DNA of 62,619 nt, filler included. It is 5 parts of 5 records of this genome, joined end to end, with 100 filler letters (N's around TTAATTAATTAA, not from the genome) between each part and the next. Parts side by side here need not be neighbours in the genome. Positions count along the whole stretch, not along the records: positions 12,199 to 40,211 come from DRR723986_4094; 4 more parts are not named here. One strand, given 5' to 3'. Below are positions 1-62,619 of this stretch, piece by piece. The position numbers and the translations under genes were made by a program. Position 1 is the first letter of the stretch. Each line of letters opens with the position of its first letter. Under the pieces are notes generated by a model. The model worked only from the letters and a program-made list of their open reading frames with translations, ran no database searches and had not been told where the DNA came from.

Positions 1-677
1 AAGGTTCCGCCCGCCTCCAGCGTGTCTGCAAGGCGGCCAGCGGTTTTGCCCGCCACCGCATCCACCGCCAGCTTCATCTTGGCGCCTGTGGCGGCTTTGA
101 CGTCCCGCGCCAAATCAGGGCTGTCGACCAACACCACATCTGCGCCCAGATCTTTCAATCCTGCAATTGCGCTTTCGCGGCGCACAACACAGGCCACATT
201 GATGCCTTTGGCCTTGGCCAATTGTACCAGATAGCCGCCCACGGCAGAATTCGCAGCAGACTGGATCACCCAGTCACCCTCTTTCAGATCCACATAATCC
301 GACAGCAAAAGCGCCGCTGTGGCCGGATTGACCAACAACATCGAAAGCTGGTCCAGATCGCCCTCGGGCAGCGGCACCAGATGGCGCGGATCGCACACTG
401 TTTCACTGACCCAAGTGCCCTGCCCCGCTGGCAGCAAGACCAATTGCCCTTCGCCCGGCCCCTCAACAATGCGCCCCAGCCCTTCGTTGCCCGCGATTGC
501 GGGCAGCGGTGGCTTCACACCATAATTGCCGGACACCTGAATAAGATCGGAGGGATTGATCGGCGCACGCAGCACCTGCACCCGCACCTGCCCTTCGCCC
601 AATGGCGCATCAGGGGTTTCAACAACTTTGAGCACGTCCGCCGGATTGCCAAAGGTTTCGTAGATCACTTGCTTCAT
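1..677 (-). CDS. MDR-superfamily oxidoreductase (2-enoyl-thioester reductase-like), 3' end beyond window edge
   Basis: Not in the ORF track. Reverse strand from ATG at 677 reads MKQVIYETFGNPADVL...APINPSDL...GNEGLG...VNPATA...QSAANSAVG, open to base 1; AGGAG RBS upstream. Confidence 0.85.
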   Translation of the reverse strand, partial: MKQVIYETFGNPADVLKVVETPDAPLGEGQVRVQVLRAPINPSDLIQVSGNYGVKPPLPAIAGNEGLGRIVEGPGEGQLVLLPAGQGTWVSETVCDPRHLVPLPEGDLDQLSMLLVNPATAALLLSDYVDLKEGDWVIQSAANSAVGGYLVQLAKAKGINVACVVRRESAIAGLKDLGADVVLVDSPDLARDVKAATGAKMKLAVDAVAGKTAGRLADTLEAGGT

Positions 678-772
678 GGGTTTTCTCCTGTTGTCCTCAA
701 CATGGGGCAGCGAAGGAGGCGGCGCTAGCCCACGGGCCGTAACGTCATTTGGACATCTGTGCAGCCCCGCGC

Positions 773-895
773 AAAAAAATGGGCCAGACAATATGTCCGG
801 CCCAAGTCCAACAGGGAGGTATATGTCATTGCCCGGACATATGCTTCGGGTTCAAACCGATTGGCGGGTCATGAAAACCCCGCCACTCAGGGGAA
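773..895 (-). ncRNA. 3'UTR-derived small RNA, SorX-like
   Basis: Minus strand: hairpin GGCGGG..CCCGCC, hairpin ATATGTC..GACATAT, single-stranded ACCTCCCTGTTGGACTT, terminator GGGCCGGACA-TAT-TGTCTGGCCC + T7; directly downstream of the ompR-family gene divergent from ribA. Ends approximate. Confidence 0.7.
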
Positions 896-927
896 TAATT
901 CGGTTCCGCGAAAATGGTTCCCGCGAA

Positions 928-1614
928 TCAGGCCATCAACCTGTACCCACCACTTTCCGTAACAAGAAGGCGCGCATTTGACGGATCTGGTTCAATTTTT
1001 TGCCGAAGCCGGTAAATATGCGTTTCAAGCGTGTGTGTCGTGACACCTGCGTTGTAGCCCCAGACCTCGTGCAACAGCACATCGCGCGGCACCACACCAT
1101 CGTTGGACCGGTACAAAAACTTGAGGATATTGGTTTCTTTCTCGGTCAGGCGTACCTTGCGGTCGTCTTCGGTGATCAACATCTTCATCGAAGGTTTGAA
1201 GGTGTAGGGCCCAAGCTGGAACACGGCGTCTTCGGATTGTTCATGCTGGCGCAGCTGGGCGCGGATACGGGCGAGCAGAACCGGAAACTTGAATGGCTTG
1301 CTCACGTAATCATTGGCCCCAGCATCCAAGCCCAAGATTGTGTCTGCATCGGTGTCATGACCGGTAAGCATGACAATCGGGCTTTTTACACCCTGTTTGC
1401 GCATCAGGCGGCACAGCTCACGGCCATCGGTATCGGGCAGGCCCACATCAAGGATGACCAGATCATAGATCGCCTCCTTCGCGCGGGACATCGCATCGGC
1501 CCCGTTCTCCGCCTCGAATACGTCGAAGTCTTCGGTCATGAACAATTGCTCGCTCAACGCTTCGCGCAGGTCGTCGTCGTCATCCACAAGCAGGATTTTT
1601 TTGAGCTGGGCCAT
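928..1614 (-). CDS. OmpR/PhoB-family response regulator
   Basis: REC domain (LLVDDD, ILDVGLPD, KPF) and winged helix (LTEKE, VWGY, ETHIYRLRQKIE, GGYRL); start set at MAQLKK. Confidence 0.95.
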   Translation of the reverse strand: MAQLKKILLVDDDDDLREALSEQLFMTEDFDVFEAENGADAMSRAKEAIYDLVILDVGLPDTDGRELCRLMRKQGVKSPIVMLTGHDTDADTILGLDAGANDYVSKPFKFPVLLARIRAQLRQHEQSEDAVFQLGPYTFKPSMKMLITEDDRKVRLTEKETNILKFLYRSNDGVVPRDVLLHEVWGYNAGVTTHTLETHIYRLRQKIEPDPSNARLLVTESGGYRLMA

Positions 1615-1778
1615 ACATTTCTCCAATCAACTTGGGATATAGATGCGTCTTGCACCCCGCTGCGGCAAGGTTTGCTGCAATTCTTTCACAGCCTCGTGTT
1701 GCAAAGCACCTGAATTGTTTCAATCTGTGTCATGAAGGCGTAAGTAGACCGTATCGAACAAAGAAGTTATAATATCAC

Positions 1779-2867
1779 ATGAGTTTTGGTCCGGACATCA
1801 CTGAACAATTGGCCCGTGCGCGGGCTGACCTGCGCATGGGCGTGCCTGTTGTCCTGAACGGGGCGCAATCTGTGCTGGTTCTGGCCGCTGAAACGTTGAA
1901 TGCGCAGCGGCTGACCGATCTTCTGGCTTTGGGTGGTGATCCCGTTTTGACAGTGACCGCGCGGCGGGCCGAAACCCTCAAGGCGCGGGTTTATGATGAG
2001 GATCTGGCGCGGTTGCCCCTGCCCGGTGATGCCACGCCAGCATGGGTGCAAAGCATCGCAAATCCGGCTGATGATTTGCGCTCGCCTATGAAGGGGCCGT
2101 TCAATTGCGCCCGTGGCGGTGATGTGCAGGCCCACCGCACTGCGTTGCAATTGGTGAAATCGGCCCGGCTTTTGCCTGCGGTTCTGGTTCTGGATTTGCC
2201 TGACGGACGCGGCTTTGCCAACACACATGGGCTGACCGCGCTGGATCTGGTTTCCGCGATGCCAATCCTGTCTTTGCGCAGTGATCTGCATCCGGTGGTC
2301 AATGCCCGCCTGCCAATGGAAGCTTCCGATGCGGGACGGCTGCACATTTTCCGCCCCGAAGACGGCGGCGAGGAACATTACGCCATCGAAGTGGGCCGTC
2401 CTGACCGCAGCAAACCCGTGCTGGCGCGGCTGCATTCTGCCTGCTTTACCGGAGACGTCATGGGCAGCCTCAAATGCGATTGCGGCCCGCAATTGCGGGC
2501 GGCATTGGCGCAAATGGGGCAAGAAGGACACGGCGTTTTGCTTTACCTCAATCAAGAAGGGCGCGGCATCGGTCTTGCCAACAAGATGCGGGCCTATTCG
2601 CTTCAGGATCAGGGGTTTGATACGGTTGAAGCCAACCACAGGCTTGGTTTTGAGGATGATGAACGCGATTTCCGGCTTGGCTCCGATATTCTGAAATCCA
2701 TGGGGTTTTCCGCCGTGCGCCTGCTCACCAACAATCCGCGCAAGGTTGAGATGATGCAGGCCAGCGGCATTGATGTGGCTGAACGGGTGCCACTGATGGT
2801 GGGGGAAAACCACTACAACCGTGATTATCTGGCGACCAAGGCCGCCAAATCGGGCCATCTGCTCTGA
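1779..2867 (+). CDS. ribA: GTP cyclohydrolase II with degenerate N-terminal DHBP-synthase-like domain
   Basis: RLHSACFTGD..GSLKCDCG zinc motif, QEGRGIGLANK, DTVEAN, LLTNNP. Confidence 0.95.
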   Translation: MSFGPDITEQLARARADLRMGVPVVLNGAQSVLVLAAETLNAQRLTDLLALGGDPVLTVTARRAETLKARVYDEDLARLPLPGDATPAWVQSIANPADDLRSPMKGPFNCARGGDVQAHRTALQLVKSARLLPAVLVLDLPDGRGFANTHGLTALDLVSAMPILSLRSDLHPVVNARLPMEASDAGRLHIFRPEDGGEEHYAIEVGRPDRSKPVLARLHSACFTGDVMGSLKCDCGPQLRAALAQMGQEGHGVLLYLNQEGRGIGLANKMRAYSLQDQGFDTVEANHRLGFEDDERDFRLGSDILKSMGFSAVRLLTNNPRKVEMMQASGIDVAERVPLMVGENHYNRDYLATKAAKSGHLL

Positions 2868-2877
2868 TATGGTCACC

Positions 2878-3372
2878 ATGACGCCCGAAGATATGGTGCT
2901 GACGCCGCTTGGCCTGCGGTTTCTCGGGCGGCGGTTTCCTTGCACCATTGGCAAAGGTGGCATCACATCGGACAAGCGAGAAGGAGATGGCGCCACGCCG
3001 CGCGGTGTTCACCGCATAGTCGGCATGCTGTACCGGCCCGACAGAATGGCCGCCCCTGCGCCTTGGGCGTTGCCAATCCGGCCGGGTGATTTGTGGTCGG
3101 ATGCCTCAGGGGATGCGGATTATAACCAGATGGTCCGGGTGCCTTATACGCCTAGCGCAGAAAGCTTGCGGCGGGCGGACCCACTTTATGATCTTATATT
3201 GCTGACCGATTGGAACTGGCCGGACGCCAAGGCGGGTCTTGGTTCTGCTATTTTTGTGCATCAACAAAGGCGGCCGGGTTTCCCGACCGAAGGTTGTATT
3301 GGACTGCGCAGAGACGATTTGCGTTGGATCGCGGCCAGAACGGATCACGGAACCCGCTTGATCGTCCGTTGA
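2878..3372 (+). CDS. L,D-transpeptidase (YkuD-like) family protein
   Basis: KREGDGATPRG and SAIFVH...PTEGCI catalytic His/Cys motif. Confidence 0.85.
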   Translation: MTPEDMVLTPLGLRFLGRRFPCTIGKGGITSDKREGDGATPRGVHRIVGMLYRPDRMAAPAPWALPIRPGDLWSDASGDADYNQMVRVPYTPSAESLRRADPLYDLILLTDWNWPDAKAGLGSAIFVHQQRRPGFPTEGCIGLRRDDLRWIAARTDHGTRLIVR

Positions 3373-3373
3373 T

Positions 3374-4027
3374 CTAGGCGGGGACACGATCCCCAAAAAT
3401 GGCAGAGCCGACGCGCACGTGCGTGGCGCCTAAAGCAATGGCCCGCTCAAAGTCACTGCTCATACCCATGGACAGACCAGCCAGATCATTGCGTTTGGCG
3501 ATTTTGGCCAGCAAAGCAAAGTGCAACGATGGCTCCTCATCTGCTGGCGGGATGCACATGAGACCCTTCACCGGTAAATCAAGGACGCGGCATTCGGCGA
3601 CAAAGGCATCTGTTTCACTTGGCATCACCCCTGCCTTTTGCGGCTCTTCCCCGGTGTTGACTTGAATGAACAGATCAGGGCAGCGCCCGATTTCCTGTGC
3701 AATCCGCGCGATGGTCTTGGCAAGCTTGGGCCGGTCAAGCGAATGGATGGCGTCAAACAATTCCATCGCTTGGCGGGTTTTGTTGCTTTGCAATGGTCCG
3801 ATCAGATGCAAATCAACGCCCACAAAGCTGTCTTTGAAATTAGGCCATTTGCCCGCGGCCTCTTGCACCTTGTTCTCGCCAAAACAGCGGTGACCCTGTT
3901 TCAGCACACCCTCCACCCGTTCATTGGGCTGCACTTTACTGACCGCGATCAGTTTGACCGATCCGGGCTGGCGCCCTGCGTCTTGTTCGGCTTGGGAAAT
4001 GCGGATGGTGATGTCTTGCAGGCTCAT
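3374..4027 (-). CDS. yggS: YggS-family PLP homeostasis protein
   Basis: AVSKVQ, FGENKVQE, HLIGPLQSNK, LSMGMSSD, VRVGSAIFG. Confidence 0.95.
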   Translation of the reverse strand: MSLQDITIRISQAEQDAGRQPGSVKLIAVSKVQPNERVEGVLKQGHRCFGENKVQEAAGKWPNFKDSFVGVDLHLIGPLQSNKTRQAMELFDAIHSLDRPKLAKTIARIAQEIGRCPDLFIQVNTGEEPQKAGVMPSETDAFVAECRVLDLPVKGLMCIPPADEEPSLHFALLAKIAKRNDLAGLSMGMSSDFERAIALGATHVRVGSAIFGDRVPA

Positions 4028-4076
4028 GATCTAACGCTCTTGGAGGATGGGAGCGGCAGAAGACAACAGACCCGCG

Positions 4077-4110
4077 CAAAAGAAAAGGGGCAGACCAAAG
4101 GCCTGCCCCT
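4077..4110 (-). terminator. Intrinsic terminator of porin gene
   Basis: AGGGGCAG..CTGCCCCT stem followed on the minus strand by TTTCTTTT, ~20 nt after the porin stop. Confidence 0.8.
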
Positions 4111-4131
4111 AAAACCGTGGTTCAAATCAAC

Positions 4132-5019
4132 TTAGAAGTTGAAGCGAACACCCAGATCGGCACGGATGTTGTCGGAGCTCAGCGATGCGATACCGCCGCG
4201 CAGCGATGTACCGCCACCCAGATCGTGGTTGAAGTCAACACCGTAGGATGCGTTTGCGAAGTTGTCCGCATCAGCAACGTAGACTTCTACGTTTGTTGCT
4301 GCGCCAACGTCGAAACGACCGGCCAGAGTGATGTGGTCGCCAGCTGTGCCGTTGTCGGCATAGGCCAGAGTCACGTCAACTGGACCGAAGGAACCGCCAA
4401 CAGAAGCCGCCAGCTCAGTGTCGGCTGCGTTGTTGGAGTCCTGAACACCCAGAGCAAATGTCCAGCCGTTCCAGGAGTATGCTGCGTGTGCGGCGATACG
4501 GTCGTTGGTGTCGGAAGCGGACACGTGGAAGGACAGGTCGCCCATGGAGTACAGAACTTCAACGCCGTTGGAGCCTGCGGCACCGTTGCCACCGGAAGAA
4601 TACGCATCAGCGCGGAACTGGTATGCAGTGTACTCATAACCCAGACCGGTCAGGCCGAGGTCGATTGGGTACATGCCAGGCATGAATTCGATCGCGCCGT
4701 AGATGTTACCAACGCCAACTTCCAGACCGCCGGAACGTGCGAAGAAACGCGCGCCGTTGAAGCCTGTGCCTGCTGGGCTGTTGTTGTTGTCTGTGTTGTT
4801 TTGCTGCATGCGAACGCGTGCACCAAATGTTACGCCACCGTCAGATTCTGCGGATGCGTCGATCTGCAGACGGAGACGGCTTGTGATGTTGGTTTCGTTG
4901 CCAACTTTTGCTTCGTCGTACATGATACCAAAACGGCCGTAGCCGCCGAATGTAACGTCTGCTGCTGCAACGCCGGCTGTCGCAACCAGAGCTGTTGTAG
5001 CGAAGAGAACTTTTTTCAT
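4132..5019 (-). CDS. Outer-membrane porin (Rhodobacter type)
   Basis: Signal peptide MKKVLFATTALVATAGVAAA, amphipathic beta strands, C-terminal ADLGVRFNF. Confidence 0.93.
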   Translation of the reverse strand: MKKVLFATTALVATAGVAAADVTFGGYGRFGIMYDEAKVGNETNITSRLRLQIDASAESDGGVTFGARVRMQQNNTDNNNSPAGTGFNGARFFARSGGLEVGVGNIYGAIEFMPGMYPIDLGLTGLGYEYTAYQFRADAYSSGGNGAAGSNGVEVLYSMGDLSFHVSASDTNDRIAAHAAYSWNGWTFALGVQDSNNAADTELAASVGGSFGPVDVTLAYADNGTAGDHITLAGRFDVGAATNVEVYVADADNFANASYGVDFNHDLGGGTSLRGGIASLSSDNIRADLGVRFNF

Positions 5020-5307
5020 GAGTTTTCCCTCGGTTTGAATTCACATGCCCAGACCGGGGAATCCGGAAAGGGTATGCAGGGTGTTTGCCTCCTTTGCCCC
5101 CATTTGCGCAAGACGCCTGAAACGCCAGACCGCAATGTCGCGCTCAATGGTGCAGCTTTGCCACAGTTTTTCCCCATTGCCTTCCAAGTCGGACACAATT
5201 GCAGCCTTGAATCCCTGATTTCGTTGGGAATCGCACCAATACATATGCCTTGCCCAGACCGCACAGCTTGGATAGACCAGTGATCAAACAGGCAAAGGAA
5301 TGCTCGA

Positions 5308-5808
5308 ATGGCGCGTCAAACAGTTTGCAGAATCGGACTGTCCCTCTTGATTGTAGGGTCGATGACCGCTTGCGGCGCCATTGGCAAGCTGGGGCGTCCA
5401 GCCACAGAACGGCCTGCCTATTATAATAACGCAAACAACCCATCGGCCATCGAAACCGACCCGGACAATACGGTCTGGTCGATTTTCCGCGCAAAAACAG
5501 CGGATAACAAAGTATCGGTGAACCGCTATCTTTGGTCTGCGTCTCTTGAAGTGCTCAACTTCCTGCCAGTTCAAACCGTCGATCCATATACAGGTGTGAT
5601 CGTCACCGGCTATGGCACACCGCCCGGCGGTGGCCGCGCCTATCGCGCCACTGTGTTGATTGATGATCCTGCCCTTGATGCGCGGTCTTTGAATGTTGCC
5701 CTGCAAACGCGCGGCGGCCGATCCGTCAGCAAGGCAACCACACGCGCGGTTGAAGACGCGATTCTCTCCCGCGCACGCGAACTACGTATCTCAGACAACA
5801 AGTTCTGA
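5308..5808 (+). CDS. DUF3576-family putative lipoprotein
   Basis: Lipobox-like MTAC; VNRYLWSASLEVLNFLP..DPYTGVIVTG motif; usual position upstream of leuS. Confidence 0.85.
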   Translation: MARQTVCRIGLSLLIVGSMTACGAIGKLGRPATERPAYYNNANNPSAIETDPDNTVWSIFRAKTADNKVSVNRYLWSASLEVLNFLPVQTVDPYTGVIVTGYGTPPGGGRAYRATVLIDDPALDARSLNVALQTRGGRSVSKATTRAVEDAILSRARELRISDNKF

Positions 5809-5833
5809 GCCCGAACAGAATAACTGTCTACAC

Positions 5834-5872
5834 AAACGCCGGGCCCTGTGACACAAGCAGCCCGGCGTTTTC
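5834..5872 (+). terminator. Hairpin / putative terminator between DUF3576 gene and leuS
   Basis: AAACGCCGGGC...GCCCGGCGTTT 11-bp inverted repeat followed by T-rich tail. Confidence 0.55.
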
Positions 5873-5895
5873 TATTTCCAAAGGTCCGCTAAACG

Positions 5896-8442
5896 ATGCC
5901 CCGATATACCCCCGCCGAAATCGAAGCCCGCTGGCAGCAAGCCTGGGAAAAGGACGAAGTGTTCAAGGCGGTCCGCGCCGCGGACAAGCCCAAGTATTAT
6001 GTGCTTGAGATGTTCCCTTATCCCTCGGGGCGCATCCACATGGGCCATGTACGCAACTACACCATGGGCGATGTGATCGCCCGTTATAAGATCGCAACAG
6101 GGCACAACGTTTTGCACCCGATGGGTTGGGATGCATTCGGGATGCCTGCGGAAAACGCGGCGATGGCCATTGGTGGGCACCCGAAGGATTGGACCTACGG
6201 CAACATCGACGACATGCGCGGCCAGATGAAGCCGCTGGGCCTGTCGATTGATTGGTCCCGCGAATTTGCCACCTGTGATCCCGAATATTATGGCCAGCAG
6301 CAGGCCCTGTTCCTCGATTTCCTCGACGAAGGATTGGTTTACCGCAAGAACGCGGTGGTGAACTGGGATCCGGTCGATATGACGGTTCTGGCCAACGAAC
6401 AGGTTGAGGCCGGTCGCGGCTGGCGCTCTGGCGCATTGGTGGAACGGCGCGAGCTGACGCAATGGTTCTTCAAGATTTCGGACCATTCCGAAGAACTGCT
6501 TGCTGCGCTGGACACGCTCGACAACTGGCCTGCCAAGGTCAAACTGATGCAAGCCAACTGGATCGGCAAATCGCGCGGGCTTCAGTTTGCTTTCTCTACG
6601 ATAGATGCCCCCGAAGGCCATGACCGGATTGAGGTCTATACAACCCGCCCCGATACATTGATGGGCGCATCCTTTGTCGGGATCTCCCCGGATCATCCGC
6701 TGGCCAAAATGCTTGAACGCGAAAACGAAGATGTGGCGGCGTTCTGCGCTGAATGCCGCCAAGGCGGCACCACCGAAGAGGCGATTGAGACGGCCGAAAA
6801 GCTGGGCTTTGACACCGGCATTCGCGTGCGCCATCCCTTTGATACGGCCCATGAACTGCCGGTTTATATCGCCAACTTCATTCTTATGGATTACGGCACC
6901 GGCGCAATCTTTGGGTGCCCCGCGCATGACCAGCGCGATTTTGAATTTGCAACAAAATACGAACTGCCGATCATCTCGACCTATTTGCCGTCGGAAGACG
7001 CCAACGAGGTGTTGGACGAAGCCTATGTACCCGCCAAATCGGACAAGGTTTTCTACAACCGCGGTTTTGCTGGCGACGCGTGGCAGACCGGAGAAGAGGC
7101 AATCGACGCCGCCGTCGATTTCTGCGAGCAGAACGGCGTTGGCCAAGGCGTGACCAAATACCGCCTGCGCGACTGGGGCCTGTCCCGCCAACGCTATTGG
7201 GGGTGCCCGATCCCTGTCGTGCATTGCGATGCCTGCGGCGTGGTGCCAGAGAAAAAAGAGAACCTGCCGATTGAGCTGCCCTATGACGTGGACTTTGGCA
7301 CGCCGGGCAATCCGCTGGACCGGCACCCAACATGGCGCGACTGCGCCTGCCCGTCATGCGGTGCACCGGCCAAGCGTGAAACCGACACGATGGACACCTT
7401 TGTTGATTCGTCGTGGTATTTTGCGCGGTTCACTGCGCCGCGTGCCGAAACGCCGACCAATATGGAAGACGCCAAATACTGGATGAACGTCGATCAGTAC
7501 ATCGGCGGCATTGAACATGCGATTCTGCACCTGCTTTATTCGCGATTCTTTGCCCGCGCGATGCAGATCACCGGCCATTTGCCGGAAACGGCGGTCGAAC
7601 CGTTTGATGCCTTGTTCACCCAAGGCATGGTGACACATGAGATCTACCAGACCCGTGATGCGAAGGGTCGCCCGGTCTATCACCTGCCCGAAGATGTGAC
7701 GGATGGAAAACTGGAGGACGGCACCGAAGTGGAGATCATCCCTTCCGCCAAGATGTCCAAGTCCAAAAAGAACGTGGTCGATCCGCTGCACATTATCTCC
7801 AACTACGGTGCGGACACCGCCCGCTGGTTTGTGTTGTCCGATTCGCCTCCCGAGCGGGACGTGGAATGGACAGCCTCAGGCGCGGATGCGGCGTTCAAGC
7901 ACCTCACGCGGGTCTGGAACATCTGTGACCGCATCGGCGAGATGGACAAAGATGCCAAGGGCCAAGGCGATGAGGATCTGCTGCGGGCCATGCACAAGAC
8001 CATCCATGACGTGACCATGGGCGTCGAAAGCTTTGGCTTTAACGCGGCCATTGCGAAACTCTATGCCTTCACCGCCGTTTTGCAGAAATCCAAGGCCGGT
8101 TACGCCGCACAGCGCGAGGCGATCATGACACTGGCACAGCTGATGTCGCCAATGACACCGCATCTGGCCGAAGATATCTGGGCGCATCAGGGCGGGACCG
8201 GCCTGATCGTGACAGCCCCTTGGCCCAAGGCGGATGAGGCGATGCTGGTGGATGACACCGTGACCCTGCCCATTCAGGTCAACGGCAAACGCCGGGCCGA
8301 AATTCAGGTGCCTGCCGATATGTCCAAAGAAGAGGTTGAAAAAATCGCACTGGCCCACGAAGCTGTTGTGCGAAGCCTTGATGGCGCTGCGCCGAAAAAG
8401 GTCATCGTTGTGCCGGGACGGATTGTGAATGTCGTTGCCTAA
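5896..8442 (+). CDS. leuS: Leucine--tRNA ligase
   Basis: MFPYPSG, HMGH (HIGH), editing-domain YTTRPDT, KMSKS. Confidence 0.98.
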
Positions 8443-8920
8443 AGCCACCTATCGCCGCCGGTTCATGGTGCTGGCCCCACTGGCGCTGGCCGCCTGCGGG
8501 TTTCAGCCGGTCTATGGGCCGGGCGGCAACGGGCAGCTTTTGCAAAACCGGATCGAGGTTGATCCGCCAAACGCACGCTACGACTATTTCCTGACGCGTG
8601 AGATTGAACAGAAGCTGGGGCGCGGCAGTTCTCCGGCCTATGGTCTTGCGGTCAATATCAGCACCAGAGAGGAACGGTTGGCGATCAACCGGGCGGGTGA
8701 AACCACGCGGTTTGACCTGATCGGTTCGATTGATTACGCCTTGCGCGATCTGCAAACCGGACAGATCCTGACCTCCGGCCAGGTCGAGAACTTTACCGGC
8801 TATTCCGCCACTGGCACGACAGTGGCGACATTGGCCAGCAAACAGGATGCGGAAAAACGACTGATGGTGATTCTGGCCGATCAATTGATCGCACGCCTCT
8901 ACACCGCTGATCTGAGCTGA
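8429..8920 (+). CDS. lptE: LPS assembly lipoprotein LptE
   Basis: Lipobox [11 protein letters not shown]; leuS-lptE-holA order. Confidence 0.9.
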
Positions 8921-9918
8921 TGAAGCTCAGCCCTCGCGACGCCAACGGCTACTTCTCCCGGCCCGACCCGGACAAAACCGGTCTGTTGATCTATGGCAGC
9001 GATGCGATGCGCGTCGCGCTGAAACGGCAGGAATTTCTCAAGGCGCTGCTTGGCCCCAATGCCGAGGAGGAAATGCGCCTCACCCGGATGCCCGCCGCCG
9101 AACTGCGCCGTGATCCGGCCATGCTTTTGGATGCGATCAAGGCAGTGGGGTTTTTCCCCGGCCCCCGTGCGGCGCTGGTGGAAGAGGCCAATGACAACAT
9201 CGCCAAGATCCTGATCGACACCCTTGCCGACTGGCAGCCCGGTGATGCGCAGATCGTTGTTACCGGCGGTGATCTCAAGAAAACGTCCAAAGTGCTCAAG
9301 GCGTTTCAGGAACATCGCAACGCCTATGCCACCGCGATTTATGACACCCCGCCCGACCGCACCGAGATTGAGCGTTTGTTGGCGGATGCCAAGCTAAAGC
9401 CGGAACCTGACGCGATGGCGAACCTCACAGATTTGGCGCGTGCGCTGGACCCCGGTGATTTTCGCCAAACGCTGGAAAAGCTGGCGCTGTATAAGCTGAA
9501 CGATTCCTCTGCGCTGACCCCTGATGATATCGCCGCCTGCGCCCCAACATCGACCGAGGCGGATGTGGATGACATCCTGCATGTGGTGGCCGAGGCGCGG
9601 ACGGGCGATATTGGTCCGGTGATGAGCAAACTGCAGGGGCAAGGCGTTAATCCCGTCACCTTGTGTATCATGGCGACCCGTCATTTTCGCACCCTCTACC
9701 GGATTTCCGCCAACCCCGGCGGGCCGATCTATGGTGTGCGCGACCGTGAGCGCGTGTCACGGCAGGCCCGCAATTGGGGCGCGGCACGTCTGGAAACCGC
9801 TTTGACCGTTTTGACAGACACCGACCTCAAATTGCGTTCTGCCGGACAAAATGCGCCCGCAATGGCATTGGTCGAACGGGCATTTATCCGACTTGCAATG
9901 CTGGGCACACAACGCTGA
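8920..9918 (+). CDS. holA: DNA polymerase III subunit delta
   Basis: LLIYGSD, LEKLALY clamp-loader motifs; follows lptE. Confidence 0.92.
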   Translation: MKLSPRDANGYFSRPDPDKTGLLIYGSDAMRVALKRQEFLKALLGPNAEEEMRLTRMPAAELRRDPAMLLDAIKAVGFFPGPRAALVEEANDNIAKILIDTLADWQPGDAQIVVTGGDLKKTSKVLKAFQEHRNAYATAIYDTPPDRTEIERLLADAKLKPEPDAMANLTDLARALDPGDFRQTLEKLALYKLNDSSALTPDDIAACAPTSTEADVDDILHVVAEARTGDIGPVMSKLQGQGVNPVTLCIMATRHFRTLYRISANPGGPIYGVRDRERVSRQARNWGAARLETALTVLTDTDLKLRSAGQNAPAMALVERAFIRLAMLGTQR

Positions 9919-9947
9919 GCAGGCACGATTGATCGAAAGGACAACAG

Positions 9948-10547
9948 ATGTACAAAGTGATCGGCGCGGCCAAATCAAGAGCCTTCCGCGTGATGTGGAT
10001 GCTCGAAGAGTTGAGGCAGGATTATGTTCAAATCGCTGCCCCGCCACGATCTGAGGAGGCGCTCAAGCACAATCCGACGGGCAAGATCCCAGCCTTGGTC
10101 GATGGTGAGGATGTGCTGACCGACAGCGTTGCGATCATGACCTATCTTGGCGACAAGCACGGGATGCTGACCGCGCCTGCCGGTACGCCCGCCCGCGCCC
10201 GTCAGGACGCTATGACCTTTTGGTTGATCGACGAATTCGACGCGATCCTTTGGGCGGCGGCAAAGCACAGCTTTGTCTTTCCTGAAGCGTTGCGGATGCC
10301 GCAGATCAAAGACAGCCTCAAAGCCGAGTTTGGCCGCGCAGCCGGCCTTCTGTCAGAGCGTCTGGACGGGCCATTCCTGATGGGAGATCAAATGACCCAT
10401 GCGGATATTCTGGCTGTACATTGCATCAACTGGTCCATCGGCGCGGGCTTCCCTCGGGTTGATGACAAGCTGAACGCTTGGGCCAAAGGTCTGCGCGATC
10501 GGGATGCCTTCAAGGCCGCCCAAGCCAAGGAACCCGCCGCCGCTTAA
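9948..10547 (+). CDS. Glutathione S-transferase family protein
   Basis: SRAFRVMWMLEEL, NPTGKIPAL, LTDSVAIMTYL, THADIL. Confidence 0.93.
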   Translation: MYKVIGAAKSRAFRVMWMLEELRQDYVQIAAPPRSEEALKHNPTGKIPALVDGEDVLTDSVAIMTYLGDKHGMLTAPAGTPARARQDAMTFWLIDEFDAILWAAAKHSFVFPEALRMPQIKDSLKAEFGRAAGLLSERLDGPFLMGDQMTHADILAVHCINWSIGAGFPRVDDKLNAWAKGLRDRDAFKAAQAKEPAAA

Positions 10548-11719
10548 CCCGCCCAGCGGGCTGCGTGTTGCCCGGCCCATCGGCCTGTCGCAAGGCAGGC
10601 CGAGATCAGGTAACCCCCTGTTGGCGCTTCCCAATCCAGCATTTCACCAGCGGCAAACACCCCCGGCAACGCTTTGATCATCAGCCCCTCGTCCAATGCC
10701 TCAAAAGGCAGTCCGCCTGCGGTCGAGATTGCCTCATCCATCGGGCGCAGACCCGCGTTTTGCACGGGCACCGCCTTGAGCAATCGGGCCGTTGCCCGCA
10801 AGCCATCGGGCAGGGGCCGCGCCATTTCCTGCAACAATGCGATCTGCGCTTGGGTCAGCTTGACGGTTTTGCGCAGATGATTGGCAAGGCTTGCCTTGCC
10901 GCGCGGTTTCGACAGTTTTGCGGTGATCTCGGCCACGGACATGTTCGGCAAAAGATCCAGCACCAAAGGATGCCACTCGCGCACGCCGCGCGAAATTGAA
11001 TAGATCCCGCCACCCTCGAGCCCTTGCGCCGACAGCACGGCTTCCCCGCGCGACGTATAGGGGCCAGCCGTCCATTTCACGCCTTTGATCGCCGCGCCGA
11101 AATGCTTGCCCATATGCGCGGACCAATTGATCAAGACACCCGCATTTGCAGGGGCGAAGGCCGCCAGAGGGACATCTTTGCCGCCAAGGATATCAGCCCA
11201 AGCACCGTCTGATCCCAGCCGCGCCCAGCTTGCACCGCCCAGCGCCAGAACCGTCACATCAGCAGCCAGCGATTGCGGTCCATCCGGTGTGTCAAAGGCC
11301 AGATCCTTGCCCTGCCATCCCTGCCAGCGCCAGCGGGTGCTGGTCTGCACCCCCGCCGCCGCAAGACGGGTCATCCATGCCCGCAACAATGGCGAGGCCT
11401 TCATCGCAACCGGAAAAACCCGCCCCGTGCTGCCAGTGAACACCTCTTGATCCAAACCCCTGGCCCAGGCCTGCACCGCATCCGCATCAAAGGCGTCAAT
11501 CATCGGGGTAAGCGGCTTGCGAGCCTCAGCAAAGGCCGCACGAAAACTGCTGCCTGCCTCGTCTTTGGTCAGGTTAAGGCCGGATTTGCCCGCCATCAGA
11601 AACTTGCGCCCGACCGATGGCTTGGCCTCACAGACAGTCACAGCCAAACCGGCCCCGGCCAGCACCTCTGCCGCCATCAGTCCCGCAGGGCCTGCGCCGA
11701 TCACCACCGCCTGTTTCAT
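10544..11719 (-). CDS. BaiN/HI0933-like flavoprotein (TIGR03862 type)
   Basis: GAGPAG, GRKFLMAGKSGLNLT, AISTAGG, GEMLDWEAPTGGYL. Confidence 0.9.
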   Translation of the reverse strand: MKQAVVIGAGPAGLMAAEVLAGAGLAVTVCEAKPSVGRKFLMAGKSGLNLTKDEAGSSFRAAFAEARKPLTPMIDAFDADAVQAWARGLDQEVFTGSTGRVFPVAMKASPLLRAWMTRLAAAGVQTSTRWRWQGWQGKDLAFDTPDGPQSLAADVTVLALGGASWARLGSDGAWADILGGKDVPLAAFAPANAGVLINWSAHMGKHFGAAIKGVKWTAGPYTSRGEAVLSAQGLEGGGIYSISRGVREWHPLVLDLLPNMSVAEITAKLSKPRGKASLANHLRKTVKLTQAQIALLQEMARPLPDGLRATARLLKAVPVQNAGLRPMDEAISTAGGLPFEALDEGLMIKALPGVFAAGEMLDWEAPTGGYLISACLATGRWAGQHAARWAG

Positions 11720-12098
11720 GATTTCAGCTCCGGCATCGGGCCTTTGATCTCCACCACGCGCTGCGGATAGGGGATCTCCACTCCGGCTTCCTTCAGCGCA
11801 TTCCAGATCAGGAACAAAACATCCGAGGTGTATTTGTTCGGTCCGTCATCCAGGCCGTTCACCCAAAACTCCACCGCAAAATCAATGCCGCTGTCACCAA
11901 ATCCGCGCAGTTCGCAATCGGGCGGGTATGGCGCGTCCAGCACTTCGGGATGTTTGGACACCGCCGCCTCGATCAACGGCGGGATCAGATTGATGTCGGT
12001 GTCATAGCTGACGGAAAACGGCGCCTCATACCGGTTGGCCGATCCGCTGTCGGAAAAGTTGGTGACGCGGGTGGTGATGAAATCTTCGTTCGGAACCA
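11716..12098 (-). CDS. MscS-family mechanosensitive channel, C-terminal part (5' end lost at contig end)
   Basis: VPNEDFITTRVTNFS...FGDSGIDF...GVEIPYPQR. Confidence 0.88.
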
Positions 12099-12198
12099 NN
12101 NNNNNNNNNNNNNNNNNNNNNNNNNNNNNNNNNNNNNNNNNNTTAATTAATTAANNNNNNNNNNNNNNNNNNNNNNNNNNNNNNNNNNNNNNNNNNNN
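12099..12198. other. Artificial contig spacer
   Basis: 44 N + TTAATTAATTAA (stops in all six frames) + 44 N. Confidence 0.99.
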
Positions 12199-12210
12199 CC
12201 CCCCCCCCCC

Positions 12211-12237
12211 GGCGGGTGCGCCGCAGGCGCGCCCGCC
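12211..12237. repeat. GC-rich REP-like hairpin at contig start
   Basis: GGCGGGTGCGCC-GCA-GGCGCGCCCGCC inverted repeat after a poly-C run, downstream of gcvPB-like gene. Confidence 0.45.
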
Positions 12238-12301
12238 CCCGGGCGACCCGCGTCAGCGGGGCGCAATCACAGAACCGACCCGGACTGCGTGGGCGCAACC
12301 G

Positions 12302-13846
12302 CTACTCCGCCGCCATAGCCTCCAAGTGCTTGCGCGCGTAGGCCCTCCATGTGGTCGCCCAGACCGCCGGATCGTCCAGCGCCGATGTCAGCCCGGCGAT
12401 CGGCGCGTTGTGCGGCGCGGTCTTGACGATCTCCGCATCCGCATAGGCCTCGCCGATCACGTGCTCCAGTACGTCGATCCAGTAGTCGATGTCCTCCTTC
12501 GACCACAGTTCTCCGGCCTCGGGCGTGAAGGGTTCGGCCACCAGCCAGGGCTCATGGCTCAGCCACAGCGCGTCGATGCCGAAATCGGTCATCCGCTGCG
12601 AGATCTCGAAGACCGAGCAGCCGGTATCCGCCGTCACCTGCTCGACCGAATGGCGGGTCATCTCCATGCGCGGCACGTCCACGCCGGGGTTCGAGCGGCT
12701 CACGCCCTTCACCTGCCCCAGCCGCCAGTCCATGTAGTTGTTCGACAGGACCGAGATATCCGCCGCCTCGCGCAGCCCCTCGGCGCCCATGGCCCGGGCC
12801 CAGGCATAGGCCTTCATCACCTGCGGCGCGTTGCCCCAGAACTCGCGCACCCGGCCGATCCCCTGCGGGCGGTCGTCGTCGAGCGCATAGCCGTCCGCGG
12901 TCTTCACCACCACCGGACCGGGCAGGAAGGGCACCAGATGTTCGGCGCAGCCATAAGCCCCGACGGCAGGCCCGCCGCCGCCCTTGGGCGCGCCGAAGGT
13001 CTTGTGCAGCATGTACATGCAGGCATCGAAGCCCAGCTCGCGCGCGCGAAGCCGCGTCATCACCCCGTTGAAATTCGCATGGTCGTAGAAGCACAGCCCC
13101 CCCGCCTCGTGCACGATCCGCACCCACTCCTTTATGTCGGGGTTGTAGATGCCCATGTCGTCGGGATTGTTCACCATCAGCGCCGCCGTGCGCGGCCCGA
13201 CCACCGATTTCAGCTGCTCCAACGAGGGATAGCCCCCCTCTTCCAGCGAGAGCGTGATGACCTCGAACCCGGCGGTGTTCGCCGTGGCGGGCGAACAGGG
13301 GTGCGTCTGGATCGTGGTGATGATCTGGTCGCGCTGCTGCAACTCGCCGCGGCTGGCATGATAGGCCCGCGTCACGCAGGCATGGGTATAGGCCGCATCC
13401 GCGCCGCCCCCTGCCTGAAAGACGAACTGGTCCATGCCGCTGACCTCGCAGAGGAAGTCGCTGAAGTTGTCGTAAAGCTCCAGCACGCCCTGCAGCGTCT
13501 CCGCCTCCTGCAACGGATGCAGGCCCTTGAGATGCGCCAGCGTCTCGCGCTCTCCGATCCGGGGGTTGTACTTCATCGTGCAGGTGCCGAACAAAGAGAC
13601 CCCCGTCATCCCCAGGCACATCTGGCTGAGGTGCAGGTAGTGCCGCAGCGTGTCATGCTCGGTCAGTTCGGGCAGCGCGGGCGCCACCTTGCGCGCGGCC
13701 TTTCCGGGCAGCGCGGGCGCCGGGGCGTCTTCGAAGACCACGCCCCGCCGGCCAGAGCCGGTCATCTCCATCACCACCGGCTCGGACCATTTCGCGGCGC
13801 GGAACCCGTTGGAACGCTTCAGGTAATCCTTGATGGGCGCGGTCAT
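12302..13846 (-). CDS. gcvPB: Glycine dehydrogenase (decarboxylating) subunit 2-like, divergent
   Basis: GTCTMKYNP, HPLQ..QGVLE, YDHANFNG, PLP-lysine motif LHKTFGAPKGGGGP. Confidence 0.88.
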   Translation of the reverse strand: MTAPIKDYLKRSNGFRAAKWSEPVVMEMTGSGRRGVVFEDAPAPALPGKAARKVAPALPELTEHDTLRHYLHLSQMCLGMTGVSLFGTCTMKYNPRIGERETLAHLKGLHPLQEAETLQGVLELYDNFSDFLCEVSGMDQFVFQAGGGADAAYTHACVTRAYHASRGELQQRDQIITTIQTHPCSPATANTAGFEVITLSLEEGGYPSLEQLKSVVGPRTAALMVNNPDDMGIYNPDIKEWVRIVHEAGGLCFYDHANFNGVMTRLRARELGFDACMYMLHKTFGAPKGGGGPAVGAYGCAEHLVPFLPGPVVVKTADGYALDDDRPQGIGRVREFWGNAPQVMKAYAWARAMGAEGLREAADISVLSNNYMDWRLGQVKGVSRSNPGVDVPRMEMTRHSVEQVTADTGCSVFEISQRMTDFGIDALWLSHEPWLVAEPFTPEAGELWSKEDIDYWIDVLEHVIGEAYADAEIVKTAPHNAPIAGLTSALDDPAVWATTWRAYARKHLEAMAAE

Positions 13847-15222
13847 GCCATTGCTTCCTTCACGGCTGCCACAAGGGCGGCGATATCGTCATGGGTATGC
13901 ACCTCGGTCACGCAGAACAGGGCGGCGTTGCCCGCGATGCCCGGCTCTCCGGTCAGGTCCTTGCCGCCAAGGATGCCCTTGGCCCGCAGGCTCGCGTTGA
14001 CCTCGGCCACCGGCTTGTCGAAGACGGCGACGAACTCCTTGAACACGGGTTGCGACAGGTCCACGCGGACACCGTCCAGCGCGTCCAGACCCTCAGCCGC
14101 GAGACGCGCGCGCGCCATGATCAGGCGGCCCACCTCGGCAAAGCCCTCGGGGCCCATCGCCGCCATGTAGGCGGCATTGGCCAGCGACCACAGGTAGGTG
14201 GAATTCCCGGTCCAGTCCTTGCCCTCGTCGCGCATCCCGTAGGACGACTGGTGGAACAGCGTCAGGCCAAAGCCGAATTCCCCCGGCTCCCGCGTTTCGG
14301 AGATCGAGATGTTGAGCGTGTTGTATTCGCGCGCATAGCGCTCCTCGTCGGGAGAGGCGATGAAGCCGCCGACCCCGCCGCCGGCGTACATATGCACGCC
14401 CAAAGGCTGCGTCGGCCCCACGGCGATGGTCGCCCCATAGGCACCCGGCGCCTCCAGCAGGCCCAGCGACAGCGGGTCCACGCCCACGATCGCCTCGGCC
14501 CCGGCGGCCTTCGCCATGGCGCAGAGCGCACCGGGGTCGCCGTCGATCACCCCAAGATAGCCCGGCGTCTCGAAGTACAGCGCCGCCGCGCCCTCCAGCT
14601 TGGCCTTGAGGTCGGCGTGGTCGATGCAGCCATCCACGCCGACGGCGACCGTCACGATCTCGATATGCCGCGCCATCTCGGAGGGCTCGCAATAGGTCTC
14701 CAGCACCATCCGCCGCTCGGGGTCCATGACCGCCGGCACGACGACCTTCCGCCGCCTCGTCATCCGCGAGGCCATGCGCACCGCATGGCCCACCGCGCAG
14801 CCCCACGAGTAGACCGGCAGCCCGACGAAATCCATCTCGACCAAGGCGCCGATCTGGCTGGTGAACTCGAACCACGCCTGATTGCGCCCATGGTCCGAGG
14901 TCGGAGAGCCGAAGACGGAGGTCTGCCACTCGTACCGCCCCACGACCTCGTCACAGATCGCGGGCACGTAATGCGGCCATGCGCCCGCGCCCCGGAAACA
15001 GCGGCCTTGCGAGAACACCGTGTTCTTCGCCATCAGGTCGCCCAGATGCCGCGACAACGCCACCTCCGACGCCAGTTGCGGCGGCAGGTCGAGCGGACGC
15101 GCCATCCGGTGCCCCTCGGGGATCTGCGCGAACAGCTCCTCCACGTCCTTCACCCCCAGCGCGGCCAGCATCTCTGCCTTGGCCGTGCCGCCGGAATTCG
15201 CCATCCACGGATGCGCCTTCAT
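13843..15222 (-). CDS. gcvPA: Glycine dehydrogenase (decarboxylating) subunit 1-like, divergent
   Basis: EMLAALGV..VEELFAQIP, FRGAGAWPHYVP, DPLSLGLLEAPGAYGA, FCVTEVHT; 4-bp overlap with gcvPB-like gene. Confidence 0.85.
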   Translation of the reverse strand: MKAHPWMANSGGTAKAEMLAALGVKDVEELFAQIPEGHRMARPLDLPPQLASEVALSRHLGDLMAKNTVFSQGRCFRGAGAWPHYVPAICDEVVGRYEWQTSVFGSPTSDHGRNQAWFEFTSQIGALVEMDFVGLPVYSWGCAVGHAVRMASRMTRRRKVVVPAVMDPERRMVLETYCEPSEMARHIEIVTVAVGVDGCIDHADLKAKLEGAAALYFETPGYLGVIDGDPGALCAMAKAAGAEAIVGVDPLSLGLLEAPGAYGATIAVGPTQPLGVHMYAGGGVGGFIASPDEERYAREYNTLNISISETREPGEFGFGLTLFHQSSYGMRDEGKDWTGNSTYLWSLANAAYMAAMGPEGFAEVGRLIMARARLAAEGLDALDGVRVDLSQPVFKEFVAVFDKPVAEVNASLRAKGILGGKDLTGEPGIAGNAALFCVTEVHTHDDIAALVAAVKEAMA

Positions 15223-15237
15223 CTCTGTCTCCTTCGC

Positions 15238-16317
15238 TTACGCGACCACGCGCATCACCTGCCTGCGGCCCGGTCCGGTGATCACCGGCCAATAGCCCGC
15301 AAGCGCGGCATCCAGCGCCACGTCGCCCGTGTCGATCGTCAACTCCTGCGGGTTCAGCCCCGCAAGCTTTCCTGCGCCGCAGATCACGTCGATCGGCGGC
15401 ATCCCGGCGGCCCTCAGCACCGCCGGGGAAATCTGCTGGTTGCCGCGGCCCAGAACGAAGCCCTGCCCGCCCACGACGCCCAGAACCACGCGCACCCGCC
15501 GCCCCGAGACCCGCGCCAGAAGCGCCCGCTCGTCGAGATCCTCGGCCACGACAAGCCCCTCCTCGGCGACATCGACCCCCAGCAGGGTCCCGCCGCCCAG
15601 CCGCGCCTTCAGCGCCTTCATGGTGGCGCCGGGCCCCAGCACGTAGGTCACGCCCGGGTCCATCGCGGCCACGTAGCGCGCCAGCGCCGCATCAACCTCG
15701 GCCACGAAATCGCCGCTCCCGGCCTTGGGGTTCTGCCGCGCGCCGGCACCGTCGAAAGGCACCCGCGCCACGCAATAGAGCCGCGCCGAAAGCCGCCCCG
15801 CGCGCCGTGCCGCCTCGTCCAGATCCAGCACCTCGACCATCTCGACCCGCCGCCGGGGATCGGACAGAAAGGCCGCCGCCATCCGCCCGGCCCGCTCGGG
15901 CGAGCGTGCGAAGACGCCCGAATGCATCTTCACCCCCGAAGGGATGCCAAGGATCGGCAGGCCCGCCGTATTGGCGGCGCAGATGTCCCGCGCCGTGCCG
16001 TCGCCGCCCGCGAAAAGGATCAGATCGACCCGCCCCGCCATGGCCCGCACCGCCGCGGCCGTATCCTCTGCCGTCCCCGTCAAGCGCTCGGGACCGACCG
16101 CGACGACATCGCCGCCCGCGGGCAGAACCGGCCCGGCCAGCACCTCGGCGCCGCACTCCGCCCGAAAGGCAGCCAAAGCCCGCGCCGCCCGCGCGGGCGC
16201 CTGCCCCACGCGCCCCTCGGCGGCGGCCCGTGCCGCCAGCCCCGGCTCGTCGCTGCCCTTGCGGGCCAGCGCGCCACCCAGACCGGCCACCGGATTGACG
16301 ATCAGCCCCAACCGCAC
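15238..16317 (-). CDS. ATP-NAD kinase / AcoX-like family protein
   Basis: GLIVNPVAGLGG, GGDGT, GIPSGVKMHSGVFA, GQGFVLGRGNQQIS; GTG start at 16317 assumed. Confidence 0.85.
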   Translation of the reverse strand: MRLGLIVNPVAGLGGALARKGSDEPGLAARAAAEGRVGQAPARAARALAAFRAECGAEVLAGPVLPAGGDVVAVGPERLTGTAEDTAAAVRAMAGRVDLILFAGGDGTARDICAANTAGLPILGIPSGVKMHSGVFARSPERAGRMAAAFLSDPRRRVEMVEVLDLDEAARRAGRLSARLYCVARVPFDGAGARQNPKAGSGDFVAEVDAALARYVAAMDPGVTYVLGPGATMKALKARLGGGTLLGVDVAEEGLVVAEDLDERALLARVSGRRVRVVLGVVGGQGFVLGRGNQQISPAVLRAAGMPPIDVICGAGKLAGLNPQELTIDTGDVALDAALAGYWPVITGPGRRQVMRVVA

Positions 16318-16429
16318 GCTACCAAACTTTCCGTACTTTTGTTCGCATAATGAAACCTTGCCGAATCCCCATGGCCCGCGCAAGCAAAATCCGGCACTGC
16401 GCACCACCGGCCCAAAGGCCCGGCCCGCG

Positions 16430-16500
16430 CCCTGCTTCTTCTTGGGTCAAATACCGTGGGGGTGAGGCGCGCAGGCGCCGAGGGGGCAAAGCCCCCTGCC
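16430..16500. repeat. Short intergenic palindromic element
   Basis: CTTCTTCTTGGGTCAAATACC..GGGGGTGA..AGGGGGC-AAA-GCCCCCT; resembles, from recall, a dispersed Rhodobacteraceae element; one copy here. Confidence 0.4.
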
Positions 16501-16918
16501 CCGGCCCGAAACACCACTCGGACCGAAGCTTTCACGCGGATTCCCCGATCCTGTCCGCACCCGCGTGCTCTAGGGTTGGAACAGAACGACAGTGCGCTTG
16601 CCCGCGCTTCGAATTGACGTGGTTCTTCGCCTAAGCGTCGCACCATCCGATAAAGGACCGGCCAGACGCGGCGATCGTCGAAGGCGGTTTCGCGGACTCG
16701 AACGGCGACTAGGGAGGAGCGGTACGGCGCGGAAGCCCCGCGCCGTCGCATACGGCGATCCGGCGTTTCGTTGCCGGATCGCCGCTTGCGTGCCTACAGT
16801 GTAGGCGCCCGTGGCCCGCCGGGCCGCGCGCATGATCGCGCCCGGTCGCCGATGGCGGGAGCGGCGCGACGCTGCCCGCAGACCTGACCGTCAGGCCTTT
16901 CGCCGGCGCGACAGACGC

Positions 16919-17686
16919 TCAGCGTCCCATCCAGCCGCCATCGACGACGAGGATCTCGCCGTTGACGTAATCCGAGGCCGAGGAGGCGAGGAAAACCGCC
17001 GGTCCGGCGAAATCCTCAGGCCTGCCCCAGCGCCCGGCGGGGATGCGCTCGAGGATGGATTTCGACCGGTCCGGGTCGTCCTGCAGGGCCTGCGTGTTGT
17101 CGGTGGCGATATAGCCCGGCGCGATGGCGTTGACGTTCACGCCCTTGCCCGCCCATTCGTTGGCCAGAGCCTTCGTCAGCTGCCCGATGCCCCCCTTGGA
17201 GGCCGCATAGCCCGGCACGGTGATCCCGCCCTGAAAGGTCAGCAGCGAGGCGGTGAAGATGATCTTGCCGCCGCCGCGTTCCACCATGCCGCGCCCGATC
17301 TCGCGGCTCAGCACGAATTGCGCGGTAAGGTTGACCTCGATCACCTCGTCCCACCAGTCGTCGGGATGCTCGGCAGCGGGCTTGCGCTTGATGGTGCCGG
17401 CGTTGTTGATCAGGATATCGGGCTTGACGCCATCCGCCTCGAGCTGCGCGGCAAAGCCGCTCACCGCGGCGCGGTTCGAGAAATCGCACTGATAAGCCGT
17501 GAACCTGCGGCCCAAGGCCGTGACCGCCTGCTCCACCTCGGACCCGGGTGCCAGCGAGGCGCTGACCCCCACGATATCGGCCCCGGCCTGAGCCAGCGCC
17601 TCGGCCATGCCGCGGCCGATGCCGCGCTTGGCCCCGGTGACGACGGCGGTCTTGCCGCTCAGGTCGAAGGACTGAAGGACGCTCAT
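16919..17686 (-). CDS. kduD: KduD-like SDR; putative 2,5-diketo-3-deoxy-galactonate 5-reductase
   Basis: TGAKRGIG, NNAG, ASLLTFQGGITVPGYAASKGG, IAPGYIATDNT. Confidence 0.85.
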   Translation of the reverse strand: MSVLQSFDLSGKTAVVTGAKRGIGRGMAEALAQAGADIVGVSASLAPGSEVEQAVTALGRRFTAYQCDFSNRAAVSGFAAQLEADGVKPDILINNAGTIKRKPAAEHPDDWWDEVIEVNLTAQFVLSREIGRGMVERGGGKIIFTASLLTFQGGITVPGYAASKGGIGQLTKALANEWAGKGVNVNAIAPGYIATDNTQALQDDPDRSKSILERIPAGRWGRPEDFAGPAVFLASSASDYVNGEILVVDGGWMGR

Positions 17687-18717
17687 GCAAACTCTCCTAC
17701 CTTGATGAGGCTTTTCAACGCCGTCGGGCTGGCATCCAGCGCCTCGAAGGCCTTTTGGATATCGCCCAGCGGGCTGACATCGGTGATGACCGTGTCCGCC
17801 GCGATGGCGCCCCGGGCCACCAGCTCGATCGCCTTGTCGTAATCCTCGGGTTCATAGACCCGCGCGCCGATCAACTTCAACTCTCGCCAGAAGAACTGGA
17901 ACATGTCGACGACCGGCTTCTTCGCATGGATCGCGACCATGCAGATGCGCCCGCGCGTCGCCGCCACGGCGGTCATGGCATCGACGCCCGGTTGCGTGCC
18001 CGAGACCTCGAAGACCACGTCGGCCCCCTTGCCGCCGGTGCGGCCCTCGATCTCGGCCTTCAGATCGGCCTCCATCGGGTTGACCGTGTCGAAGCCCAGC
18101 GTCTGCGCGACCTTGAGGCGATGCGGATTGACCTCGGAGATCACCACCTTGCCGCCGGCCTCCCGCGCCACCATGGCGACCAGCACGCCGATGGGGCCGC
18201 CGCCGATGACGACGACATCCTCGCCAGCCTCAAGCCCCGACAGTCGCACATCATGGCAGGCGACGGCGACCGGCTCTATCAATGCCGCGTGGTCCAGCCG
18301 CATCCCCTCGGGCAGGGCGTGCAGGGTGAAGGCGGGCACGTTCCACAGCTGTTGCATGGCGCCATCGGTGTCCAGCCCGATGAATTTCAGGTTGTGGCTG
18401 ATGTGGTGATGGCCGGCTTCCGTCGCCGGGTTGGGAGCCCCGGGATCCAGCGGCCGGACCACGATGGCATCCCCCTCGGACCAGCCGTCCACACCCTCGC
18501 CCACGGCGGCGATCACGCCCGACATCTCATGGCCGAGGATGCGGTCGAACCCGACGCGGGCGTCCATGTTGCCGTGATAGGCGTGCAGGTCGGTGCCGCA
18601 GATGCCGCAATAGGCCACGCGGACCTGAACCTCGCCCCGTGCGGGGGGACGGGCCTCGATTTCCTTGACCTCGAAGGTCTTGTTCCCGCGGTAATAGGCG
18701 GCGGTGATGGTGCTCAT
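17683..18717 (-). CDS. Zn-dependent dehydrogenase; putative 2-keto-3-deoxy-L-galactonate 5-dehydrogenase
   Basis: [18 protein letters not shown]; lacks the structural-Zn cysteine cluster; lies between cycloisomerase and KduD-like genes. Confidence 0.8.
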
Positions 18718-19814
18718 GCGCTCTTGTCCTCATGTGCTGCATTCAGTTTGTCCCAGTCGAACTCCACCCCCGTGCCCGGGGTGTCGGGGGCCACGGCCCT
18801 GTGGTCCTCGACCACCAGCGGGCGGTGGGTGTAGGCATCGATCGGGAAGGAGTGGACCTCGATCCAGCCGGGGTTGGGTTGCGCAGAGACGAGGCTGACG
18901 TGCAATTCCTGCATCCCGTGGCTGCAGACCGGAAGTCCGTGCCTGCGGCTGAGTTCGGCCACCTGCAACCAGCCGGTGATGCCGCCGCAATTGCTGGCGT
19001 CGGGCTGGATGAAGGACAGCCGGGCATCCTCGAGGGCATACTCGAACTCATGGATCGTGTGCAGGTTCTCGCCCATGGCCAGCGGCATCCCCGTGGCCTC
19101 GGCAATCCGGCCATAGCCCTTGTAATCGTCCGGGATCGTCGGCTCTTCGAACCACGTCAGGTCGTAGGGTGCAAAGGCCCGCACGGCCTCGATCGCCTGC
19201 TCCACGCTCATGGCGTAGTTGGCATCGACCATGAAGGCCACGTCCGGTCCGATCAATTCGCGCACCGCCTCGATGCGGGCCACGTCCTCGGCCAGCGTGG
19301 GTTGGCCGATCTTGATCTTCACGCCGTCGAAGCCCCGCGCGAGGTAGCCCCGGATGCTGTCCAGAAGCTTGGGCAGCGGAAAGTTCAGGTCGATCCCCCC
19401 GGCATAGGCCCGGCAGCGGCGGTCCGTGCCGCCCGCCATCTTCCACAGCGGCTGGCCGCTGCGTTTGCCGCGCAGATCCCAGAGCGCGATATCCACCGCC
19501 GAGATCGCGAAGGAGGCGATGCCGCCCCGCGCGACGTAATGCACATGCCATTGCATCGCCTCGTACAGCGCCTCGACGTCCTCGGCATCGCGCCCCACGA
19601 GGAAAGGCGCCAGATCGTGGCGGATCATGGCCACGATCGCATGGCCGCCGCGCCCGCCGGTGTAGCTGTAGCCGGTGCCTTCGCTGCCGTCCTCCAGCGT
19701 CACCGTGGCGGTGATCAGCTCGAAATGCGTGTGGTCGCCGTGTTTGGCATCGCTCAGCACCTCGGCCAGCGGCACGTTGAACAGCCGCGCCTCGACCTTC
19801 GTTATCTTCGTCAT
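18714..19814 (-). CDS. Mandelate-racemase/enolase superfamily; putative 3,6-anhydro-L-galactonate cycloisomerase
   Basis: Real start MTKITK at 19814. KIK, DAN, WFEEP, GEN, QPD motifs; [28 protein letters not shown] and EVHSFPID match my recollection of Vibrio sp. EJY3 ACI. Confidence 0.85.
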
Positions 19815-20806
19815 TGCATGGCTCCCTTGGAACGGCTGGCCAGATGGCTTTGCAGAAGGATCACGGCGAAGAGGAACCCGCCCCGGATGACCATCTGCCA
19901 ATAGGCGCTCAGGCTGATGACGCCCCGCCCGTTTTCGAAGTTGAGGATGTTGAAGACCAGCCCCAATAGCAAGGCACCGGCGACCGTCGCGCCCACCGAG
20001 CCCATGCCGCCGGTCAGCAGCGTGCCGCCGACCACGACCGAGGCGATGGCCGAAAGCTCCCATCCCACGCCTTCCAGCGGCTGGCCCGCGCCGAAGCCCG
20101 AGGCCAGAAAGACCCCCGCCAGCCCGCCACACGCGCCGCTGAGCGCGTAGACGAAGACCTTGGCGCGGGTCACGTCCAGCCCCATCATGGTCGAGGCATC
20201 CTCTCCCCCGCCCACCGCCAGCACCGTGCGGCCCAGCGAGGTGCGCTCCAGCACGATCCAGAGCGCGACGACCACCACGGCGGTGATGACGATGGTCCAT
20301 GGCAGGAGGCCGAAGGCCTTCTCCATCCCCAGCCTGGTGAAGTTGGAGCCCCAGTCGATGGAGATCGTCTGCGCCCCCGAAATGACCAGAGCCCCGCCCT
20401 TGGCCCCCAGCATGGTGGCCAGCGTGGCGATGAAGGGCGGGATGCGCATGGCGACGACGAAAAGCGCGTTCAGGCCCCCGATCGCCAGCCCTGCCAGCAC
20501 CGCGCCGGGCAGTGCCACCTGAATGCCGTAGGGCGAGAGGTAGGCCGCGATGACAGAGGTGAAGGCCGCGACCGACCCGACCGAAAGGTCGATGCCGCCG
20601 GTCAGGATGACGAAGCACATGCCGACCGAGATCACGATGAACATCGCGTTGTAGTTCAGGAAGGACGAGATGTTGTAGGCGCCGCCGAAGTTCTCGTAGC
20701 GCATCAGCCCGAAGAGGATCATCGCGACCAGCGCCACCCAGACCCCGAAGGAATGCCCGCCGCCGCGCAGGTAGCGCCGCAGGTCCAAAGCCGTTGTGTC
20801 CAGCAT
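19811..20806 (-). CDS. Sugar ABC transporter permease (YjfF-like)
   Basis: [31 protein letters not shown]. Confidence 0.92.
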
Positions 20807-20809
20807 GTC

Positions 20810-21781
20810 TTACTCCTTGCGCGCCTGTTGCAGGTAGACGGCGGCGATGATGATGCCCGCCTTGGCGATCAGCGCGACCTCGTCGGCGATGCCATTGGCC
20901 AGCAGGGTGTATTTCACCAGCTGGATGATGACCGCGCCCAGCACGGCGCCGAAGATCGGCGCGCGTCCGCCCTGCAGCAGCGTGCCGCCCACGACCGCTG
21001 CGGCGATGGCGTCCAGCTCCATGAGGTTGCCGATGCGGGCCGCGTCCGAGGCAGAGTTGATCGCCACGACGATCAGCCCCGCAAGCCCCGACAGCCCGGC
21101 ACAGATCACATAGGCTCCGATCTTGACCCGGTGCACCGGGATGCCCGACAGCCGCGCCGCGCGCTCGTTGCCGCCGACGGCCAGCAACTGCCGGCCAAAG
21201 ACCGACCGCGTGACGACCCAGAACAGCACCAGCGCGATCAGCAGCACCAGCCAGCCCTGAAACGGCAGGCCCAGCACGCGCCCGGTGCCAAGGTAGCTGA
21301 ACGAGGGGTTGGAGAAGGTCTGCAGGTTGCCGTTGGTCAGCACCTGCGCCAGCCCGCGCCCCGAGATGAAGAAGATCAGCGTGGCCACGATGGGCTGCAC
21401 GTTCAGCACGCTGACGAGGACGCCGTTGAAGACGCCGCAGCACAGCGCCACGAGGATCGGCACGAGGATCGACGCGGCCAGCCCCAGCCCGGGGTTGGCC
21501 GTGGCGAATTCCGACAGGAAGATCAGCGGCGCCAGCGCGCCCGACAGCGCCATCACCGCGCCGACGCTGAGGTCGATGCCGCCGGTGGCGATCACCAGCG
21601 TCATGCCCATCGCGACGATGGCGATGGTCGCCACTTGGCTGATGTTGACGAACAGCGTCTGCGTCTGAAGGAAGTTCGGCGTCACGGCGAGGTTGAACAG
21701 CACGATCGCGACCAGCGCCAGCAAGGCGCCGTGGCGGGAGGTATCGAAGCGCCCCCCCATCGAGGCAAGCGTCCGGGTCAC
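20810..21781 (-). CDS. Sugar ABC transporter permease (YtfT-like)
   Basis: [43 protein letters not shown]. Confidence 0.92.
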
Positions 21782-23298
21782 GCGGCGTTCCTTTCGTGAT
21801 GATGTGCGATGGCGTTGATCAGGGCGCTTTCGGTCACGCCCGGGTTCCGCAATTCGCTGACCGACGCGCCATCCTGCAGCACCACGATGCGGTCGGCGCC
21901 TTCCACCAGCTCCTCGAATTCCGAACTGATGAGCAGCACGGCCAAGCCCTCGGCCACCTGCTTGCGGATGATCGACTGGATCTCGAACTTCGCCCCCACG
22001 TCGACGCCGCGCGTCGGTTCGTCGAGGATCAGCAGTTCGGGCTCCAGCGCCAGCCAGCGGGCCAGAAGAACCTTCTGCTGATTGCCACCCGACAATTCGC
22101 GGATCGGCTGCTCCATGCCCGAGGTCTTGATCTGCAGGGCCTCGATATAATGCTGCACCAGCTTGCGCTCGCGGTCGCGGTCCACCGCGCCCATGCGTTT
22201 CAGCTTTGGCAGCAGCGCGAGGGTGATGTTCTCGCGCACGGACATATGCGGGATGATGCCGTCGGCCTTGCGATCCTCGGTCAGGAAGCCCAGCCCGAGC
22301 GCGATGGCCTGCGCCGGCGTGTCCAGAGGCGCGCCGGAATGGTGGCGCACCGCCCCCTCGCTGAGCGCATCGAGGCCGAAGACCGCCCGCGCCGCCTCTG
22401 TCCGGCCCGACCCCAGCAATCCGCCCAGCCCCACGATCTCGCGCTTGCGGATGGTGAAGGAGGCGCCGCGCAACCCGGTCTTGCTGCGCAGGCCCTTGGC
22501 CTCCAGCAGCACTTCGCCGGGGTCGCTCTGCCCGCCGGACAGCGCGGTCACGCCCGCGGCCTGGATCTCGCTCGCATCGCGGCCCAGCATTTCCGAAACC
22601 AGCCCCAGCTTGGTGGTCCCGGCGACCTCATGCGTGGCGACCGTCCGGCCATCGCGCATGATCGTGACGCGGTCGCAGATCTGGTAAAGCTCGTTCAGGA
22701 AATGCGAGATATAAAGCACCGCAACGCCCGAGGCCTTCAGGCTTCGCACCACGGAAAACAGCGTCGCGATCTCCTGATCGTCGAGCGAGGATGTCGCCTC
22801 GTCCATGATGACCAGCCTGGCATCCAGCGACACCGCCCGCGCAATGGCGACCAACTGCTGGATGGCGGTGGAGTAGCTGCCCAGCGGGCGCGTCACATCC
22901 ACGTCGACGCCGAAGCGCGCAAGGATCTCGCGGGTGCGGGCATGGGCGGCCTTCCAGTCGATCAGGCCAAGCCGGGTGCGCGGCTCGTAACCCATGACGA
23001 CGTTCTCCGTCACGCTGCGCAGGGGCACGAGGCTGAGTTCCTGATAGATGGTGGCGATGCCCGCATCCTGCGCCTCGCGCGGGGTGGTGATGGTCAGCGG
23101 CGCTCCGTTCATCCGCACGTCGCCCGCGTCGCGGCGGTAGACGCCGGTCAGGATCTTGATCAGCGTCGATTTCCCGGCGCCGTTCTGGCCGATGATCGCG
23201 TGCACCTCGCCCGGGCGGATGGCAAGGCTGGCATCCTTCAAGGCGACGATGCCGGCAAAGGATTTCCCGATGCCCGTCATCTCGATGAGGTCAGTCAT
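21778..23298 (-). CDS. Sugar ABC transporter ATP-binding protein (tandem NBD)
   Basis: [31 protein letters not shown]. Confidence 0.95.
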
Positions 23299-23357
23299 GT
23301 GGTATCCGATCGTGAAAGACCGGAGGACGCGGCAAAGGCGTCCTCCGGAGACAAGCC

Positions 23358-24332
23358 TCAGTAGGCTTCGTCGATGTGGTCGGCCGCGTTGTCCCGGGTG
23401 AAGACGCGGTCTTCGACCTGGACCCAGCCGGGGATCTCCTCACCGGCGGCGTATTTCTTCATCACCTCGCAGGCCAGCGGCCCGAAGAAGGGCGAGCTTT
23501 CCACCGTGACGCCCATCTTGCCGTCGATGATCGCCTGAAGCGCATCACGGGTGCCGTCGATGGACACGATGGTCACGTCCTCGCCCGGCTTGCGGCCCGC
23601 CAGTTCCAGCGCCTGAATCGCGCCGATGGCCATTTCGTCGTTGTGGGCATAGACGACATTGACGTCCGGATGCGCCTGCAGCAGCGTTTCCATGACCTGA
23701 CGGCCCATGTCGCGGGCGAAGTCGCCGGTCTGGCTGGCGACGATCTCGAAGCGGTCGTCCTGCGCGATCCGGTCGTCGAAGCCCTTCTTGCGGTCGTTGG
23801 CGGGCGAGGAGCCGGTGGTGCCCTCGAGTTCCACGATCACGCCCTTCTCGCCGTCGAAGTTCTCGATCAGCCACTCGGCCGCGCGCTCGCCCTGGTCGAT
23901 GAAGTCGGACCCGAGGAAGGCCACGAAATGCTCGCCCGCCTTGGCGACGTTCGGATCGACGGAGCGGTCGACGAGGAAGGTGGGGATGCCCGCGGCCTTG
24001 GCCTTCATCACGGCGGGGATCAGCGGCTTTTCCTCGCGCGGGGGCAGGAAGAGCACGTCGATGCCCTGGGCGATCATGCTGTCCACATCGGCCACCTGCT
24101 TCGCGGCGGAGCCTGCGGCATCGGTGGCGATCAGGTCCCAGTTGCAGGCCTCGGCGGTGTCGTGGAACGACTTGGTTTCCGCGATGCGCCACGGGTTGTT
24201 GCTTTCCATCTGCGCGAAGCCGACCTTGTAGCGCTCCTTCTGCGCCAGCGGCGGGGTTTCGGCGCCGGCAATCCCTGCGCCCATTGCGACCAGCGCCGAA
24301 AGCGCGGTGCCCAGAACCATACGTCTCTTCAT
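23358..24332 (-). CDS. Periplasmic sugar-binding protein (YtfQ-like)
   Basis: Signal peptide; VGFAQMESNNPWRIAET, ELEGTTGSSPANDRKKGF, AHNDEMAIGA, SIDG. Confidence 0.9.
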   Translation of the reverse strand: MKRRMVLGTALSALVAMGAGIAGAETPPLAQKERYKVGFAQMESNNPWRIAETKSFHDTAEACNWDLIATDAAGSAAKQVADVDSMIAQGIDVLFLPPREEKPLIPAVMKAKAAGIPTFLVDRSVDPNVAKAGEHFVAFLGSDFIDQGERAAEWLIENFDGEKGVIVELEGTTGSSPANDRKKGFDDRIAQDDRFEIVASQTGDFARDMGRQVMETLLQAHPDVNVVYAHNDEMAIGAIQALELAGRKPGEDVTIVSIDGTRDALQAIIDGKMGVTVESSPFFGPLACEVMKKYAAGEEIPGWVQVEDRVFTRDNAADHIDEAY

Positions 24333-24386
24333 GTCATTTCCTCCCAGAAAATGCGGCGTTTCTTCGTGGTGCCGCGGCGAACCGGT

Positions 24387-25847
24387 CTATTCCCAGTTCA
24401 TGTAAAGGGTCTGCTTGCGCAGATACCCGTCGAAGCCGTATTTCCCGTCTTCCCCGCCAAGGCCCGAGTGCCCCCAGCCGTTGTGAAACGCCTGAAACTG
24501 CTCGCCATTGGCGCGGTTGACGTAGATCTCGCCGAAGTTGAGCCGGTAGGGTGCCTGCATCAGGCGCCGGTGGTTCTGCGTGAAGATGTAGGCAGACAGC
24601 CCGTAATCGGTGTCGTTCGCCATGTGCAGGGCGGTGTCGAAGTCATCCACGCGCACCGCGGGCACCACCGGGCCAAAGACCTCCTGCTGGATCACGGGCG
24701 AGGCGTTGTCCTTCACTTCGAGCACGGTCGGCGCGTACCAATGGCCGCGCAGATAGGGGCCTTCGGTCAGCGGCCCGCCCTCCAGCAGGACCTCTGCGCC
24801 CCCGGCCACGGCGGCATCGACGATGGACTTGACCTTGTCGACCTCGGCGCCGCTGACCTTGGGGCCCATGTCGGGGTCGGTCATCGGGTCGCCGATGGTC
24901 AGCGCGCGCGAGGCGGCGACGAATTTCTCGAGGAATTCATCGGCGATGTCCTTGTGCAGGTACATCCGCTCGTTGCAGGTGCAGATCTGGCCGCAGTTGG
25001 TGTAGCGGGCCGTGACCGCGGCGGCGACGGCGCGGTCGATCCGGGCATCCTCCATGACGATGAAGGGCGCCTTGCCGCCCAGTTCCAGCCGCAGCACCTT
25101 CATCTCGTCCGCCGCAGAGCGGAAGATCTCGCGCCCGGCGCGGTTCGATCCGGTCATGGAGATCAGGGCGGTATCGGGGTGCTCGACGAGGGCCCGCCCC
25201 ACCACGGCGCCGCGCCCCGTCACGACGTTGAGGACGCCCGCCGGGATGCCCGCCTCTTCGGCCAGCGCGGCGATGAAGAGGCCCGAGAAGGGCGTGATCT
25301 CATGCGCCAGCAGGACGAAGGCATTCCCTGCCACCAGCGCCGGTCCGATCTTGCGCGCCGCCAGTGCCGCCGGGTAGTTCCATGCGGTCAGGCCGACGAC
25401 CACGCCGTAGGGATGGCGGCGGATCTGGATCTCCTCGTCGGGATTGTCTGAGGCGATGATGTCCCCCTCGATCCGCCGCGCGTTTTCGGCGGCATGGTCG
25501 AGGAACCCCACCACGGCGCCCACTTCGCCCCGCGCCTGACCGATCGGCTTGCCCTGCTCGCGGGTGATGAGGACGGCAAGCTCTTCGGCCCGCCCCGACA
25601 CCAGCTGCGCCAGCTTGCGCACCGCGCGGCCACGCTCCACCGCCGGGCGGGCGACCCATGCAGGCTGCGCCTTGCGGGCGGCGGCCACGGCGCGGGCGGC
25701 ATCCTCTGCGCTGCCCTCCGGGATCGTGCCGATGATCGTGTCATCCGCCGGGTTCTCGACTTCTATCAGCGCGCCGGGACGCGGCGCGATCCACTGGCCG
25801 CCGATCAGCATCCGCGCGTCGATGGCTTGGGTGGTTTCGAATATCAT
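24387..25847 (-). CDS. Aldehyde dehydrogenase (AldA-like); putative 3,6-anhydro-galactose dehydrogenase
   Basis: TAWNYP, MTGS, LELGGKAP, NCGQICTCNER, EVFGP, GEIYVNR..GEQ..FHNG..SG.GGEDGKYG; substrate from cluster context. Confidence 0.85.
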   Translation of the reverse strand: MIFETTQAIDARMLIGGQWIAPRPGALIEVENPADDTIIGTIPEGSAEDAARAVAAARKAQPAWVARPAVERGRAVRKLAQLVSGRAEELAVLITREQGKPIGQARGEVGAVVGFLDHAAENARRIEGDIIASDNPDEEIQIRRHPYGVVVGLTAWNYPAALAARKIGPALVAGNAFVLLAHEITPFSGLFIAALAEEAGIPAGVLNVVTGRGAVVGRALVEHPDTALISMTGSNRAGREIFRSAADEMKVLRLELGGKAPFIVMEDARIDRAVAAAVTARYTNCGQICTCNERMYLHKDIADEFLEKFVAASRALTIGDPMTDPDMGPKVSGAEVDKVKSIVDAAVAGGAEVLLEGGPLTEGPYLRGHWYAPTVLEVKDNASPVIQQEVFGPVVPAVRVDDFDTALHMANDTDYGLSAYIFTQNHRRLMQAPYRLNFGEIYVNRANGEQFQAFHNGWGHSGLGGEDGKYGFDGYLRKQTLYMNWE

Positions 25848-25856
25848 CTGCGTCCC

Positions 25857-25871
25857 TTTGGTATGACCAAA
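25857..25871. promoter_or_regulatory. FadR/PdhR-type operator 1
   Basis: Palindrome TTTGGT-ATG-ACCAAA about 10 nt upstream of the ALDH start. Confidence 0.75.
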
Positions 25872-25963
25872 TTTACGCAAACATCGAATCAAACGCGCGA
25901 TCCGTCAACTGAAAACTTCAGATATTGCGGTTCACCGGCAGGTATGCCTTCATGCGGCCTATA

Positions 25964-25978
25964 TTTGGTAGGTCCAAA
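25964..25978. promoter_or_regulatory. FadR/PdhR-type operator 2
   Basis: TTTGGT-AGG-TCCAAA just before the GGGAGG RBS of the GMC gene. Confidence 0.7.
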
Positions 25979-25991
25979 ATGGGAGGCAAAG

Positions 25992-27608
25992 GTGGAAGAG
26001 TTCGACCATATCGTCATTGGCGGCGGGGCCGCGGGCTGCGTCGCCGCCGGTCGTTTGGCTTCGGATGGCGGGGCGCGGGTCCTGCTGCTGGAGGCGGGGT
26101 ATTCCAACCGGCACCCCTTGCTCGACATGCCGCCCGGCATCTTCAAGATGATCAACGGCACCCGCTTCATGCGCTACCACAAGACGGTGCCGCAGGCGCA
26201 TCTGGGCGGGCGGGTGCATGACATCCCGCAGGGCCATGTCCTTGGCGGCGGCTCTTCGGTGAACGCGCAGGTCTACATGCGCGGGCGGCCCTCGGATTAC
26301 GACGGCTGGCAGGCGCGGCTGCACGGCTCCAACGACCCCGTGGATTGGAGCTGGGAGGCGGTGCTGCCCCACTTCCGCCGGATGGAGGGCAACAACCGCC
26401 TGCACGACGACCGCCACGGCGCCGAGGGGCCGCTGCTGGTGTCCGACCCGGGCCATATCGACGGCCTGTCGCGGCTTTTCGTGCAGGCGGTTCAGGGGCT
26501 GGGGCTGCCCTTCACCCATGACTTCAACGGCGCGCGGCAGACCGGCGTCGGCTTCTACCAGTTCATGAACCGCAACGGGCGGCGCTCTTCGGCCGCCTAT
26601 GCCTATGTCACCCCGCAGAAGGACAACCCGAACCTGACCGTCAGGCTGCGGGCAGAGGTGTCGCGCATCGACATCGAAAACGGGCGCGCCGTGGGCGTCA
26701 CCTACCGCGACAGGACCGGCGCGCATCGGGTGCGCTGCAACGGCGAGGTGATCCTGTCCGCCGGCTCCCTCGTGACGCCCAAGATCCTGATGCTGTCCGG
26801 GATCGGCCCCGCCGATCACCTTGCCGCGCACGGCATCGCCTGCCTCGCCGATCTGCCCGGCGTCGGCCAGAACCTCGTCGATCACCCCGAAGTGCCGATC
26901 ACCGCGCGGGTCAACGGCCCCTATGGCTATTTCAGGCAGGGCGAGGGCTGGCGGATGCTGCGCAACGGGGTGCAGTTCAAGCTCTTCGGCTCCGGTCCCG
27001 TCACCTCGGCCGGGGTCGAGGCGGGCGCCTTCGTGAATCCCGCCGACCCCGAGGGCGACCCGACGATCCAGGCCTTCTGCGTGCCCATCGTCTACGTCGA
27101 CCGCGACACGCGCGATCTGGTCGAGGATGGCCACGGGCTGACCGTCACCACGGTGGTCGTCAAGCCACGCTCGCGCGGAGAGGTGCGGCTGGCCTCCGCG
27201 GACCCGGCGGCCATGCCGCTGCTCTCGCCCAACCTGCTGAAGGACCCCGCCGACATGGACGAGATGGTGGCGGGTCAGCGCTATTTCCTGCGCGCCTTCG
27301 AACAGGCCCCGCTGGCCGACAAGATCGACCGCGTGATGCTGCCCGCCCCCGACCAGCGCGACGACGAGGGCCTGCGCGCCTATTGCCGCCGCTTCGTCAA
27401 GACGAACTACCACCCCGCCGGCACCGCCCGCATGGGGCGCGATGGCGATCCGATGGCGGTGCTCGATCCGCGGATGCGTGTGCGCGGGATCGACGGTCTG
27501 CGGGTTTGCGATCTGTCTGCGATGCCGGATATCAATGCCGGAAACACACAGGCGCCCGCGATGATGCTGGGCGACAGATGCGCCGATCTGGTGATGGGTG
27601 TACTGTAA
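25992..27608 (+). CDS. GMC-family FAD oxidoreductase
   Basis: GTG start after GGGAGG; IGGGAAG, LLLEAG, LGGGSSVNAQVYMRG, LMLSGIGP, YHPAGTARMG, GNT; no signal peptide seen. Confidence 0.93.
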   Translation: MEEFDHIVIGGGAAGCVAAGRLASDGGARVLLLEAGYSNRHPLLDMPPGIFKMINGTRFMRYHKTVPQAHLGGRVHDIPQGHVLGGGSSVNAQVYMRGRPSDYDGWQARLHGSNDPVDWSWEAVLPHFRRMEGNNRLHDDRHGAEGPLLVSDPGHIDGLSRLFVQAVQGLGLPFTHDFNGARQTGVGFYQFMNRNGRRSSAAYAYVTPQKDNPNLTVRLRAEVSRIDIENGRAVGVTYRDRTGAHRVRCNGEVILSAGSLVTPKILMLSGIGPADHLAAHGIACLADLPGVGQNLVDHPEVPITARVNGPYGYFRQGEGWRMLRNGVQFKLFGSGPVTSAGVEAGAFVNPADPEGDPTIQAFCVPIVYVDRDTRDLVEDGHGLTVTTVVVKPRSRGEVRLASADPAAMPLLSPNLLKDPADMDEMVAGQRYFLRAFEQAPLADKIDRVMLPAPDQRDDEGLRAYCRRFVKTNYHPAGTARMGRDGDPMAVLDPRMRVRGIDGLRVCDLSAMPDINAGNTQAPAMMLGDRCADLVMGVL

Positions 27609-27618
27609 GGACCAGCGG

Positions 27619-28350
27619 ATGACGGAGACCCTCATGCCCGGGACGAACGAGAGCAAATTGGGACGCGCCGCCGATACGGTCGTGCGACAGCTTTCCGCGA
27701 AGATCCAGTCGGGCGAATATTCCGACGGCACCCCCCTGCCCCCCGAACGCCTTCTGATGGAGGAATTCGGCATCAGTCGCACCGTGGTCCGCGAAGCGGT
27801 GCAGAGCCTGTCGAAACAGGGATTGCTCGAAGCCCGCCCCCGACACCGCCCGATCGTGCGCAAACCCGGCTACGATGCGGCGATCTCGGCGATGGAATCC
27901 GTGGTGAGCCATCTGCTGACCGACTCGGGCGGGGTGAAGAACCTGTTCGACACCCGTATCCTGATGGAGGCCGCGCTGGTGCGGCAGGCCGCGCAACAGG
28001 CGCGCAAGGACGACATCGCGGCGCTGAAGGCCGCGCTCGAGGCGAACGAGGCCGCCATCGACGACAGCGAGGAATTCTACCGCACCGACCGGGCCTTCCA
28101 CGCGCTGCTCTATGAGATTCCGCGCAACCCCGTGCTTCCGGCGCTGCACAAGGCCTATGTCACATGGCTGGCGCCGCAGTGGTCGCGGATGCCGCGCCTG
28201 CCGGAACGCAACCGCGCCAACTTCGAGGCGCACGAGCGGATCTTCGACGCCATCCTGATGCGCGATCCCGACGGTGCCGAGGCCGCCCTGCGCAGCCATC
28301 TGGAACAGGCCTGGGATCAGGTCTGCAAAACCTTCGGGGATGACCTTTAG
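27619..28350 (+). CDS. GntR/FadR-family transcriptional regulator (FCD domain)
   Basis: LPPERLLMEEFGISRTVVREA wHTH; DRAFH, EAHERIFDAI..RDPDGAEAALRSHL. Confidence 0.95.
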   Translation: MTETLMPGTNESKLGRAADTVVRQLSAKIQSGEYSDGTPLPPERLLMEEFGISRTVVREAVQSLSKQGLLEARPRHRPIVRKPGYDAAISAMESVVSHLLTDSGGVKNLFDTRILMEAALVRQAAQQARKDDIAALKAALEANEAAIDDSEEFYRTDRAFHALLYEIPRNPVLPALHKAYVTWLAPQWSRMPRLPERNRANFEAHERIFDAILMRDPDGAEAALRSHLEQAWDQVCKTFGDDL

Positions 28351-28852
28351 GTTCGGGTCTTGTTGGATTTTGGGCCAGAGGAACGCGGGTCGTCGTGGGG
28401 CTCTGCATCCAGAGGGGCCTGTCGACGGTCTTCACGCGATGGCCGGATTGGCGCCCGACTTCGGGATTTTGCCGATCAGGGCTGACTCGGTCCGGCGCTC
28501 CAGTGCAGGACGCCCCTCCCCCCGGATCATGCGCCTGGCCACCAATCGGCTTCCCGTCGATACGCGTCCGGTCGGGCGAGCGGTCAGGACCCCCGCTCAG
28601 GCCGATAGGGGCGCAAACCCCTGTAAAGACTGGACAACGCGCCATATGACATGGAGGCGCGCGCCCCGCCCTTCGGGTCGCCTCTGCGATCGCCCTCCCC
28701 CGCGGTCCGCAGCCTGTGGAAAAAAATGTTGTTAAACGAAATCTTGCGTGCAATTAAGTGAGTTGACGCCAGACGACGAAAACCGCGCCGTTTAGCGTCG
28801 AGAGGCAAGCGGCCCGACAAGAGGCCGCCCTACAGAGCGGGACATCGGAACA

Positions 28853-30055
28853 ATGACACTGTCCGACAACAGTACAAGCGCCTTCAGTGTAAGCGCGGCG
28901 ATTGCTGCCAATGCGGCACGCCTGTCGCAGGCGCTGAACGATCACATGCGCAACAGCTTTCAGCCCGAAAGCCGCAAGGCGCTGCGGCGGTTCAGCGCGG
29001 CCGAGGTCTCTGAACTGACCGGCATCAGCATGTCGAACCTGCGAACCCGGCATCAGGACGGGGATTTTCCGGAGGTCGAAACCGACACCCGGGGGCGCCG
29101 CTTCTACACCGCCGAGGAAATCGACAAGATCCGCCACATCATGGCCCGCACCGGCCGCAATGGCGACGCCTACCTGCCGGGACGCCGCGACGGCGACAAG
29201 CTGCAGGTCATCAGCATCGTCAACTTCAAGGGCGGCTCGTCCAAGACGACATCGGCCATCCACCTCGCCCAGCGGTACGCCCTGCGCGGCTATCGGGTGC
29301 TGGCGCTGGACATGGACCCGCAGGCCTCTCTGACGACCATGTTCGGCTACCGGCCGGAACTGGAATTCGCCGAGTCTGGCACGATCTACGACGCGCTGCG
29401 CTATCAGGACCCGGTCCCGTTGAGCCGTGTGATCCGCAAGACCTACTTCCACAACCTCGACCTTGCGCCCGCCGGGCTGATGCTGTCGGAATACGAGACA
29501 GAGACCGCTTATGCGCTGCAACACCGGGTCGAGCCGGCGTTCACCCAGCGTCTGACCATCGCCCTCGATGAGGTCGAGGCCGACTACGACCTCGTCATCA
29601 TAGACTGCCCGCCCCAGTTGGGGTTCACGACGATGTCGGCGCTGCTGGCCTCCACCGGGCTCTTGATCACGGTCGTGCCGTCCATGCTGGACGTGGCCTC
29701 CATGGCCCAGTTCCTCGAAATGGCCGGAGAGACGATCCGCGCGCTCGAAGAGGTCTCTGGCTCCATCGACTGGGATTTCCTGAAGTTCCTCGTCGCCCGG
29801 TTCGAACCGACGGACGTGCCGCAATCGCAGATGGCGGGGTTCCTGCGCTCCATCCTGCTGGATCAGGTCCTGACGACCCCGATGCTGAAGTCGACCGCGA
29901 TTTCCGATGCCGGGATGACCCAGCAGACCGTCTACGAGATCGACCCGAGCCAGGTCGTGCGCAAGACATTGGAGCGTGTGCTCGAAAGCGTGAACGGCGT
30001 GGCGGATGAATTCGAGGCCACGATACAGGCCGCATGGGGACGGAGGACTGACTGA
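28853..30055 (+). CDS. repA: Plasmid partitioning ATPase RepA
   Basis: N-terminal HTH, NFKGGSSKTT, DMDPQASL, IDCPPQLG, MLKSTAISDAG. Confidence 0.96.
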   Translation: MTLSDNSTSAFSVSAAIAANAARLSQALNDHMRNSFQPESRKALRRFSAAEVSELTGISMSNLRTRHQDGDFPEVETDTRGRRFYTAEEIDKIRHIMARTGRNGDAYLPGRRDGDKLQVISIVNFKGGSSKTTSAIHLAQRYALRGYRVLALDMDPQASLTTMFGYRPELEFAESGTIYDALRYQDPVPLSRVIRKTYFHNLDLAPAGLMLSEYETETAYALQHRVEPAFTQRLTIALDEVEADYDLVIIDCPPQLGFTTMSALLASTGLLITVVPSMLDVASMAQFLEMAGETIRALEEVSGSIDWDFLKFLVARFEPTDVPQSQMAGFLRSILLDQVLTTPMLKSTAISDAGMTQQTVYEIDPSQVVRKTLERVLESVNGVADEFEATIQAAWGRRTD

Positions 30056-30987
30056 TGGCGCGACGCAACCTGTTCCAGCCCCCTCCCCCGCCGAGCGAGG
30101 CCCCTGCCCCCGAAAGCCGCTTTCCCGCCACCGGCGCCATGAGCGGCGTGCGCTCGACGCTCAAGGACCTGTCGAACAACGCGGTCCGCGAGCTCGAGAC
30201 AGAGCTGATCGACGATGGCGGTCCCTCCGACCGGCTAGCCTTCGGCGAGGCCGATGTGGCGGAACTGGCCGAGAGCATCCGCGCCCACGGCCAGCAAGTG
30301 CCGATCATGGTGCGTACCCTGCCCTCTCAGCCCGGACGCTTCCAGATCGTCTATGGCCGGCGGCGTCTCATGGCGCTGCGGGTGCTGGGCCAGCGCGCCA
30401 AGGCCTTGGTGCGCACGCTCGACGACGAAGAGGCGCTGTTTGCCCAAAGTCACGAGAACAACCAGCGGCTCGACCCCTCTTTCATCGAAAAGGCCCTTTT
30501 CCTGCGCGAGCTGACGAACGCAGGCTACGCTGACGAGGCGATCCGCGATGCGCTCGCCGTCGATGCGCCGATGTTTTCGCGAATGAAGTCCATCGCGGGC
30601 ACGATCCCGGTCGATGTCATCCACGAGATCGGCCCTGCGCACGGGATTGGACGCCGGCGGTGGGAGGCCTTGGCAAAACGGGCCGCGGCGCAATCCGTGG
30701 ACCTCTCCGCCTTCGCGAAGACCCTGCACTTGAAGGACATCCCCGGGTCGGTCGAACGGTTCGAGCGGCTTGCGGCGGCCGTGGACGGCCTTGTCGCTGC
30801 GCCCAAGCCCGAAAGCCGGTTGGTGGTCGTGGACGGCCACAGGCTGGGAGAATTGAGGCCCACCGCCCGCGCCCTGACCCTGAAGATGGTCCGTGCGGAC
30901 AATCCGGGCTTTACCGAATGGCTCGAAGACAACGCCGAAGACGCGTTGCGCGGGCTGTATGAGGCCTGGCAGTCGCACCGCGACTGA
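30055..30987 (+). CDS. repB: Plasmid partitioning protein RepB
   Basis: ParB box GQQVPIMVR, YGRRR, ENNQRLDPSFIEKALF, IGPAHGIGRRRW. Confidence 0.95.
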   Translation: MARRNLFQPPPPPSEAPAPESRFPATGAMSGVRSTLKDLSNNAVRELETELIDDGGPSDRLAFGEADVAELAESIRAHGQQVPIMVRTLPSQPGRFQIVYGRRRLMALRVLGQRAKALVRTLDDEEALFAQSHENNQRLDPSFIEKALFLRELTNAGYADEAIRDALAVDAPMFSRMKSIAGTIPVDVIHEIGPAHGIGRRRWEALAKRAAAQSVDLSAFAKTLHLKDIPGSVERFERLAAAVDGLVAAPKPESRLVVVDGHRLGELRPTARALTLKMVRADNPGFTEWLEDNAEDALRGLYEAWQSHRD

Positions 30988-31030
30988 CCGGACAAAAGCA
31001 ACACGAGGCAAGAGGAGCACGGAGCAGCCC

Positions 31031-31085
31031 GAAAAGAAAGAGCCCCCCAAGGTTATCCCCCGGAGAGCCCGATCTGTTCTTAGCA
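31031..31085 (-). ncRNA. RepABC counter-transcribed RNA (ctRNA)
   Basis: Antisense in repB-repC spacer; 13-bp stem GGGCUCUCCGGGG/CCUUGGGGGGCUC + UUUCUUUUC; upstream TTGACT (31114-31119) and TG-n-TAGATC (31092-31097). Ends approximate. Confidence 0.75.
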
Positions 31086-31222
31086 CCCTCAGATCTACCA
31101 CGATCTCTCCTGCAGTCAACACCAACTGATTCGGTTGGCAGGATTTCTGCGGCCTTTTGACAGCCAAACCTGTCTGCACGTTCACCCTTGGGCGGTCCGC
31201 ACATCGGATGCCGTGAAAAGTC

Positions 31223-32341
31223 ATGGGATTTCAACAGATCACCGCCACCCCTGGTGCGCGGAACGGGAAAGCTTTGTCCGCGGACAACTCCGGGGATCAG
31301 CCCCCTGCCAAACATCTCGTCATGGACGTTCTGCGCCATGCGGCTCCGCTTCTCGGGTTGAAGCCGCCGGTCCTTGCAACGCTGGATGCGATGCTGTCCT
31401 GCCTGCCTCCCAAACGGTCGCACAACACTGTCTTCGCCTCGAACGACACGCTGGTGCACCGGCGCGATGGGATTTCAGAGCGCACCATCCGCCGCCATGT
31501 GCTGCAACTCGTCGACGCCGGGCTGCTGATGCGACAGGACAGCGCCAACCGCAAACGCTACGTGCGCCGCAGTGCCGCTTTGGGGGCCTGCATTCGTTTC
31601 GGCTTTGACCTCTCCCCGCTGTTCCAGCGGTATGAGGAACTCGTCTCCCTCGCCGCCGAGGCCATCGCGCGGCGAGAGCGGATCGGCTTGCTCAAGGCGC
31701 AACTGAGGGCTGCCATGTCCCAGCGGTTGCAGGTCGATCCGGAGGATCCCACGGCTTTGGACATCCGGCGCGCCCTGAGGCGGACCCTTTCGGAGGAAGA
31801 ATGTCGCGCCCTTCTCGCGACCGTCGAAAGCCCTGTGGCTATCTGTACGGATGACAACGCAGGCTGTGACGCCGAACCGACCGAGATGACCGGCAGAGAC
31901 GGACAAAATGTCCGGCACCATCATAACTCAAATAAAGAACTTAATGATAAGAAGGCTGCCGCCGTTGCGCCCCCCATGCCGTCGAAGGTCGTGACCACCT
32001 GCCCCGAAGCCCTTTCGTTCTGCGACGGTTCGATCACGACGGAACAGGATATCGTTCGAAACAGCCGCATCTTGGCCCCGATGGTCGGCATCTCTCCAAG
32101 GCTTTACGCCGAGGCCGAGGATCGGAACGGACGGGTCCCGACCGCGATCGCGGTCTTTGCAATGATAGAACTCCAGTCGGTCATTCGATCCATCCCGGCC
32201 TACTTCCGCACGCTGACAGGATCGAAAGTCGGGAAAGGCCTCGATGTGAACAGGCTTCTGGCCTACGTCGAGACCTACCGCCGACAACGGGCGACTGGGC
32301 GATTGTCCGCGGACAAAACTGGCTTTGAGATGCCGTGTTGA
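31223..32341 (+). CDS. repC: Plasmid replication initiator RepC
   Basis: VFASNDTL, SERTIRRHV..LVDAGLL.RQDSANRKRY, GFDLSPL, IRSIPAYFRTL. Confidence 0.95.
   Translation: MGFQQITATPGARNGKALSADNSGDQPPAKHLVMDVLRHAAPLLGLKPPVLATLDAMLSCLPPKRSHNTVFASNDTLVHRRDGISERTIRRHVLQLVDAGLLMRQDSANRKRYVRRSAALGACIRFGFDLSPLFQRYEELVSLAAEAIARRERIGLLKAQLRAAMSQRLQVDPEDPTALDIRRALRRTLSEEECRALLATVESPVAICTDDNAGCDAEPTEMTGRDGQNVRHHHNSNKELNDKKAAAVAPPMPSKVVTTCPEALSFCDGSITTEQDIVRNSRILAPMVGISPRLYAEAEDRNGRVPTAIAVFAMIELQSVIRSIPAYFRTLTGSKVGKGLDVNRLLAYVETYRRQRATGRLSADKTGFEMPC
31274..31287. repeat. Putative parS palindrome, copy 1
   Basis: TTGTCCGCGGACAA, perfect 14-bp palindrome, identical to 32303-32316. Confidence 0.7.
32303..32316. 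repeat. Putative parS palindrome, copy 2
   Basis: TTGTCCGCGGACAA. Confidence 0.7.
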
Positions 32342-32553
32342 AGACGGTCCATCGAGCGGAAGGCGGAGGCCAGACCGTGCGAGGGCTCGTCGGTCAGCCC
32401 CTCGGGCGACCGCGACTCCAAGAAACGTCTGCTTCAATGAGCGGCGGTAGAACCACCCCCGCCAACGTGAGACTAGCCTCGCCCCAACGCGCGCGCATGA
32501 AAAAGGCCGCGATCCGAAGACCGCGGCCCATGGGCTGCCTGCAAGGCGCCCGT

Positions 32554-34143
32554 TCAGTTCTTTTCGACCAGCCGGTAGAAGACGAGGTCGGAGCTTGCGC
32601 CGTGGACATAGCCAGAGACGTCCTCGTCCATGCCGACCTGAAGCGTCGCTTGATACATGATGACGAAGGGCGCCTTGGCCTGCACGTCCCGTTGCAGGTC
32701 GAGGTACATCTCCTTGCGCGCCTCGGGATCGCTTTCGGCAAGGGCCGCCATGGTGCGCTCGTTCATGCCGTCCGGCACGGCCCAGGCGTTGCGCCATGTC
32801 GTCGTCGAGGCATAGCCGTCGTCCGAGTTGTCCTTGTTGTAGGCGAAGGCCTTGGCGTTCGAATGGGGGTCGTTGAAGTCAGGCCCCCAGTACAGCATGA
32901 TCGCCTCGTGTTCGCGGGCGCGGTACTTGGTGATGATCGCCGCCGTGGTGCCCGGGACGATGTCGAAGTTGATGCCCGCCTCGGCAAAGCTCGCCTGAAT
33001 CGACTGCGCCACATCGGTGAAGGGGGCGAAGTTGAAGACGTCCATCTCGACATTGATCGGCAGGTCGACACCGGCGTCGGCGAGGATCTGTTTCGCCTTT
33101 TCGGGATCGTAGCTGAAGGGGGTGTCTTCCAGCGCGCCGGGGAAGCCCTTGGGCCAGAACGCTTGATGCGTTTCCATTTGCCCCTTGAGCAGGGTGGAGG
33201 TCAGGCCCTCGTAGTCGATCAGGTAGCGCGAGGCCTCCCAGAGCGCCTCGGACTGAAGCTCCGGAACCTTCTGGTTGAACGAGATGAAGTGGATGGCGGC
33301 CTGCGGATAGATGCCGACCTCGAAGCCGTCCTCGGGCAGGGCGGCGATCTGTTCCGGCGTCATGTTGCGCGCGATATCGACGTCACCCTGTTCCAGCAGC
33401 AGTTGCTGGGTCGCGGCCTCGGCGACGTGGCGGATGATGATCTGCTCCATCTTCGGCGCGCCCTTGTAGTAGTCGGGGTTCGCCGTCAGCCGCAGCATCT
33501 CGGCCGGGCGGTACATCTGCATCTTGTAGGCGCCGGAGCCGGCGGAGTTGGTGTTGAGCCAGGCATTGCCCATGTCGCCGTCGACCTCGTTTTCCATCAC
33601 GAGCTGACTGTCGACAATCGACGCCGGGCGGGCGGCGAGTACGTTCATCACGAAGGCCGGAGAGAAGTCGCCGTCGTATTTCAGAGTGACGGTGTTGCCC
33701 TCGCCCGAAACCATCTCTTCGACGTTCTCGGGCGTCCAGCCCAGCTGCGTCAGGATGAAGGCCGGGTTCTTGTTCAGCGCCACGACGCGCTTGAAGCTGT
33801 AGATCACATCGGCGGCGGTGACGGGGTTGCCGGAGTGGAAGGTCACGCCATCGCGCAGGGTAAAGGTGATGGTGCGGGCCTCGGCATCCGCCTCCCAGCT
33901 TTCCGCGAGGCCGCCGACCAATTCGGTGGTGTCCTCGGCATCGTATTGCACGAGGCGGTCGTAGACGTTGGCCATGTATTCGGACGAGGTGAACTCATAG
34001 GCCTGCGCGGGGTCCAGAGCGACGATGTCGTCGATGTTCTGCGCCACCACCAGCACGTTCGGCGGCGTGTCCGACAGGGCAGGGGTGCCGATCAGGGTCA
34101 GGCCGGTCAGGGCCGCCGCGATCAGGCTGAGGGGTTTCTTCAT
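32554..34143 (-). CDS. Family-5 ABC substrate-binding protein (DdpA/DppA-like)
   Basis: Signal peptide; LDPAQAYE, LAESWE, FTLRDGVTFHSGNPVTAADV, WGPDFNDP. Confidence 0.92.
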   Translation of the reverse strand: MKKPLSLIAAALTGLTLIGTPALSDTPPNVLVVAQNIDDIVALDPAQAYEFTSSEYMANVYDRLVQYDAEDTTELVGGLAESWEADAEARTITFTLRDGVTFHSGNPVTAADVIYSFKRVVALNKNPAFILTQLGWTPENVEEMVSGEGNTVTLKYDGDFSPAFVMNVLAARPASIVDSQLVMENEVDGDMGNAWLNTNSAGSGAYKMQMYRPAEMLRLTANPDYYKGAPKMEQIIIRHVAEAATQQLLLEQGDVDIARNMTPEQIAALPEDGFEVGIYPQAAIHFISFNQKVPELQSEALWEASRYLIDYEGLTSTLLKGQMETHQAFWPKGFPGALEDTPFSYDPEKAKQILADAGVDLPINVEMDVFNFAPFTDVAQSIQASFAEAGINFDIVPGTTAAIITKYRAREHEAIMLYWGPDFNDPHSNAKAFAYNKDNSDDGYASTTTWRNAWAVPDGMNERTMAALAESDPEARKEMYLDLQRDVQAKAPFVIMYQATLQVGMDEDVSGYVHGASSDLVFYRLVEKN

Positions 34144-34274
34144 GGGATGACCTCCTGTTGGGCTGTTCCGCCGCCATTGCAGTGCGACAGTTGGGATTCA
34201 CGTGACCGGAAAGGACCGGGTGACGTAAAATATTTTTACTGTAAGCAGAACGGCCTTTACATGAAAAGAACTTT

Positions 34275-34291
34275 TGTTCGTAATGCGGACA
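34275..34291. promoter_or_regulatory. Palindromic operator candidate in divergent promoter
   Basis: TGTTCG-TAATG-CGGACA; nearby GTAAAA-TAT-TTTTAC (34226-34239 region). Confidence 0.45.
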
Positions 34292-34323
34292 ATCTGAGGC
34301 GGTAACTGAAGAGGATCAGGCGT

Positions 34324-35379
34324 TTGGCTGCCAATTTGTCCGATACTGGCGGAAGAAGCGCCTTGGCGCTGGATCTGATGGCCGGGGCAGGGCGATTCGT
34401 CGTCGTCACGGCCTTCACCTTCCTTGGCCTGCTGGCGATCACCTTCTTCATCGGCCGCGTGGTGCCGATCGACCCGGTCGTCTCGGTCGTGGGCGACCGC
34501 GCCCCGCAAGAGGTCTACGAGGCGACCCGCCTTGCAATGGGCCTCGACAAGCCCTTGGTGGTGCAGTTCGCGATCTATGTGCGGGACGTGCTGACGGGCG
34601 ATCTGGGCATGTCCCTGACAACGGGGCGCCCGGTGATCGAGGATCTTGCGCGCTTCTTCCCGGCCACCATAGAGATGGCGACGGCGGGCATCCTGATCGG
34701 TGTCCTGTTGGGCGTGCCGATGGGGGTCATCGCGGCGGCGCGGGCGGGAAGCTGGCTGGATCAGGGCATCCGCGTGCTAGGGCTTCTGGGCTATTCGGTG
34801 CCGGCCTTCTGGATGGGGCTGGTGGGGCTGGCGGTCTTCTACGCAGGCCTTGGCTGGGTCGCGGGGCCGGGGCGGATCGACATCTTCTACGACGGGCTGG
34901 TGCCCACGGTGACGGGCCTTCTGACGGTGGACGCGGCTCTCGCCGGGGACTGGACGGTCTTCGGCAACGCGCTCTCGCATCTGGTTCTGCCCGCCGCGAT
35001 CCTCGGCTTCTTCAGCCTCGCCTATATCGCGCGCATGACGCGCAGCTTCATGCTGGACCAGCTGGCGCAAGAGTTCGTGACGACCGCCCGGGTCAAGGGC
35101 GTCAGCGAGCGGGCGGTGATCTGGAAACACGCCTTCTACCCGATCCGGGTGCAACTGGTGACGGTGATCGGCCTCAGCTACGCGGTGTTGCTGGAAGGCT
35201 CCGTCATGGTCGAGATCGTGTTTTCATGGCCGGGGATCGGCAACTACCTGACGACGGCGCTTCTGCGCGCGGACATGGCGGCGGTGATGGGGGCGACGAT
35301 CCTGATCGGGACGGTCTTCATCGTCATCAACCGCCTGTCCGACCTCTTGTACCGGGTCTTCGACCCGAGGAGCCGCTGA
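34324..35379 (+). CDS. Peptide ABC permease (DdpB/DppB-like)
   Basis: GLDKPL..QF, FPATIEMA, TARVKGVSE, FSWPGIG; start uncertain. Confidence 0.92.
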   Translation: MAANLSDTGGRSALALDLMAGAGRFVVVTAFTFLGLLAITFFIGRVVPIDPVVSVVGDRAPQEVYEATRLAMGLDKPLVVQFAIYVRDVLTGDLGMSLTTGRPVIEDLARFFPATIEMATAGILIGVLLGVPMGVIAAARAGSWLDQGIRVLGLLGYSVPAFWMGLVGLAVFYAGLGWVAGPGRIDIFYDGLVPTVTGLLTVDAALAGDWTVFGNALSHLVLPAAILGFFSLAYIARMTRSFMLDQLAQEFVTTARVKGVSERAVIWKHAFYPIRVQLVTVIGLSYAVLLEGSVMVEIVFSWPGIGNYLTTALLRADMAAVMGATILIGTVFIVINRLSDLLYRVFDPRSR

Positions 35380-36281
35380 TGACCCTGCACGACTGGTTGA
35401 CGGATGACGCGCCGGCGTCTCGGTGGCAGGCGCAGGCGGGGCAGATGTGGTCCATCGCGCGGGCCTTCGCGCGCAATCCGCTGGCCATGCTGGGGGCCGC
35501 GATCATCGGGGTGCTGGTATTCGTGGCGGTCTTCGCGCCGTGGTTGGCGCCGTACTCTCCGGTGGGACAGGACCTTGGGGCGCGGCTGCTGCCGCCTTCG
35601 GCCTCGCACTGGATGGGCACCGACGAGCTGGGCCGCGACATCCTCAGCCGCATCATCCACGGCGCGCGGATCACGCTGGTGATCGTGGTCATGGTGGCAG
35701 TGATCTCGGCGCCGCTCGGGCTGCTGATCGGGGCGGTCGCGGGCTACTTCGGCGGCTGGGTGGACCGGGTGCTGATGGCGCTGACGGATGTCTTCCTGTC
35801 GCTGCCCAAGCTGATCCTTGCGCTGGCCTTCGTGGCGGCGCTGGGGGCGGGGTTGCAGAACGCCATCATCGCCATCGCCGTGACCGCATGGCCCGCCTAT
35901 GCGCGGATCGCGCGGGCCGAGACGCTGACCTTCCGCAACGCAGAGTTCATCGCGGCGGTGCGGTTGCAAGGCGCCTCGCACCTGCGGGTGATCGGGCTGC
36001 ACGTCATGCCTCTTTGCCTGTCCTCGACCATCATCCGGGTGACGCTGGACATGGCGGGGATCATCCTGACCGCCGCGGGCTTGGGCTTCCTCGGCCTTGG
36101 CGCGCAACCGCCCTTGCCGGAGTGGGGGGCGATGATCTCGCGCGGGCGGTCGTTCATCCTCGACCAATGGTGGGTGGCGACCATGCCGGGCTTCGCCATC
36201 ATCATCGTGTCGCTCGGCTTCTGCTTCCTCGGCGACGGGCTGCGCGACGTGCTCGACCCCAAGCAGCGGGAGGGCCGGTGA
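35379..36281 (+). CDS. Peptide ABC permease (DdpC/DppC-like)
   Basis: HWMGTDELGRDILSRIIHG, LGFLGLGAQPPLPEWG, LGDGLRDVLDP. Confidence 0.93.
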   Translation: MTLHDWLTDDAPASRWQAQAGQMWSIARAFARNPLAMLGAAIIGVLVFVAVFAPWLAPYSPVGQDLGARLLPPSASHWMGTDELGRDILSRIIHGARITLVIVVMVAVISAPLGLLIGAVAGYFGGWVDRVLMALTDVFLSLPKLILALAFVAALGAGLQNAIIAIAVTAWPAYARIARAETLTFRNAEFIAAVRLQGASHLRVIGLHVMPLCLSSTIIRVTLDMAGIILTAAGLGFLGLGAQPPLPEWGAMISRGRSFILDQWWVATMPGFAIIIVSLGFCFLGDGLRDVLDPKQREGR

Positions 36282-37099
36282 TGCTGGAACTGCGCAACCT
36301 TCGCGTAAGCTTTCCCGGCCCGCGCGGCCCTGTCGAGGTGGTGCGCGGCGTCTCCTTCGACCTTGGCCGGGAGCGGCTGGGGATCGTCGGCGAAAGCGGC
36401 TCTGGCAAGTCGCTGACGGGCCGCGCGATCCTGCGGCTGCTGCGCCCGCCCGCGCGGGTCAGCGTGGACCGGCTGGCCTTCGACGGGCAGGACCTGATGG
36501 CGATGAGCGACCGCCAGATGCGGGCGATCAGGGGCGCGCGGATCAGCATGGTGATGCAGGACCCGCGCTATTCGCTGAACCCGGTGATGACCGTGGGCGA
36601 CCAGATCGCCGAGGCCCTGCGCGTCCACGAACGCCTGCCGCGCCGCGCGCTCCACGCCCGCGTGGCCGAGATGCTGGAGCGGGTGCGCATCCACGATCCC
36701 GAGCGGGTGATGCGGCTTTACCCGCACGAGGTCTCGGGCGGTATGGGCCAGCGCGTCATGATCGCCATGATGCTGATCCCGAAACCCGGTATCCTGATCG
36801 CGGACGAGCCGACCAGCGCGCTGGACGTCAGCGTCCAGGCACAGGTGCTGGACCTGATCGAAGAGATGATCGCCGCGAACGGCATGGGGCTGATCCTGAT
36901 CTCGCATGACCTCGACCTCGTGGCGCGCTACTGCGACCGCGTTCTGGTGATGAACCGCGGCGAAGTGGTCGAAGAGCTGATGGCCGGGCAGTTGCACGCG
37001 GCGATGCATCCCTACACGCGCGGTTTGCTGGAGGCGGTGCCGCGCATGGACGAGACGCGCCGGGTGTTGCCGGTGATGGATCGGGGGGCCGGCACATGA
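36281..37099 (+). CDS. Peptide ABC ATP-binding protein (DdpD-like)
   Basis: ATG at 36281; GESGSGKS, YPHEVSGGMGQR, ADEPTSALD, HPYTRGLL. Confidence 0.93.
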   Translation: MLELRNLRVSFPGPRGPVEVVRGVSFDLGRERLGIVGESGSGKSLTGRAILRLLRPPARVSVDRLAFDGQDLMAMSDRQMRAIRGARISMVMQDPRYSLNPVMTVGDQIAEALRVHERLPRRALHARVAEMLERVRIHDPERVMRLYPHEVSGGMGQRVMIAMMLIPKPGILIADEPTSALDVSVQAQVLDLIEEMIAANGMGLILISHDLDLVARYCDRVLVMNRGEVVEELMAGQLHAAMHPYTRGLLEAVPRMDETRRVLPVMDRGAGT

Positions 37100-37854
37100 G
37101 CGCGCTGAAGATAGAGAGCCTGCGGGTGCGCTACGGGCGGACCGAGGTGGTCAGCGACGTGTCCCTGTCGGTGGCGCGGGGCGAAAGCTATGCGCTGGTG
37201 GGCGAGAGCGGATCGGGCAAGTCTACGATCCTGCGCGCGGTCTGCGGCATGGTGCCCGATTGGTCGGGGTCGATCCGCGTCGAGGGCGAACCGCGCGCCA
37301 CGATGGGGCAGGGGGCCTTCGCGCGCCATTGCCAGATGGTGTTTCAGGACCCCTACGCGTCGCTGCACCCGCGCCGGACGGTGGACGCGACCCTGTCGGA
37401 GCCGCTGAAGATCCACGGCATCGGCGACCGCGACGCGCGGGTCGTCGAGACGCTGCGCAGCGTGGGTCTGGACCCCCGCTACCGCTTCCGCTTTCCGCAC
37501 CAGCTGTCCGGCGGGCAGCGCCAGCGGGTGGCGATCGCCCGCGCCCTGATGCTGGACCCGAAGCTTCTGCTGCTGGACGAACCGACAAGCGCGCTGGACG
37601 TCAGCGTGCAGGCGGAGATCCTGAACCTGCTCGTCCGGCTCCGGGCCGAGCGCGGGCTGACCTATGTCCTCGTGACCCACGCCCTGCCGGTGGTCAGCTT
37701 CCTCTGCGACCGGCTGGGGGTGCTGCACAAGGGGCGCATGGTCGAAGAGGCCCCGGTCGATGTGCTGCGCCGGGGCGCCTTCTCGCAGCCCTACACGCGC
37801 GAGCTTTACGCGGCCTCGCTGGGCGCCGGAGAGCGGGTGTGCGATGCGGGGTAG
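37096..37854 (+). CDS. Peptide ABC ATP-binding protein (DdpF-like)
   Basis: GESGSGKST, FQDPYASL, LSGGQRQR, LDEPTSALD. Confidence 0.93.
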   Translation: MSALKIESLRVRYGRTEVVSDVSLSVARGESYALVGESGSGKSTILRAVCGMVPDWSGSIRVEGEPRATMGQGAFARHCQMVFQDPYASLHPRRTVDATLSEPLKIHGIGDRDARVVETLRSVGLDPRYRFRFPHQLSGGQRQRVAIARALMLDPKLLLLDEPTSALDVSVQAEILNLLVRLRAERGLTYVLVTHALPVVSFLCDRLGVLHKGRMVEEAPVDVLRRGAFSQPYTRELYAASLGAGERVCDAG

Positions 37855-37962
37855 GGGGGCTGACAGCGCCGGCCGCCCGGGCCGGACGCGGGCGGGCGCG
37901 GCGATGGTTTTCCGCGCGACGGGCCCCGGAACCGTGCTAAGGGCAGGGCAGGAGGGCGCATC

Positions 37963-38565
37963 TTGGACGCAAGCGAAATCGAGCAAGACGCGTGGATCGG
38001 CGGCATGATCCGGGCGCGGCGGCAAAAGCAGAACCTGACCCTGCAGGAGGTGTCCGAAGCGGCGGGCATCTCGACGGGCTACCTGTCCCTGATCGAGCGC
38101 GACAAGGCCACGCCGACCCTGACCACGCTGGCGCGCATCGCCGCCGCGCTGGGGGTGGGGATCGACGCCTTCGTCGGCAAGCCCACGCCCGCCGATTGCG
38201 TCACCCGCGAAGGCGAGCGCCCGCAATTCCTGCTGAACTCCGCGCTGGTGCGCTACGAACGGCTGGGTGCAGTCTTTCCGGGCTCGGAGCTGTCGTGCTT
38301 CATCCTGACCATCGACCCCGGCTACCGCTCGGAGCAGACGCTGCACGACGGCGAGGAAACCTTTTACGTCCTGTCCGGGCGGATCGAATTCACCCTCGAC
38401 GGGCAGCGGATGGAACTCGGCGCGGGGGATTCCGCGCATTACGATTCCAACCGCGACCACGGCTGGGGCAATCCCTTCGATCAACCCGCGCGGGTGCTGT
38501 GGACCGGGACGATCGACTTCTTCGGCGACCGCAGCGCCGAGGTGTCAGAGCAGCGGCCCGAGTGA
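37963..38565 (+). CDS. XRE-HTH + cupin transcriptional regulator (PuuR-like)
   Basis: LTLQEVSEAAGISTGYLSLIER..ATPTL; cupin HDGEETFYVLSG...GDSAHY..H. Confidence 0.93.
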   Translation: MDASEIEQDAWIGGMIRARRQKQNLTLQEVSEAAGISTGYLSLIERDKATPTLTTLARIAAALGVGIDAFVGKPTPADCVTREGERPQFLLNSALVRYERLGAVFPGSELSCFILTIDPGYRSEQTLHDGEETFYVLSGRIEFTLDGQRMELGAGDSAHYDSNRDHGWGNPFDQPARVLWTGTIDFFGDRSAEVSEQRPE

Positions 38566-39027
38566 GCGCGCCCTGACATAGGCGGCGTGGGCGGGGGCGC
38601 TGAGCGTTTCCTCTGTCACCGTCACGCGGTCGGGGGTGTAGTGCTGCTCTTCGTGCAGGATGTTCATGGTCGCCACAAGCTGCCCGTTCTGGCGGATCGG
38701 CAGGTTGATGACGGAGCCGCAGCCAAGCCGGCCGATCAACTCATGGTCGGGAAAGACCGTGGCGATGTCGTCCAGCGTGTTGGCGACGAAGGTCTTGCCG
38801 TCCCGGTGGACGTGGTCGAACCAGCGGTTCGGAGTGATCGGTTTGGTGCCCTCCGCCGGGTAATTCACCGGATCGCTGCTGTAGGCACGGCGGGCGAGCA
38901 TCGCCTCGATGTCCACGGTCATGATGGTGAAGAGTTTGGCGCCGACGGTCTCTTGCACGAGGTCTTGCAGGGCGCGCCATGCCTCGTCGGGGGTCTTGGC
39001 GGCGGCGAGGGCGGTGTCGAAGCTCAT
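38545..39027 (-). CDS. Stand-alone GAF-domain protein
   Basis: VGAKLFT, RAYSSDPVNYP..GTK, FPDHELI..LGCGSVINLP...ATMNILH. Confidence 0.8.
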   Translation of the reverse strand: MSFDTALAAAKTPDEAWRALQDLVQETVGAKLFTIMTVDIEAMLARRAYSSDPVNYPAEGTKPITPNRWFDHVHRDGKTFVANTLDDIATVFPDHELIGRLGCGSVINLPIRQNGQLVATMNILHEEQHYTPDRVTVTEETLSAPAHAAYVRARSLGPLL

Positions 39028-39908
39028 GTCAGTCCTTTGGCGCAATGGGTGGCGATTTCGGCATGGGTGGCGATCCAGACGTCGCCCGTGGCGCGGGCAT
39101 GGGCCAGCAGCCGGTCGACGATCCCGATGCGCGAGCGATAGCCCGAAACGAAGGGGTGCATGACCAGTTGACAGAGCCCGCCCTCGGCCCGGGCACCGTC
39201 GAGTTCGGCGATGAAGACCTCGGCCACCTGATCGGGCGTCAGGGTGGGGCGGGTCGCCGGGGTGCGGTTGTAGAGCAGGTAGACCGCGTCGTCGCGGTTC
39301 CAGTCGACGGGCAGTTCGATCAGCCCGGTGGGCCGGCCGCGGGACAGCAGTTCGTAGGGGTCGTCATCCGCCATCATGCTGGAATCGTAAAGGAACCCCG
39401 CTTCGGCCACCAGTCGGATGGTGTCGTCGGACAGGTCCCAATGCGCGGCGCGGTGGCCGACGGGGCGCTGGCCGGTGATCTCTTCCAGCGTGTCGCGGGC
39501 GCGGGTCAGGGACTCCGCCTCTTCCTCGGGCGTGAGGCTTCCGTTGACCTCGTGGATCCAGCCGTGGACGCCGATCTCGTGCCCCTCGGCCACGATGCGG
39601 CGCGGCTCTTCGGGGTCGATGAGGGCCGAGACGGCGGGGATGAAGAAGGTTGCCTTGGCGTCATGACGGGCCAAAGTGGCAAGGATGCGCGGCACGCCCC
39701 TGCGGCGACCGTATTCGCCCCAGGCAAGGCGACCCACGGCGCTGCGCCCGGTGCCCAGCTCGAAGGTCTCGTGGTCGCAGTCGAAGGACAGCGCCAGCGC
39801 GGCCTTGGCGCCCCCGGGCCATGGCGGGCACAGCCTGCGCCCGGCGCGGACGGTGTTCACGCGTTCGCGCCACTGCGCCTCGGGCCAGTGGTAGGGGTTG
39901 TCGGTCAT
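39024..39908 (-). CDS. Polysaccharide deacetylase family (PuuE/HP0310-like)
   Basis: SFDCD, ATFFIP, GHEIGVHGWIHE, YDSS.MADD.PY, MHPFVSGYRSR. Confidence 0.9.
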   Translation of the reverse strand: MTDNPYHWPEAQWRERVNTVRAGRRLCPPWPGGAKAALALSFDCDHETFELGTGRSAVGRLAWGEYGRRRGVPRILATLARHDAKATFFIPAVSALIDPEEPRRIVAEGHEIGVHGWIHEVNGSLTPEEEAESLTRARDTLEEITGQRPVGHRAAHWDLSDDTIRLVAEAGFLYDSSMMADDDPYELLSRGRPTGLIELPVDWNRDDAVYLLYNRTPATRPTLTPDQVAEVFIAELDGARAEGGLCQLVMHPFVSGYRSRIGIVDRLLAHARATGDVWIATHAEIATHCAKGLT

Positions 39909-40211
39909 CGCAGCACCTTGCCGAAGAAGTCGCGCGCCCGTTCGCTGCTGGGGTTGTCGAAGATCGTAGCGGGGTCGCCAGCCTCGACCACCTTGCCCGC
40001 GTCCATGAAGACCACCTTGGAGGAGACCTCGCGCACGAAGGCCATCTCGTGGCTGACCAGCAGCATGGTCATCCCCTCGGATGCAAGGCGGCGGATCGCG
40101 TCCAGCACCTCTGTCACCAGTTCGGGGTCGAGCGCCGATGTGACCTCGTCCAGCAACAGGATCTCGGGCTTCAGCGCAAGGGCGCGGGCGATGGCGACGC
40201 GCTGCTGCTGG
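39905..40211 (-). CDS. Polar amino-acid ABC ATP-binding protein, C-terminal part
   Basis: QQQRVAIARAL..LLDEVTSALDPELV..VSHEMAF; 5' end lost at contig end. Confidence 0.9.
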
Positions 40212-40311
40212 NNNNNNNNNNNNNNNNNNNNNNNNNNNNNNNNNNNNNNNNNNNNTTAATTAATTAANNNNNNNNNNNNNNNNNNNNNNNNNNNNNNNNN
40301 NNNNNNNNNNN
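40212..40311. other. Artificial contig spacer
   Basis: 44 N + TTAATTAATTAA + 44 N. Confidence 0.99.
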
Positions 40312-40431
40312 ATACCTCTCATTCTCTAAACGATCTAAAACCCCCTTCGATTACATTTATTCGTGTCGCGACGTCGCGCTTGAATGAATATGACGCCTTT
40401 GCAAATGTTTCCAAACTTGGAGGCGTAACGC

Positions 40432-41703
40432 ATGTGGCAAAACTGGGCTGGAAATCAGCAATCCCCTCAAACAGCACGTGTTCCTAGATCTACGGATGAA
40501 TTGCGTCGTGAGTTGCAGAGCGGCAAGGTGTTCCGGGCCGCTGGTTCGGGGCATTCCTTTACGCCGCTGATCACTGGAGCAGACGGCATTTTTGATATGA
40601 GTGGTCTGGGGGAGGGGGCAGTGTTGCAGCCGCTTGGATCCTCTGCCTGGGTCAATGTGAATGCCACGCTTCGCCAGTTGTCTCCAGCGTTAGCGGACCA
40701 TGGGTTGGCGTTTCGAAACTTGGGTGACATCAATAAGCAAACCTTCGCGGGTGCAGTGTCGACGGCTACACATGGGACTGGCGCGACATTGCCTTGTTTG
40801 TCTGCCGAGCTGCTTGCCGCCCGGTTCATGACGGTCGAGGGCGATATTGTGGAAACGCAATCACATGAAATGCCGGGCCTTCTGGAAGCTTTGCAAGTCT
40901 CACTTGGGTCGGTTGGTCTCTTGTTAGAGGCGCATGTTTCTCTGGTTCCAAAATACAACCTGCATAGACAAGTTAATCTCGCGTCGGTGACCGATACATT
41001 GGACGGTATGATGCAGCATTGGGCCGACAATCGAAATTTCGAATTCTTTTATATTCCGCATACGGGCAAAGCCATTGAAATTCGGCACAATGTGACAGAG
41101 CAAGCTGAAACCAAACCGCCATTGGACTTGGACAACTTAGCGGTCAAAGTGTTGCGTCTTTCGCGTTCACTGGGGCGATTGCATCCTTCGCTACGTTCCC
41201 TGCTGCTTAAGCTACTGACACTGGCGCAATCGGACGAAGACTATGTTGGTGAAAGTTGGAAGGTGTTGTGCAGCCAGCGTGATGTTCGTTTTATTGAGAT
41301 GGAATACCATCTTCCTGTCGGGGTCGCTAAAGACGCGCTGAAAGAAGTTATTTCGAGGACCGAGGCCAAGTATCCTGACATCTTTTTCCCAATTGAAATC
41401 CGTCGTTCTGCCGGTGACAGGGCATATCTGTCTCCGTTTCAGGGGGAGGGTCGCATCTCGATTGCTATTCACTCTGTCCCAGAGGAGCCGCAAGAGGCCT
41501 TTTTTGAGGACATTGAAACGATTTTTAAAGCCGCTGGGGGGCGTCCACACTGGGGGAAGCTGCATTCGTTGACACAGAATGATTTGGTGGATCTTTACCC
41601 AGACTTTGAGAAATTTACACACATTCGCCAGACGTTTGATCCAACTGGCAGGTTGTTATCCCCTGCGATGGCGCGGCTCTTGGACGGAACGGCGGGCGCA
41701 TGA
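40432..41703 (+). CDS. FAD-linked aldonolactone oxidase family (ALO/GULO-like)
   Basis: WQNWAG, GSGHSF, GAVSTATHG, EMEY, FPIEIR, GRPHWGK. Confidence 0.92.
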   Translation: MWQNWAGNQQSPQTARVPRSTDELRRELQSGKVFRAAGSGHSFTPLITGADGIFDMSGLGEGAVLQPLGSSAWVNVNATLRQLSPALADHGLAFRNLGDINKQTFAGAVSTATHGTGATLPCLSAELLAARFMTVEGDIVETQSHEMPGLLEALQVSLGSVGLLLEAHVSLVPKYNLHRQVNLASVTDTLDGMMQHWADNRNFEFFYIPHTGKAIEIRHNVTEQAETKPPLDLDNLAVKVLRLSRSLGRLHPSLRSLLLKLLTLAQSDEDYVGESWKVLCSQRDVRFIEMEYHLPVGVAKDALKEVISRTEAKYPDIFFPIEIRRSAGDRAYLSPFQGEGRISIAIHSVPEEPQEAFFEDIETIFKAAGGRPHWGKLHSLTQNDLVDLYPDFEKFTHIRQTFDPTGRLLSPAMARLLDGTAGA

Positions 41704-42821
41704 CGGACGATCCATTTCTAGGGCAACTTTCCGAGGGTCTTAAATCCCAAGGAGTCGATGCTGCGACAGTGGTTGTTGATCTGAATCGGCTTGATGCCAA
41801 TATCGAAGCCATAATACGACATGCCGACCCCGGACTAAACTGGCGTTTGGTGGCAAAATCGCTGCCGTGTTTTCCATTGCTCCAATATGTGCAGCGGGCT
41901 TTGGCCATCAACAGCTATATGACGTTTTCAGAACCGATGATGGCTGCGTTACTGTGCGCTGATGCAGAGGCGGACCATTTGGTGGGGCGACCGTTTTTGG
42001 TGTCTGCGGCGCGCCGGATCTTGACAGAGTTCGCGGGTGCAGAGCAACGCATTCAGTGGCTGGTAGACAGTGATCAGCGTGTAAAAGAATATTCAGACCT
42101 TGCGCAAGAACTCGGTGTGCGATTGCGGCTGTCATTCGAGGTGGATGTCGGTCTCCACCGGGGTGGTTTTGATCCTGTGTCTGTACGCGTTGCGATGGAC
42201 CATGCGCGAAAGCAACTGGGGTTAGAGGTGAGTGGCGTGATGTGTTATGAGGCACATCTTCCTAAAATGCCGTCCATGCTGAAAGCAAGCGCCTCTGCGG
42301 CGTGTGATGCGCGGATTCATCAGGCCGCGGCGTCTGTCACAGATGGGTGCATCAACGCTGGTGGCAGTTTAACTTTTGATCGCTACCGTGCCGGTGGCGA
42401 TGTCAACGATATCTCGTTTGGATCGATACTGATGCAACCGACTGACTTTGTATCAAAACACCTGAATGACTTTCAGCCCGCATTGTTCATTGCAACGCCG
42501 GTGCTGAAAGTTATGCACAAAAATCCGATTCCGGGTTTAGAGTTTTTACCGGACAGGTGGTCTAAGACTTTCGATCTTGCGATCCAGGGGGGATATTACA
42601 AAGGACTGCCGGTATTCCCGCCTCAGGCAACTTATTCCAAGATTTTTGGTCGCTCCTCGAACCAAGAGGTATGGTCCTGCCCCTCTGGATGGGAAGTGGC
42701 AGCGGGTGATATCGCCCTGTTACACCCCAGTCAAAGCGAAGCCGTCTTATCGCAATTCGGCACTGTCACCGCTGTTCGAGGGGGACAAATTGTGGATGTT
42801 TGGCCGTGTCTACCGGGCTAA
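41700..42821 (+). CDS. Fold-type III PLP enzyme (alanine-racemase N-terminal / DSD1-like)
   Basis: VDLNRLDANI, RLVAKSLPC (PLP Lys), EVDVGLHRGG, MCYEAH; 4-bp overlap with oxidase gene. Confidence 0.85.
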   Translation: MTDDPFLGQLSEGLKSQGVDAATVVVDLNRLDANIEAIIRHADPGLNWRLVAKSLPCFPLLQYVQRALAINSYMTFSEPMMAALLCADAEADHLVGRPFLVSAARRILTEFAGAEQRIQWLVDSDQRVKEYSDLAQELGVRLRLSFEVDVGLHRGGFDPVSVRVAMDHARKQLGLEVSGVMCYEAHLPKMPSMLKASASAACDARIHQAAASVTDGCINAGGSLTFDRYRAGGDVNDISFGSILMQPTDFVSKHLNDFQPALFIATPVLKVMHKNPIPGLEFLPDRWSKTFDLAIQGGYYKGLPVFPPQATYSKIFGRSSNQEVWSCPSGWEVAAGDIALLHPSQSEAVLSQFGTVTAVRGGQIVDVWPCLPG

Positions 42822-42829
42822 AGGGGCGA

Positions 42830-43570
42830 TCAAGGGTCAAGCAGATCAGACAGGGTTTCCAAGGCATAGTCCGCATTCATATGTGTGAAGTCAGATAGCT
42901 CAGGCTTTGTGGAAAGGTCAGTTGCCCTTGCGTATTGCGCCAGACTTAAAAATGGGGCCGCGATCACCCTAGATGGGGCCGGAGCATAGTTAAGATTTGA
43001 TTGCTCCATTTCGTCGGACACAATCCTGTTGAACAGCGTCATCAAGAGATCCGCATCAGGTTGGCCAGCCGTGCCTGCGATATCTGGTATTTTCTGGACC
43101 GCCAGCTGCGCGGGAAATGGCATTTGCATGATCACAAAACGGCTGTCGGGCTTGTAGAACCTTTGCAGTTTCTTGCGGTACGCAGTGGTGCGCAGTTGCA
43201 TTGCCTTGGTTAAACATCCCAGAGATATAGATTGTGAATGCCCTGCCGCCGACAAATCGAGCACATCATGTGTCGCCAAAATGGAATAATAGGACGGTAG
43301 GTAAAATCCGTGCGAAACCAAAAGGATACGATCAAACGCGCTTAGCTCTAGTTCCACCGGACCTTTGATGTCAATCATTCCACCGTTTTGCGCATCTTCT
43401 TGGGATCGCACTCGCAACGGGTTCGAATGATCAATGGATTTGGCGTGAAAATCTGCATTGTTCACGCCGAACAGGGTCACTTCTGTATCGGGAAACCTGT
43501 TGCTGATCAGCGGTAGTGCAGCTTTGTAGGCGGCAATGTGAGAGTTTCCCAAAATCGCGATGCGGGTCAT
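42830..43570 (-). CDS. Hypothetical SGNH-like hydrolase
   Basis: N-terminal ILGNSH and C-terminal DFTH motifs; ATGA overlap with GSCFA gene. Confidence 0.65.
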   Translation of the reverse strand: MTRIAILGNSHIAAYKAALPLISNRFPDTEVTLFGVNNADFHAKSIDHSNPLRVRSQEDAQNGGMIDIKGPVELELSAFDRILLVSHGFYLPSYYSILATHDVLDLSAAGHSQSISLGCLTKAMQLRTTAYRKKLQRFYKPDSRFVIMQMPFPAQLAVQKIPDIAGTAGQPDADLLMTLFNRIVSDEMEQSNLNYAPAPSRVIAAPFLSLAQYARATDLSTKPELSDFTHMNADYALETLSDLLDP

Positions 43571-44622
43571 TTTCGAAACGTCTCCAGCAGGATTTCTTCG
43601 CATTGAACGTCTTCGGAAGATGTTCGCTGTTCTGATGCAGTGCTTTGCTGAATCAAAGGTGGGTTTGTCCCTTCGTAAGCCAAAGAAAATACCCCGAAAA
43701 CAGTATCGACGCCCTCGGATGACGGGTCCCTTAGATTGCGCGCAAAGAACGGCCCACCTACGACCGGTGTTGTGATGATTTCGTACGAGGGGAAATAGTC
43801 AAAATCTGGGTTGGTGTCTTTCAAAGTGCCGCAAACCGCACGCAGCACAGATTTAGAGTACGTGGATGCCGGCCCCACATGATGCCCAGACGCCGTGGCC
43901 ACCAATGGTACCGGTGACACTGTGAGCAAGATTTGGATGTCCAACCCGTGATGTTTTAGAATGACTTGGATTTGGAGTAGATCCTCCAGAACCTCGGGGT
44001 AAGAGAAGTTGTGAAAGGTCGCAGGGTTAATTTCTAAGGTTCCAGCGATGGTTCCGGGCGCAGTTGGTAGGGCGCGGCCCGTGGCCTTGTCCAGCCATGC
44101 CTCGGTCAACCCAAGCGTAAACACGATGACTTCGGTTTGATTGAGTAAATCACGCACGGATTTCAGATGATCCTGACGGCTGCGTTTGACGTCGGCGGCG
44201 GATCTCAATCCATCTGGTTCGACCGAGGGCCGTAAAGCATCAAAATAGCGGCCGTCACGTTCCCAAATCAAAGGCTCAGGCGGGGTGTCCGTATGGGCAT
44301 CCGCGATTAACTCTCTGAGTTGTCGCGCGGTATAGATATTTCCGTATCGCGCGGAAAACTGATCATAGCCGTATTGCTGGCGCACTGACTTTGGGATTTG
44401 ATCTGGCAAGCGTTCAACTTGCAGTACATTCCAACCAGACTTGGTTAAGCGCCGATTGATATGTTGAGCAAAGCAACTGCCGGCTGTCATGATTGCCGTG
44501 TCTGGCGACAGGGCAAATTTAGGTGTGTGCAAGTGATCCAAAGTATCTGGTTGTTGTTCGACAACGGCGCTGCGCCAGAAACCGTGAGCGGGAATGTCTT
44601 GATATGGGGACAATCGAGCCAT
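43567..44622 (-). CDS. GSCFA-domain protein
   Basis: TAGSCFAQHI, FSARYGNIY, FTLGLTEAW, LTVSPVPL.AT, SKSVLRA, YFPSYEI. Confidence 0.93.
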   Translation of the reverse strand: MARLSPYQDIPAHGFWRSAVVEQQPDTLDHLHTPKFALSPDTAIMTAGSCFAQHINRRLTKSGWNVLQVERLPDQIPKSVRQQYGYDQFSARYGNIYTARQLRELIADAHTDTPPEPLIWERDGRYFDALRPSVEPDGLRSAADVKRSRQDHLKSVRDLLNQTEVIVFTLGLTEAWLDKATGRALPTAPGTIAGTLEINPATFHNFSYPEVLEDLLQIQVILKHHGLDIQILLTVSPVPLVATASGHHVGPASTYSKSVLRAVCGTLKDTNPDFDYFPSYEIITTPVVGGPFFARNLRDPSSEGVDTVFGVFSLAYEGTNPPLIQQSTASEQRTSSEDVQCEEILLETFRK

Positions 44623-44924
44623 GGATCTGAAATACCTCGTTGTTTGACTGCTGGAAACGGGCGTCTGGGGGAATTGAACCACAGCTGGGCACTTCGGTGC
44701 GAGGTAAATCTGTTCGAGGTTTGTATTGCGGGCAGGGCTTTGGCGCGAAAGTTACACTTTGCGCTGATTTCCCGATCAGTTGCTGCGCGAGATCTAAAAC
44801 ATGCCACAGACTTAGATGGCTGAGCCCAGAGGTCTAAAAATGTGGTCCTAAACCTTAAGGAACAAGATTGACTTTGAAGCGCTTGGATTGCCTGTTGCTT
44901 AGGCAGATAAAAAGGATCCGAACG

Positions 44925-45938
44925 ATGGCTGACATTTCAACAAAAACCCTCTCGCTGGATGAGATCCGGAATTTGGCCAAGACGGTTCTGGTTTCGGCTG
45001 GGATGGATGGCGCGGGCAGTGACATCTTGGCGGATCTTGTCATGCAATCTGAACGGGATGGGCCGCGTAGTCATGGGTTGGCTATGTTGCCGCGCTACGT
45101 GCAGAGCTTTCAGTCGGGATATGCCAATGGTGCCGCAAAGCCCAAAATCGAACGTCTGGCCGCTGGGGTGCTGCGCGGGGATGGGGATAATGGATTTTTT
45201 CAGATCGCATCAGAGCTGGCCCGTCCTCAACTGATTGAAATGGCCCGCGACGCGGGGATTGCGGGGTTCACCTGCGCCAATACGCATCATCTCGCAGCCT
45301 TGCGGTTTGAAACCGAAGCCTTGGCGCGCGAAGGGCTGATTGCGATTTGCGTGGTAAATTCATTGGCCTTGATTGTCCCGCATGGCGGGAAGACACCTGT
45401 TTTTGGTACAAATCCAATGTCCTTTGCGTGTCCACGTGACGGGGCTGATCCGATTGTCTGGGATCAGGCGTCATCCGTTGTTGCGTTAATGGACATTAAA
45501 TTGGCCGCCGCTGAAGGGCATGATTTACCTTATCCGGGGGGCTTGGATCGGGCAGGAAACGTGACAACGGATGCCTCAGAAATCAATGAAACGCTGAGTT
45601 TGTTGCCCTTTGCCGAACATAAAGGCACCGGAATCGCATTGATGGTCGAGATTCTGGCAGCCGCTCTGGCGGGGGGATGTCTGTCCGTTGAAACCGAGGA
45701 AAAACAATCGTTTGGGGCGCTCAATATCAAGCCAGGTGTCACACTCATTGCGATCGACCCCGCCAAATGGGGCAACCCCGGTTTTCTGGGGCAGGTATCC
45801 CAAATCGTTGGACAGATTGATGCGGAACCGGGCGCACGCGTGCCAGGTGATGGGCGTCTGAAGATGCGAGCCAAGGCCCAATCCGAAGGGGTGGTCGTTA
45901 ACCTCGCGCTTCTGGAAGAACTCGAGCGCAGCGACTAA
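44925..45938 (+). CDS. Ldh_2-family NAD(P)H oxidoreductase (DpkA/ComC/AllD family)
   Basis: SHGL, HHLAAL, FGTNP.SFACP, HKGTGIALMVEILA, RVPGD. Confidence 0.9.
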   Translation: MADISTKTLSLDEIRNLAKTVLVSAGMDGAGSDILADLVMQSERDGPRSHGLAMLPRYVQSFQSGYANGAAKPKIERLAAGVLRGDGDNGFFQIASELARPQLIEMARDAGIAGFTCANTHHLAALRFETEALAREGLIAICVVNSLALIVPHGGKTPVFGTNPMSFACPRDGADPIVWDQASSVVALMDIKLAAAEGHDLPYPGGLDRAGNVTTDASEINETLSLLPFAEHKGTGIALMVEILAAALAGGCLSVETEEKQSFGALNIKPGVTLIAIDPAKWGNPGFLGQVSQIVGQIDAEPGARVPGDGRLKMRAKAQSEGVVVNLALLEELERSD

Positions 45939-46083
45939 GACCGACAATCAAGAATGCGGCGGAACGCACTCCTTTCAAACTGAACAGAACCGAGAGCTCG
46001 GAACGAGGATTTGCAATCTGTGCCTCGGCTGCTTTGGGGCGGAACCCCCTTGTTTTAAGCGTTTACGTGAATTATAGCGGCAG

Positions 46084-46166
46084 AACCTCGGGGTGCCTGC
46101 TAGGCTGAGATGCGTCTTGTGAACCCGTTGAACCTGAACCGGCTAGAACCGGCGGAGGGAAGGTTT
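46084..46166 (+). ncRNA. TPP riboswitch
   Basis: AACCTCGGGGTGCC..GGCTGAGA..ACCCGTTGAACCTGAACCGG..ACCGGCGGAGGGAAGGTT upstream of thiB. Confidence 0.95.
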
Positions 46167-46214
46167 GCATCGCGTTCGGTGCGCCAACTCCGCCCACAAC
46201 CTATGGAGATCGCC

Positions 46215-47195
46215 ATGAAGGCCCTTCCTTTTGTTGCGGGTCTGATGCTTGCCAGCGCGGCAGCGGCAGAGACACCCGTCCTGACAGTTTATGCACCTGA
46301 CTATTTTGCCTCTGAGTGGGGCCCTGGTCCCGGCATCGAGGCTGCGTTTGAAGAACGCTGTGGCTGCGATCTGGAATACAAAACCGGCGAGTTGTTGCCA
46401 CGTTTGTTGTTAGAGGGCGCCAATACCGAAGCGGACGTCGCCATTGGTTTTAACTCGGACATCACCAAAAAGGCCCGTGAGAGCGGACTCTTCGCCCCGC
46501 ACGGCTTGGACACTTCGGCTTTGACTTTGCCGATTGAGTGGAACGATGACACCTTTGTGCCGTTCAACTACAGCCACACCGCATTCATCTATGACAACAC
46601 CAAGATCACAGATGCTCCGACCAGTTTTGAAGCTCTGCTGAATGCACCCGACGATTTGCGCTTGGTGCTTCAGGATCCACGCAGCTCGATCTCGGGCTTG
46701 GCGTTGGTTCTGTGGGTCCAGCAAGTATATGGCGAGAAATCGGAAGAGGCATGGGCCAAATTAGCACCCAAGATCGTCACCGTGACCAAAGGCTGGTCGG
46801 AAAGCTATGGCATGTTCACCGATGGTGAGGCGGACATGGTGCTTAGCTATACGACTTCTCCAGCGTACCACATCATCGCAGAAGAGGACCTGACCAAATC
46901 GGCAGCGATCTTTGATGAAGGTCACTATTTCATGGTGGAATCTGCGGCAAAATTGAAAAATTCGGATCAATCCGATCTGGCGGACCAGTTCATGGCGTTC
47001 ATTCTGAGCGAAGAGTTCCAGACTATGATCCCTACGTCAAACTGGTCTTTCCCAGCGGCTTTGGCCGACGACAAATGGCCCGAAGGGTTCAAAGCGCTGC
47101 CAGTGCCAAAAAAGGTTCTGTTTTACAGCGAAGACGAAGCCGCAGCAGTTCGCAATGAGGCGATCGAGGCATGGCGTCGCGCGCTGTCTCAGTAA
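46215..47195 (+). CDS. thiB: Thiamine ABC transporter substrate-binding protein
   Basis: SEWGPGP..FE..CGC, QDPRSS, GWSESYGMF, SYTTSPAYH. Confidence 0.95.
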   Translation: MKALPFVAGLMLASAAAAETPVLTVYAPDYFASEWGPGPGIEAAFEERCGCDLEYKTGELLPRLLLEGANTEADVAIGFNSDITKKARESGLFAPHGLDTSALTLPIEWNDDTFVPFNYSHTAFIYDNTKITDAPTSFEALLNAPDDLRLVLQDPRSSISGLALVLWVQQVYGEKSEEAWAKLAPKIVTVTKGWSESYGMFTDGEADMVLSYTTSPAYHIIAEEDLTKSAAIFDEGHYFMVESAAKLKNSDQSDLADQFMAFILSEEFQTMIPTSNWSFPAALADDKWPEGFKALPVPKKVLFYSEDEAAAVRNEAIEAWRRALSQ

Positions 47196-48679
47196 GCGCG
47201 GCACTGGTCGTTGGGGGGATGGTTCTGATCCCCGTCACGGCTGTGCTCTGGCGTGGGGGCGGTTTCGGGGGGCTTGGTCCCGCTGATTGGGCCGCCCTGC
47301 GCTTTACACTCTGGCAAGCGGCCTTGTCTGCCTTGCTGAGTGTGGGTCTTGCGATCCCGGTCGCACGTGCGTTGGCGCGCCGTGCCTTTCCCGGACGCAG
47401 TGCTCTGATTGCCCTGATGGGCGCCCCCTTTATTTTGCCGGTAATCGTTGCCATCCTTGGCTTGTTATCGGTGTTTGGGGGCAAAGGGCTGGTCAACCAG
47501 TTGATCACGCCATTGGGCCTGCCCCGGCTGGATATCTACGGATATCATGGGGTGATCTTGGCCCACGTCTTTTTCAACCTTCCTCTTGCTGTGCGGTTGT
47601 TGCTGCAAGGGTGGTTGTCGATACCCGCAGAACGGTTTCGCCTGGCCGCGACCCTGAACGCCCCTGTTTGGAAGGTGCTGGAATGGCCCATGCTGCGCAG
47701 GCTGTGCCCTGGTGCGTTTGTGGTGATTTTTGTGATTTGCCTTGGGTCGTTTGCGGTGGCTTTGACCCTAGGGGGCGGGCCACGTGCCACCACTGTCGAA
47801 CTGGCGATCTATCAGGCGTTCCGATTTGATTTTGACCTAGGCAAGGCGGCGACGCTTGCCATGTTGCAGCTGTTCCTTGGGTTGGCCGCGGGGCTGGTTG
47901 CCTTGCGGATTGCCCCACGTGACGGGTTCGGCGCGGGGTTGGATCGGCAGGTGGCCCGTTGGGATGGCATATCCCGCTCGGCAAAGGCTGCAGACACGGT
48001 TTGGATTACTCTGGCTGCTGGCTTTTTGTTGCTGCCGTTGGCCTCCGTCGCTTGGGCAGGGGGGCCTGGGTTATTCACATTGCCGTCCGAGGTTTGGCTG
48101 GCTGCTGGTCGGTCGGTTCTGTTGGCGCTTGGCGCGACGGCATTGACGTTGACCTTGGCGCTACCGTTGCTGTCCCGAGCAGGAGAGGCAGCCGCATTGT
48201 TGGGCGTCTCTGTGTCGGGGCTGGTATTGGGCACAGGCTTCTTTTTGTTGCTGCAACCGTTTGTGCGCCCGGCGAGTGTAGCCTTGGTCGTGACGATGTT
48301 GGTCAATGCGCTGATGGCGTTGCCGTTTGTTCTGCGCATCCTCAGACCGGGGTTGGATGGGGCTAAAGCTGATTTCGCGCGCCTCAGCGCCTCTCTGGGC
48401 CTGTCAGGCTGGGCGCTGTGGCGTATCGTGTATCTACCGCGTCTCAGACGGCCCTTGGGGTTTGCTGCTGGCTTGACAGCGGCGCTTTCCATGGGGGATC
48501 TGGGCGTTATTACGCTGTTTGCGGATGGCGACACCGCCACGCTGCCTTTGCAGATCTATAGATTGATGGGAAGCTACCAAATGGAGTCGGCAAGAGCGGC
48601 TGCTTTGCTGCTGTTGGCCCTGAGCCTGGGGGCATTTTGGCTGTTTGATAAAGGAGGGCGGGTGAATGCTGACACTTGA
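47171..48679 (+). CDS. thiP: Thiamine ABC transporter permease
   Basis: FTLWQA.LS, LAHVFFNLP, LGGGPRATTVELAIYQA, LSMGDLG. Confidence 0.93.
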   Translation: MASRAVSVSAALVVGGMVLIPVTAVLWRGGGFGGLGPADWAALRFTLWQAALSALLSVGLAIPVARALARRAFPGRSALIALMGAPFILPVIVAILGLLSVFGGKGLVNQLITPLGLPRLDIYGYHGVILAHVFFNLPLAVRLLLQGWLSIPAERFRLAATLNAPVWKVLEWPMLRRLCPGAFVVIFVICLGSFAVALTLGGGPRATTVELAIYQAFRFDFDLGKAATLAMLQLFLGLAAGLVALRIAPRDGFGAGLDRQVARWDGISRSAKAADTVWITLAAGFLLLPLASVAWAGGPGLFTLPSEVWLAAGRSVLLALGATALTLTLALPLLSRAGEAAALLGVSVSGLVLGTGFFLLLQPFVRPASVALVVTMLVNALMALPFVLRILRPGLDGAKADFARLSASLGLSGWALWRIVYLPRLRRPLGFAAGLTAALSMGDLGVITLFADGDTATLPLQIYRLMGSYQMESARAAALLLLALSLGAFWLFDKGGRVNADT

Positions 48680-49367
48680 CCAGATCACGTTGACCCAAGG
48701 CCCTTTTTCTTTGGCGGCGGACATATCGTTTAACGATTCTATCACAGCTTTGATCGGGCCATCTGGGGCGGGAAAGTCTACGCTATTGAACCTGATCGCA
48801 GGCTTTGTTGCACCGTCTCAAGGGCGTATTTGGTGGGATGGGCGCGATATTTCGCAACTGTCCCCGGCAGAACGCCCCGTGAGCATGCTGTTTCAGGACA
48901 ACAACCTTTTCCCACATTTGACCGTCTGGGAGAATCTGGCGCTGGCGTTGACGCACCGGCGGCCAAATGCCGAGCAGAGCGCGCAGATGAAACAGGCTTT
49001 GTCTCGTGTTGGTTTGGTTGGATACGAGGCGCGCAAACCCGGGGCTTTGTCTGGGGGCCAACAGAGCCGGGTGGCCTTGGCGCGTGTCTTGTTGCAAGCG
49101 CGTCCTTTGGTGTTGCTGGATGAGCCTTTTGCAGCCCTTGGTCCTGCCTTGAAACAAGAAATGTTGGACTTGGTTGCCGAGATTGGTGCCGAAACGGGAA
49201 TGCATGTGGTGATGGTCAGTCATGACCCCCAAGACGCCGCGCGGATCGCGACTGGGACGGCTGTTGTGGATGAAGGTCGGGTGAGCGCCCCGATGCCTAC
49301 ACGGGCGCTGTTGGAGAATCCACCCGCCGCGCTTAGGGCATATCTGGGTGCGACACAGGCGTCCTGA
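48666..49367 (+). CDS. thiQ: Thiamine ABC transporter ATP-binding protein
   Basis: GPSGAGKSTLL, FQDNNLFPHL, LSGGQQSRVALAR, LDEPFAALGPAL. Confidence 0.93.
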   Translation: MLTLDQITLTQGPFSLAADISFNDSITALIGPSGAGKSTLLNLIAGFVAPSQGRIWWDGRDISQLSPAERPVSMLFQDNNLFPHLTVWENLALALTHRRPNAEQSAQMKQALSRVGLVGYEARKPGALSGGQQSRVALARVLLQARPLVLLDEPFAALGPALKQEMLDLVAEIGAETGMHVVMVSHDPQDAARIATGTAVVDEGRVSAPMPTRALLENPPAALRAYLGATQAS

Positions 49368-49449
49368 TCAACACACAGAGCCAGACCCATCTGAAAGGGA
49401 TCGCCTAGGCGTAGATGTGTAACAAAGAGTTTAGTTTGAAGGAGTGGTT

Positions 49450-49475
49450 TGGTGGAGCCTAGGGGAGTCGAACCC
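49450..49475 (-). tRNA. tRNA-Ala, 3' fragment (anticodon not visible)
   Basis: Reverse strand GGGTTCGACTCCCCTAGGCTCCACCA: T-loop, Ala-type acceptor strand, CCA; cut by contig end. Confidence 0.75.
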
Positions 49476-49575
49476 NNNNNNNNNNNNNNNNNNNNNNNNN
49501 NNNNNNNNNNNNNNNNNNNTTAATTAATTAANNNNNNNNNNNNNNNNNNNNNNNNNNNNNNNNNNNNNNNNNNNN
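49476..49575. other. Artificial contig spacer
   Basis: 44 N + TTAATTAATTAA + 44 N. Confidence 0.99.
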
Positions 49576-51305
49576 ACGGCGCCAGCTGGCCCGCATATTA
49601 CGGTGCCATTGCCATGACTTACGAGCAGGCATCATCGCGCGGGCTTGTATACCGCCGGTATGACGGTACCGAACTACCCTATGCCCAAACGGTGCGTCAG
49701 CATTTCATCACATCAATGGGCACGGTTGAGACAACCGCAACCAACCGCAAAGCACTGCTGCAAAACTTTTTTGATTACCAAAAAACTGCCATTGAAGAAG
49801 GCCGTGCTGACCGCAGTAACCGCAGCTATATTTTTCCAGCATCACGCGACAAAGCCGCCAACCGCAAATTGGTTGGTGTTCTGGCAGAGCAAGGCGTTGA
49901 AGTAAGCCAAGCAACTGCAGACTTTAAAGCCTGCGGCACTAACTATGGTGCTGGGTCTTACATTGTAGACACAGCCCAGCCGCGCAAGCGCATGATCCGC
50001 ACTCTTCTAGACCCTCAAGTTGATATGGAGGCCGACTTTGTTACCGAGCAAGAGCGACGCCGCGCCAAAAACATCGACCACGATATTTACGACGTTACCG
50101 CCTGGTCCCTGCCGGTTATGTATAATGTGGAAATGAACATTTGTGGCCGCGCCGTTGATGTAGCCTCAAACCCGGTTGATACATCCCGTGTTGGCCCAGG
50201 CTCCGTGAACACGGATTCCGCATCGGTCGCTTATCTTGTGCCGTGGGGGGATATGGCGGCTGGTCGTTTTCTCGCCAGCGCCTTACGTGCTGACCTGAAT
50301 GTGAAAATTATTGACGAAGGCTTCACCTTGGGTGGCCGCGCCTATTCTGCCGGCACAGTTATTCTGGACGTTGCCAAAAACCCAGATAACTTGGGCGAAA
50401 TAATAGTCAATCTTTCGCGAGAAACCGGCGCTGAAGTGGTTGGCATCGACAACAGCTGGGTTGACGCTGGTATGGATCTGGGAAGCCGGGCAGTTAACCA
50501 ACTGCCAGCACCCAAAATTGCCATGCTATGGGACGATCCCACCAGCCAATATGCTGCAGGCAACACCCGTTTTGTCATTGAGAGACAAATCGGCTACCCG
50601 GTAACCGTTATCCGCACAGACAATTTCAACCGCGCGCGGCTTGATCGCTATCAGGTGCTTGTCATGCCATCATCCTTTGGCAGTTATGCAAGCGCCCTTG
50701 GTGGTTCGGGTGCCAAAAAACTGGATGCATGGGTGCGCGACGGCGGCGTGCTGATTGGCACCGGCACCGCTTTGCGGTATTTGGCAGACAAAGACGTTGA
50801 TCTGTTGTCTATCCGCCGGGAAACACAGGTTAAGGAAGATGTTTCCGATGATAAAGCTGATAGCAACACCGTTGAAGGCCAACTGATCACTTCACTTGAT
50901 CAGATGAAAAACCTTATTGAACCTGCTGGCGAAAGCCCTGACAGCGTGCCTGGTGCTTTTGCTGCCGCAAGCGTGGACAAAGACCATTGGCTTGCGTCCG
51001 GCGTTAGTGACAATCTGAATGTTCTAATCAGAGGCCGAGATATTTACACACCTAGCAAATTGAATACAGGCACCAATGTGGCTTGGTTCAAGGGCGCAGA
51101 TGAATTACTTGCCAGCGGATACCTATGGGAAGAAAACCGCAAACAACTGGCCTTTAAGCCCTTTGTTGTGGTTGAAGACCGCGGCGCCGGTATGGTGATT
51201 GGCTTTACACAAGACCCAACGGTGCGAGCTTACCTTGATGGTCTGAACCTTATCTTCACCAATGCGATTTTCCACGGCGCGGCGCAAGCTCGACCTACAC
51301 GGTAA
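49576..51305 (+). CDS. M14-family zinc carboxypeptidase-like protein, C-terminal part
   Basis: Frame open from contig edge: GASWP.YYGAIAMTYEQASSRG, YDVTAWSLP, C-terminal GATase-like domain (LDAWVRDGGVLIG). Confidence 0.75.
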
Positions 51306-51314
51306 GGAAAGAAA

Positions 51315-52001
51315 ATGAAAAAGCTTCTTGTATTGGCGTCGATGGCATTCGCATCAACCGCCGCAATGGCAGATGACTTTTGGGTAACGCAGTACCGTGC
51401 CGCCCCCGGCAAGTTTCCGGCCCTTCTAAAATTGGTAAAAGGCACTGATTGGCAAGCCTTTGAAAACGGTGCACCGATTATGATGCGTCACAGTCAAGGT
51501 AACCACTGGGACCTTATGCTACTTGGCCAACACGCGGACTGTGACACAAGCGCCTGTGAGCAAGCCGCAAAGGCCTTTGAAACGGCCGCGAATGAACTTG
51601 TAGACTTTGAACTGAGCTTTCAAGCATCGTCGGAAACAAGTTGGGCCGACTTAAAAGCCAAAAATGAAACAAGCGGCCTCTATCACATTGAAATGTTCAA
51701 TGCTGGAGCTGGTAACCATGATGCCCTTATGCGCCAAAGAGTAATTGAGAACGACTTCATCAAGCGCATTGGCCAGAAGCCAAATGCCATTTTTACCGTG
51801 CTGGCAGGGTCAGATTTCGATATTTTCACTATTGGTTTTTATAAAGACCTGCAAACCTACGCTACGCCAGCTGATGTAACACCTGAGCAAAATGAAGCTG
51901 CAGCTGTCGCCGCAGGGTTTAAAAACCGTGCTGATGTCAGCTTTCTATTGCGCGAATTAATTGTCGGGCATCAAGACACACTGGCTGTCAAAGTTAAATG
52001 A
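51315..52001 (+). CDS. Exported hypothetical protein with two similar alpha+beta domains
   Basis: Signal peptide ..TAAMA; AAGGA RBS; internal repeat. Confidence 0.75.
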   Translation: MKKLLVLASMAFASTAAMADDFWVTQYRAAPGKFPALLKLVKGTDWQAFENGAPIMMRHSQGNHWDLMLLGQHADCDTSACEQAAKAFETAANELVDFELSFQASSETSWADLKAKNETSGLYHIEMFNAGAGNHDALMRQRVIENDFIKRIGQKPNAIFTVLAGSDFDIFTIGFYKDLQTYATPADVTPEQNEAAAVAAGFKNRADVSFLLRELIVGHQDTLAVKVK

Positions 52002-52936
52002 CACGTATCCTATTCTATCTGGATGAGCCCGGCGTAGAACTATGGCAATCTGCTTTTGAAGCCGCCATCCCGGGTGTGGACTTTAGAGCCTACCCTAATT
52101 GGGGTAGCCCGGATGATGGGCCAGCCTATGCTTTTGCCTGGGAACCTGAAGAAGGTCTGATTGCAAAATATCCTAACATTCACACTGTGTTTTCTCTTGG
52201 CGCCGGTGTTGATCATCTGACGCGCGACCCGTCCTTGTCCCATGAATTGCCCATTGTTCGCATGAGCGACGATGGCCTCAAGGAAGGCATGGCGGAATTT
52301 GTGCTTATGTCCGTGCTGATGCACCACCGCTATATGCCGCGTATGTTGCGGGCCCAGCGCGAACACCAATGGCGAAGATTATTTCCTGCGCGCGCGAAGG
52401 ATGTTCGCGTTGGCATCTTGGGATACGGCGCGCTTGGCATTGCATGTGCGACTGCTCTAAAACCACTTGGATATCAGATTGCAACATGGTCAAGAACCGA
52501 GAAAGAGCCAGAAAGTGGCATTGAGCACTTTTCTGGCAAAACTCAGTTTAGTGCCTTCTTGTCACGTACTGATATTCTGGTTGGTTTGCTGCCATCAACG
52601 CCAGAAACCACCGGGCTATTGAATAGAGAAACTATGTCCCTGATGCCGAAGCACGCGTCTATCGTCAATGTGGGACGCGGTACGCTGATTAATTTGGATG
52701 ACCTTGTTGAGCTATTAGACCACGGACATATATCCGGCGCGACACTGGATGTTTTCGCTAAAGAGCCGCTGGATGATGATGACCCCCTGTGGGACCACCC
52801 TAGAATAAATATAACACCTCATATTGCATCTATTACCCGGCCCGAAACAGCCGCAGAATATGTGGCGAGGAACATAAAGAGAATTGAAAGTGGGCTTAGT
52901 CCCGAGAATTTACTTGATCGAAAACGTGGTTACTAA
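51998..52936 (+). CDS. ghrA: Glyoxylate/hydroxypyruvate reductase A
   Basis: SLGAGVDH, GILGYGALG, LPSTPET, NVGRG, LDVF..EPL, TPHIAS. Confidence 0.9.
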   Translation: MTRILFYLDEPGVELWQSAFEAAIPGVDFRAYPNWGSPDDGPAYAFAWEPEEGLIAKYPNIHTVFSLGAGVDHLTRDPSLSHELPIVRMSDDGLKEGMAEFVLMSVLMHHRYMPRMLRAQREHQWRRLFPARAKDVRVGILGYGALGIACATALKPLGYQIATWSRTEKEPESGIEHFSGKTQFSAFLSRTDILVGLLPSTPETTGLLNRETMSLMPKHASIVNVGRGTLINLDDLVELLDHGHISGATLDVFAKEPLDDDDPLWDHPRINITPHIASITRPETAAEYVARNIKRIESGLSPENLLDRKRGY

Positions 52937-53074
52937 GTCGACAGTATTTAACTAAACAAAGTTTTTTTAACGCTATAGTCTGGTTTTTGAGGCTAAGCGC
53001 TCTTATATAACCTGAGATATGTGTGTCCCTATGTCTATTCAGGCACACTCGCGTTTTAAGGACTAGATGGCTGC

Positions 53075-54052
53075 ATGGCGTATTTAGAAGTTGTAACCGG
53101 TATAGTGTTGTTGGTAGTTGCCGGAGACTTTTTGGTGCGCGGCGCTGTGTCCCTTGCCCATAAAGCGGGCATTTCCACACTTATCATTGGTCTTACAATT
53201 GTTGCCTTCGGCACATCTGCACCCGAGTTGGTTGTTGGAGTTGATGCCGTTCTTAAAGGCTCTCCAACCTTGGCACTAGGTAACATCGTAGGCTCCAATA
53301 TTGCTAACTCGCTCTTGGTTATTGGCCTTCCGGCTATCATTGCCCCCATGACCTGTACCGCACCGCGGATTGGTCGCAACCTAATGATGATGGTTGGCGC
53401 AACTCTGATTTTTATCTGGTTTGCTTCTGGTGGTGTGTTTGGTTTTCAACAAGGATTGGTCCTGCTCGTTCTCTTAGGCATGTTCCTTACATACTCTGGT
53501 ATAAGGGCAAAAAAGTGCCCAAGCGAATTGGAAGGGTTGGACGAGATCGAAGATGTTGCCGAACACCCTATTCCCTATCGAAAATCTTGGGCAATGGTTA
53601 TTGGTGGCTTGCTAGGGCTGGCATTAGGTGCTGACCTGCTTGTTGTAGGCTCCATTGAGCTTGCAAGAGCGTTTGGTGTATCAGAAGCCCTGATTGGCCT
53701 CACATTAATCGCATTAGGCACCAGCTTGCCAGAACTCGTGACAGCAATGGTTGCCGCTATCAGGGGCCACTGCGATGTGGCCGTCGGCAATGTGGTAGGT
53801 TCCAATCTTTTTAACATTTTGGGCATCATGGGCGTTTCAAGTATGGTTGGCGATATTCCTGTGCCAGACAGCTTCCTTGAAGTTGACCTTTGGGTAATGC
53901 TCGCTTCTGCGCTGTTGATCATACCTTTTGTGCGACTGCGTTCCAGCGCAGGCAAAATGTCAGGTGTAGCGCTCGTAGTACTATACATTGGATACATGCT
54001 ACATTTGGCAAATAGTGCCGAAAGCGCCGTAGTAATGGGAATGCCTGTTTAA
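53075..54052 (+). CDS. Calcium/sodium antiporter (YrbG family)
   Basis: Two alpha repeats: GTSAPE..GNIVGSNI and GTSLPE..GNVVGSNLFN. Confidence 0.95.
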   Translation: MAYLEVVTGIVLLVVAGDFLVRGAVSLAHKAGISTLIIGLTIVAFGTSAPELVVGVDAVLKGSPTLALGNIVGSNIANSLLVIGLPAIIAPMTCTAPRIGRNLMMMVGATLIFIWFASGGVFGFQQGLVLLVLLGMFLTYSGIRAKKCPSELEGLDEIEDVAEHPIPYRKSWAMVIGGLLGLALGADLLVVGSIELARAFGVSEALIGLTLIALGTSLPELVTAMVAAIRGHCDVAVGNVVGSNLFNILGIMGVSSMVGDIPVPDSFLEVDLWVMLASALLIIPFVRLRSSAGKMSGVALVVLYIGYMLHLANSAESAVVMGMPV

Positions 54053-54114
54053 TCCTGCACTATGTTTCTGCTACAATTGTGGGCAAACCTTAAAGCTATA
54101 GTGAACCGTCCAAA

Positions 54115-54894
54115 ATGAAACCACGTCAATCCTCGCCTTACCGTTTTTCCGCCGCGCTTATCACCGGGGCAGCTGCGCGCATTGGGCATGCTATTGCATT
54201 GGATCTTGCTGAATCAGGCATTGCCGTGGTTATTCATCATAGAAAGTCAGCAGATGCCGCTGAAAAACTAGTGCATGAAATTCGCGCTGCAGGCGGCGAA
54301 GCTGCGCACATCAGCGGAGACCTGGCCGATACCCAAACAGTGCAAACACTAGTTTCAAAGGCCGCTGACGCAATTGGTAAGCCGATTGATATTCTCGTCA
54401 ACAACGCCTCGGTATTTGAAAAAGACACTGCGCTGACCATGACACCAGAAAGCTGGGACCTACACCAGGCAGTGAACTTACATGCCCCACTTTTACTATC
54501 ACAACAGATGTTCAACCAATTGCCGGCTGGACGCGAAGGCTGCATTGTCAATATTATTGATCAGCGGGTGCTGAAACTTAACCCTCAGTATTTTTCCTAC
54601 ACCGCGGCGAAAGCAGGCCTGTGGACCACAACACGCACGCTAGCGCAGGCTATGGCGCCGAATGTGCGGGTTAATGCCATAAGCCCGGGGCCAACACTTG
54701 CCAATCAATTCCAAAATACCGCAGACTTTGACCGTGAAGCATCGAGCGTTCCGCTTGGACGGGGCCCTGAAGTTGATGAAATAACCAATGGCGTTAAGTT
54801 TTTACTTGAGACTCCTTCCATGACAGGGCAAATGCTTACTTTGGACGGCGGACAGCACTTGGCGTGGCGCACGAAAGATATCATTGAGGATTAA
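54115..54894 (+). CDS. SDR oxidoreductase, pteridine-reductase/FolM-like
   Basis: TGAAARIG, VNNASVF, NIIDQR, YTAAK, VNAISPG, DGGQHL. Confidence 0.88.
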   Translation: MKPRQSSPYRFSAALITGAAARIGHAIALDLAESGIAVVIHHRKSADAAEKLVHEIRAAGGEAAHISGDLADTQTVQTLVSKAADAIGKPIDILVNNASVFEKDTALTMTPESWDLHQAVNLHAPLLLSQQMFNQLPAGREGCIVNIIDQRVLKLNPQYFSYTAAKAGLWTTTRTLAQAMAPNVRVNAISPGPTLANQFQNTADFDREASSVPLGRGPEVDEITNGVKFLLETPSMTGQMLTLDGGQHLAWRTKDIIED

Positions 54895-54898
54895 CCCA

Positions 54899-55321
54899 AT
54901 GGCAATTGACGATACATCTGCCAGCACTACCAACTTGATTCACCTTCCCTACGCAGACGCATCAAGTGGCGTGCGGCATGTCTTTGTTCGTGACTATCTC
55001 ACCGAAGCTGAAATTGGTGTTTGGTCACACGAAAAAGGCAAAACCCAAAAAATACGCATCAGTGTCGATTTATCTGTGTCAGAAACTACGGCGCATCATG
55101 ATGATCAACTGGAAAATGTGGTTTGTTACAATGAAATTGTGCTTGGCATTAAGAAAATAATTGCCGCTGGTCACATCCAATTGGTTGAAACTTTGGCCGA
55201 ACAAATCGCCACCATGACACTGGAAAATTCACAGGTTATAAAATCACGCGTAAAGGTTGAAAAACTTGAAGCGGTTTTAGAAGCTGCAAGTGTCGGCGTT
55301 GAGATCGAAAGACGGCGTTAA
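54899..55321 (+). CDS. folB: Dihydroneopterin aldolase
   Basis: IGVWSHEK..Q, VVCY, LVETLAE, VKVEK, SVGVEIER. Confidence 0.92.
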   Translation: MAIDDTSASTTNLIHLPYADASSGVRHVFVRDYLTEAEIGVWSHEKGKTQKIRISVDLSVSETTAHHDDQLENVVCYNEIVLGIKKIIAAGHIQLVETLAEQIATMTLENSQVIKSRVKVEKLEAVLEAASVGVEIERRR

Positions 55322-55597
55322 TTCCAGAAAATCCCGCGATTCAAATGGCTTAACAGAATAGTAATAATTAACCTCTTGTTTGATTCAACGCTCTAGTTGT
55401 GCACACCGAATCGCGATCTGCCATAAGCGCTAAAGCCGGACAAGATACAAATTTATTTTATTTAATATGACAAGTTTAATTGTGTAATTATTCAATTATT
55501 TCAATGACTTAAAATTACTGCCTAAAAAATAGGCAAACCGCATAAACGCTAGAGTTACAGCGATGTTGCCGTTTTATGTCATGATTTGCACACAAAG

Positions 55598-55620
55598 TTA
55601 TCCACAGGTTTCGTGGACAA
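55598..55620. promoter_or_regulatory. Inverted pair of DnaA-box-like 9-mers
   Basis: Perfect TTATCCACA (55598-55606) and inverted TTGTCCACG (55612-55620) in an AT-rich spacer. Confidence 0.6.
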
Positions 55621-55703
55621 ATTTTCGCGCAAAATTTTCAAATAAATCATCCCATTGATTCCTTCTGCGCTTTCGGCCAAAAATATGCTTATATAACAAA
55701 AAG

Positions 55704-56445
55704 GTGTCTGATTTGAGCGTGTCTAATTTGTCTAGTGGAATAGCGGTTATACGGTCTTATTTAAAGACCGCGCCCACTGCTGCGGGTGTCTATAGAATGC
55801 TCGACCGTCATGGCGACGTGCTTTATGTGGGTAAAGCAAAGCACATTCAGAAGCGCATCACCAGTTACACACAAATTGCCCGGCTTAATAACCGGCTTCA
55901 GCGCATGGTTTCGGCAACAGAAACAATGATATTTGTTACCACCCGTACTGAAGCTGAAGCCCTTTTGCTTGAAGCATCGTTAATCAAGCGTTTTAAACCT
56001 GCCTTCAATGTGTTGCTGAAGGACGACAAATCTTTCCCCTATATATTGTTGCGAACCGATCATGAATGGCCGCAAATAACCAAGCACAGGGGCGCGCGTA
56101 AACACAAAGGGCATTACTATGGCCCGTTCGCCAACGCCACTGCCGTTAATCGCACGTTGAATACACTTCAGAAAGTTTTTCAGCTACGTTCCTGCACCGA
56201 CACAACGCTGGAATCACGGACCAGAGTTTGCCTTCTCTACCAAATAAAACGCTGTTCAGGCCCCTGCGTGCATAAAACCTCTACGGAGGACTACAGCGAC
56301 ATGGTTGCCGAAACCCGAGCGTTTCTTGAAGGTAAAAACACTGAAATTCAAAAAAAGTTTGCAGCCTCAATGCAAACCGCAAGCGACGCACAGGAATATG
56401 AATCCGCTGCTGTTTTCCGCGACCGACTAAACGCCCTTACTCAAA
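55704..56445 (+). CDS. uvrC: Excinuclease ABC subunit C, N-terminal part
   Basis: GVYRM, LYVGKAK, EAEALLLE, DDKSFPYI, Cys cluster, UVR domain; cut by contig end. Confidence 0.96.
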
Positions 56446-56545
56446 NNNNNNNNNNNNNNNNNNNNNNNNNNNNNNNNNNNNNNNNNNNNTTAATTAATTA
56501 ANNNNNNNNNNNNNNNNNNNNNNNNNNNNNNNNNNNNNNNNNNNN
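56446..56545. other. Artificial contig spacer
   Basis: 44 N + TTAATTAATTAA + 44 N. Confidence 0.99.
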
Positions 56546-56727
56546 AGATTTTCCTTCTTGTGGAGGGTAGAGGCCGTTTTGGTGGGCATGAGGCGGGCAG
56601 CCAGCTCATACTGATCAGCCCACTTCTCGTGGACGACCTGCAGCCGTTTCATGACAGCGGCGTCTTCCTCGTCACTCCACGCGGAGGTGACCTCTTCATC
56701 ATTATAGCAAAGCAGCATGTACAACAT
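56546..56727 (-). CDS. YciI-family protein, N-terminal part
   Basis: MLYMLLCYNDE...WS.EEDAAVM..L...ARLMPT.TA.T; 3' end lost. Confidence 0.75.
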
Positions 56728-56822
56728 GAAAAACGGTTCCATAGTTACAAGGACGGTTCAGACATTCGAATTGCGACATTACGGATAGTTTTTTGGCAAG
56801 AGCAGTAAGGCTGTTCGGCCTT

Positions 56823-57344
56823 TCAGCTCTTGCGACCGCCTTCCGATCCTTCCAGAGCCTTCGTCAACTTTCCCAACAATGCCGAAAGCGTGCGCTGTTC
56901 CTCATCTGTGAGGCAGTCGATCAATCGGGCTTCGTGAGCCATGTCTTCCTTGAAAGCGGACCGGATGAGGTCCATCCCCTTCTTGGATAAGCGGACGGGC
57001 GAGCTCCGGCCGTCTGCAAGGTCCTTTGGCCTTTCGATCAATCCGGCCCTTTCCAGGCGTGCCAGAATGCCGGTTAGCCCTCCTGAGGTGAGCATCAGGG
57101 AATTGAACAGTTCCGTGGGGCGAAGCTGGTAAGGTGATCCGGAGCGCAGCAGCGTCGATAGAACATCGAATTCCCGGGTATCGAGGCCGTGTCTTGAGAA
57201 AATGGCCTCGATGCCCGGCCGGGACAAATGGGTGATCACCCGCGCGCGGCCAAGGATTGCCATGCCGCGTGTATCAACCTCTGGCAACTCCAGCTCCCAT
57301 TGCCGACGTCGGCGTTCAACGTGATCCGTATCGTTTTTGCTCAT
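56823..57344 (-). CDS. MarR-family transcriptional regulator
   Basis: EFDVLSTLLRSG.PY.L.PTEL, TSGGLT..L.RLE..GLIER, DGRS..VRLS. Confidence 0.93.
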   Translation of the reverse strand: MSKNDTDHVERRRRQWELELPEVDTRGMAILGRARVITHLSRPGIEAIFSRHGLDTREFDVLSTLLRSGSPYQLRPTELFNSLMLTSGGLTGILARLERAGLIERPKDLADGRSSPVRLSKKGMDLIRSAFKEDMAHEARLIDCLTDEEQRTLSALLGKLTKALEGSEGGRKS

Positions 57345-57461
57345 TCTCGATTTTATCTTGCGTGCGAGACAATTCAGTTTATCTTTCGCGCAAGATAAAT
57401 CAACCCGGCGACGTCAGGTGCTTGGTCTCGGGCGTCGCATACATCACGAGAGGAGAGTGCG

Positions 57462-57686
57462 GTGGCTGAAAAAGTTCAGGTCGCCAAGGTGAAGGGGCCT
57501 GCGTCGTACTTTCCGTCTATCGAAAAGAAATACGGCAAGCCTATCGGCGATTGGCAAGCTCTCGTGCGTGCCCAGGCCGGAAAGAAGCACATGGAAATTG
57601 TCGACTTTCTGAAAACAGAACACGGGCTTGGGCACGGACATGCAAATGCAATCGTCGCGGCCACGCTCTCTGAAGACAAGAAGTGA
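57462..57686 (+). CDS. DUF4287-domain protein
   Basis: GPASYFPSIEKKYG, KHME...LKTEHGLGHGHANA; GAGGAG RBS. Confidence 0.9.
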   Translation: MAEKVQVAKVKGPASYFPSIEKKYGKPIGDWQALVRAQAGKKHMEIVDFLKTEHGLGHGHANAIVAATLSEDKK

Positions 57687-58264
57687 TCGATTGCTTGAGC
57701 GGTGATGGGCCTGTTTTCAAGTGCGCGCCGCTAAAGATGAGATCGCCTCCACCACCCAGGATGTCGCCAGCGGAGCGACAGGCAAAAGCCGGTCAGTCTT
57801 CACCGATTTGTTTGTTTGCTGGTTGTGCTTCTCAAGCATTTTAAGTGCCACGCGGAAACAGGTAAGCTTTAGCGTTTAAGTGGCGGTTTGAAGATATATT
57901 GCCAGTTGAATTCTCCGGCTAAATATTTGCCTGGAGAAGCGTTTGGTCATAATCAAAACCTACATGAAAAAAACAATAAAACTGAGGTGAGTTCGACTGT
58001 AGTTGCATTAAATATTTTCATCCGTATCGGGTGTTGCTTTTGGTGGAAGCTTTTGTATTTAGAATAAAAAGAAGAAGTTGCGGCGACGATATCTGTGCGA
58101 TTAGATATAATGATTTATGTCACTGATTTTTTCCCCGGTGTAGACTAATTGCCCTAAAATGTTGGCTGGAATTTAAAACCCATTGATCCTTTTTAGCCGA
58201 GTCATGACCTGAAATTCCTTTACGTAATTAATAGAGCTGGTCATGGTCCTTCGGGAGACGTTCA

Positions 58265-58972
58265 ATGTCCAAGCATTTGCGTTACTTATTTTTTATAGGT
58301 CCCAGGGACAAATTGCCGAAACCCTTGGAAAATTCATTGGTTCGGGAGCTGCCGGGTCTCGTTGTGCAGGTTTCAACTGACTGGGATGTGCTGGTTGAAA
58401 AGGCCGAACAGGAAGGGATTTTGCCTTCTCTGATCCTGGTTGATGAAGCCTTTGGCGCCACGAATGCTGATTTGTTGCAAGTGTTCCAGGACACGTTTCC
58501 CAATGCCGTGCTGTGTCTAACCTTTAACGGTGAGTATACGTCCAGGCTGCACATTCGAAAATGTCTGAAAACCGGTATCATCAATAACGTCATACCCATG
58601 AACCTCCGGCTGGATCTTTGGCTCTATGCGATCCAGATCATGCTGCATGGTGGCTCCTACATGCCGCCGGATCTTGTCGAACTTCTCGAGATCGACAGGA
58701 GTATGCAGCTGGAAAAGGCGCGCAAGGCGACTGCCGCCAGCGGCGTGTCCGGGGCGCACATCGTAAGTTCGCTGACGCCCCGAGAGCGGGAAGTGCTGGA
58801 GTTGATCGCACGAGGGCAGCAAAACAAGCATATTGCTGCAAATCTCTCGCTGTCGGAGCACACGATCAAACTTCACATTCACCACATCATTTCGAAGATG
58901 GGCGTGTCGAACAGGACTGAAGCAGCCGCCGCATATCTTCAGATACATCGATCCGCCGGTGGTAACGGTTAG
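58265..58972 (+). CDS. NarL/LuxR-type regulator with atypical receiver-like domain
   Basis: LTPREREVL.LIARGQQNK.IA..L.LSE.TIK.H...I..K.GV.NRT.A. Confidence 0.88.
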   Translation: MSKHLRYLFFIGPRDKLPKPLENSLVRELPGLVVQVSTDWDVLVEKAEQEGILPSLILVDEAFGATNADLLQVFQDTFPNAVLCLTFNGEYTSRLHIRKCLKTGIINNVIPMNLRLDLWLYAIQIMLHGGSYMPPDLVELLEIDRSMQLEKARKATAASGVSGAHIVSSLTPREREVLELIARGQQNKHIAANLSLSEHTIKLHIHHIISKMGVSNRTEAAAAYLQIHRSAGGNG

Positions 58973-59245
58973 GCTGAAATTCGAAAACTCTGCCAACGAC
59001 TGGGAATGGTCCAATCTGCTGGATGTAAATTGGCTGAAACAAGTCTATGGGCGTTATCGAGGTGCTGGTGTGAAGATTATTGAAAATTGTATCTGTAGTT
59101 ATCGTAATTCCATTTAGATACAACTTGTCTCATGCTGCGGATGTCGCGTCGCTTCGAGAGCGCGATGGTGGTGTCCGTCACGCCTCGTTGTTTCATTGGT
59201 CCTTTTTCAGGACGCTCCTGACGGGCTTTGCCGCTTCGAACCCGG

Positions 59246-60334
59246 TCAGGCCGGGGCGGCCAGTCTTGCTAGCCGCTCATCGCGGAAGGAGACAAGGCGC
59301 CTTGCGTTTTCGTCCCACAGGACCAGCTTCACGCAGCCAAGGCTCTGGCGCAAAGTAAGTCGGCTGACATTGCGCAGTTCCGGATGTTCCTTGAGGACTT
59401 CAGACAGCCGGTAGAAGGGAATTTTGGGAGACAGGTGGTGCACGTGGTGGATGCCGATATTTCCGGAGAACCAGCGCAACAGGGGCGGCAGGTCGTAATG
59501 CGAACTGCCTTCAAGCGCGGCATGCTGGAAATCCCAGTCACTTTCTTCAGACCAATGCGTCTCTTCGAACTGGTGCTGGATATAGAAGAGCCAAACACCG
59601 GCGCTGGCTGCCATCAGAGTAATCGGGACCTGCACAAGGAAAAACGTGCTTGCGCCGACCAGCCAGATCATGAGCGCAAACGGTGCCGCGATCCCGAGAT
59701 TTGTGGCAATTGTCGACACCCAGGGCTGCATTCCGGCGCGCATCAGGCCATAGGGAAGCCGGTATTGGGCGACGAACAGCCATGCCGGTCCCAGGCCGAA
59801 CATGACGACCGGATGCCGATAGAGCCAGTAGCGCAGGCGGCCCCAGCGGGATAGGGCTCTGTATTCGCGCACGGTCAGTGTATCGACGTCACCGACGCCG
59901 CGACGGTCGAGGTTTCCGGCAGAGGCATGGTGGATGGCGTGAGTTCGGCGCCAGTAATCGTAAGGGGTAAAGGTAAGTACCCCGATGACCCGGCCGATCC
60001 AGTCGTTCATGCTGCGCCGGGCGTACAAGTTCCCATGGCCGCAATCGTGCTGCAGGATAAAAAGCCGGACCAGAAACCCAGCCGCCGGGACCGTCAGGAT
60101 CAATCCGAACCAGTAGCCGTGTAAGACGAGTGTCGCGGTAATTCCCCACAGTGCAATGAAGGGGAGGACCGTTATTGCAATCTCGAAACTGCTGCGGCGC
60201 GCACTGATGTTCCGGAATTTGGCAAGAGCTGCGATCCAGGACCGGCTCTGGCGATCAGCAGTCGAATTTTTCAGCGACGGATTTTCAGAGCCGTGGCTGA
60301 GCTCAGGCGCGCTAATATTAGAGGTTACGGTCAT
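59246..60334 (-). CDS. Membrane fatty-acid desaturase (Bacillus Des-like)
   Basis: His boxes HDCGH, HAIHH, HHVHH plus YIQHQFE. Confidence 0.93.
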   Translation of the reverse strand: MTVTSNISAPELSHGSENPSLKNSTADRQSRSWIAALAKFRNISARRSSFEIAITVLPFIALWGITATLVLHGYWFGLILTVPAAGFLVRLFILQHDCGHGNLYARRSMNDWIGRVIGVLTFTPYDYWRRTHAIHHASAGNLDRRGVGDVDTLTVREYRALSRWGRLRYWLYRHPVVMFGLGPAWLFVAQYRLPYGLMRAGMQPWVSTIATNLGIAAPFALMIWLVGASTFFLVQVPITLMAASAGVWLFYIQHQFEETHWSEESDWDFQHAALEGSSHYDLPPLLRWFSGNIGIHHVHHLSPKIPFYRLSEVLKEHPELRNVSRLTLRQSLGCVKLVLWDENARRLVSFRDERLARLAAPA

Positions 60335-60625
60335 TCATGCGGCCTTCCACGCAGTATTCCGGAGTTTGATCGTTTCTCCAGGAATGACGTCCGTGGATAT
60401 CGAGCAGCGATTAAACCGACGTTGCCGGTCAAGTTGGTCTGCAGGTTTTCTGTCGCATCTACAATCCTATTTTTGCATTTACGGAAAACTATTCAGAAAA
60501 ATCGACGGAAATACCGCCGATTATCAAATTCTTTTCAGAAATTCGTCGTCTCGCGCCGGTGTGAAACGAAAGTCAGTCCAGCCGGAGGCGGTCTGCATTT
60601 CCAGGAGCTGCACCCGAGGCCGGAG

Positions 60626-60650
60626 ACCTTCGGGCTGTCAGCCCGAAGGT
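60626..60650. terminator. Strong hairpin downstream of NRPS gene
   Basis: ACCTTCGGGCTG-T-CAGCCCGAAGGT perfect inverted repeat ~25 nt after the NRPS stop. Confidence 0.6.
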
Positions 60651-60673
60651 GTTTTTCCGATGATGTGAGAAGG

Positions 60674-62619
60674 TCAAGTCCTGGCCAGTTGGGAAATATT
60701 CATGTTGGAGGCATCACCACGCGAGAATTGCGTGAACATTGACATGACGGACGCGCGGATTGCCTCTACCTGCGCAGGCGAATAGCGCCTGGCCTGGTAG
60801 CTCATCAGCACGCGGATGGCGCGATTGCCGTCGATGACCTCTTCCATCACTTCAAATTGCAGTCCGAGATGGGATTCATGCTTGTCCGGGTCGACCTGGC
60901 GAAACGCGATGGTACCGCCATCCGGCGCTGGCAGGTTGCCGTTCAACTTGTTTTGCGCATGGATCTGAATGAACACATCGAACAGGTGATCCATTCCGGG
61001 CGTCATGCCAAGGGCGTCTTCCACAAGGTCGATCGGAATGTCGGTAAAGGGCATCGATCCGTTGATCATGTCCTTGATGTTGCCGATCAGGGTGCCGACA
61101 GTCGGATCGTCTCCGAAGCGAACCCGGTGGGCGACGACAGTGGTGAAGTAGCCGATCGTGTCGAAATAGTCGGGGTCCGTACGGCCCGCGGCTGAGGTGC
61201 CGATCACCAGATCGGACAATCCCCCAAGGGCCTGAAGCGCGGCGGAAATCGCGCCATAGACGACGTTGAAAAGGGAAGCACTGTTTTCCTTGGCAATGGC
61301 ATAAAGCCCCTCGGAAACGTCGCTCTCCAGCCGTATTTCAACCCAGCCGCCTGCGACCGAACTATCGTCGGTGGCGGGTTCATCGGGGAGTTTGGGTTCG
61401 TTGGTGAAGAGAACCAGTTCCCTGGGTGCATCACCGAGCATGTCCGTCCAGAAGGCAAGGTGCCGGGCATTGACGCCCGACTGCACCTGCTTGCGGGCAA
61501 ACTCTTGAAAAGGTGCTGGTTCGTCCGGCCATTCGGGCGCAACGCCAAGGCTGCGTGCGCAGTAGGCTTCAACCAGTTCGTCCATCATCAGGTTGACGGA
61601 CCATTCGTCGAGCGCAAGGTGGTGGAACAGGAACGAGAGCACTTGCCGACCTGTTTCCGGATCGGTGAGAAACCGCAACCTGACCGGCAATTCCTTTGCA
61701 AGGTCGAAGCAATAAATGGCTTCGGCATTGCGGTCCGCACCGGTGCTTTCCGAGCTGGTCCAGAACCATTTGTAGGTCGCCAGTTCCTCGACGGGAACAA
61801 CCTTCTGCAAGACATCACCTTCTTCCGTTTCGAAGTAGAGAGTCCTGAGGGCGGCATGCCGTTTCATCAAGTCACCGAAGGCGGCCTCGAAAACGGTTTC
61901 ATCGACGGGGTCGAGAAAATCCAGGGCAAATGGCAAGTTGAAAATCTCGCGGTATCCAAGAGCCGAATAGATCTTCCAGAGCGACATCTGCGCAAGTGCT
62001 AGAGGTGTGGCAGCGTCGCTGGCCTTGCCATTTCTGATCTCGACATTGTGGTTCCCGGCGCTTTCGCCGGCCCCATCGACCAGTGTCGCGTGCCGGGCAA
62101 GACCTGCTGCTGTGGGGTTGCCGAAAAGATCGTTGAAACGAACCTCTATACCATGATCATGAAGCAGGCGGCCGATGATCCGTGTGGCAACCAGCGAATG
62201 TCCGCCGAAATCGAAAAAGTCGTCGTCTGGTGTGAGGTCTGCAACCGCGAGCGCATCCCGAAACTCCTCCAGGATGGCCGCCTGAATGGCCGTCACGTCG
62301 AGGGAAGTTCCTTGCCGTGTGTGGAAAGGAGCGTCAGAAACACAGGCACTTTCGCTCTGGAGAAGCTGCTTGCCCGTCGTGATTGAAAGACCTTCCGGGT
62401 TCCGGAGGTATTCGGAAAACAGATCCAGCACCAAACTGCCGGCATGTCGACTGATCCTCTGTCCCGTGACCAGTTCAAGAATTGCACTGCCTTCTGTGTC
62501 AAAGCCCACTGCCAGCTCGAAATCGGGGCGGGCTTCATATGTCGGCAGGGGTATCCGGTCGAAGGCGAGTGTGTCTGTCGGGACGATGGTTTTCGGATCG
62601 GCGAGCCGTTGAATCCAAA
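60674..62619 (-). CDS. NRPS, C-terminal PCP + condensation domain (5' end beyond window)
   Basis: Frame open to window edge; DFFDFGGHSL carrier serine; LALAQ..LW, RH.ALRT, FHHLALDEWS, IGYF; no thioesterase. Confidence 0.9.
   Translation of the reverse strand, partial: WIQRLADPKTIVPTDTLAFDRIPLPTYEARPDFELAVGFDTEGSAILELVTGQRISRHAGSLVLDLFSEYLRNPEGLSITTGKQLLQSESACVSDAPFHTRQGTSLDVTAIQAAILEEFRDALAVADLTPDDDFFDFGGHSLVATRIIGRLLHDHGIEVRFNDLFGNPTAAGLARHATLVDGAGESAGNHNVEIRNGKASDAATPLALAQMSLWKIYSALGYREIFNLPFALDFLDPVDETVFEAAFGDLMKRHAALRTLYFETEEGDVLQKVVPVEELATYKWFWTSSESTGADRNAEAIYCFDLAKELPVRLRFLTDPETGRQVLSFLFHHLALDEWSVNLMMDELVEAYCARSLGVAPEWPDEPAPFQEFARKQVQSGVNARHLAFWTDMLGDAPRELVLFTNEPKLPDEPATDDSSVAGGWVEIRLESDVSEGLYAIAKENSASLFNVVYGAISAALQALGGLSDLVIGTSAAGRTDPDYFDTIGYFTTVVAHRVRFGDDPTVGTLIGNIKDMINGSMPFTDIPIDLVEDALGMTPGMDHLFDVFIQIHAQNKLNGNLPAPDGGTIAFRQVDPDKHESHLGLQFEVMEEVIDGNRAIRVLMSYQARRYSPAQVEAIRASVMSMFTQFSRGDASNMNISQLART

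Follow-up and report, generated by a model that had tools for sequence, protein, structure and literature searches.

A probable regulated operon for uptake and catabolism of free 3,6-anhydro-L-galactose on a Rhodobacterales repABC replicon

3,6-Anhydro-L-galactose (L-AHG) is an unusual sugar of red-seaweed agar. In Pseudoalteromonas atlantica T6c and Postechiella marina, it is degraded by a five-step route made up of AHG dehydrogenase (AHGD), 3,6-anhydro-L-galactonate cycloisomerase (ACI), 2-keto-3-deoxy-L-galactonate (L-KDGal) 5-dehydrogenase, L-DDGal 5-reductase and 2-keto-3-deoxy-D-gluconate (KDG) kinase (Lee et al. 2014, as related in passages of PMC5943477 and PMC10163077). The L-series route runs from L-KDGal through L-DDGal to KDG (same passages), while the D-series route uses KDGal kinase and aldolase instead, according to a section of PMC5698469. 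The two opening reactions are carried out in Vibrio sp. EJY3 by the AHG dehydrogenase VEJY3_09240 and the cycloisomerase VEJY3_09370 (structure 5XD7), and the same chemical logic, an aldehyde dehydrogenase (ALDH) followed by an enolase-superfamily cycloisomerase, is found in the Dau pathway of Zobellia galactanivorans (DauA, DauB, DauC, and DauD). In the AHG segment of the agarose PUL of Bacteroides uniformis NP1, as outlined in part of PMC5849685, and in its look-alikes on pBUN1 and Microscilla pSD15, genes for a Zn-dependent alcohol dehydrogenase (Zn-ADH), a short-chain dehydrogenase (SDR), aldA and ACI adjoin one another.

The locus described here shares features with all of these systems. 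It lies in a window of 62,619 nucleotides which, to correct the setting given for it, consists of five contigs joined by N44-TTAATTAATTAA-N44 linkers, and it sits within a single incomplete contig of 28,013 bp (window positions 12199-40211). GC content of this contig is 64-70% (2-kb windows fully inside the contig), while the flanking contigs, at 45-62%, are unlike it and uninformative on the locus. The span 16919-28350, whose two ends coincide with the stop codons of the SDR and the regulator gene, respectively, holds an eight-gene minus-strand operon and a divergent pair, a GMC oxidoreductase gene (25992-27608, +) and a FadR/FCD-type regulator gene (27598-28350, +). The operon reads ALDH, binding protein, double ABC ATPase, two permeases, enolase-superfamily enzyme, Zn-ADH and SDR. 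Of its seven gene junctions, four are 4-nt overlaps and the rest are spaced by 3, 54, and 59 nt, as calculated from the coordinates. Both the minus-strand run and the divergent pair had been proposed in the earlier note, and all of these genes are present at fitting coordinates. Candidates for steps one to four of the P. atlantica/Postechiella route are gathered in one operon, where they follow the transporter genes in the order of the pathway. The contig carries neither gene of the two final steps: KDG kinase was found nowhere in the window, and KDPG aldolase was not identified.

The cycloisomerase gene (18714..19814, -), whose ATG at 19814 overlaps the stop of the preceding gene by 4 nt, encodes a member of the mandelate-racemase subgroup of the enolase superfamily, assigned as 3,6-anhydro-L-galactonate cycloisomerase (EC 5.5.1.25). 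It matches the Vibrio sp. EJY3 enzyme (VejACI, 5XD7) over its full length with 581.9 bits (E 5.8e-174), and the alignment has 357 columns, 238 of them identical by hand count, with a single one-residue gap. The KIK (KxK) motif, the D/E/E metal-ligand stretches MVDANY, WFEEP, and AMGENL, and QPDASN are kept, as is the 5XD7 His that is replaced by Asn in the variant entry 5XD9. The four motifs that the earlier note gave for this match are all visible in this alignment. Grouping with other acid-sugar dehydratases, which the earlier note named as a refutation, is not what the scores show, as the next matches reach only 331.6 bits (2OVL) and 153.3 bits (5OLC, identified as the D-AHGA cycloisomerase DauB in a passage of PMC5698469). 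The same paper puts the L and D enzymes at only 31-35% identity.

For the first step, the candidate 3,6-anhydro-L-galactose dehydrogenase (EC 1.2.1.92) is encoded by the operon's first gene (24387..25847, -; Pfam Aldedh, 495 bits). The reading frame is open to 25892, but an AAGGGA ribosome-binding site precedes the ATG at 25847. Among solved structures, the best match is 6J75 (489.5 bits), followed by 3K2W (459.5) and Escherichia coli AldA (411.7), and the active-site stretches ELGGKAP and NCGQICTCNER are seen in these alignments. 6J75 is listed as an L-AHG dehydrogenase in table 2 of PMC10163077, and it is a Vibrio enzyme. The window ALDH falls just under the cut-off of NCBIfam NF007497, an E. 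coli-type aldehyde dehydrogenase (491.5 bits versus 500). In the ALDH tree, it forms one clade with 12 ALDHs of the same cluster type (support 100), and the type-1, type-2, and Bacteroidota agar-locus ALDHs and AldA remain an unseparated four-way split, which counts against a specific assignment; identities are 43.9% to the lactaldehyde dehydrogenase AldA and 43.9-47.8% to the agar-locus ALDHs.

The two remaining steps would be carried out by the products of the last two genes. The Zn-dependent medium-chain dehydrogenase (17683..18717, -; Pfam ADH_N and ADH_zinc_N), a candidate L-KDGal 5-dehydrogenase (EC 1.1.1.389), carries GHE and GGGPIG motifs, has no NCBIfam match at or above cut-off, and is without a characterised close relative, the nearest structure scoring merely 144.9 bits. 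Its homologues bear generic or wrong names throughout the 120 listed out of 7,964. As the earlier note had expected, annotation hides the system, all names met in public records being generic or wrong. The gene is directly 3′ of the ACI gene in 37 of the best 80 ACI-bearing genome loci. The KduD-type SDR (16919..17686, -), a candidate 2,5-diketo-3-deoxy-L-galactonate 5-reductase (EC 1.1.1.127) that would yield KDG, scores 329.4 bits against NCBIfam kduD (TIGR01832), just under the cut-off of 338.85, and 279.5 bits against PDB 4Z9Y, and it shows TGxxxGIG, NNAG, and YAASK motifs. Such a pair after the cycloisomerase is a requirement of the L-series route. Compared with the Dau pathway, the window has this C5 oxidation-reduction pair in place of the KDGal kinase and aldolase.

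All four enzymes have counterparts in the Bacteroidota agar loci: Zn-ADH, SDR, ALDH, and ACI are 55.5, 71.5, 47.8, and 70.1% identical to those of pBUN1, and 49.7, 69.9, 43.9, and 68.8% identical to those of pSD15, respectively. There, however, the enzyme genes sit among GH117-like and GH2-like genes, whereas neither a glycoside hydrolase nor RhaT was found on the locus contig, and the RhaT-like proton symporter and mutarotase of those loci contrast with a periplasmic-binding-protein ABC system here. Vibrio sp. EJY3 differs in another way: the window host is an alphaproteobacterium with a repABC replicon, and its genes form a single operon with the ABC importer, Zn-ADH, and KduD, to which the GMC and FadR-type genes are attached.

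The importer has the four-gene architecture of the E. coli galactofuranose transporter YtfQRT-YjfF, whose models are the best NCBIfam match for each corresponding protein. All four, however, lie far under the equivalog cut-offs, and the genes lie inside what would be an operon for breaking down another sugar. The YtfQ-like binding protein of the CUT2 type (23358..24332, -; Pfam Peripla_BP_4) scores 242.5 bits against a cut-off of 510; it resembles furanose binders, with 6HYH/6HBD/6HB0 "YtfQ" (~233 bits), 2VK2 YtfQ (182.7), and 5OCP (178) as the best structures, and begins with a signal peptide, MKRRMVLGTALSALVAMGAGIAGA. The YtfR-like ATPase (21778..23298, -) has two fused nucleotide-binding domains (two ABC_tran stretches; 554.2 bits, cut-off 850), and the YtfT-like (20810..21781, -; 199.6 bits, cut-off 535) and YjfF-like (19811..20806, -; 192.3 bits, cut-off 363) permeases are both BPD_transp_2 proteins. 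Since free AHG would have a tetrahydrofuran ring, in line with the furanose-binder relatives of the binding protein, this protein is a candidate AHG receptor; the ligand could be another furanose-like sugar.

The divergent GMC-family FAD oxidoreductase (25992..27608, +; Pfam GMC_oxred_N and GMC_oxred_C) starts with GTG behind a GGGAGG site and is of the choline-dehydrogenase/alcohol-oxidase type. A GMC flavoenzyme paired with an ALDH recalls BetA/BetB, the choline and betaine-aldehyde dehydrogenases, but the protein is under both choline dehydrogenase cut-offs (472.1 bits for the subfamily model, cut-off 605; 385.8, cut-off 732.1), and its best structure is the chloramphenicol-inactivating oxidoreductase 8B7S (360.6 bits). 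The nearest solved GMC enzymes, this chloramphenicol oxidase included, oxidise primary alcohols and aldehyde hydrates. An orthologue (at least 55% identity) occurs in 14 of 17 related loci with an ALDH and in 1 of 63 without one; the GMC gene accompanies the ALDH module. The regulator, with a predicted start at 27598 (27598..28350, +), is a GntR-family protein of the FadR (FCD) subfamily (Pfam GntR and FCD); among NCBIfam models it scores highest against the NanR subfamily, with 194.4 bits (cut-off 260). A candidate operator for such a protein, the perfect palindrome TGGTCATACCA in minus-strand reading, is located at 25859..25869, 12-22 nt upstream of the ALDH start, and a further, imperfect one, which reads TGGTAGGTCCA on the plus strand and has one mismatch to TGGTNNNACCA, at 25966..25976, 16-26 nt upstream of the GMC start. 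A TGGTNNNACCA site with at most one mismatch is found at the matching place in 11 of 13 loci with the window ALDH type, the background expectation for a perfect site being 0.014 per 300 nt, and the two loci without it are also without the regulator gene. Five other loci have a distal operator-like site as well, at 167-218 nt in operator-survey coordinates.

Other Rhodobacterales genomes and genomes of Hyphomicrobiales also contain the entire cluster. All ten genes are kept in Paracoccus homiensis (71-89% protein identity) and on a plasmid of Jannaschia sp. M317 (60-84%), as is the gene order, the GMC/regulator pair excepted. ACI, Zn-ADH, SDR, ALDH, ABC, and GMC genes occur together in 6 of the best 80 ACI-bearing genome loci, and in every type-1 locus the transporter genes are placed between ALDH and cycloisomerase. 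Neither RhaT nor GH117 was matched in any of these 80 loci.

On this basis, the locus is most likely a regulated uptake and catabolism operon for free L-AHG that a Rhodobacterales bacterium carries on a repABC replicon. The earlier note had placed four steps, an importer and a regulator in one locus, and candidates for each are present by sequence evidence. The secreted binding protein would capture AHG in the periplasm, and the CUT2 transporter, with its two permeases and one double ATPase, would import it. ALDH with NAD(P)+ would convert the free (hydrated) AHG aldehyde to 3,6-anhydro-L-galactonate, from which the cycloisomerase would remove the alpha proton and open the 3,6-anhydro ring to give L-KDGal. 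The Zn-dehydrogenase would then oxidise C5, and the SDR would re-reduce it with opposite stereochemistry, the net result being C5 epimerisation to KDG, which would enter the Entner-Doudoroff pathway via a kinase and an aldolase encoded elsewhere. The regulator may repress both divergent units at the TGGTNNNACCA operators and be released by a pathway acid. The GMC flavoenzyme would belong to the upper, sugar-to-acid module, most likely oxidising an alcohol or aldehyde hydrate in parallel to or before ALDH.

The L-AHG reading is well supported by the cycloisomerase scores for VejACI and DauB, the 6J75 match, and the co-occurrence of the four enzymes on plasmids of agar-degrading Bacteroidota. 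It is improbable, though worth weighing, that the substrate is instead some other aldehyde sugar or sugar acid: the carrageenan-derived D enantiomer, for instance, a further anhydro- or deoxy-sugar, or an acid imported as such. The specificity of the cycloisomerase clade would then extend beyond that of the single Vibrio enzyme tested. In many loci, cycloisomerase orthologues (74-93% identity) lack the partner genes, and some, at 75-80% identity, are surrounded by unrelated genes, as in L046, where they are Tad-pilus and PLP-enzyme genes. Neither ALDH nor Zn-ADH orthologues were found in two of five tested genomes with a lone cycloisomerase (G008 and G011), so that in some roseobacters this enolase clade may act on a different compound. 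Because context labels are intermingled in the ACI tree, there is no separate "AHG" subclade; orthologues of 58-73% identity are also plasmid-borne in soil species, plant-associated species, and enterobacteria (Variovorax, Mesorhizobium, Enterobacter hormaechei, Priestia, and Geobacillus). Furthermore, GH117 had no match in the genomes of seven relatives with the transporter-type cluster or the nearest cycloisomerase. Against such a different substrate stand the score to the characterised L-specific enzyme, far above that to DauB, the low identity reported between the L and D enzymes, and the Zn-ADH and KduD pair, which suits the L route and is superfluous for the D route. The cluster also contains neither a KDGal kinase nor an aldolase, and the matching enzyme set is present in true agar loci.

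A chance neighbourhood of ordinary functions, in which a galactofuranose/arabinofuranose importer and the lactaldehyde dehydrogenase AldA would merely adjoin an alcohol dehydrogenase of no relation to them and a KduD of the pectin type, is less plausible still. The near-cut-off NF007497 score of the ALDH, its unresolved position relative to AldA, and the galactofuranose system as the best match of the transporter proteins would suit it. Eight genes packed with 4-nt overlaps or short gaps would not, nor would a set that is found again in several genera, from two orders of alphaproteobacteria, under a single conserved operator and, in all type-1 loci, with the transporter genes in the same place.

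The replicon is a separate question. A full repABC cassette for plasmid or chromid replication and partition (28853..32341, +) shares the contig with the operon and begins 503 nt downstream of the regulator gene, and repA (28853-30055, +; TIGR03453, 563.9 bits, cut-off 348.45), repB (30055-30987, +; TIGR03454, 276.8, cut-off 201.5), and repC (31223-32341, +; NF040974, 193.8, cut-off 150) all exceed their NCBIfam cut-offs, in agreement with the plasmid-borne location claimed earlier. The closest complete PLSDB examples are also plasmids, those of Jannaschia M317 (71.7 kb) and Rhodobacteraceae S2214 (120.6 kb), the latter with repA and repB adjoining its ACI cluster. The cluster might instead be chromosomal, on a chromid, or from an organism other than the rest of the assembly, and so no small transferable plasmid; this is unlikely, yet clearly a stronger contender than the alternatives above. 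The 28-kb contig is not closed because it has no terminal overlap, it showed no genes for conjugation or mobilisation, its GC strongly differs from that of the other window contigs, and many of the 80 related loci belong to contigs that measure from hundreds of kb up to Mb, some titled chromosomes.

The L-AHG pathway itself is already known, and the locus is not a new system; its likely ABC importer and linked flavoenzyme have not been described. New details are the recurrence of the cluster, the TGGTNNNACCA operator, the GMC-ALDH linkage, and the seven relatives without a GH117 match, and this last finding hints that the relatives may scavenge free AHG.

The earlier note had proposed that a plasmid-borne run of genes at 16919–28350 encodes uptake and catabolism of 3,6-anhydro-L-galactose (L-AHG), and the gene run itself was borne out by ORF listing, codon-position GC, and Pfam and NCBIfam scans. 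On the minus strand lie genes for an ALDH (24387–25847), a YtfQ-like periplasmic binding protein (23358–24332), a double ABC ATPase (21778–23298), two permeases (20810–21781 and 19811–20806), an enolase-superfamily enzyme (ACI, 18714–19814), a Zn-dependent dehydrogenase (Zn-ADH, 17683–18717) and a KduD-like SDR (16919–17686). A GMC oxidoreductase (25992–27608) and a GntR/FCD regulator (27598–28350) are encoded divergently from the ALDH, and a divergent spacer of 144 nt divides the ALDH and GMC genes. According to the coordinates, the genes overlap by 4 nt at four of the seven junctions in the operon and are separated by 3, 54, and 59 nt at the remaining ones; such overlaps and short gaps fit a single transcript. 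A consensus scan of 16300–28900 gave no promoter-like sites, and six terminator-like sites where 6.4 are expected.

The window consists of five contigs joined through four N44-TTAATTAATTAA-N44 linkers (12099–12198, 40212–40311, 49476–49575, and 56446–56545), and the operon is on the second contig, 28,013 bp in length (12199–40211). GC content is 64–70% in this contig (2-kb windows fully inside it) and 45–62% in the neighboring contigs, shifting at the joins from about 56–62% (1–12098) to the high value and then to 45–57% in the remainder, and the five pieces may have come from different replicons or even different organisms. The operon contig has repA, repB, and repC in that order at 28853–32341, and all three proteins score above the NCBIfam cut-offs (RepA, 563.9 bits vs. 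348.45; RepB, 276.8 vs. 201.5; RepC, 193.8 vs. 150). Because this cassette adjoins the cluster, the latter is placed on a repABC plasmid or chromid, in agreement with the proposed plasmid location. No exact terminal overlap of 16–200 nt was found in a circularity check of this contig, which opens with a run of 12 C (12199–12210), probably an end artefact of assembly or sequencing.

Several other genes in the window were observed. Just downstream of the operon, 12302–16407 on the minus strand encodes a 389-aa NAD-kinase-domain protein with no NCBIfam match at 1e-10, followed by GcvPA and GcvPB, each of which exceeds its cut-off; neither GcvT nor GcvH was seen among the scanned genes of the contig, and a plasmid-borne split glycine dehydrogenase with an NAD-kinase-like gene is an unusual pairing. 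The region 32554–39908 carries a peptide-type ABC importer (a family-5 binding protein, two permeases, and two ATPases), a cupin-HTH regulator, a GAF-domain protein, and a polysaccharide deacetylase, none of which has an obvious link to agar. In the last contig, a 611-aa protein with carrier (PP-binding) and condensation domains (60674–62509, minus strand) looks like a stand-alone NRPS-like module, and genes for a fatty-acid desaturase and a LuxR-type regulator are found near it.

The assignment of the pathway starts from ACI. This protein matches the structure of the Vibrio sp. EJY3 cycloisomerase (5XD7) with 581.9 bits (E 5.8e-174). The alignment spans 357 columns and is interrupted by only one gap, of one residue; 238 columns are identical when counted by hand. 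Weaker structure matches are 2OVL (331.6 bits), an L-talarate/galactarate dehydratase (208.1), and 5OLC (153.3). The four motifs named in the earlier note are all present in the alignment with 5XD7. A KxK motif (KIK), three acidic metal-ligand stretches (D/E/E), an Asp, and a His are conserved; entries 5XD7 and 5XD9 differ at this His, which is replaced in the latter variant. The catalytic and metal-ligand roles of these motifs are presumed from the mandelate-racemase subgroup. Also in a plasmid search, ACI orthologues of 58–82% identity are separated by a clear gap from the next matches at 45% or less: 18 PLSDB records match at 60% identity or above and a further record at 58.5%, while the next best has 45.4%. 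By sequence, therefore, the window protein is a predicted orthologue of 3,6-anhydro-L-galactonate cycloisomerase (EC 5.5.1.25) with the catalytic residues kept.

AHG catabolism is described in an L and a D version. In the L route, AHG is converted to its acid (AHGA), then to 2-keto-3-deoxy-L-galactonate (L-KDGal), 2,5-diketo-3-deoxy-L-galactonate, and 2-keto-3-deoxy-D-gluconate (KDG), which enters the Entner-Doudoroff pathway after KDG kinase (PMC5943477, PMC10163077). The D (Dau) route of Zobellia, a pathway of carrageenan degraders, uses a KDGal kinase and a KDPGal aldolase, 5OLC is its D-specific cycloisomerase DauB, and L and D cycloisomerases share only 31–35% identity (PMC5698469). The locus does not match the D route: DauB scores far below the L enzyme and the cluster has no such kinase or aldolase. 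By our reasoning, the only difference between L-KDGal and KDG is at C5, so that the pair of Zn-ADH and KduD would accomplish C5 epimerization via the 5-keto compound, and the presence of this pair together with the absence of KDGal kinase and aldolase fits the L route, not the D route.

Each of the remaining enzymes can be placed with a different degree of support. The best solved match of the ALDH is the Vibrio L-AHG dehydrogenase 6J75 (489.5 bits); lower scores were obtained with 3K2W (459.5) and E. coli AldA (411.7). In a quick-method tree for which E. coli AldA and distant ALDHs served as outgroups, and with no ALDHs of Vibrio, Pseudoalteromonas, or Zobellia, an AldA-like group was supported at 97, within which the ALDHs of the window kind (type 1) form a clade with a support of 100. 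The tree resolved the type-1 clade but did not separate the ALDHs of AHG clusters from AldA, since the group splits four ways into AldA, Bacteroidota agar-locus ALDHs, the more distant type-2 ALDHs, and type 1; the assignment as putative AHG dehydrogenase (EC 1.2.1.92) therefore follows from score order and gene context. The SDR, in which the catalytic motifs are present, scores 329.4 bits against the KduD model TIGR01832, 9.45 bits below the cut-off of 338.85, and 279.5 bits against 4Z9Y, and it is a candidate KduD-type 2,5-diketo-3-deoxy-gluconate reductase (EC 1.1.1.127). Zn-ADH directly follows ACI, as it does in 37 of the best 80 loci among relatives discussed below, and is a candidate 2-keto-3-deoxy-L-galactonate 5-dehydrogenase (EC 1.1.1.389). 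NCBIfam and structure searches gave no close characterized or solved relative for it, and the 120 matches listed from a large protein collection (73–94% identity) are Rhodobacterales proteins with only generic or wrong names, none of them tied to EC 1.1.1.389. Many medium-chain dehydrogenases have a structural-zinc cysteine cluster at about residues 90–115; Zn-ADH (protein P0122) has the catalytic Cys and GHE motifs and no cysteine cluster at residues ~90–115. No KDG kinase was detected in the window by tblastn (E 1e-3) with the sugar kinase of a Jannaschia cluster, and no aldolase domain was seen among the genes of the operon contig, so KDG kinase and KDPG aldolase must lie elsewhere.

Counterparts are found in loci of agarolytic Bacteroidota. 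On the B. uniformis plasmid pBUN1 and the Microscilla plasmid pSD15, genes for Zn-ADH, SDR, aldA, and ACI are side by side, followed by a mutarotase and a RhaT-like symporter; in pBUN1 a sugar kinase comes next and a GH117-like gene is within the same locus, and in pSD15 a GH117 match is ~40 kb from the four-gene set. Identities of the window proteins (Zn-ADH, SDR, ALDH, and ACI) are 55.5, 71.5, 47.8, and 70.1% to pBUN1 and 49.7, 69.9, 43.9, and 68.8% to pSD15. The corresponding segment of B. uniformis NP1 has been presented as a putative pathway for AHG that includes a RhaT-like importer (PMC5849685). Unlike these loci with the symporter, the window has a binding-protein ABC importer. Taken together, the ACI match, the L-route gene set, and the agar-locus counterparts support the proposed reading as L-AHG catabolism, and the locus would be a further example of the already known pathway in a group for which we found no published description: the literature searched, mostly outside subscription journals, gave no account of the L-AHG pathway in roseobacters or Rhodobacter.

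Among species-representative genomes, 592 of 600 candidate stretches encode an ACI relative, and the best 80 of the 592 (74–92% identity) are mostly from Rhodobacterales and Hyphomicrobiales (Rhizobiaceae, Stappiaceae, and Phyllobacteriaceae), the nearest being that of Meridianimarinicoccus aquatilis (about 92–93%). Partner genes were counted within 10 kb of ACI in these best 80 loci, only 51 of which extend 9 kb or more to each side of it. The triad of ACI, Zn-ADH, and SDR was found in 37 of the 80, a FadR homologue in 34, a KDG-kinase-like gene in 17, a GMC orthologue in 15, and the window-type ALDH and binding protein in 11 each, while a type-2 ALDH (38–43% identity) was found in six, five of them alongside an ABC system of another kind. 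The triad is accompanied by ALDH, ABC, and GMC genes in 6 of the 80, and the closest complete copy is that of Paracoccus homiensis DSM 17862, whose ten proteins are 71–89% identical in the same order. The cluster is also found, with a sugar kinase in addition, on a plasmid of Jannaschia sp. M317. In five type-2 clusters (L010, L013, L020, L028, and L062), the order is GMC, the other ABC system, the distant ALDH, a FadR regulator, and the triad, with identities to the window of 59–62% for GMC, 38–40% for the ATPase, and 41–43% for ALDH. Another variant is seen on a plasmid of Rhodobacteraceae bacterium S2214 (CP081162.1, 3044–10161), where FadR regulator, ACI (81.7% identical), Zn-ADH, and SDR genes adjoin repA/repB and a TRAP transporter, and no ALDH is in view. 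TRAP systems usually take organic acids, and this variant may therefore import the acid AHGA rather than the sugar.

There are also ACI genes without partners. In a quick-method tree of ACI from 82 public loci labeled by gene context, partner genes are absent nearby in 23. The idea that such stand-alone copies are a paralogue clade of their own was rejected, since the context labels are intermingled across the tree. Among five lone-ACI genomes, an ALDH orthologue (66–68%) is found elsewhere in two and a Zn-ADH orthologue (60–65%) elsewhere in three, and neither was found in two of the five, G008 and G011. In these two and at locus L046, the lone ACI orthologues are 78–80% identical and lie amid unrelated genes; that of L046 (9998–11098) is flanked by Tad-pilus, Hint-domain, and PLP-enzyme genes. 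ACI orthologues of 58–73% identity were also observed on plasmids of non-marine bacteria (PLSDB matches H25–H27, H32, H33, H35, and H37), whose hosts are Variovorax paradoxus (legume roots), Mesorhizobium ciceri, Enterobacter hormaechei, Priestia megaterium, and Geobacillus stearothermophilus.

Furthermore, the locus has components beyond the known pathway: an ABC importer, an operator/regulator pair, and a GMC enzyme are candidate additions. The importer has the four-gene architecture of E. coli YtfQRT-YjfF, but the proteins are not the same ones, as all four score far below the cut-offs of the galactofuranose equivalogs (242.5/510, 554.2/850, 199.6/535, and 192.3/363). The binding protein has a signal peptide and is nearest to YtfQ-type furanose binders; since free AHG bears a tetrahydrofuran ring, a furanose-type pocket for AHG is plausible. 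As to AHG transporters, the literature searched, mostly outside subscription journals, gave only the putative RhaT-like importer of B. uniformis (PMC5849685).

The regulator consists of an N-terminal GntR winged helix and a C-terminal FCD domain in Pfam. Operators of the FadR subfamily are palindromes of the t.GT...AC.a type, and a perfect palindrome, TGGTCATACCA, is located 12–22 nt upstream of the ALDH start, with a one-mismatch copy 16–26 nt upstream of the GMC start. The site TGGTNNNACCA, with no more than one mismatch, occupies the same proximal position in 11 of 13 type-1 ALDH loci, the window included, and is perfect in 10 of the 11, against a background of 0.014 perfect sites per 300 nt. 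L033 and L049, the two loci that have no such site, are also without a FadR homologue. All of this fits a FadR-type repressor that would govern both divergent units through the candidate operator.

The GMC gene is present in 14 of 17 loci with either type of ALDH and in 1 of 63 without, though these counts, taken from the best 80 of 592, are not phylogenetically independent, and it was never seen there with the triad alone. It scores below the cut-offs for choline dehydrogenase BetA with both NF002550 (472.1/605) and TIGR01810 (385.8/732.1). The nearest solved relatives are a chloramphenicol-oxidizing enzyme, alcohol oxidases, choline oxidase/dehydrogenase, and HMF oxidase; because such enzymes oxidize primary alcohols and aldehyde hydrates, we place the GMC enzyme in the upper, sugar-to-acid part.

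To our knowledge, GH117 is the only family that releases AHG. A GH117 query from pBUN1, which recovered matches on both pBUN1 and pSD15, gave none in seven relatives' genomes (G001–G007) or on the Jannaschia plasmid, and neither GH117 nor RhaT matches were found within 10 kb of ACI in any of the best 80 of 592 loci. A Pfam search for GH16 in five relatives gave matches in two (open frames of 267 and 290 aa), which is uninformative on agarase activity. Carriers of this type would either rely on AHG freed by others or use a true substrate different from that suggested by homology. Tentatively, and with clear reservation, we suggest that roseobacters unable to cut agar on their own (seven of the seven relatives gave no GH117 match) might scavenge free AHG or a close derivative released by agar-degrading neighbors by means of a mobile module, in which the YtfQ-like ABC system would be the first high-affinity AHG importer identified and the GMC enzyme an unrecognized upper-pathway step, for example oxidizing an aldehyde hydrate or a reduced sugar alcohol.

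AHG makes up about half of agarose, and the organisms in which its breakdown has been elucidated are, as far as we know, only a few agar-degrading Gammaproteobacteria, Bacteroidota, and Streptomyces. As the earlier note anticipated, generic annotation hides the pathway: public records name the cluster genes mandelate racemase, aldA, zinc alcohol dehydrogenase, and even bacteriochlorophyllide dehydrogenase, and the present result thus corrects a systematic annotation gap. The locus supplies a candidate AHG transporter and a candidate sensor/operator pair, and an AHG importer, regulator, and operator would be of practical value as parts in the engineering of red-seaweed fermentation. For the organisms themselves, the occurrence of the enzymes and importer on repABC replicons of Rhodobacterales, together with relatives that have no GH117 match, suggests that agar breakdown products are a means of cross-feeding within seaweed-associated communities.
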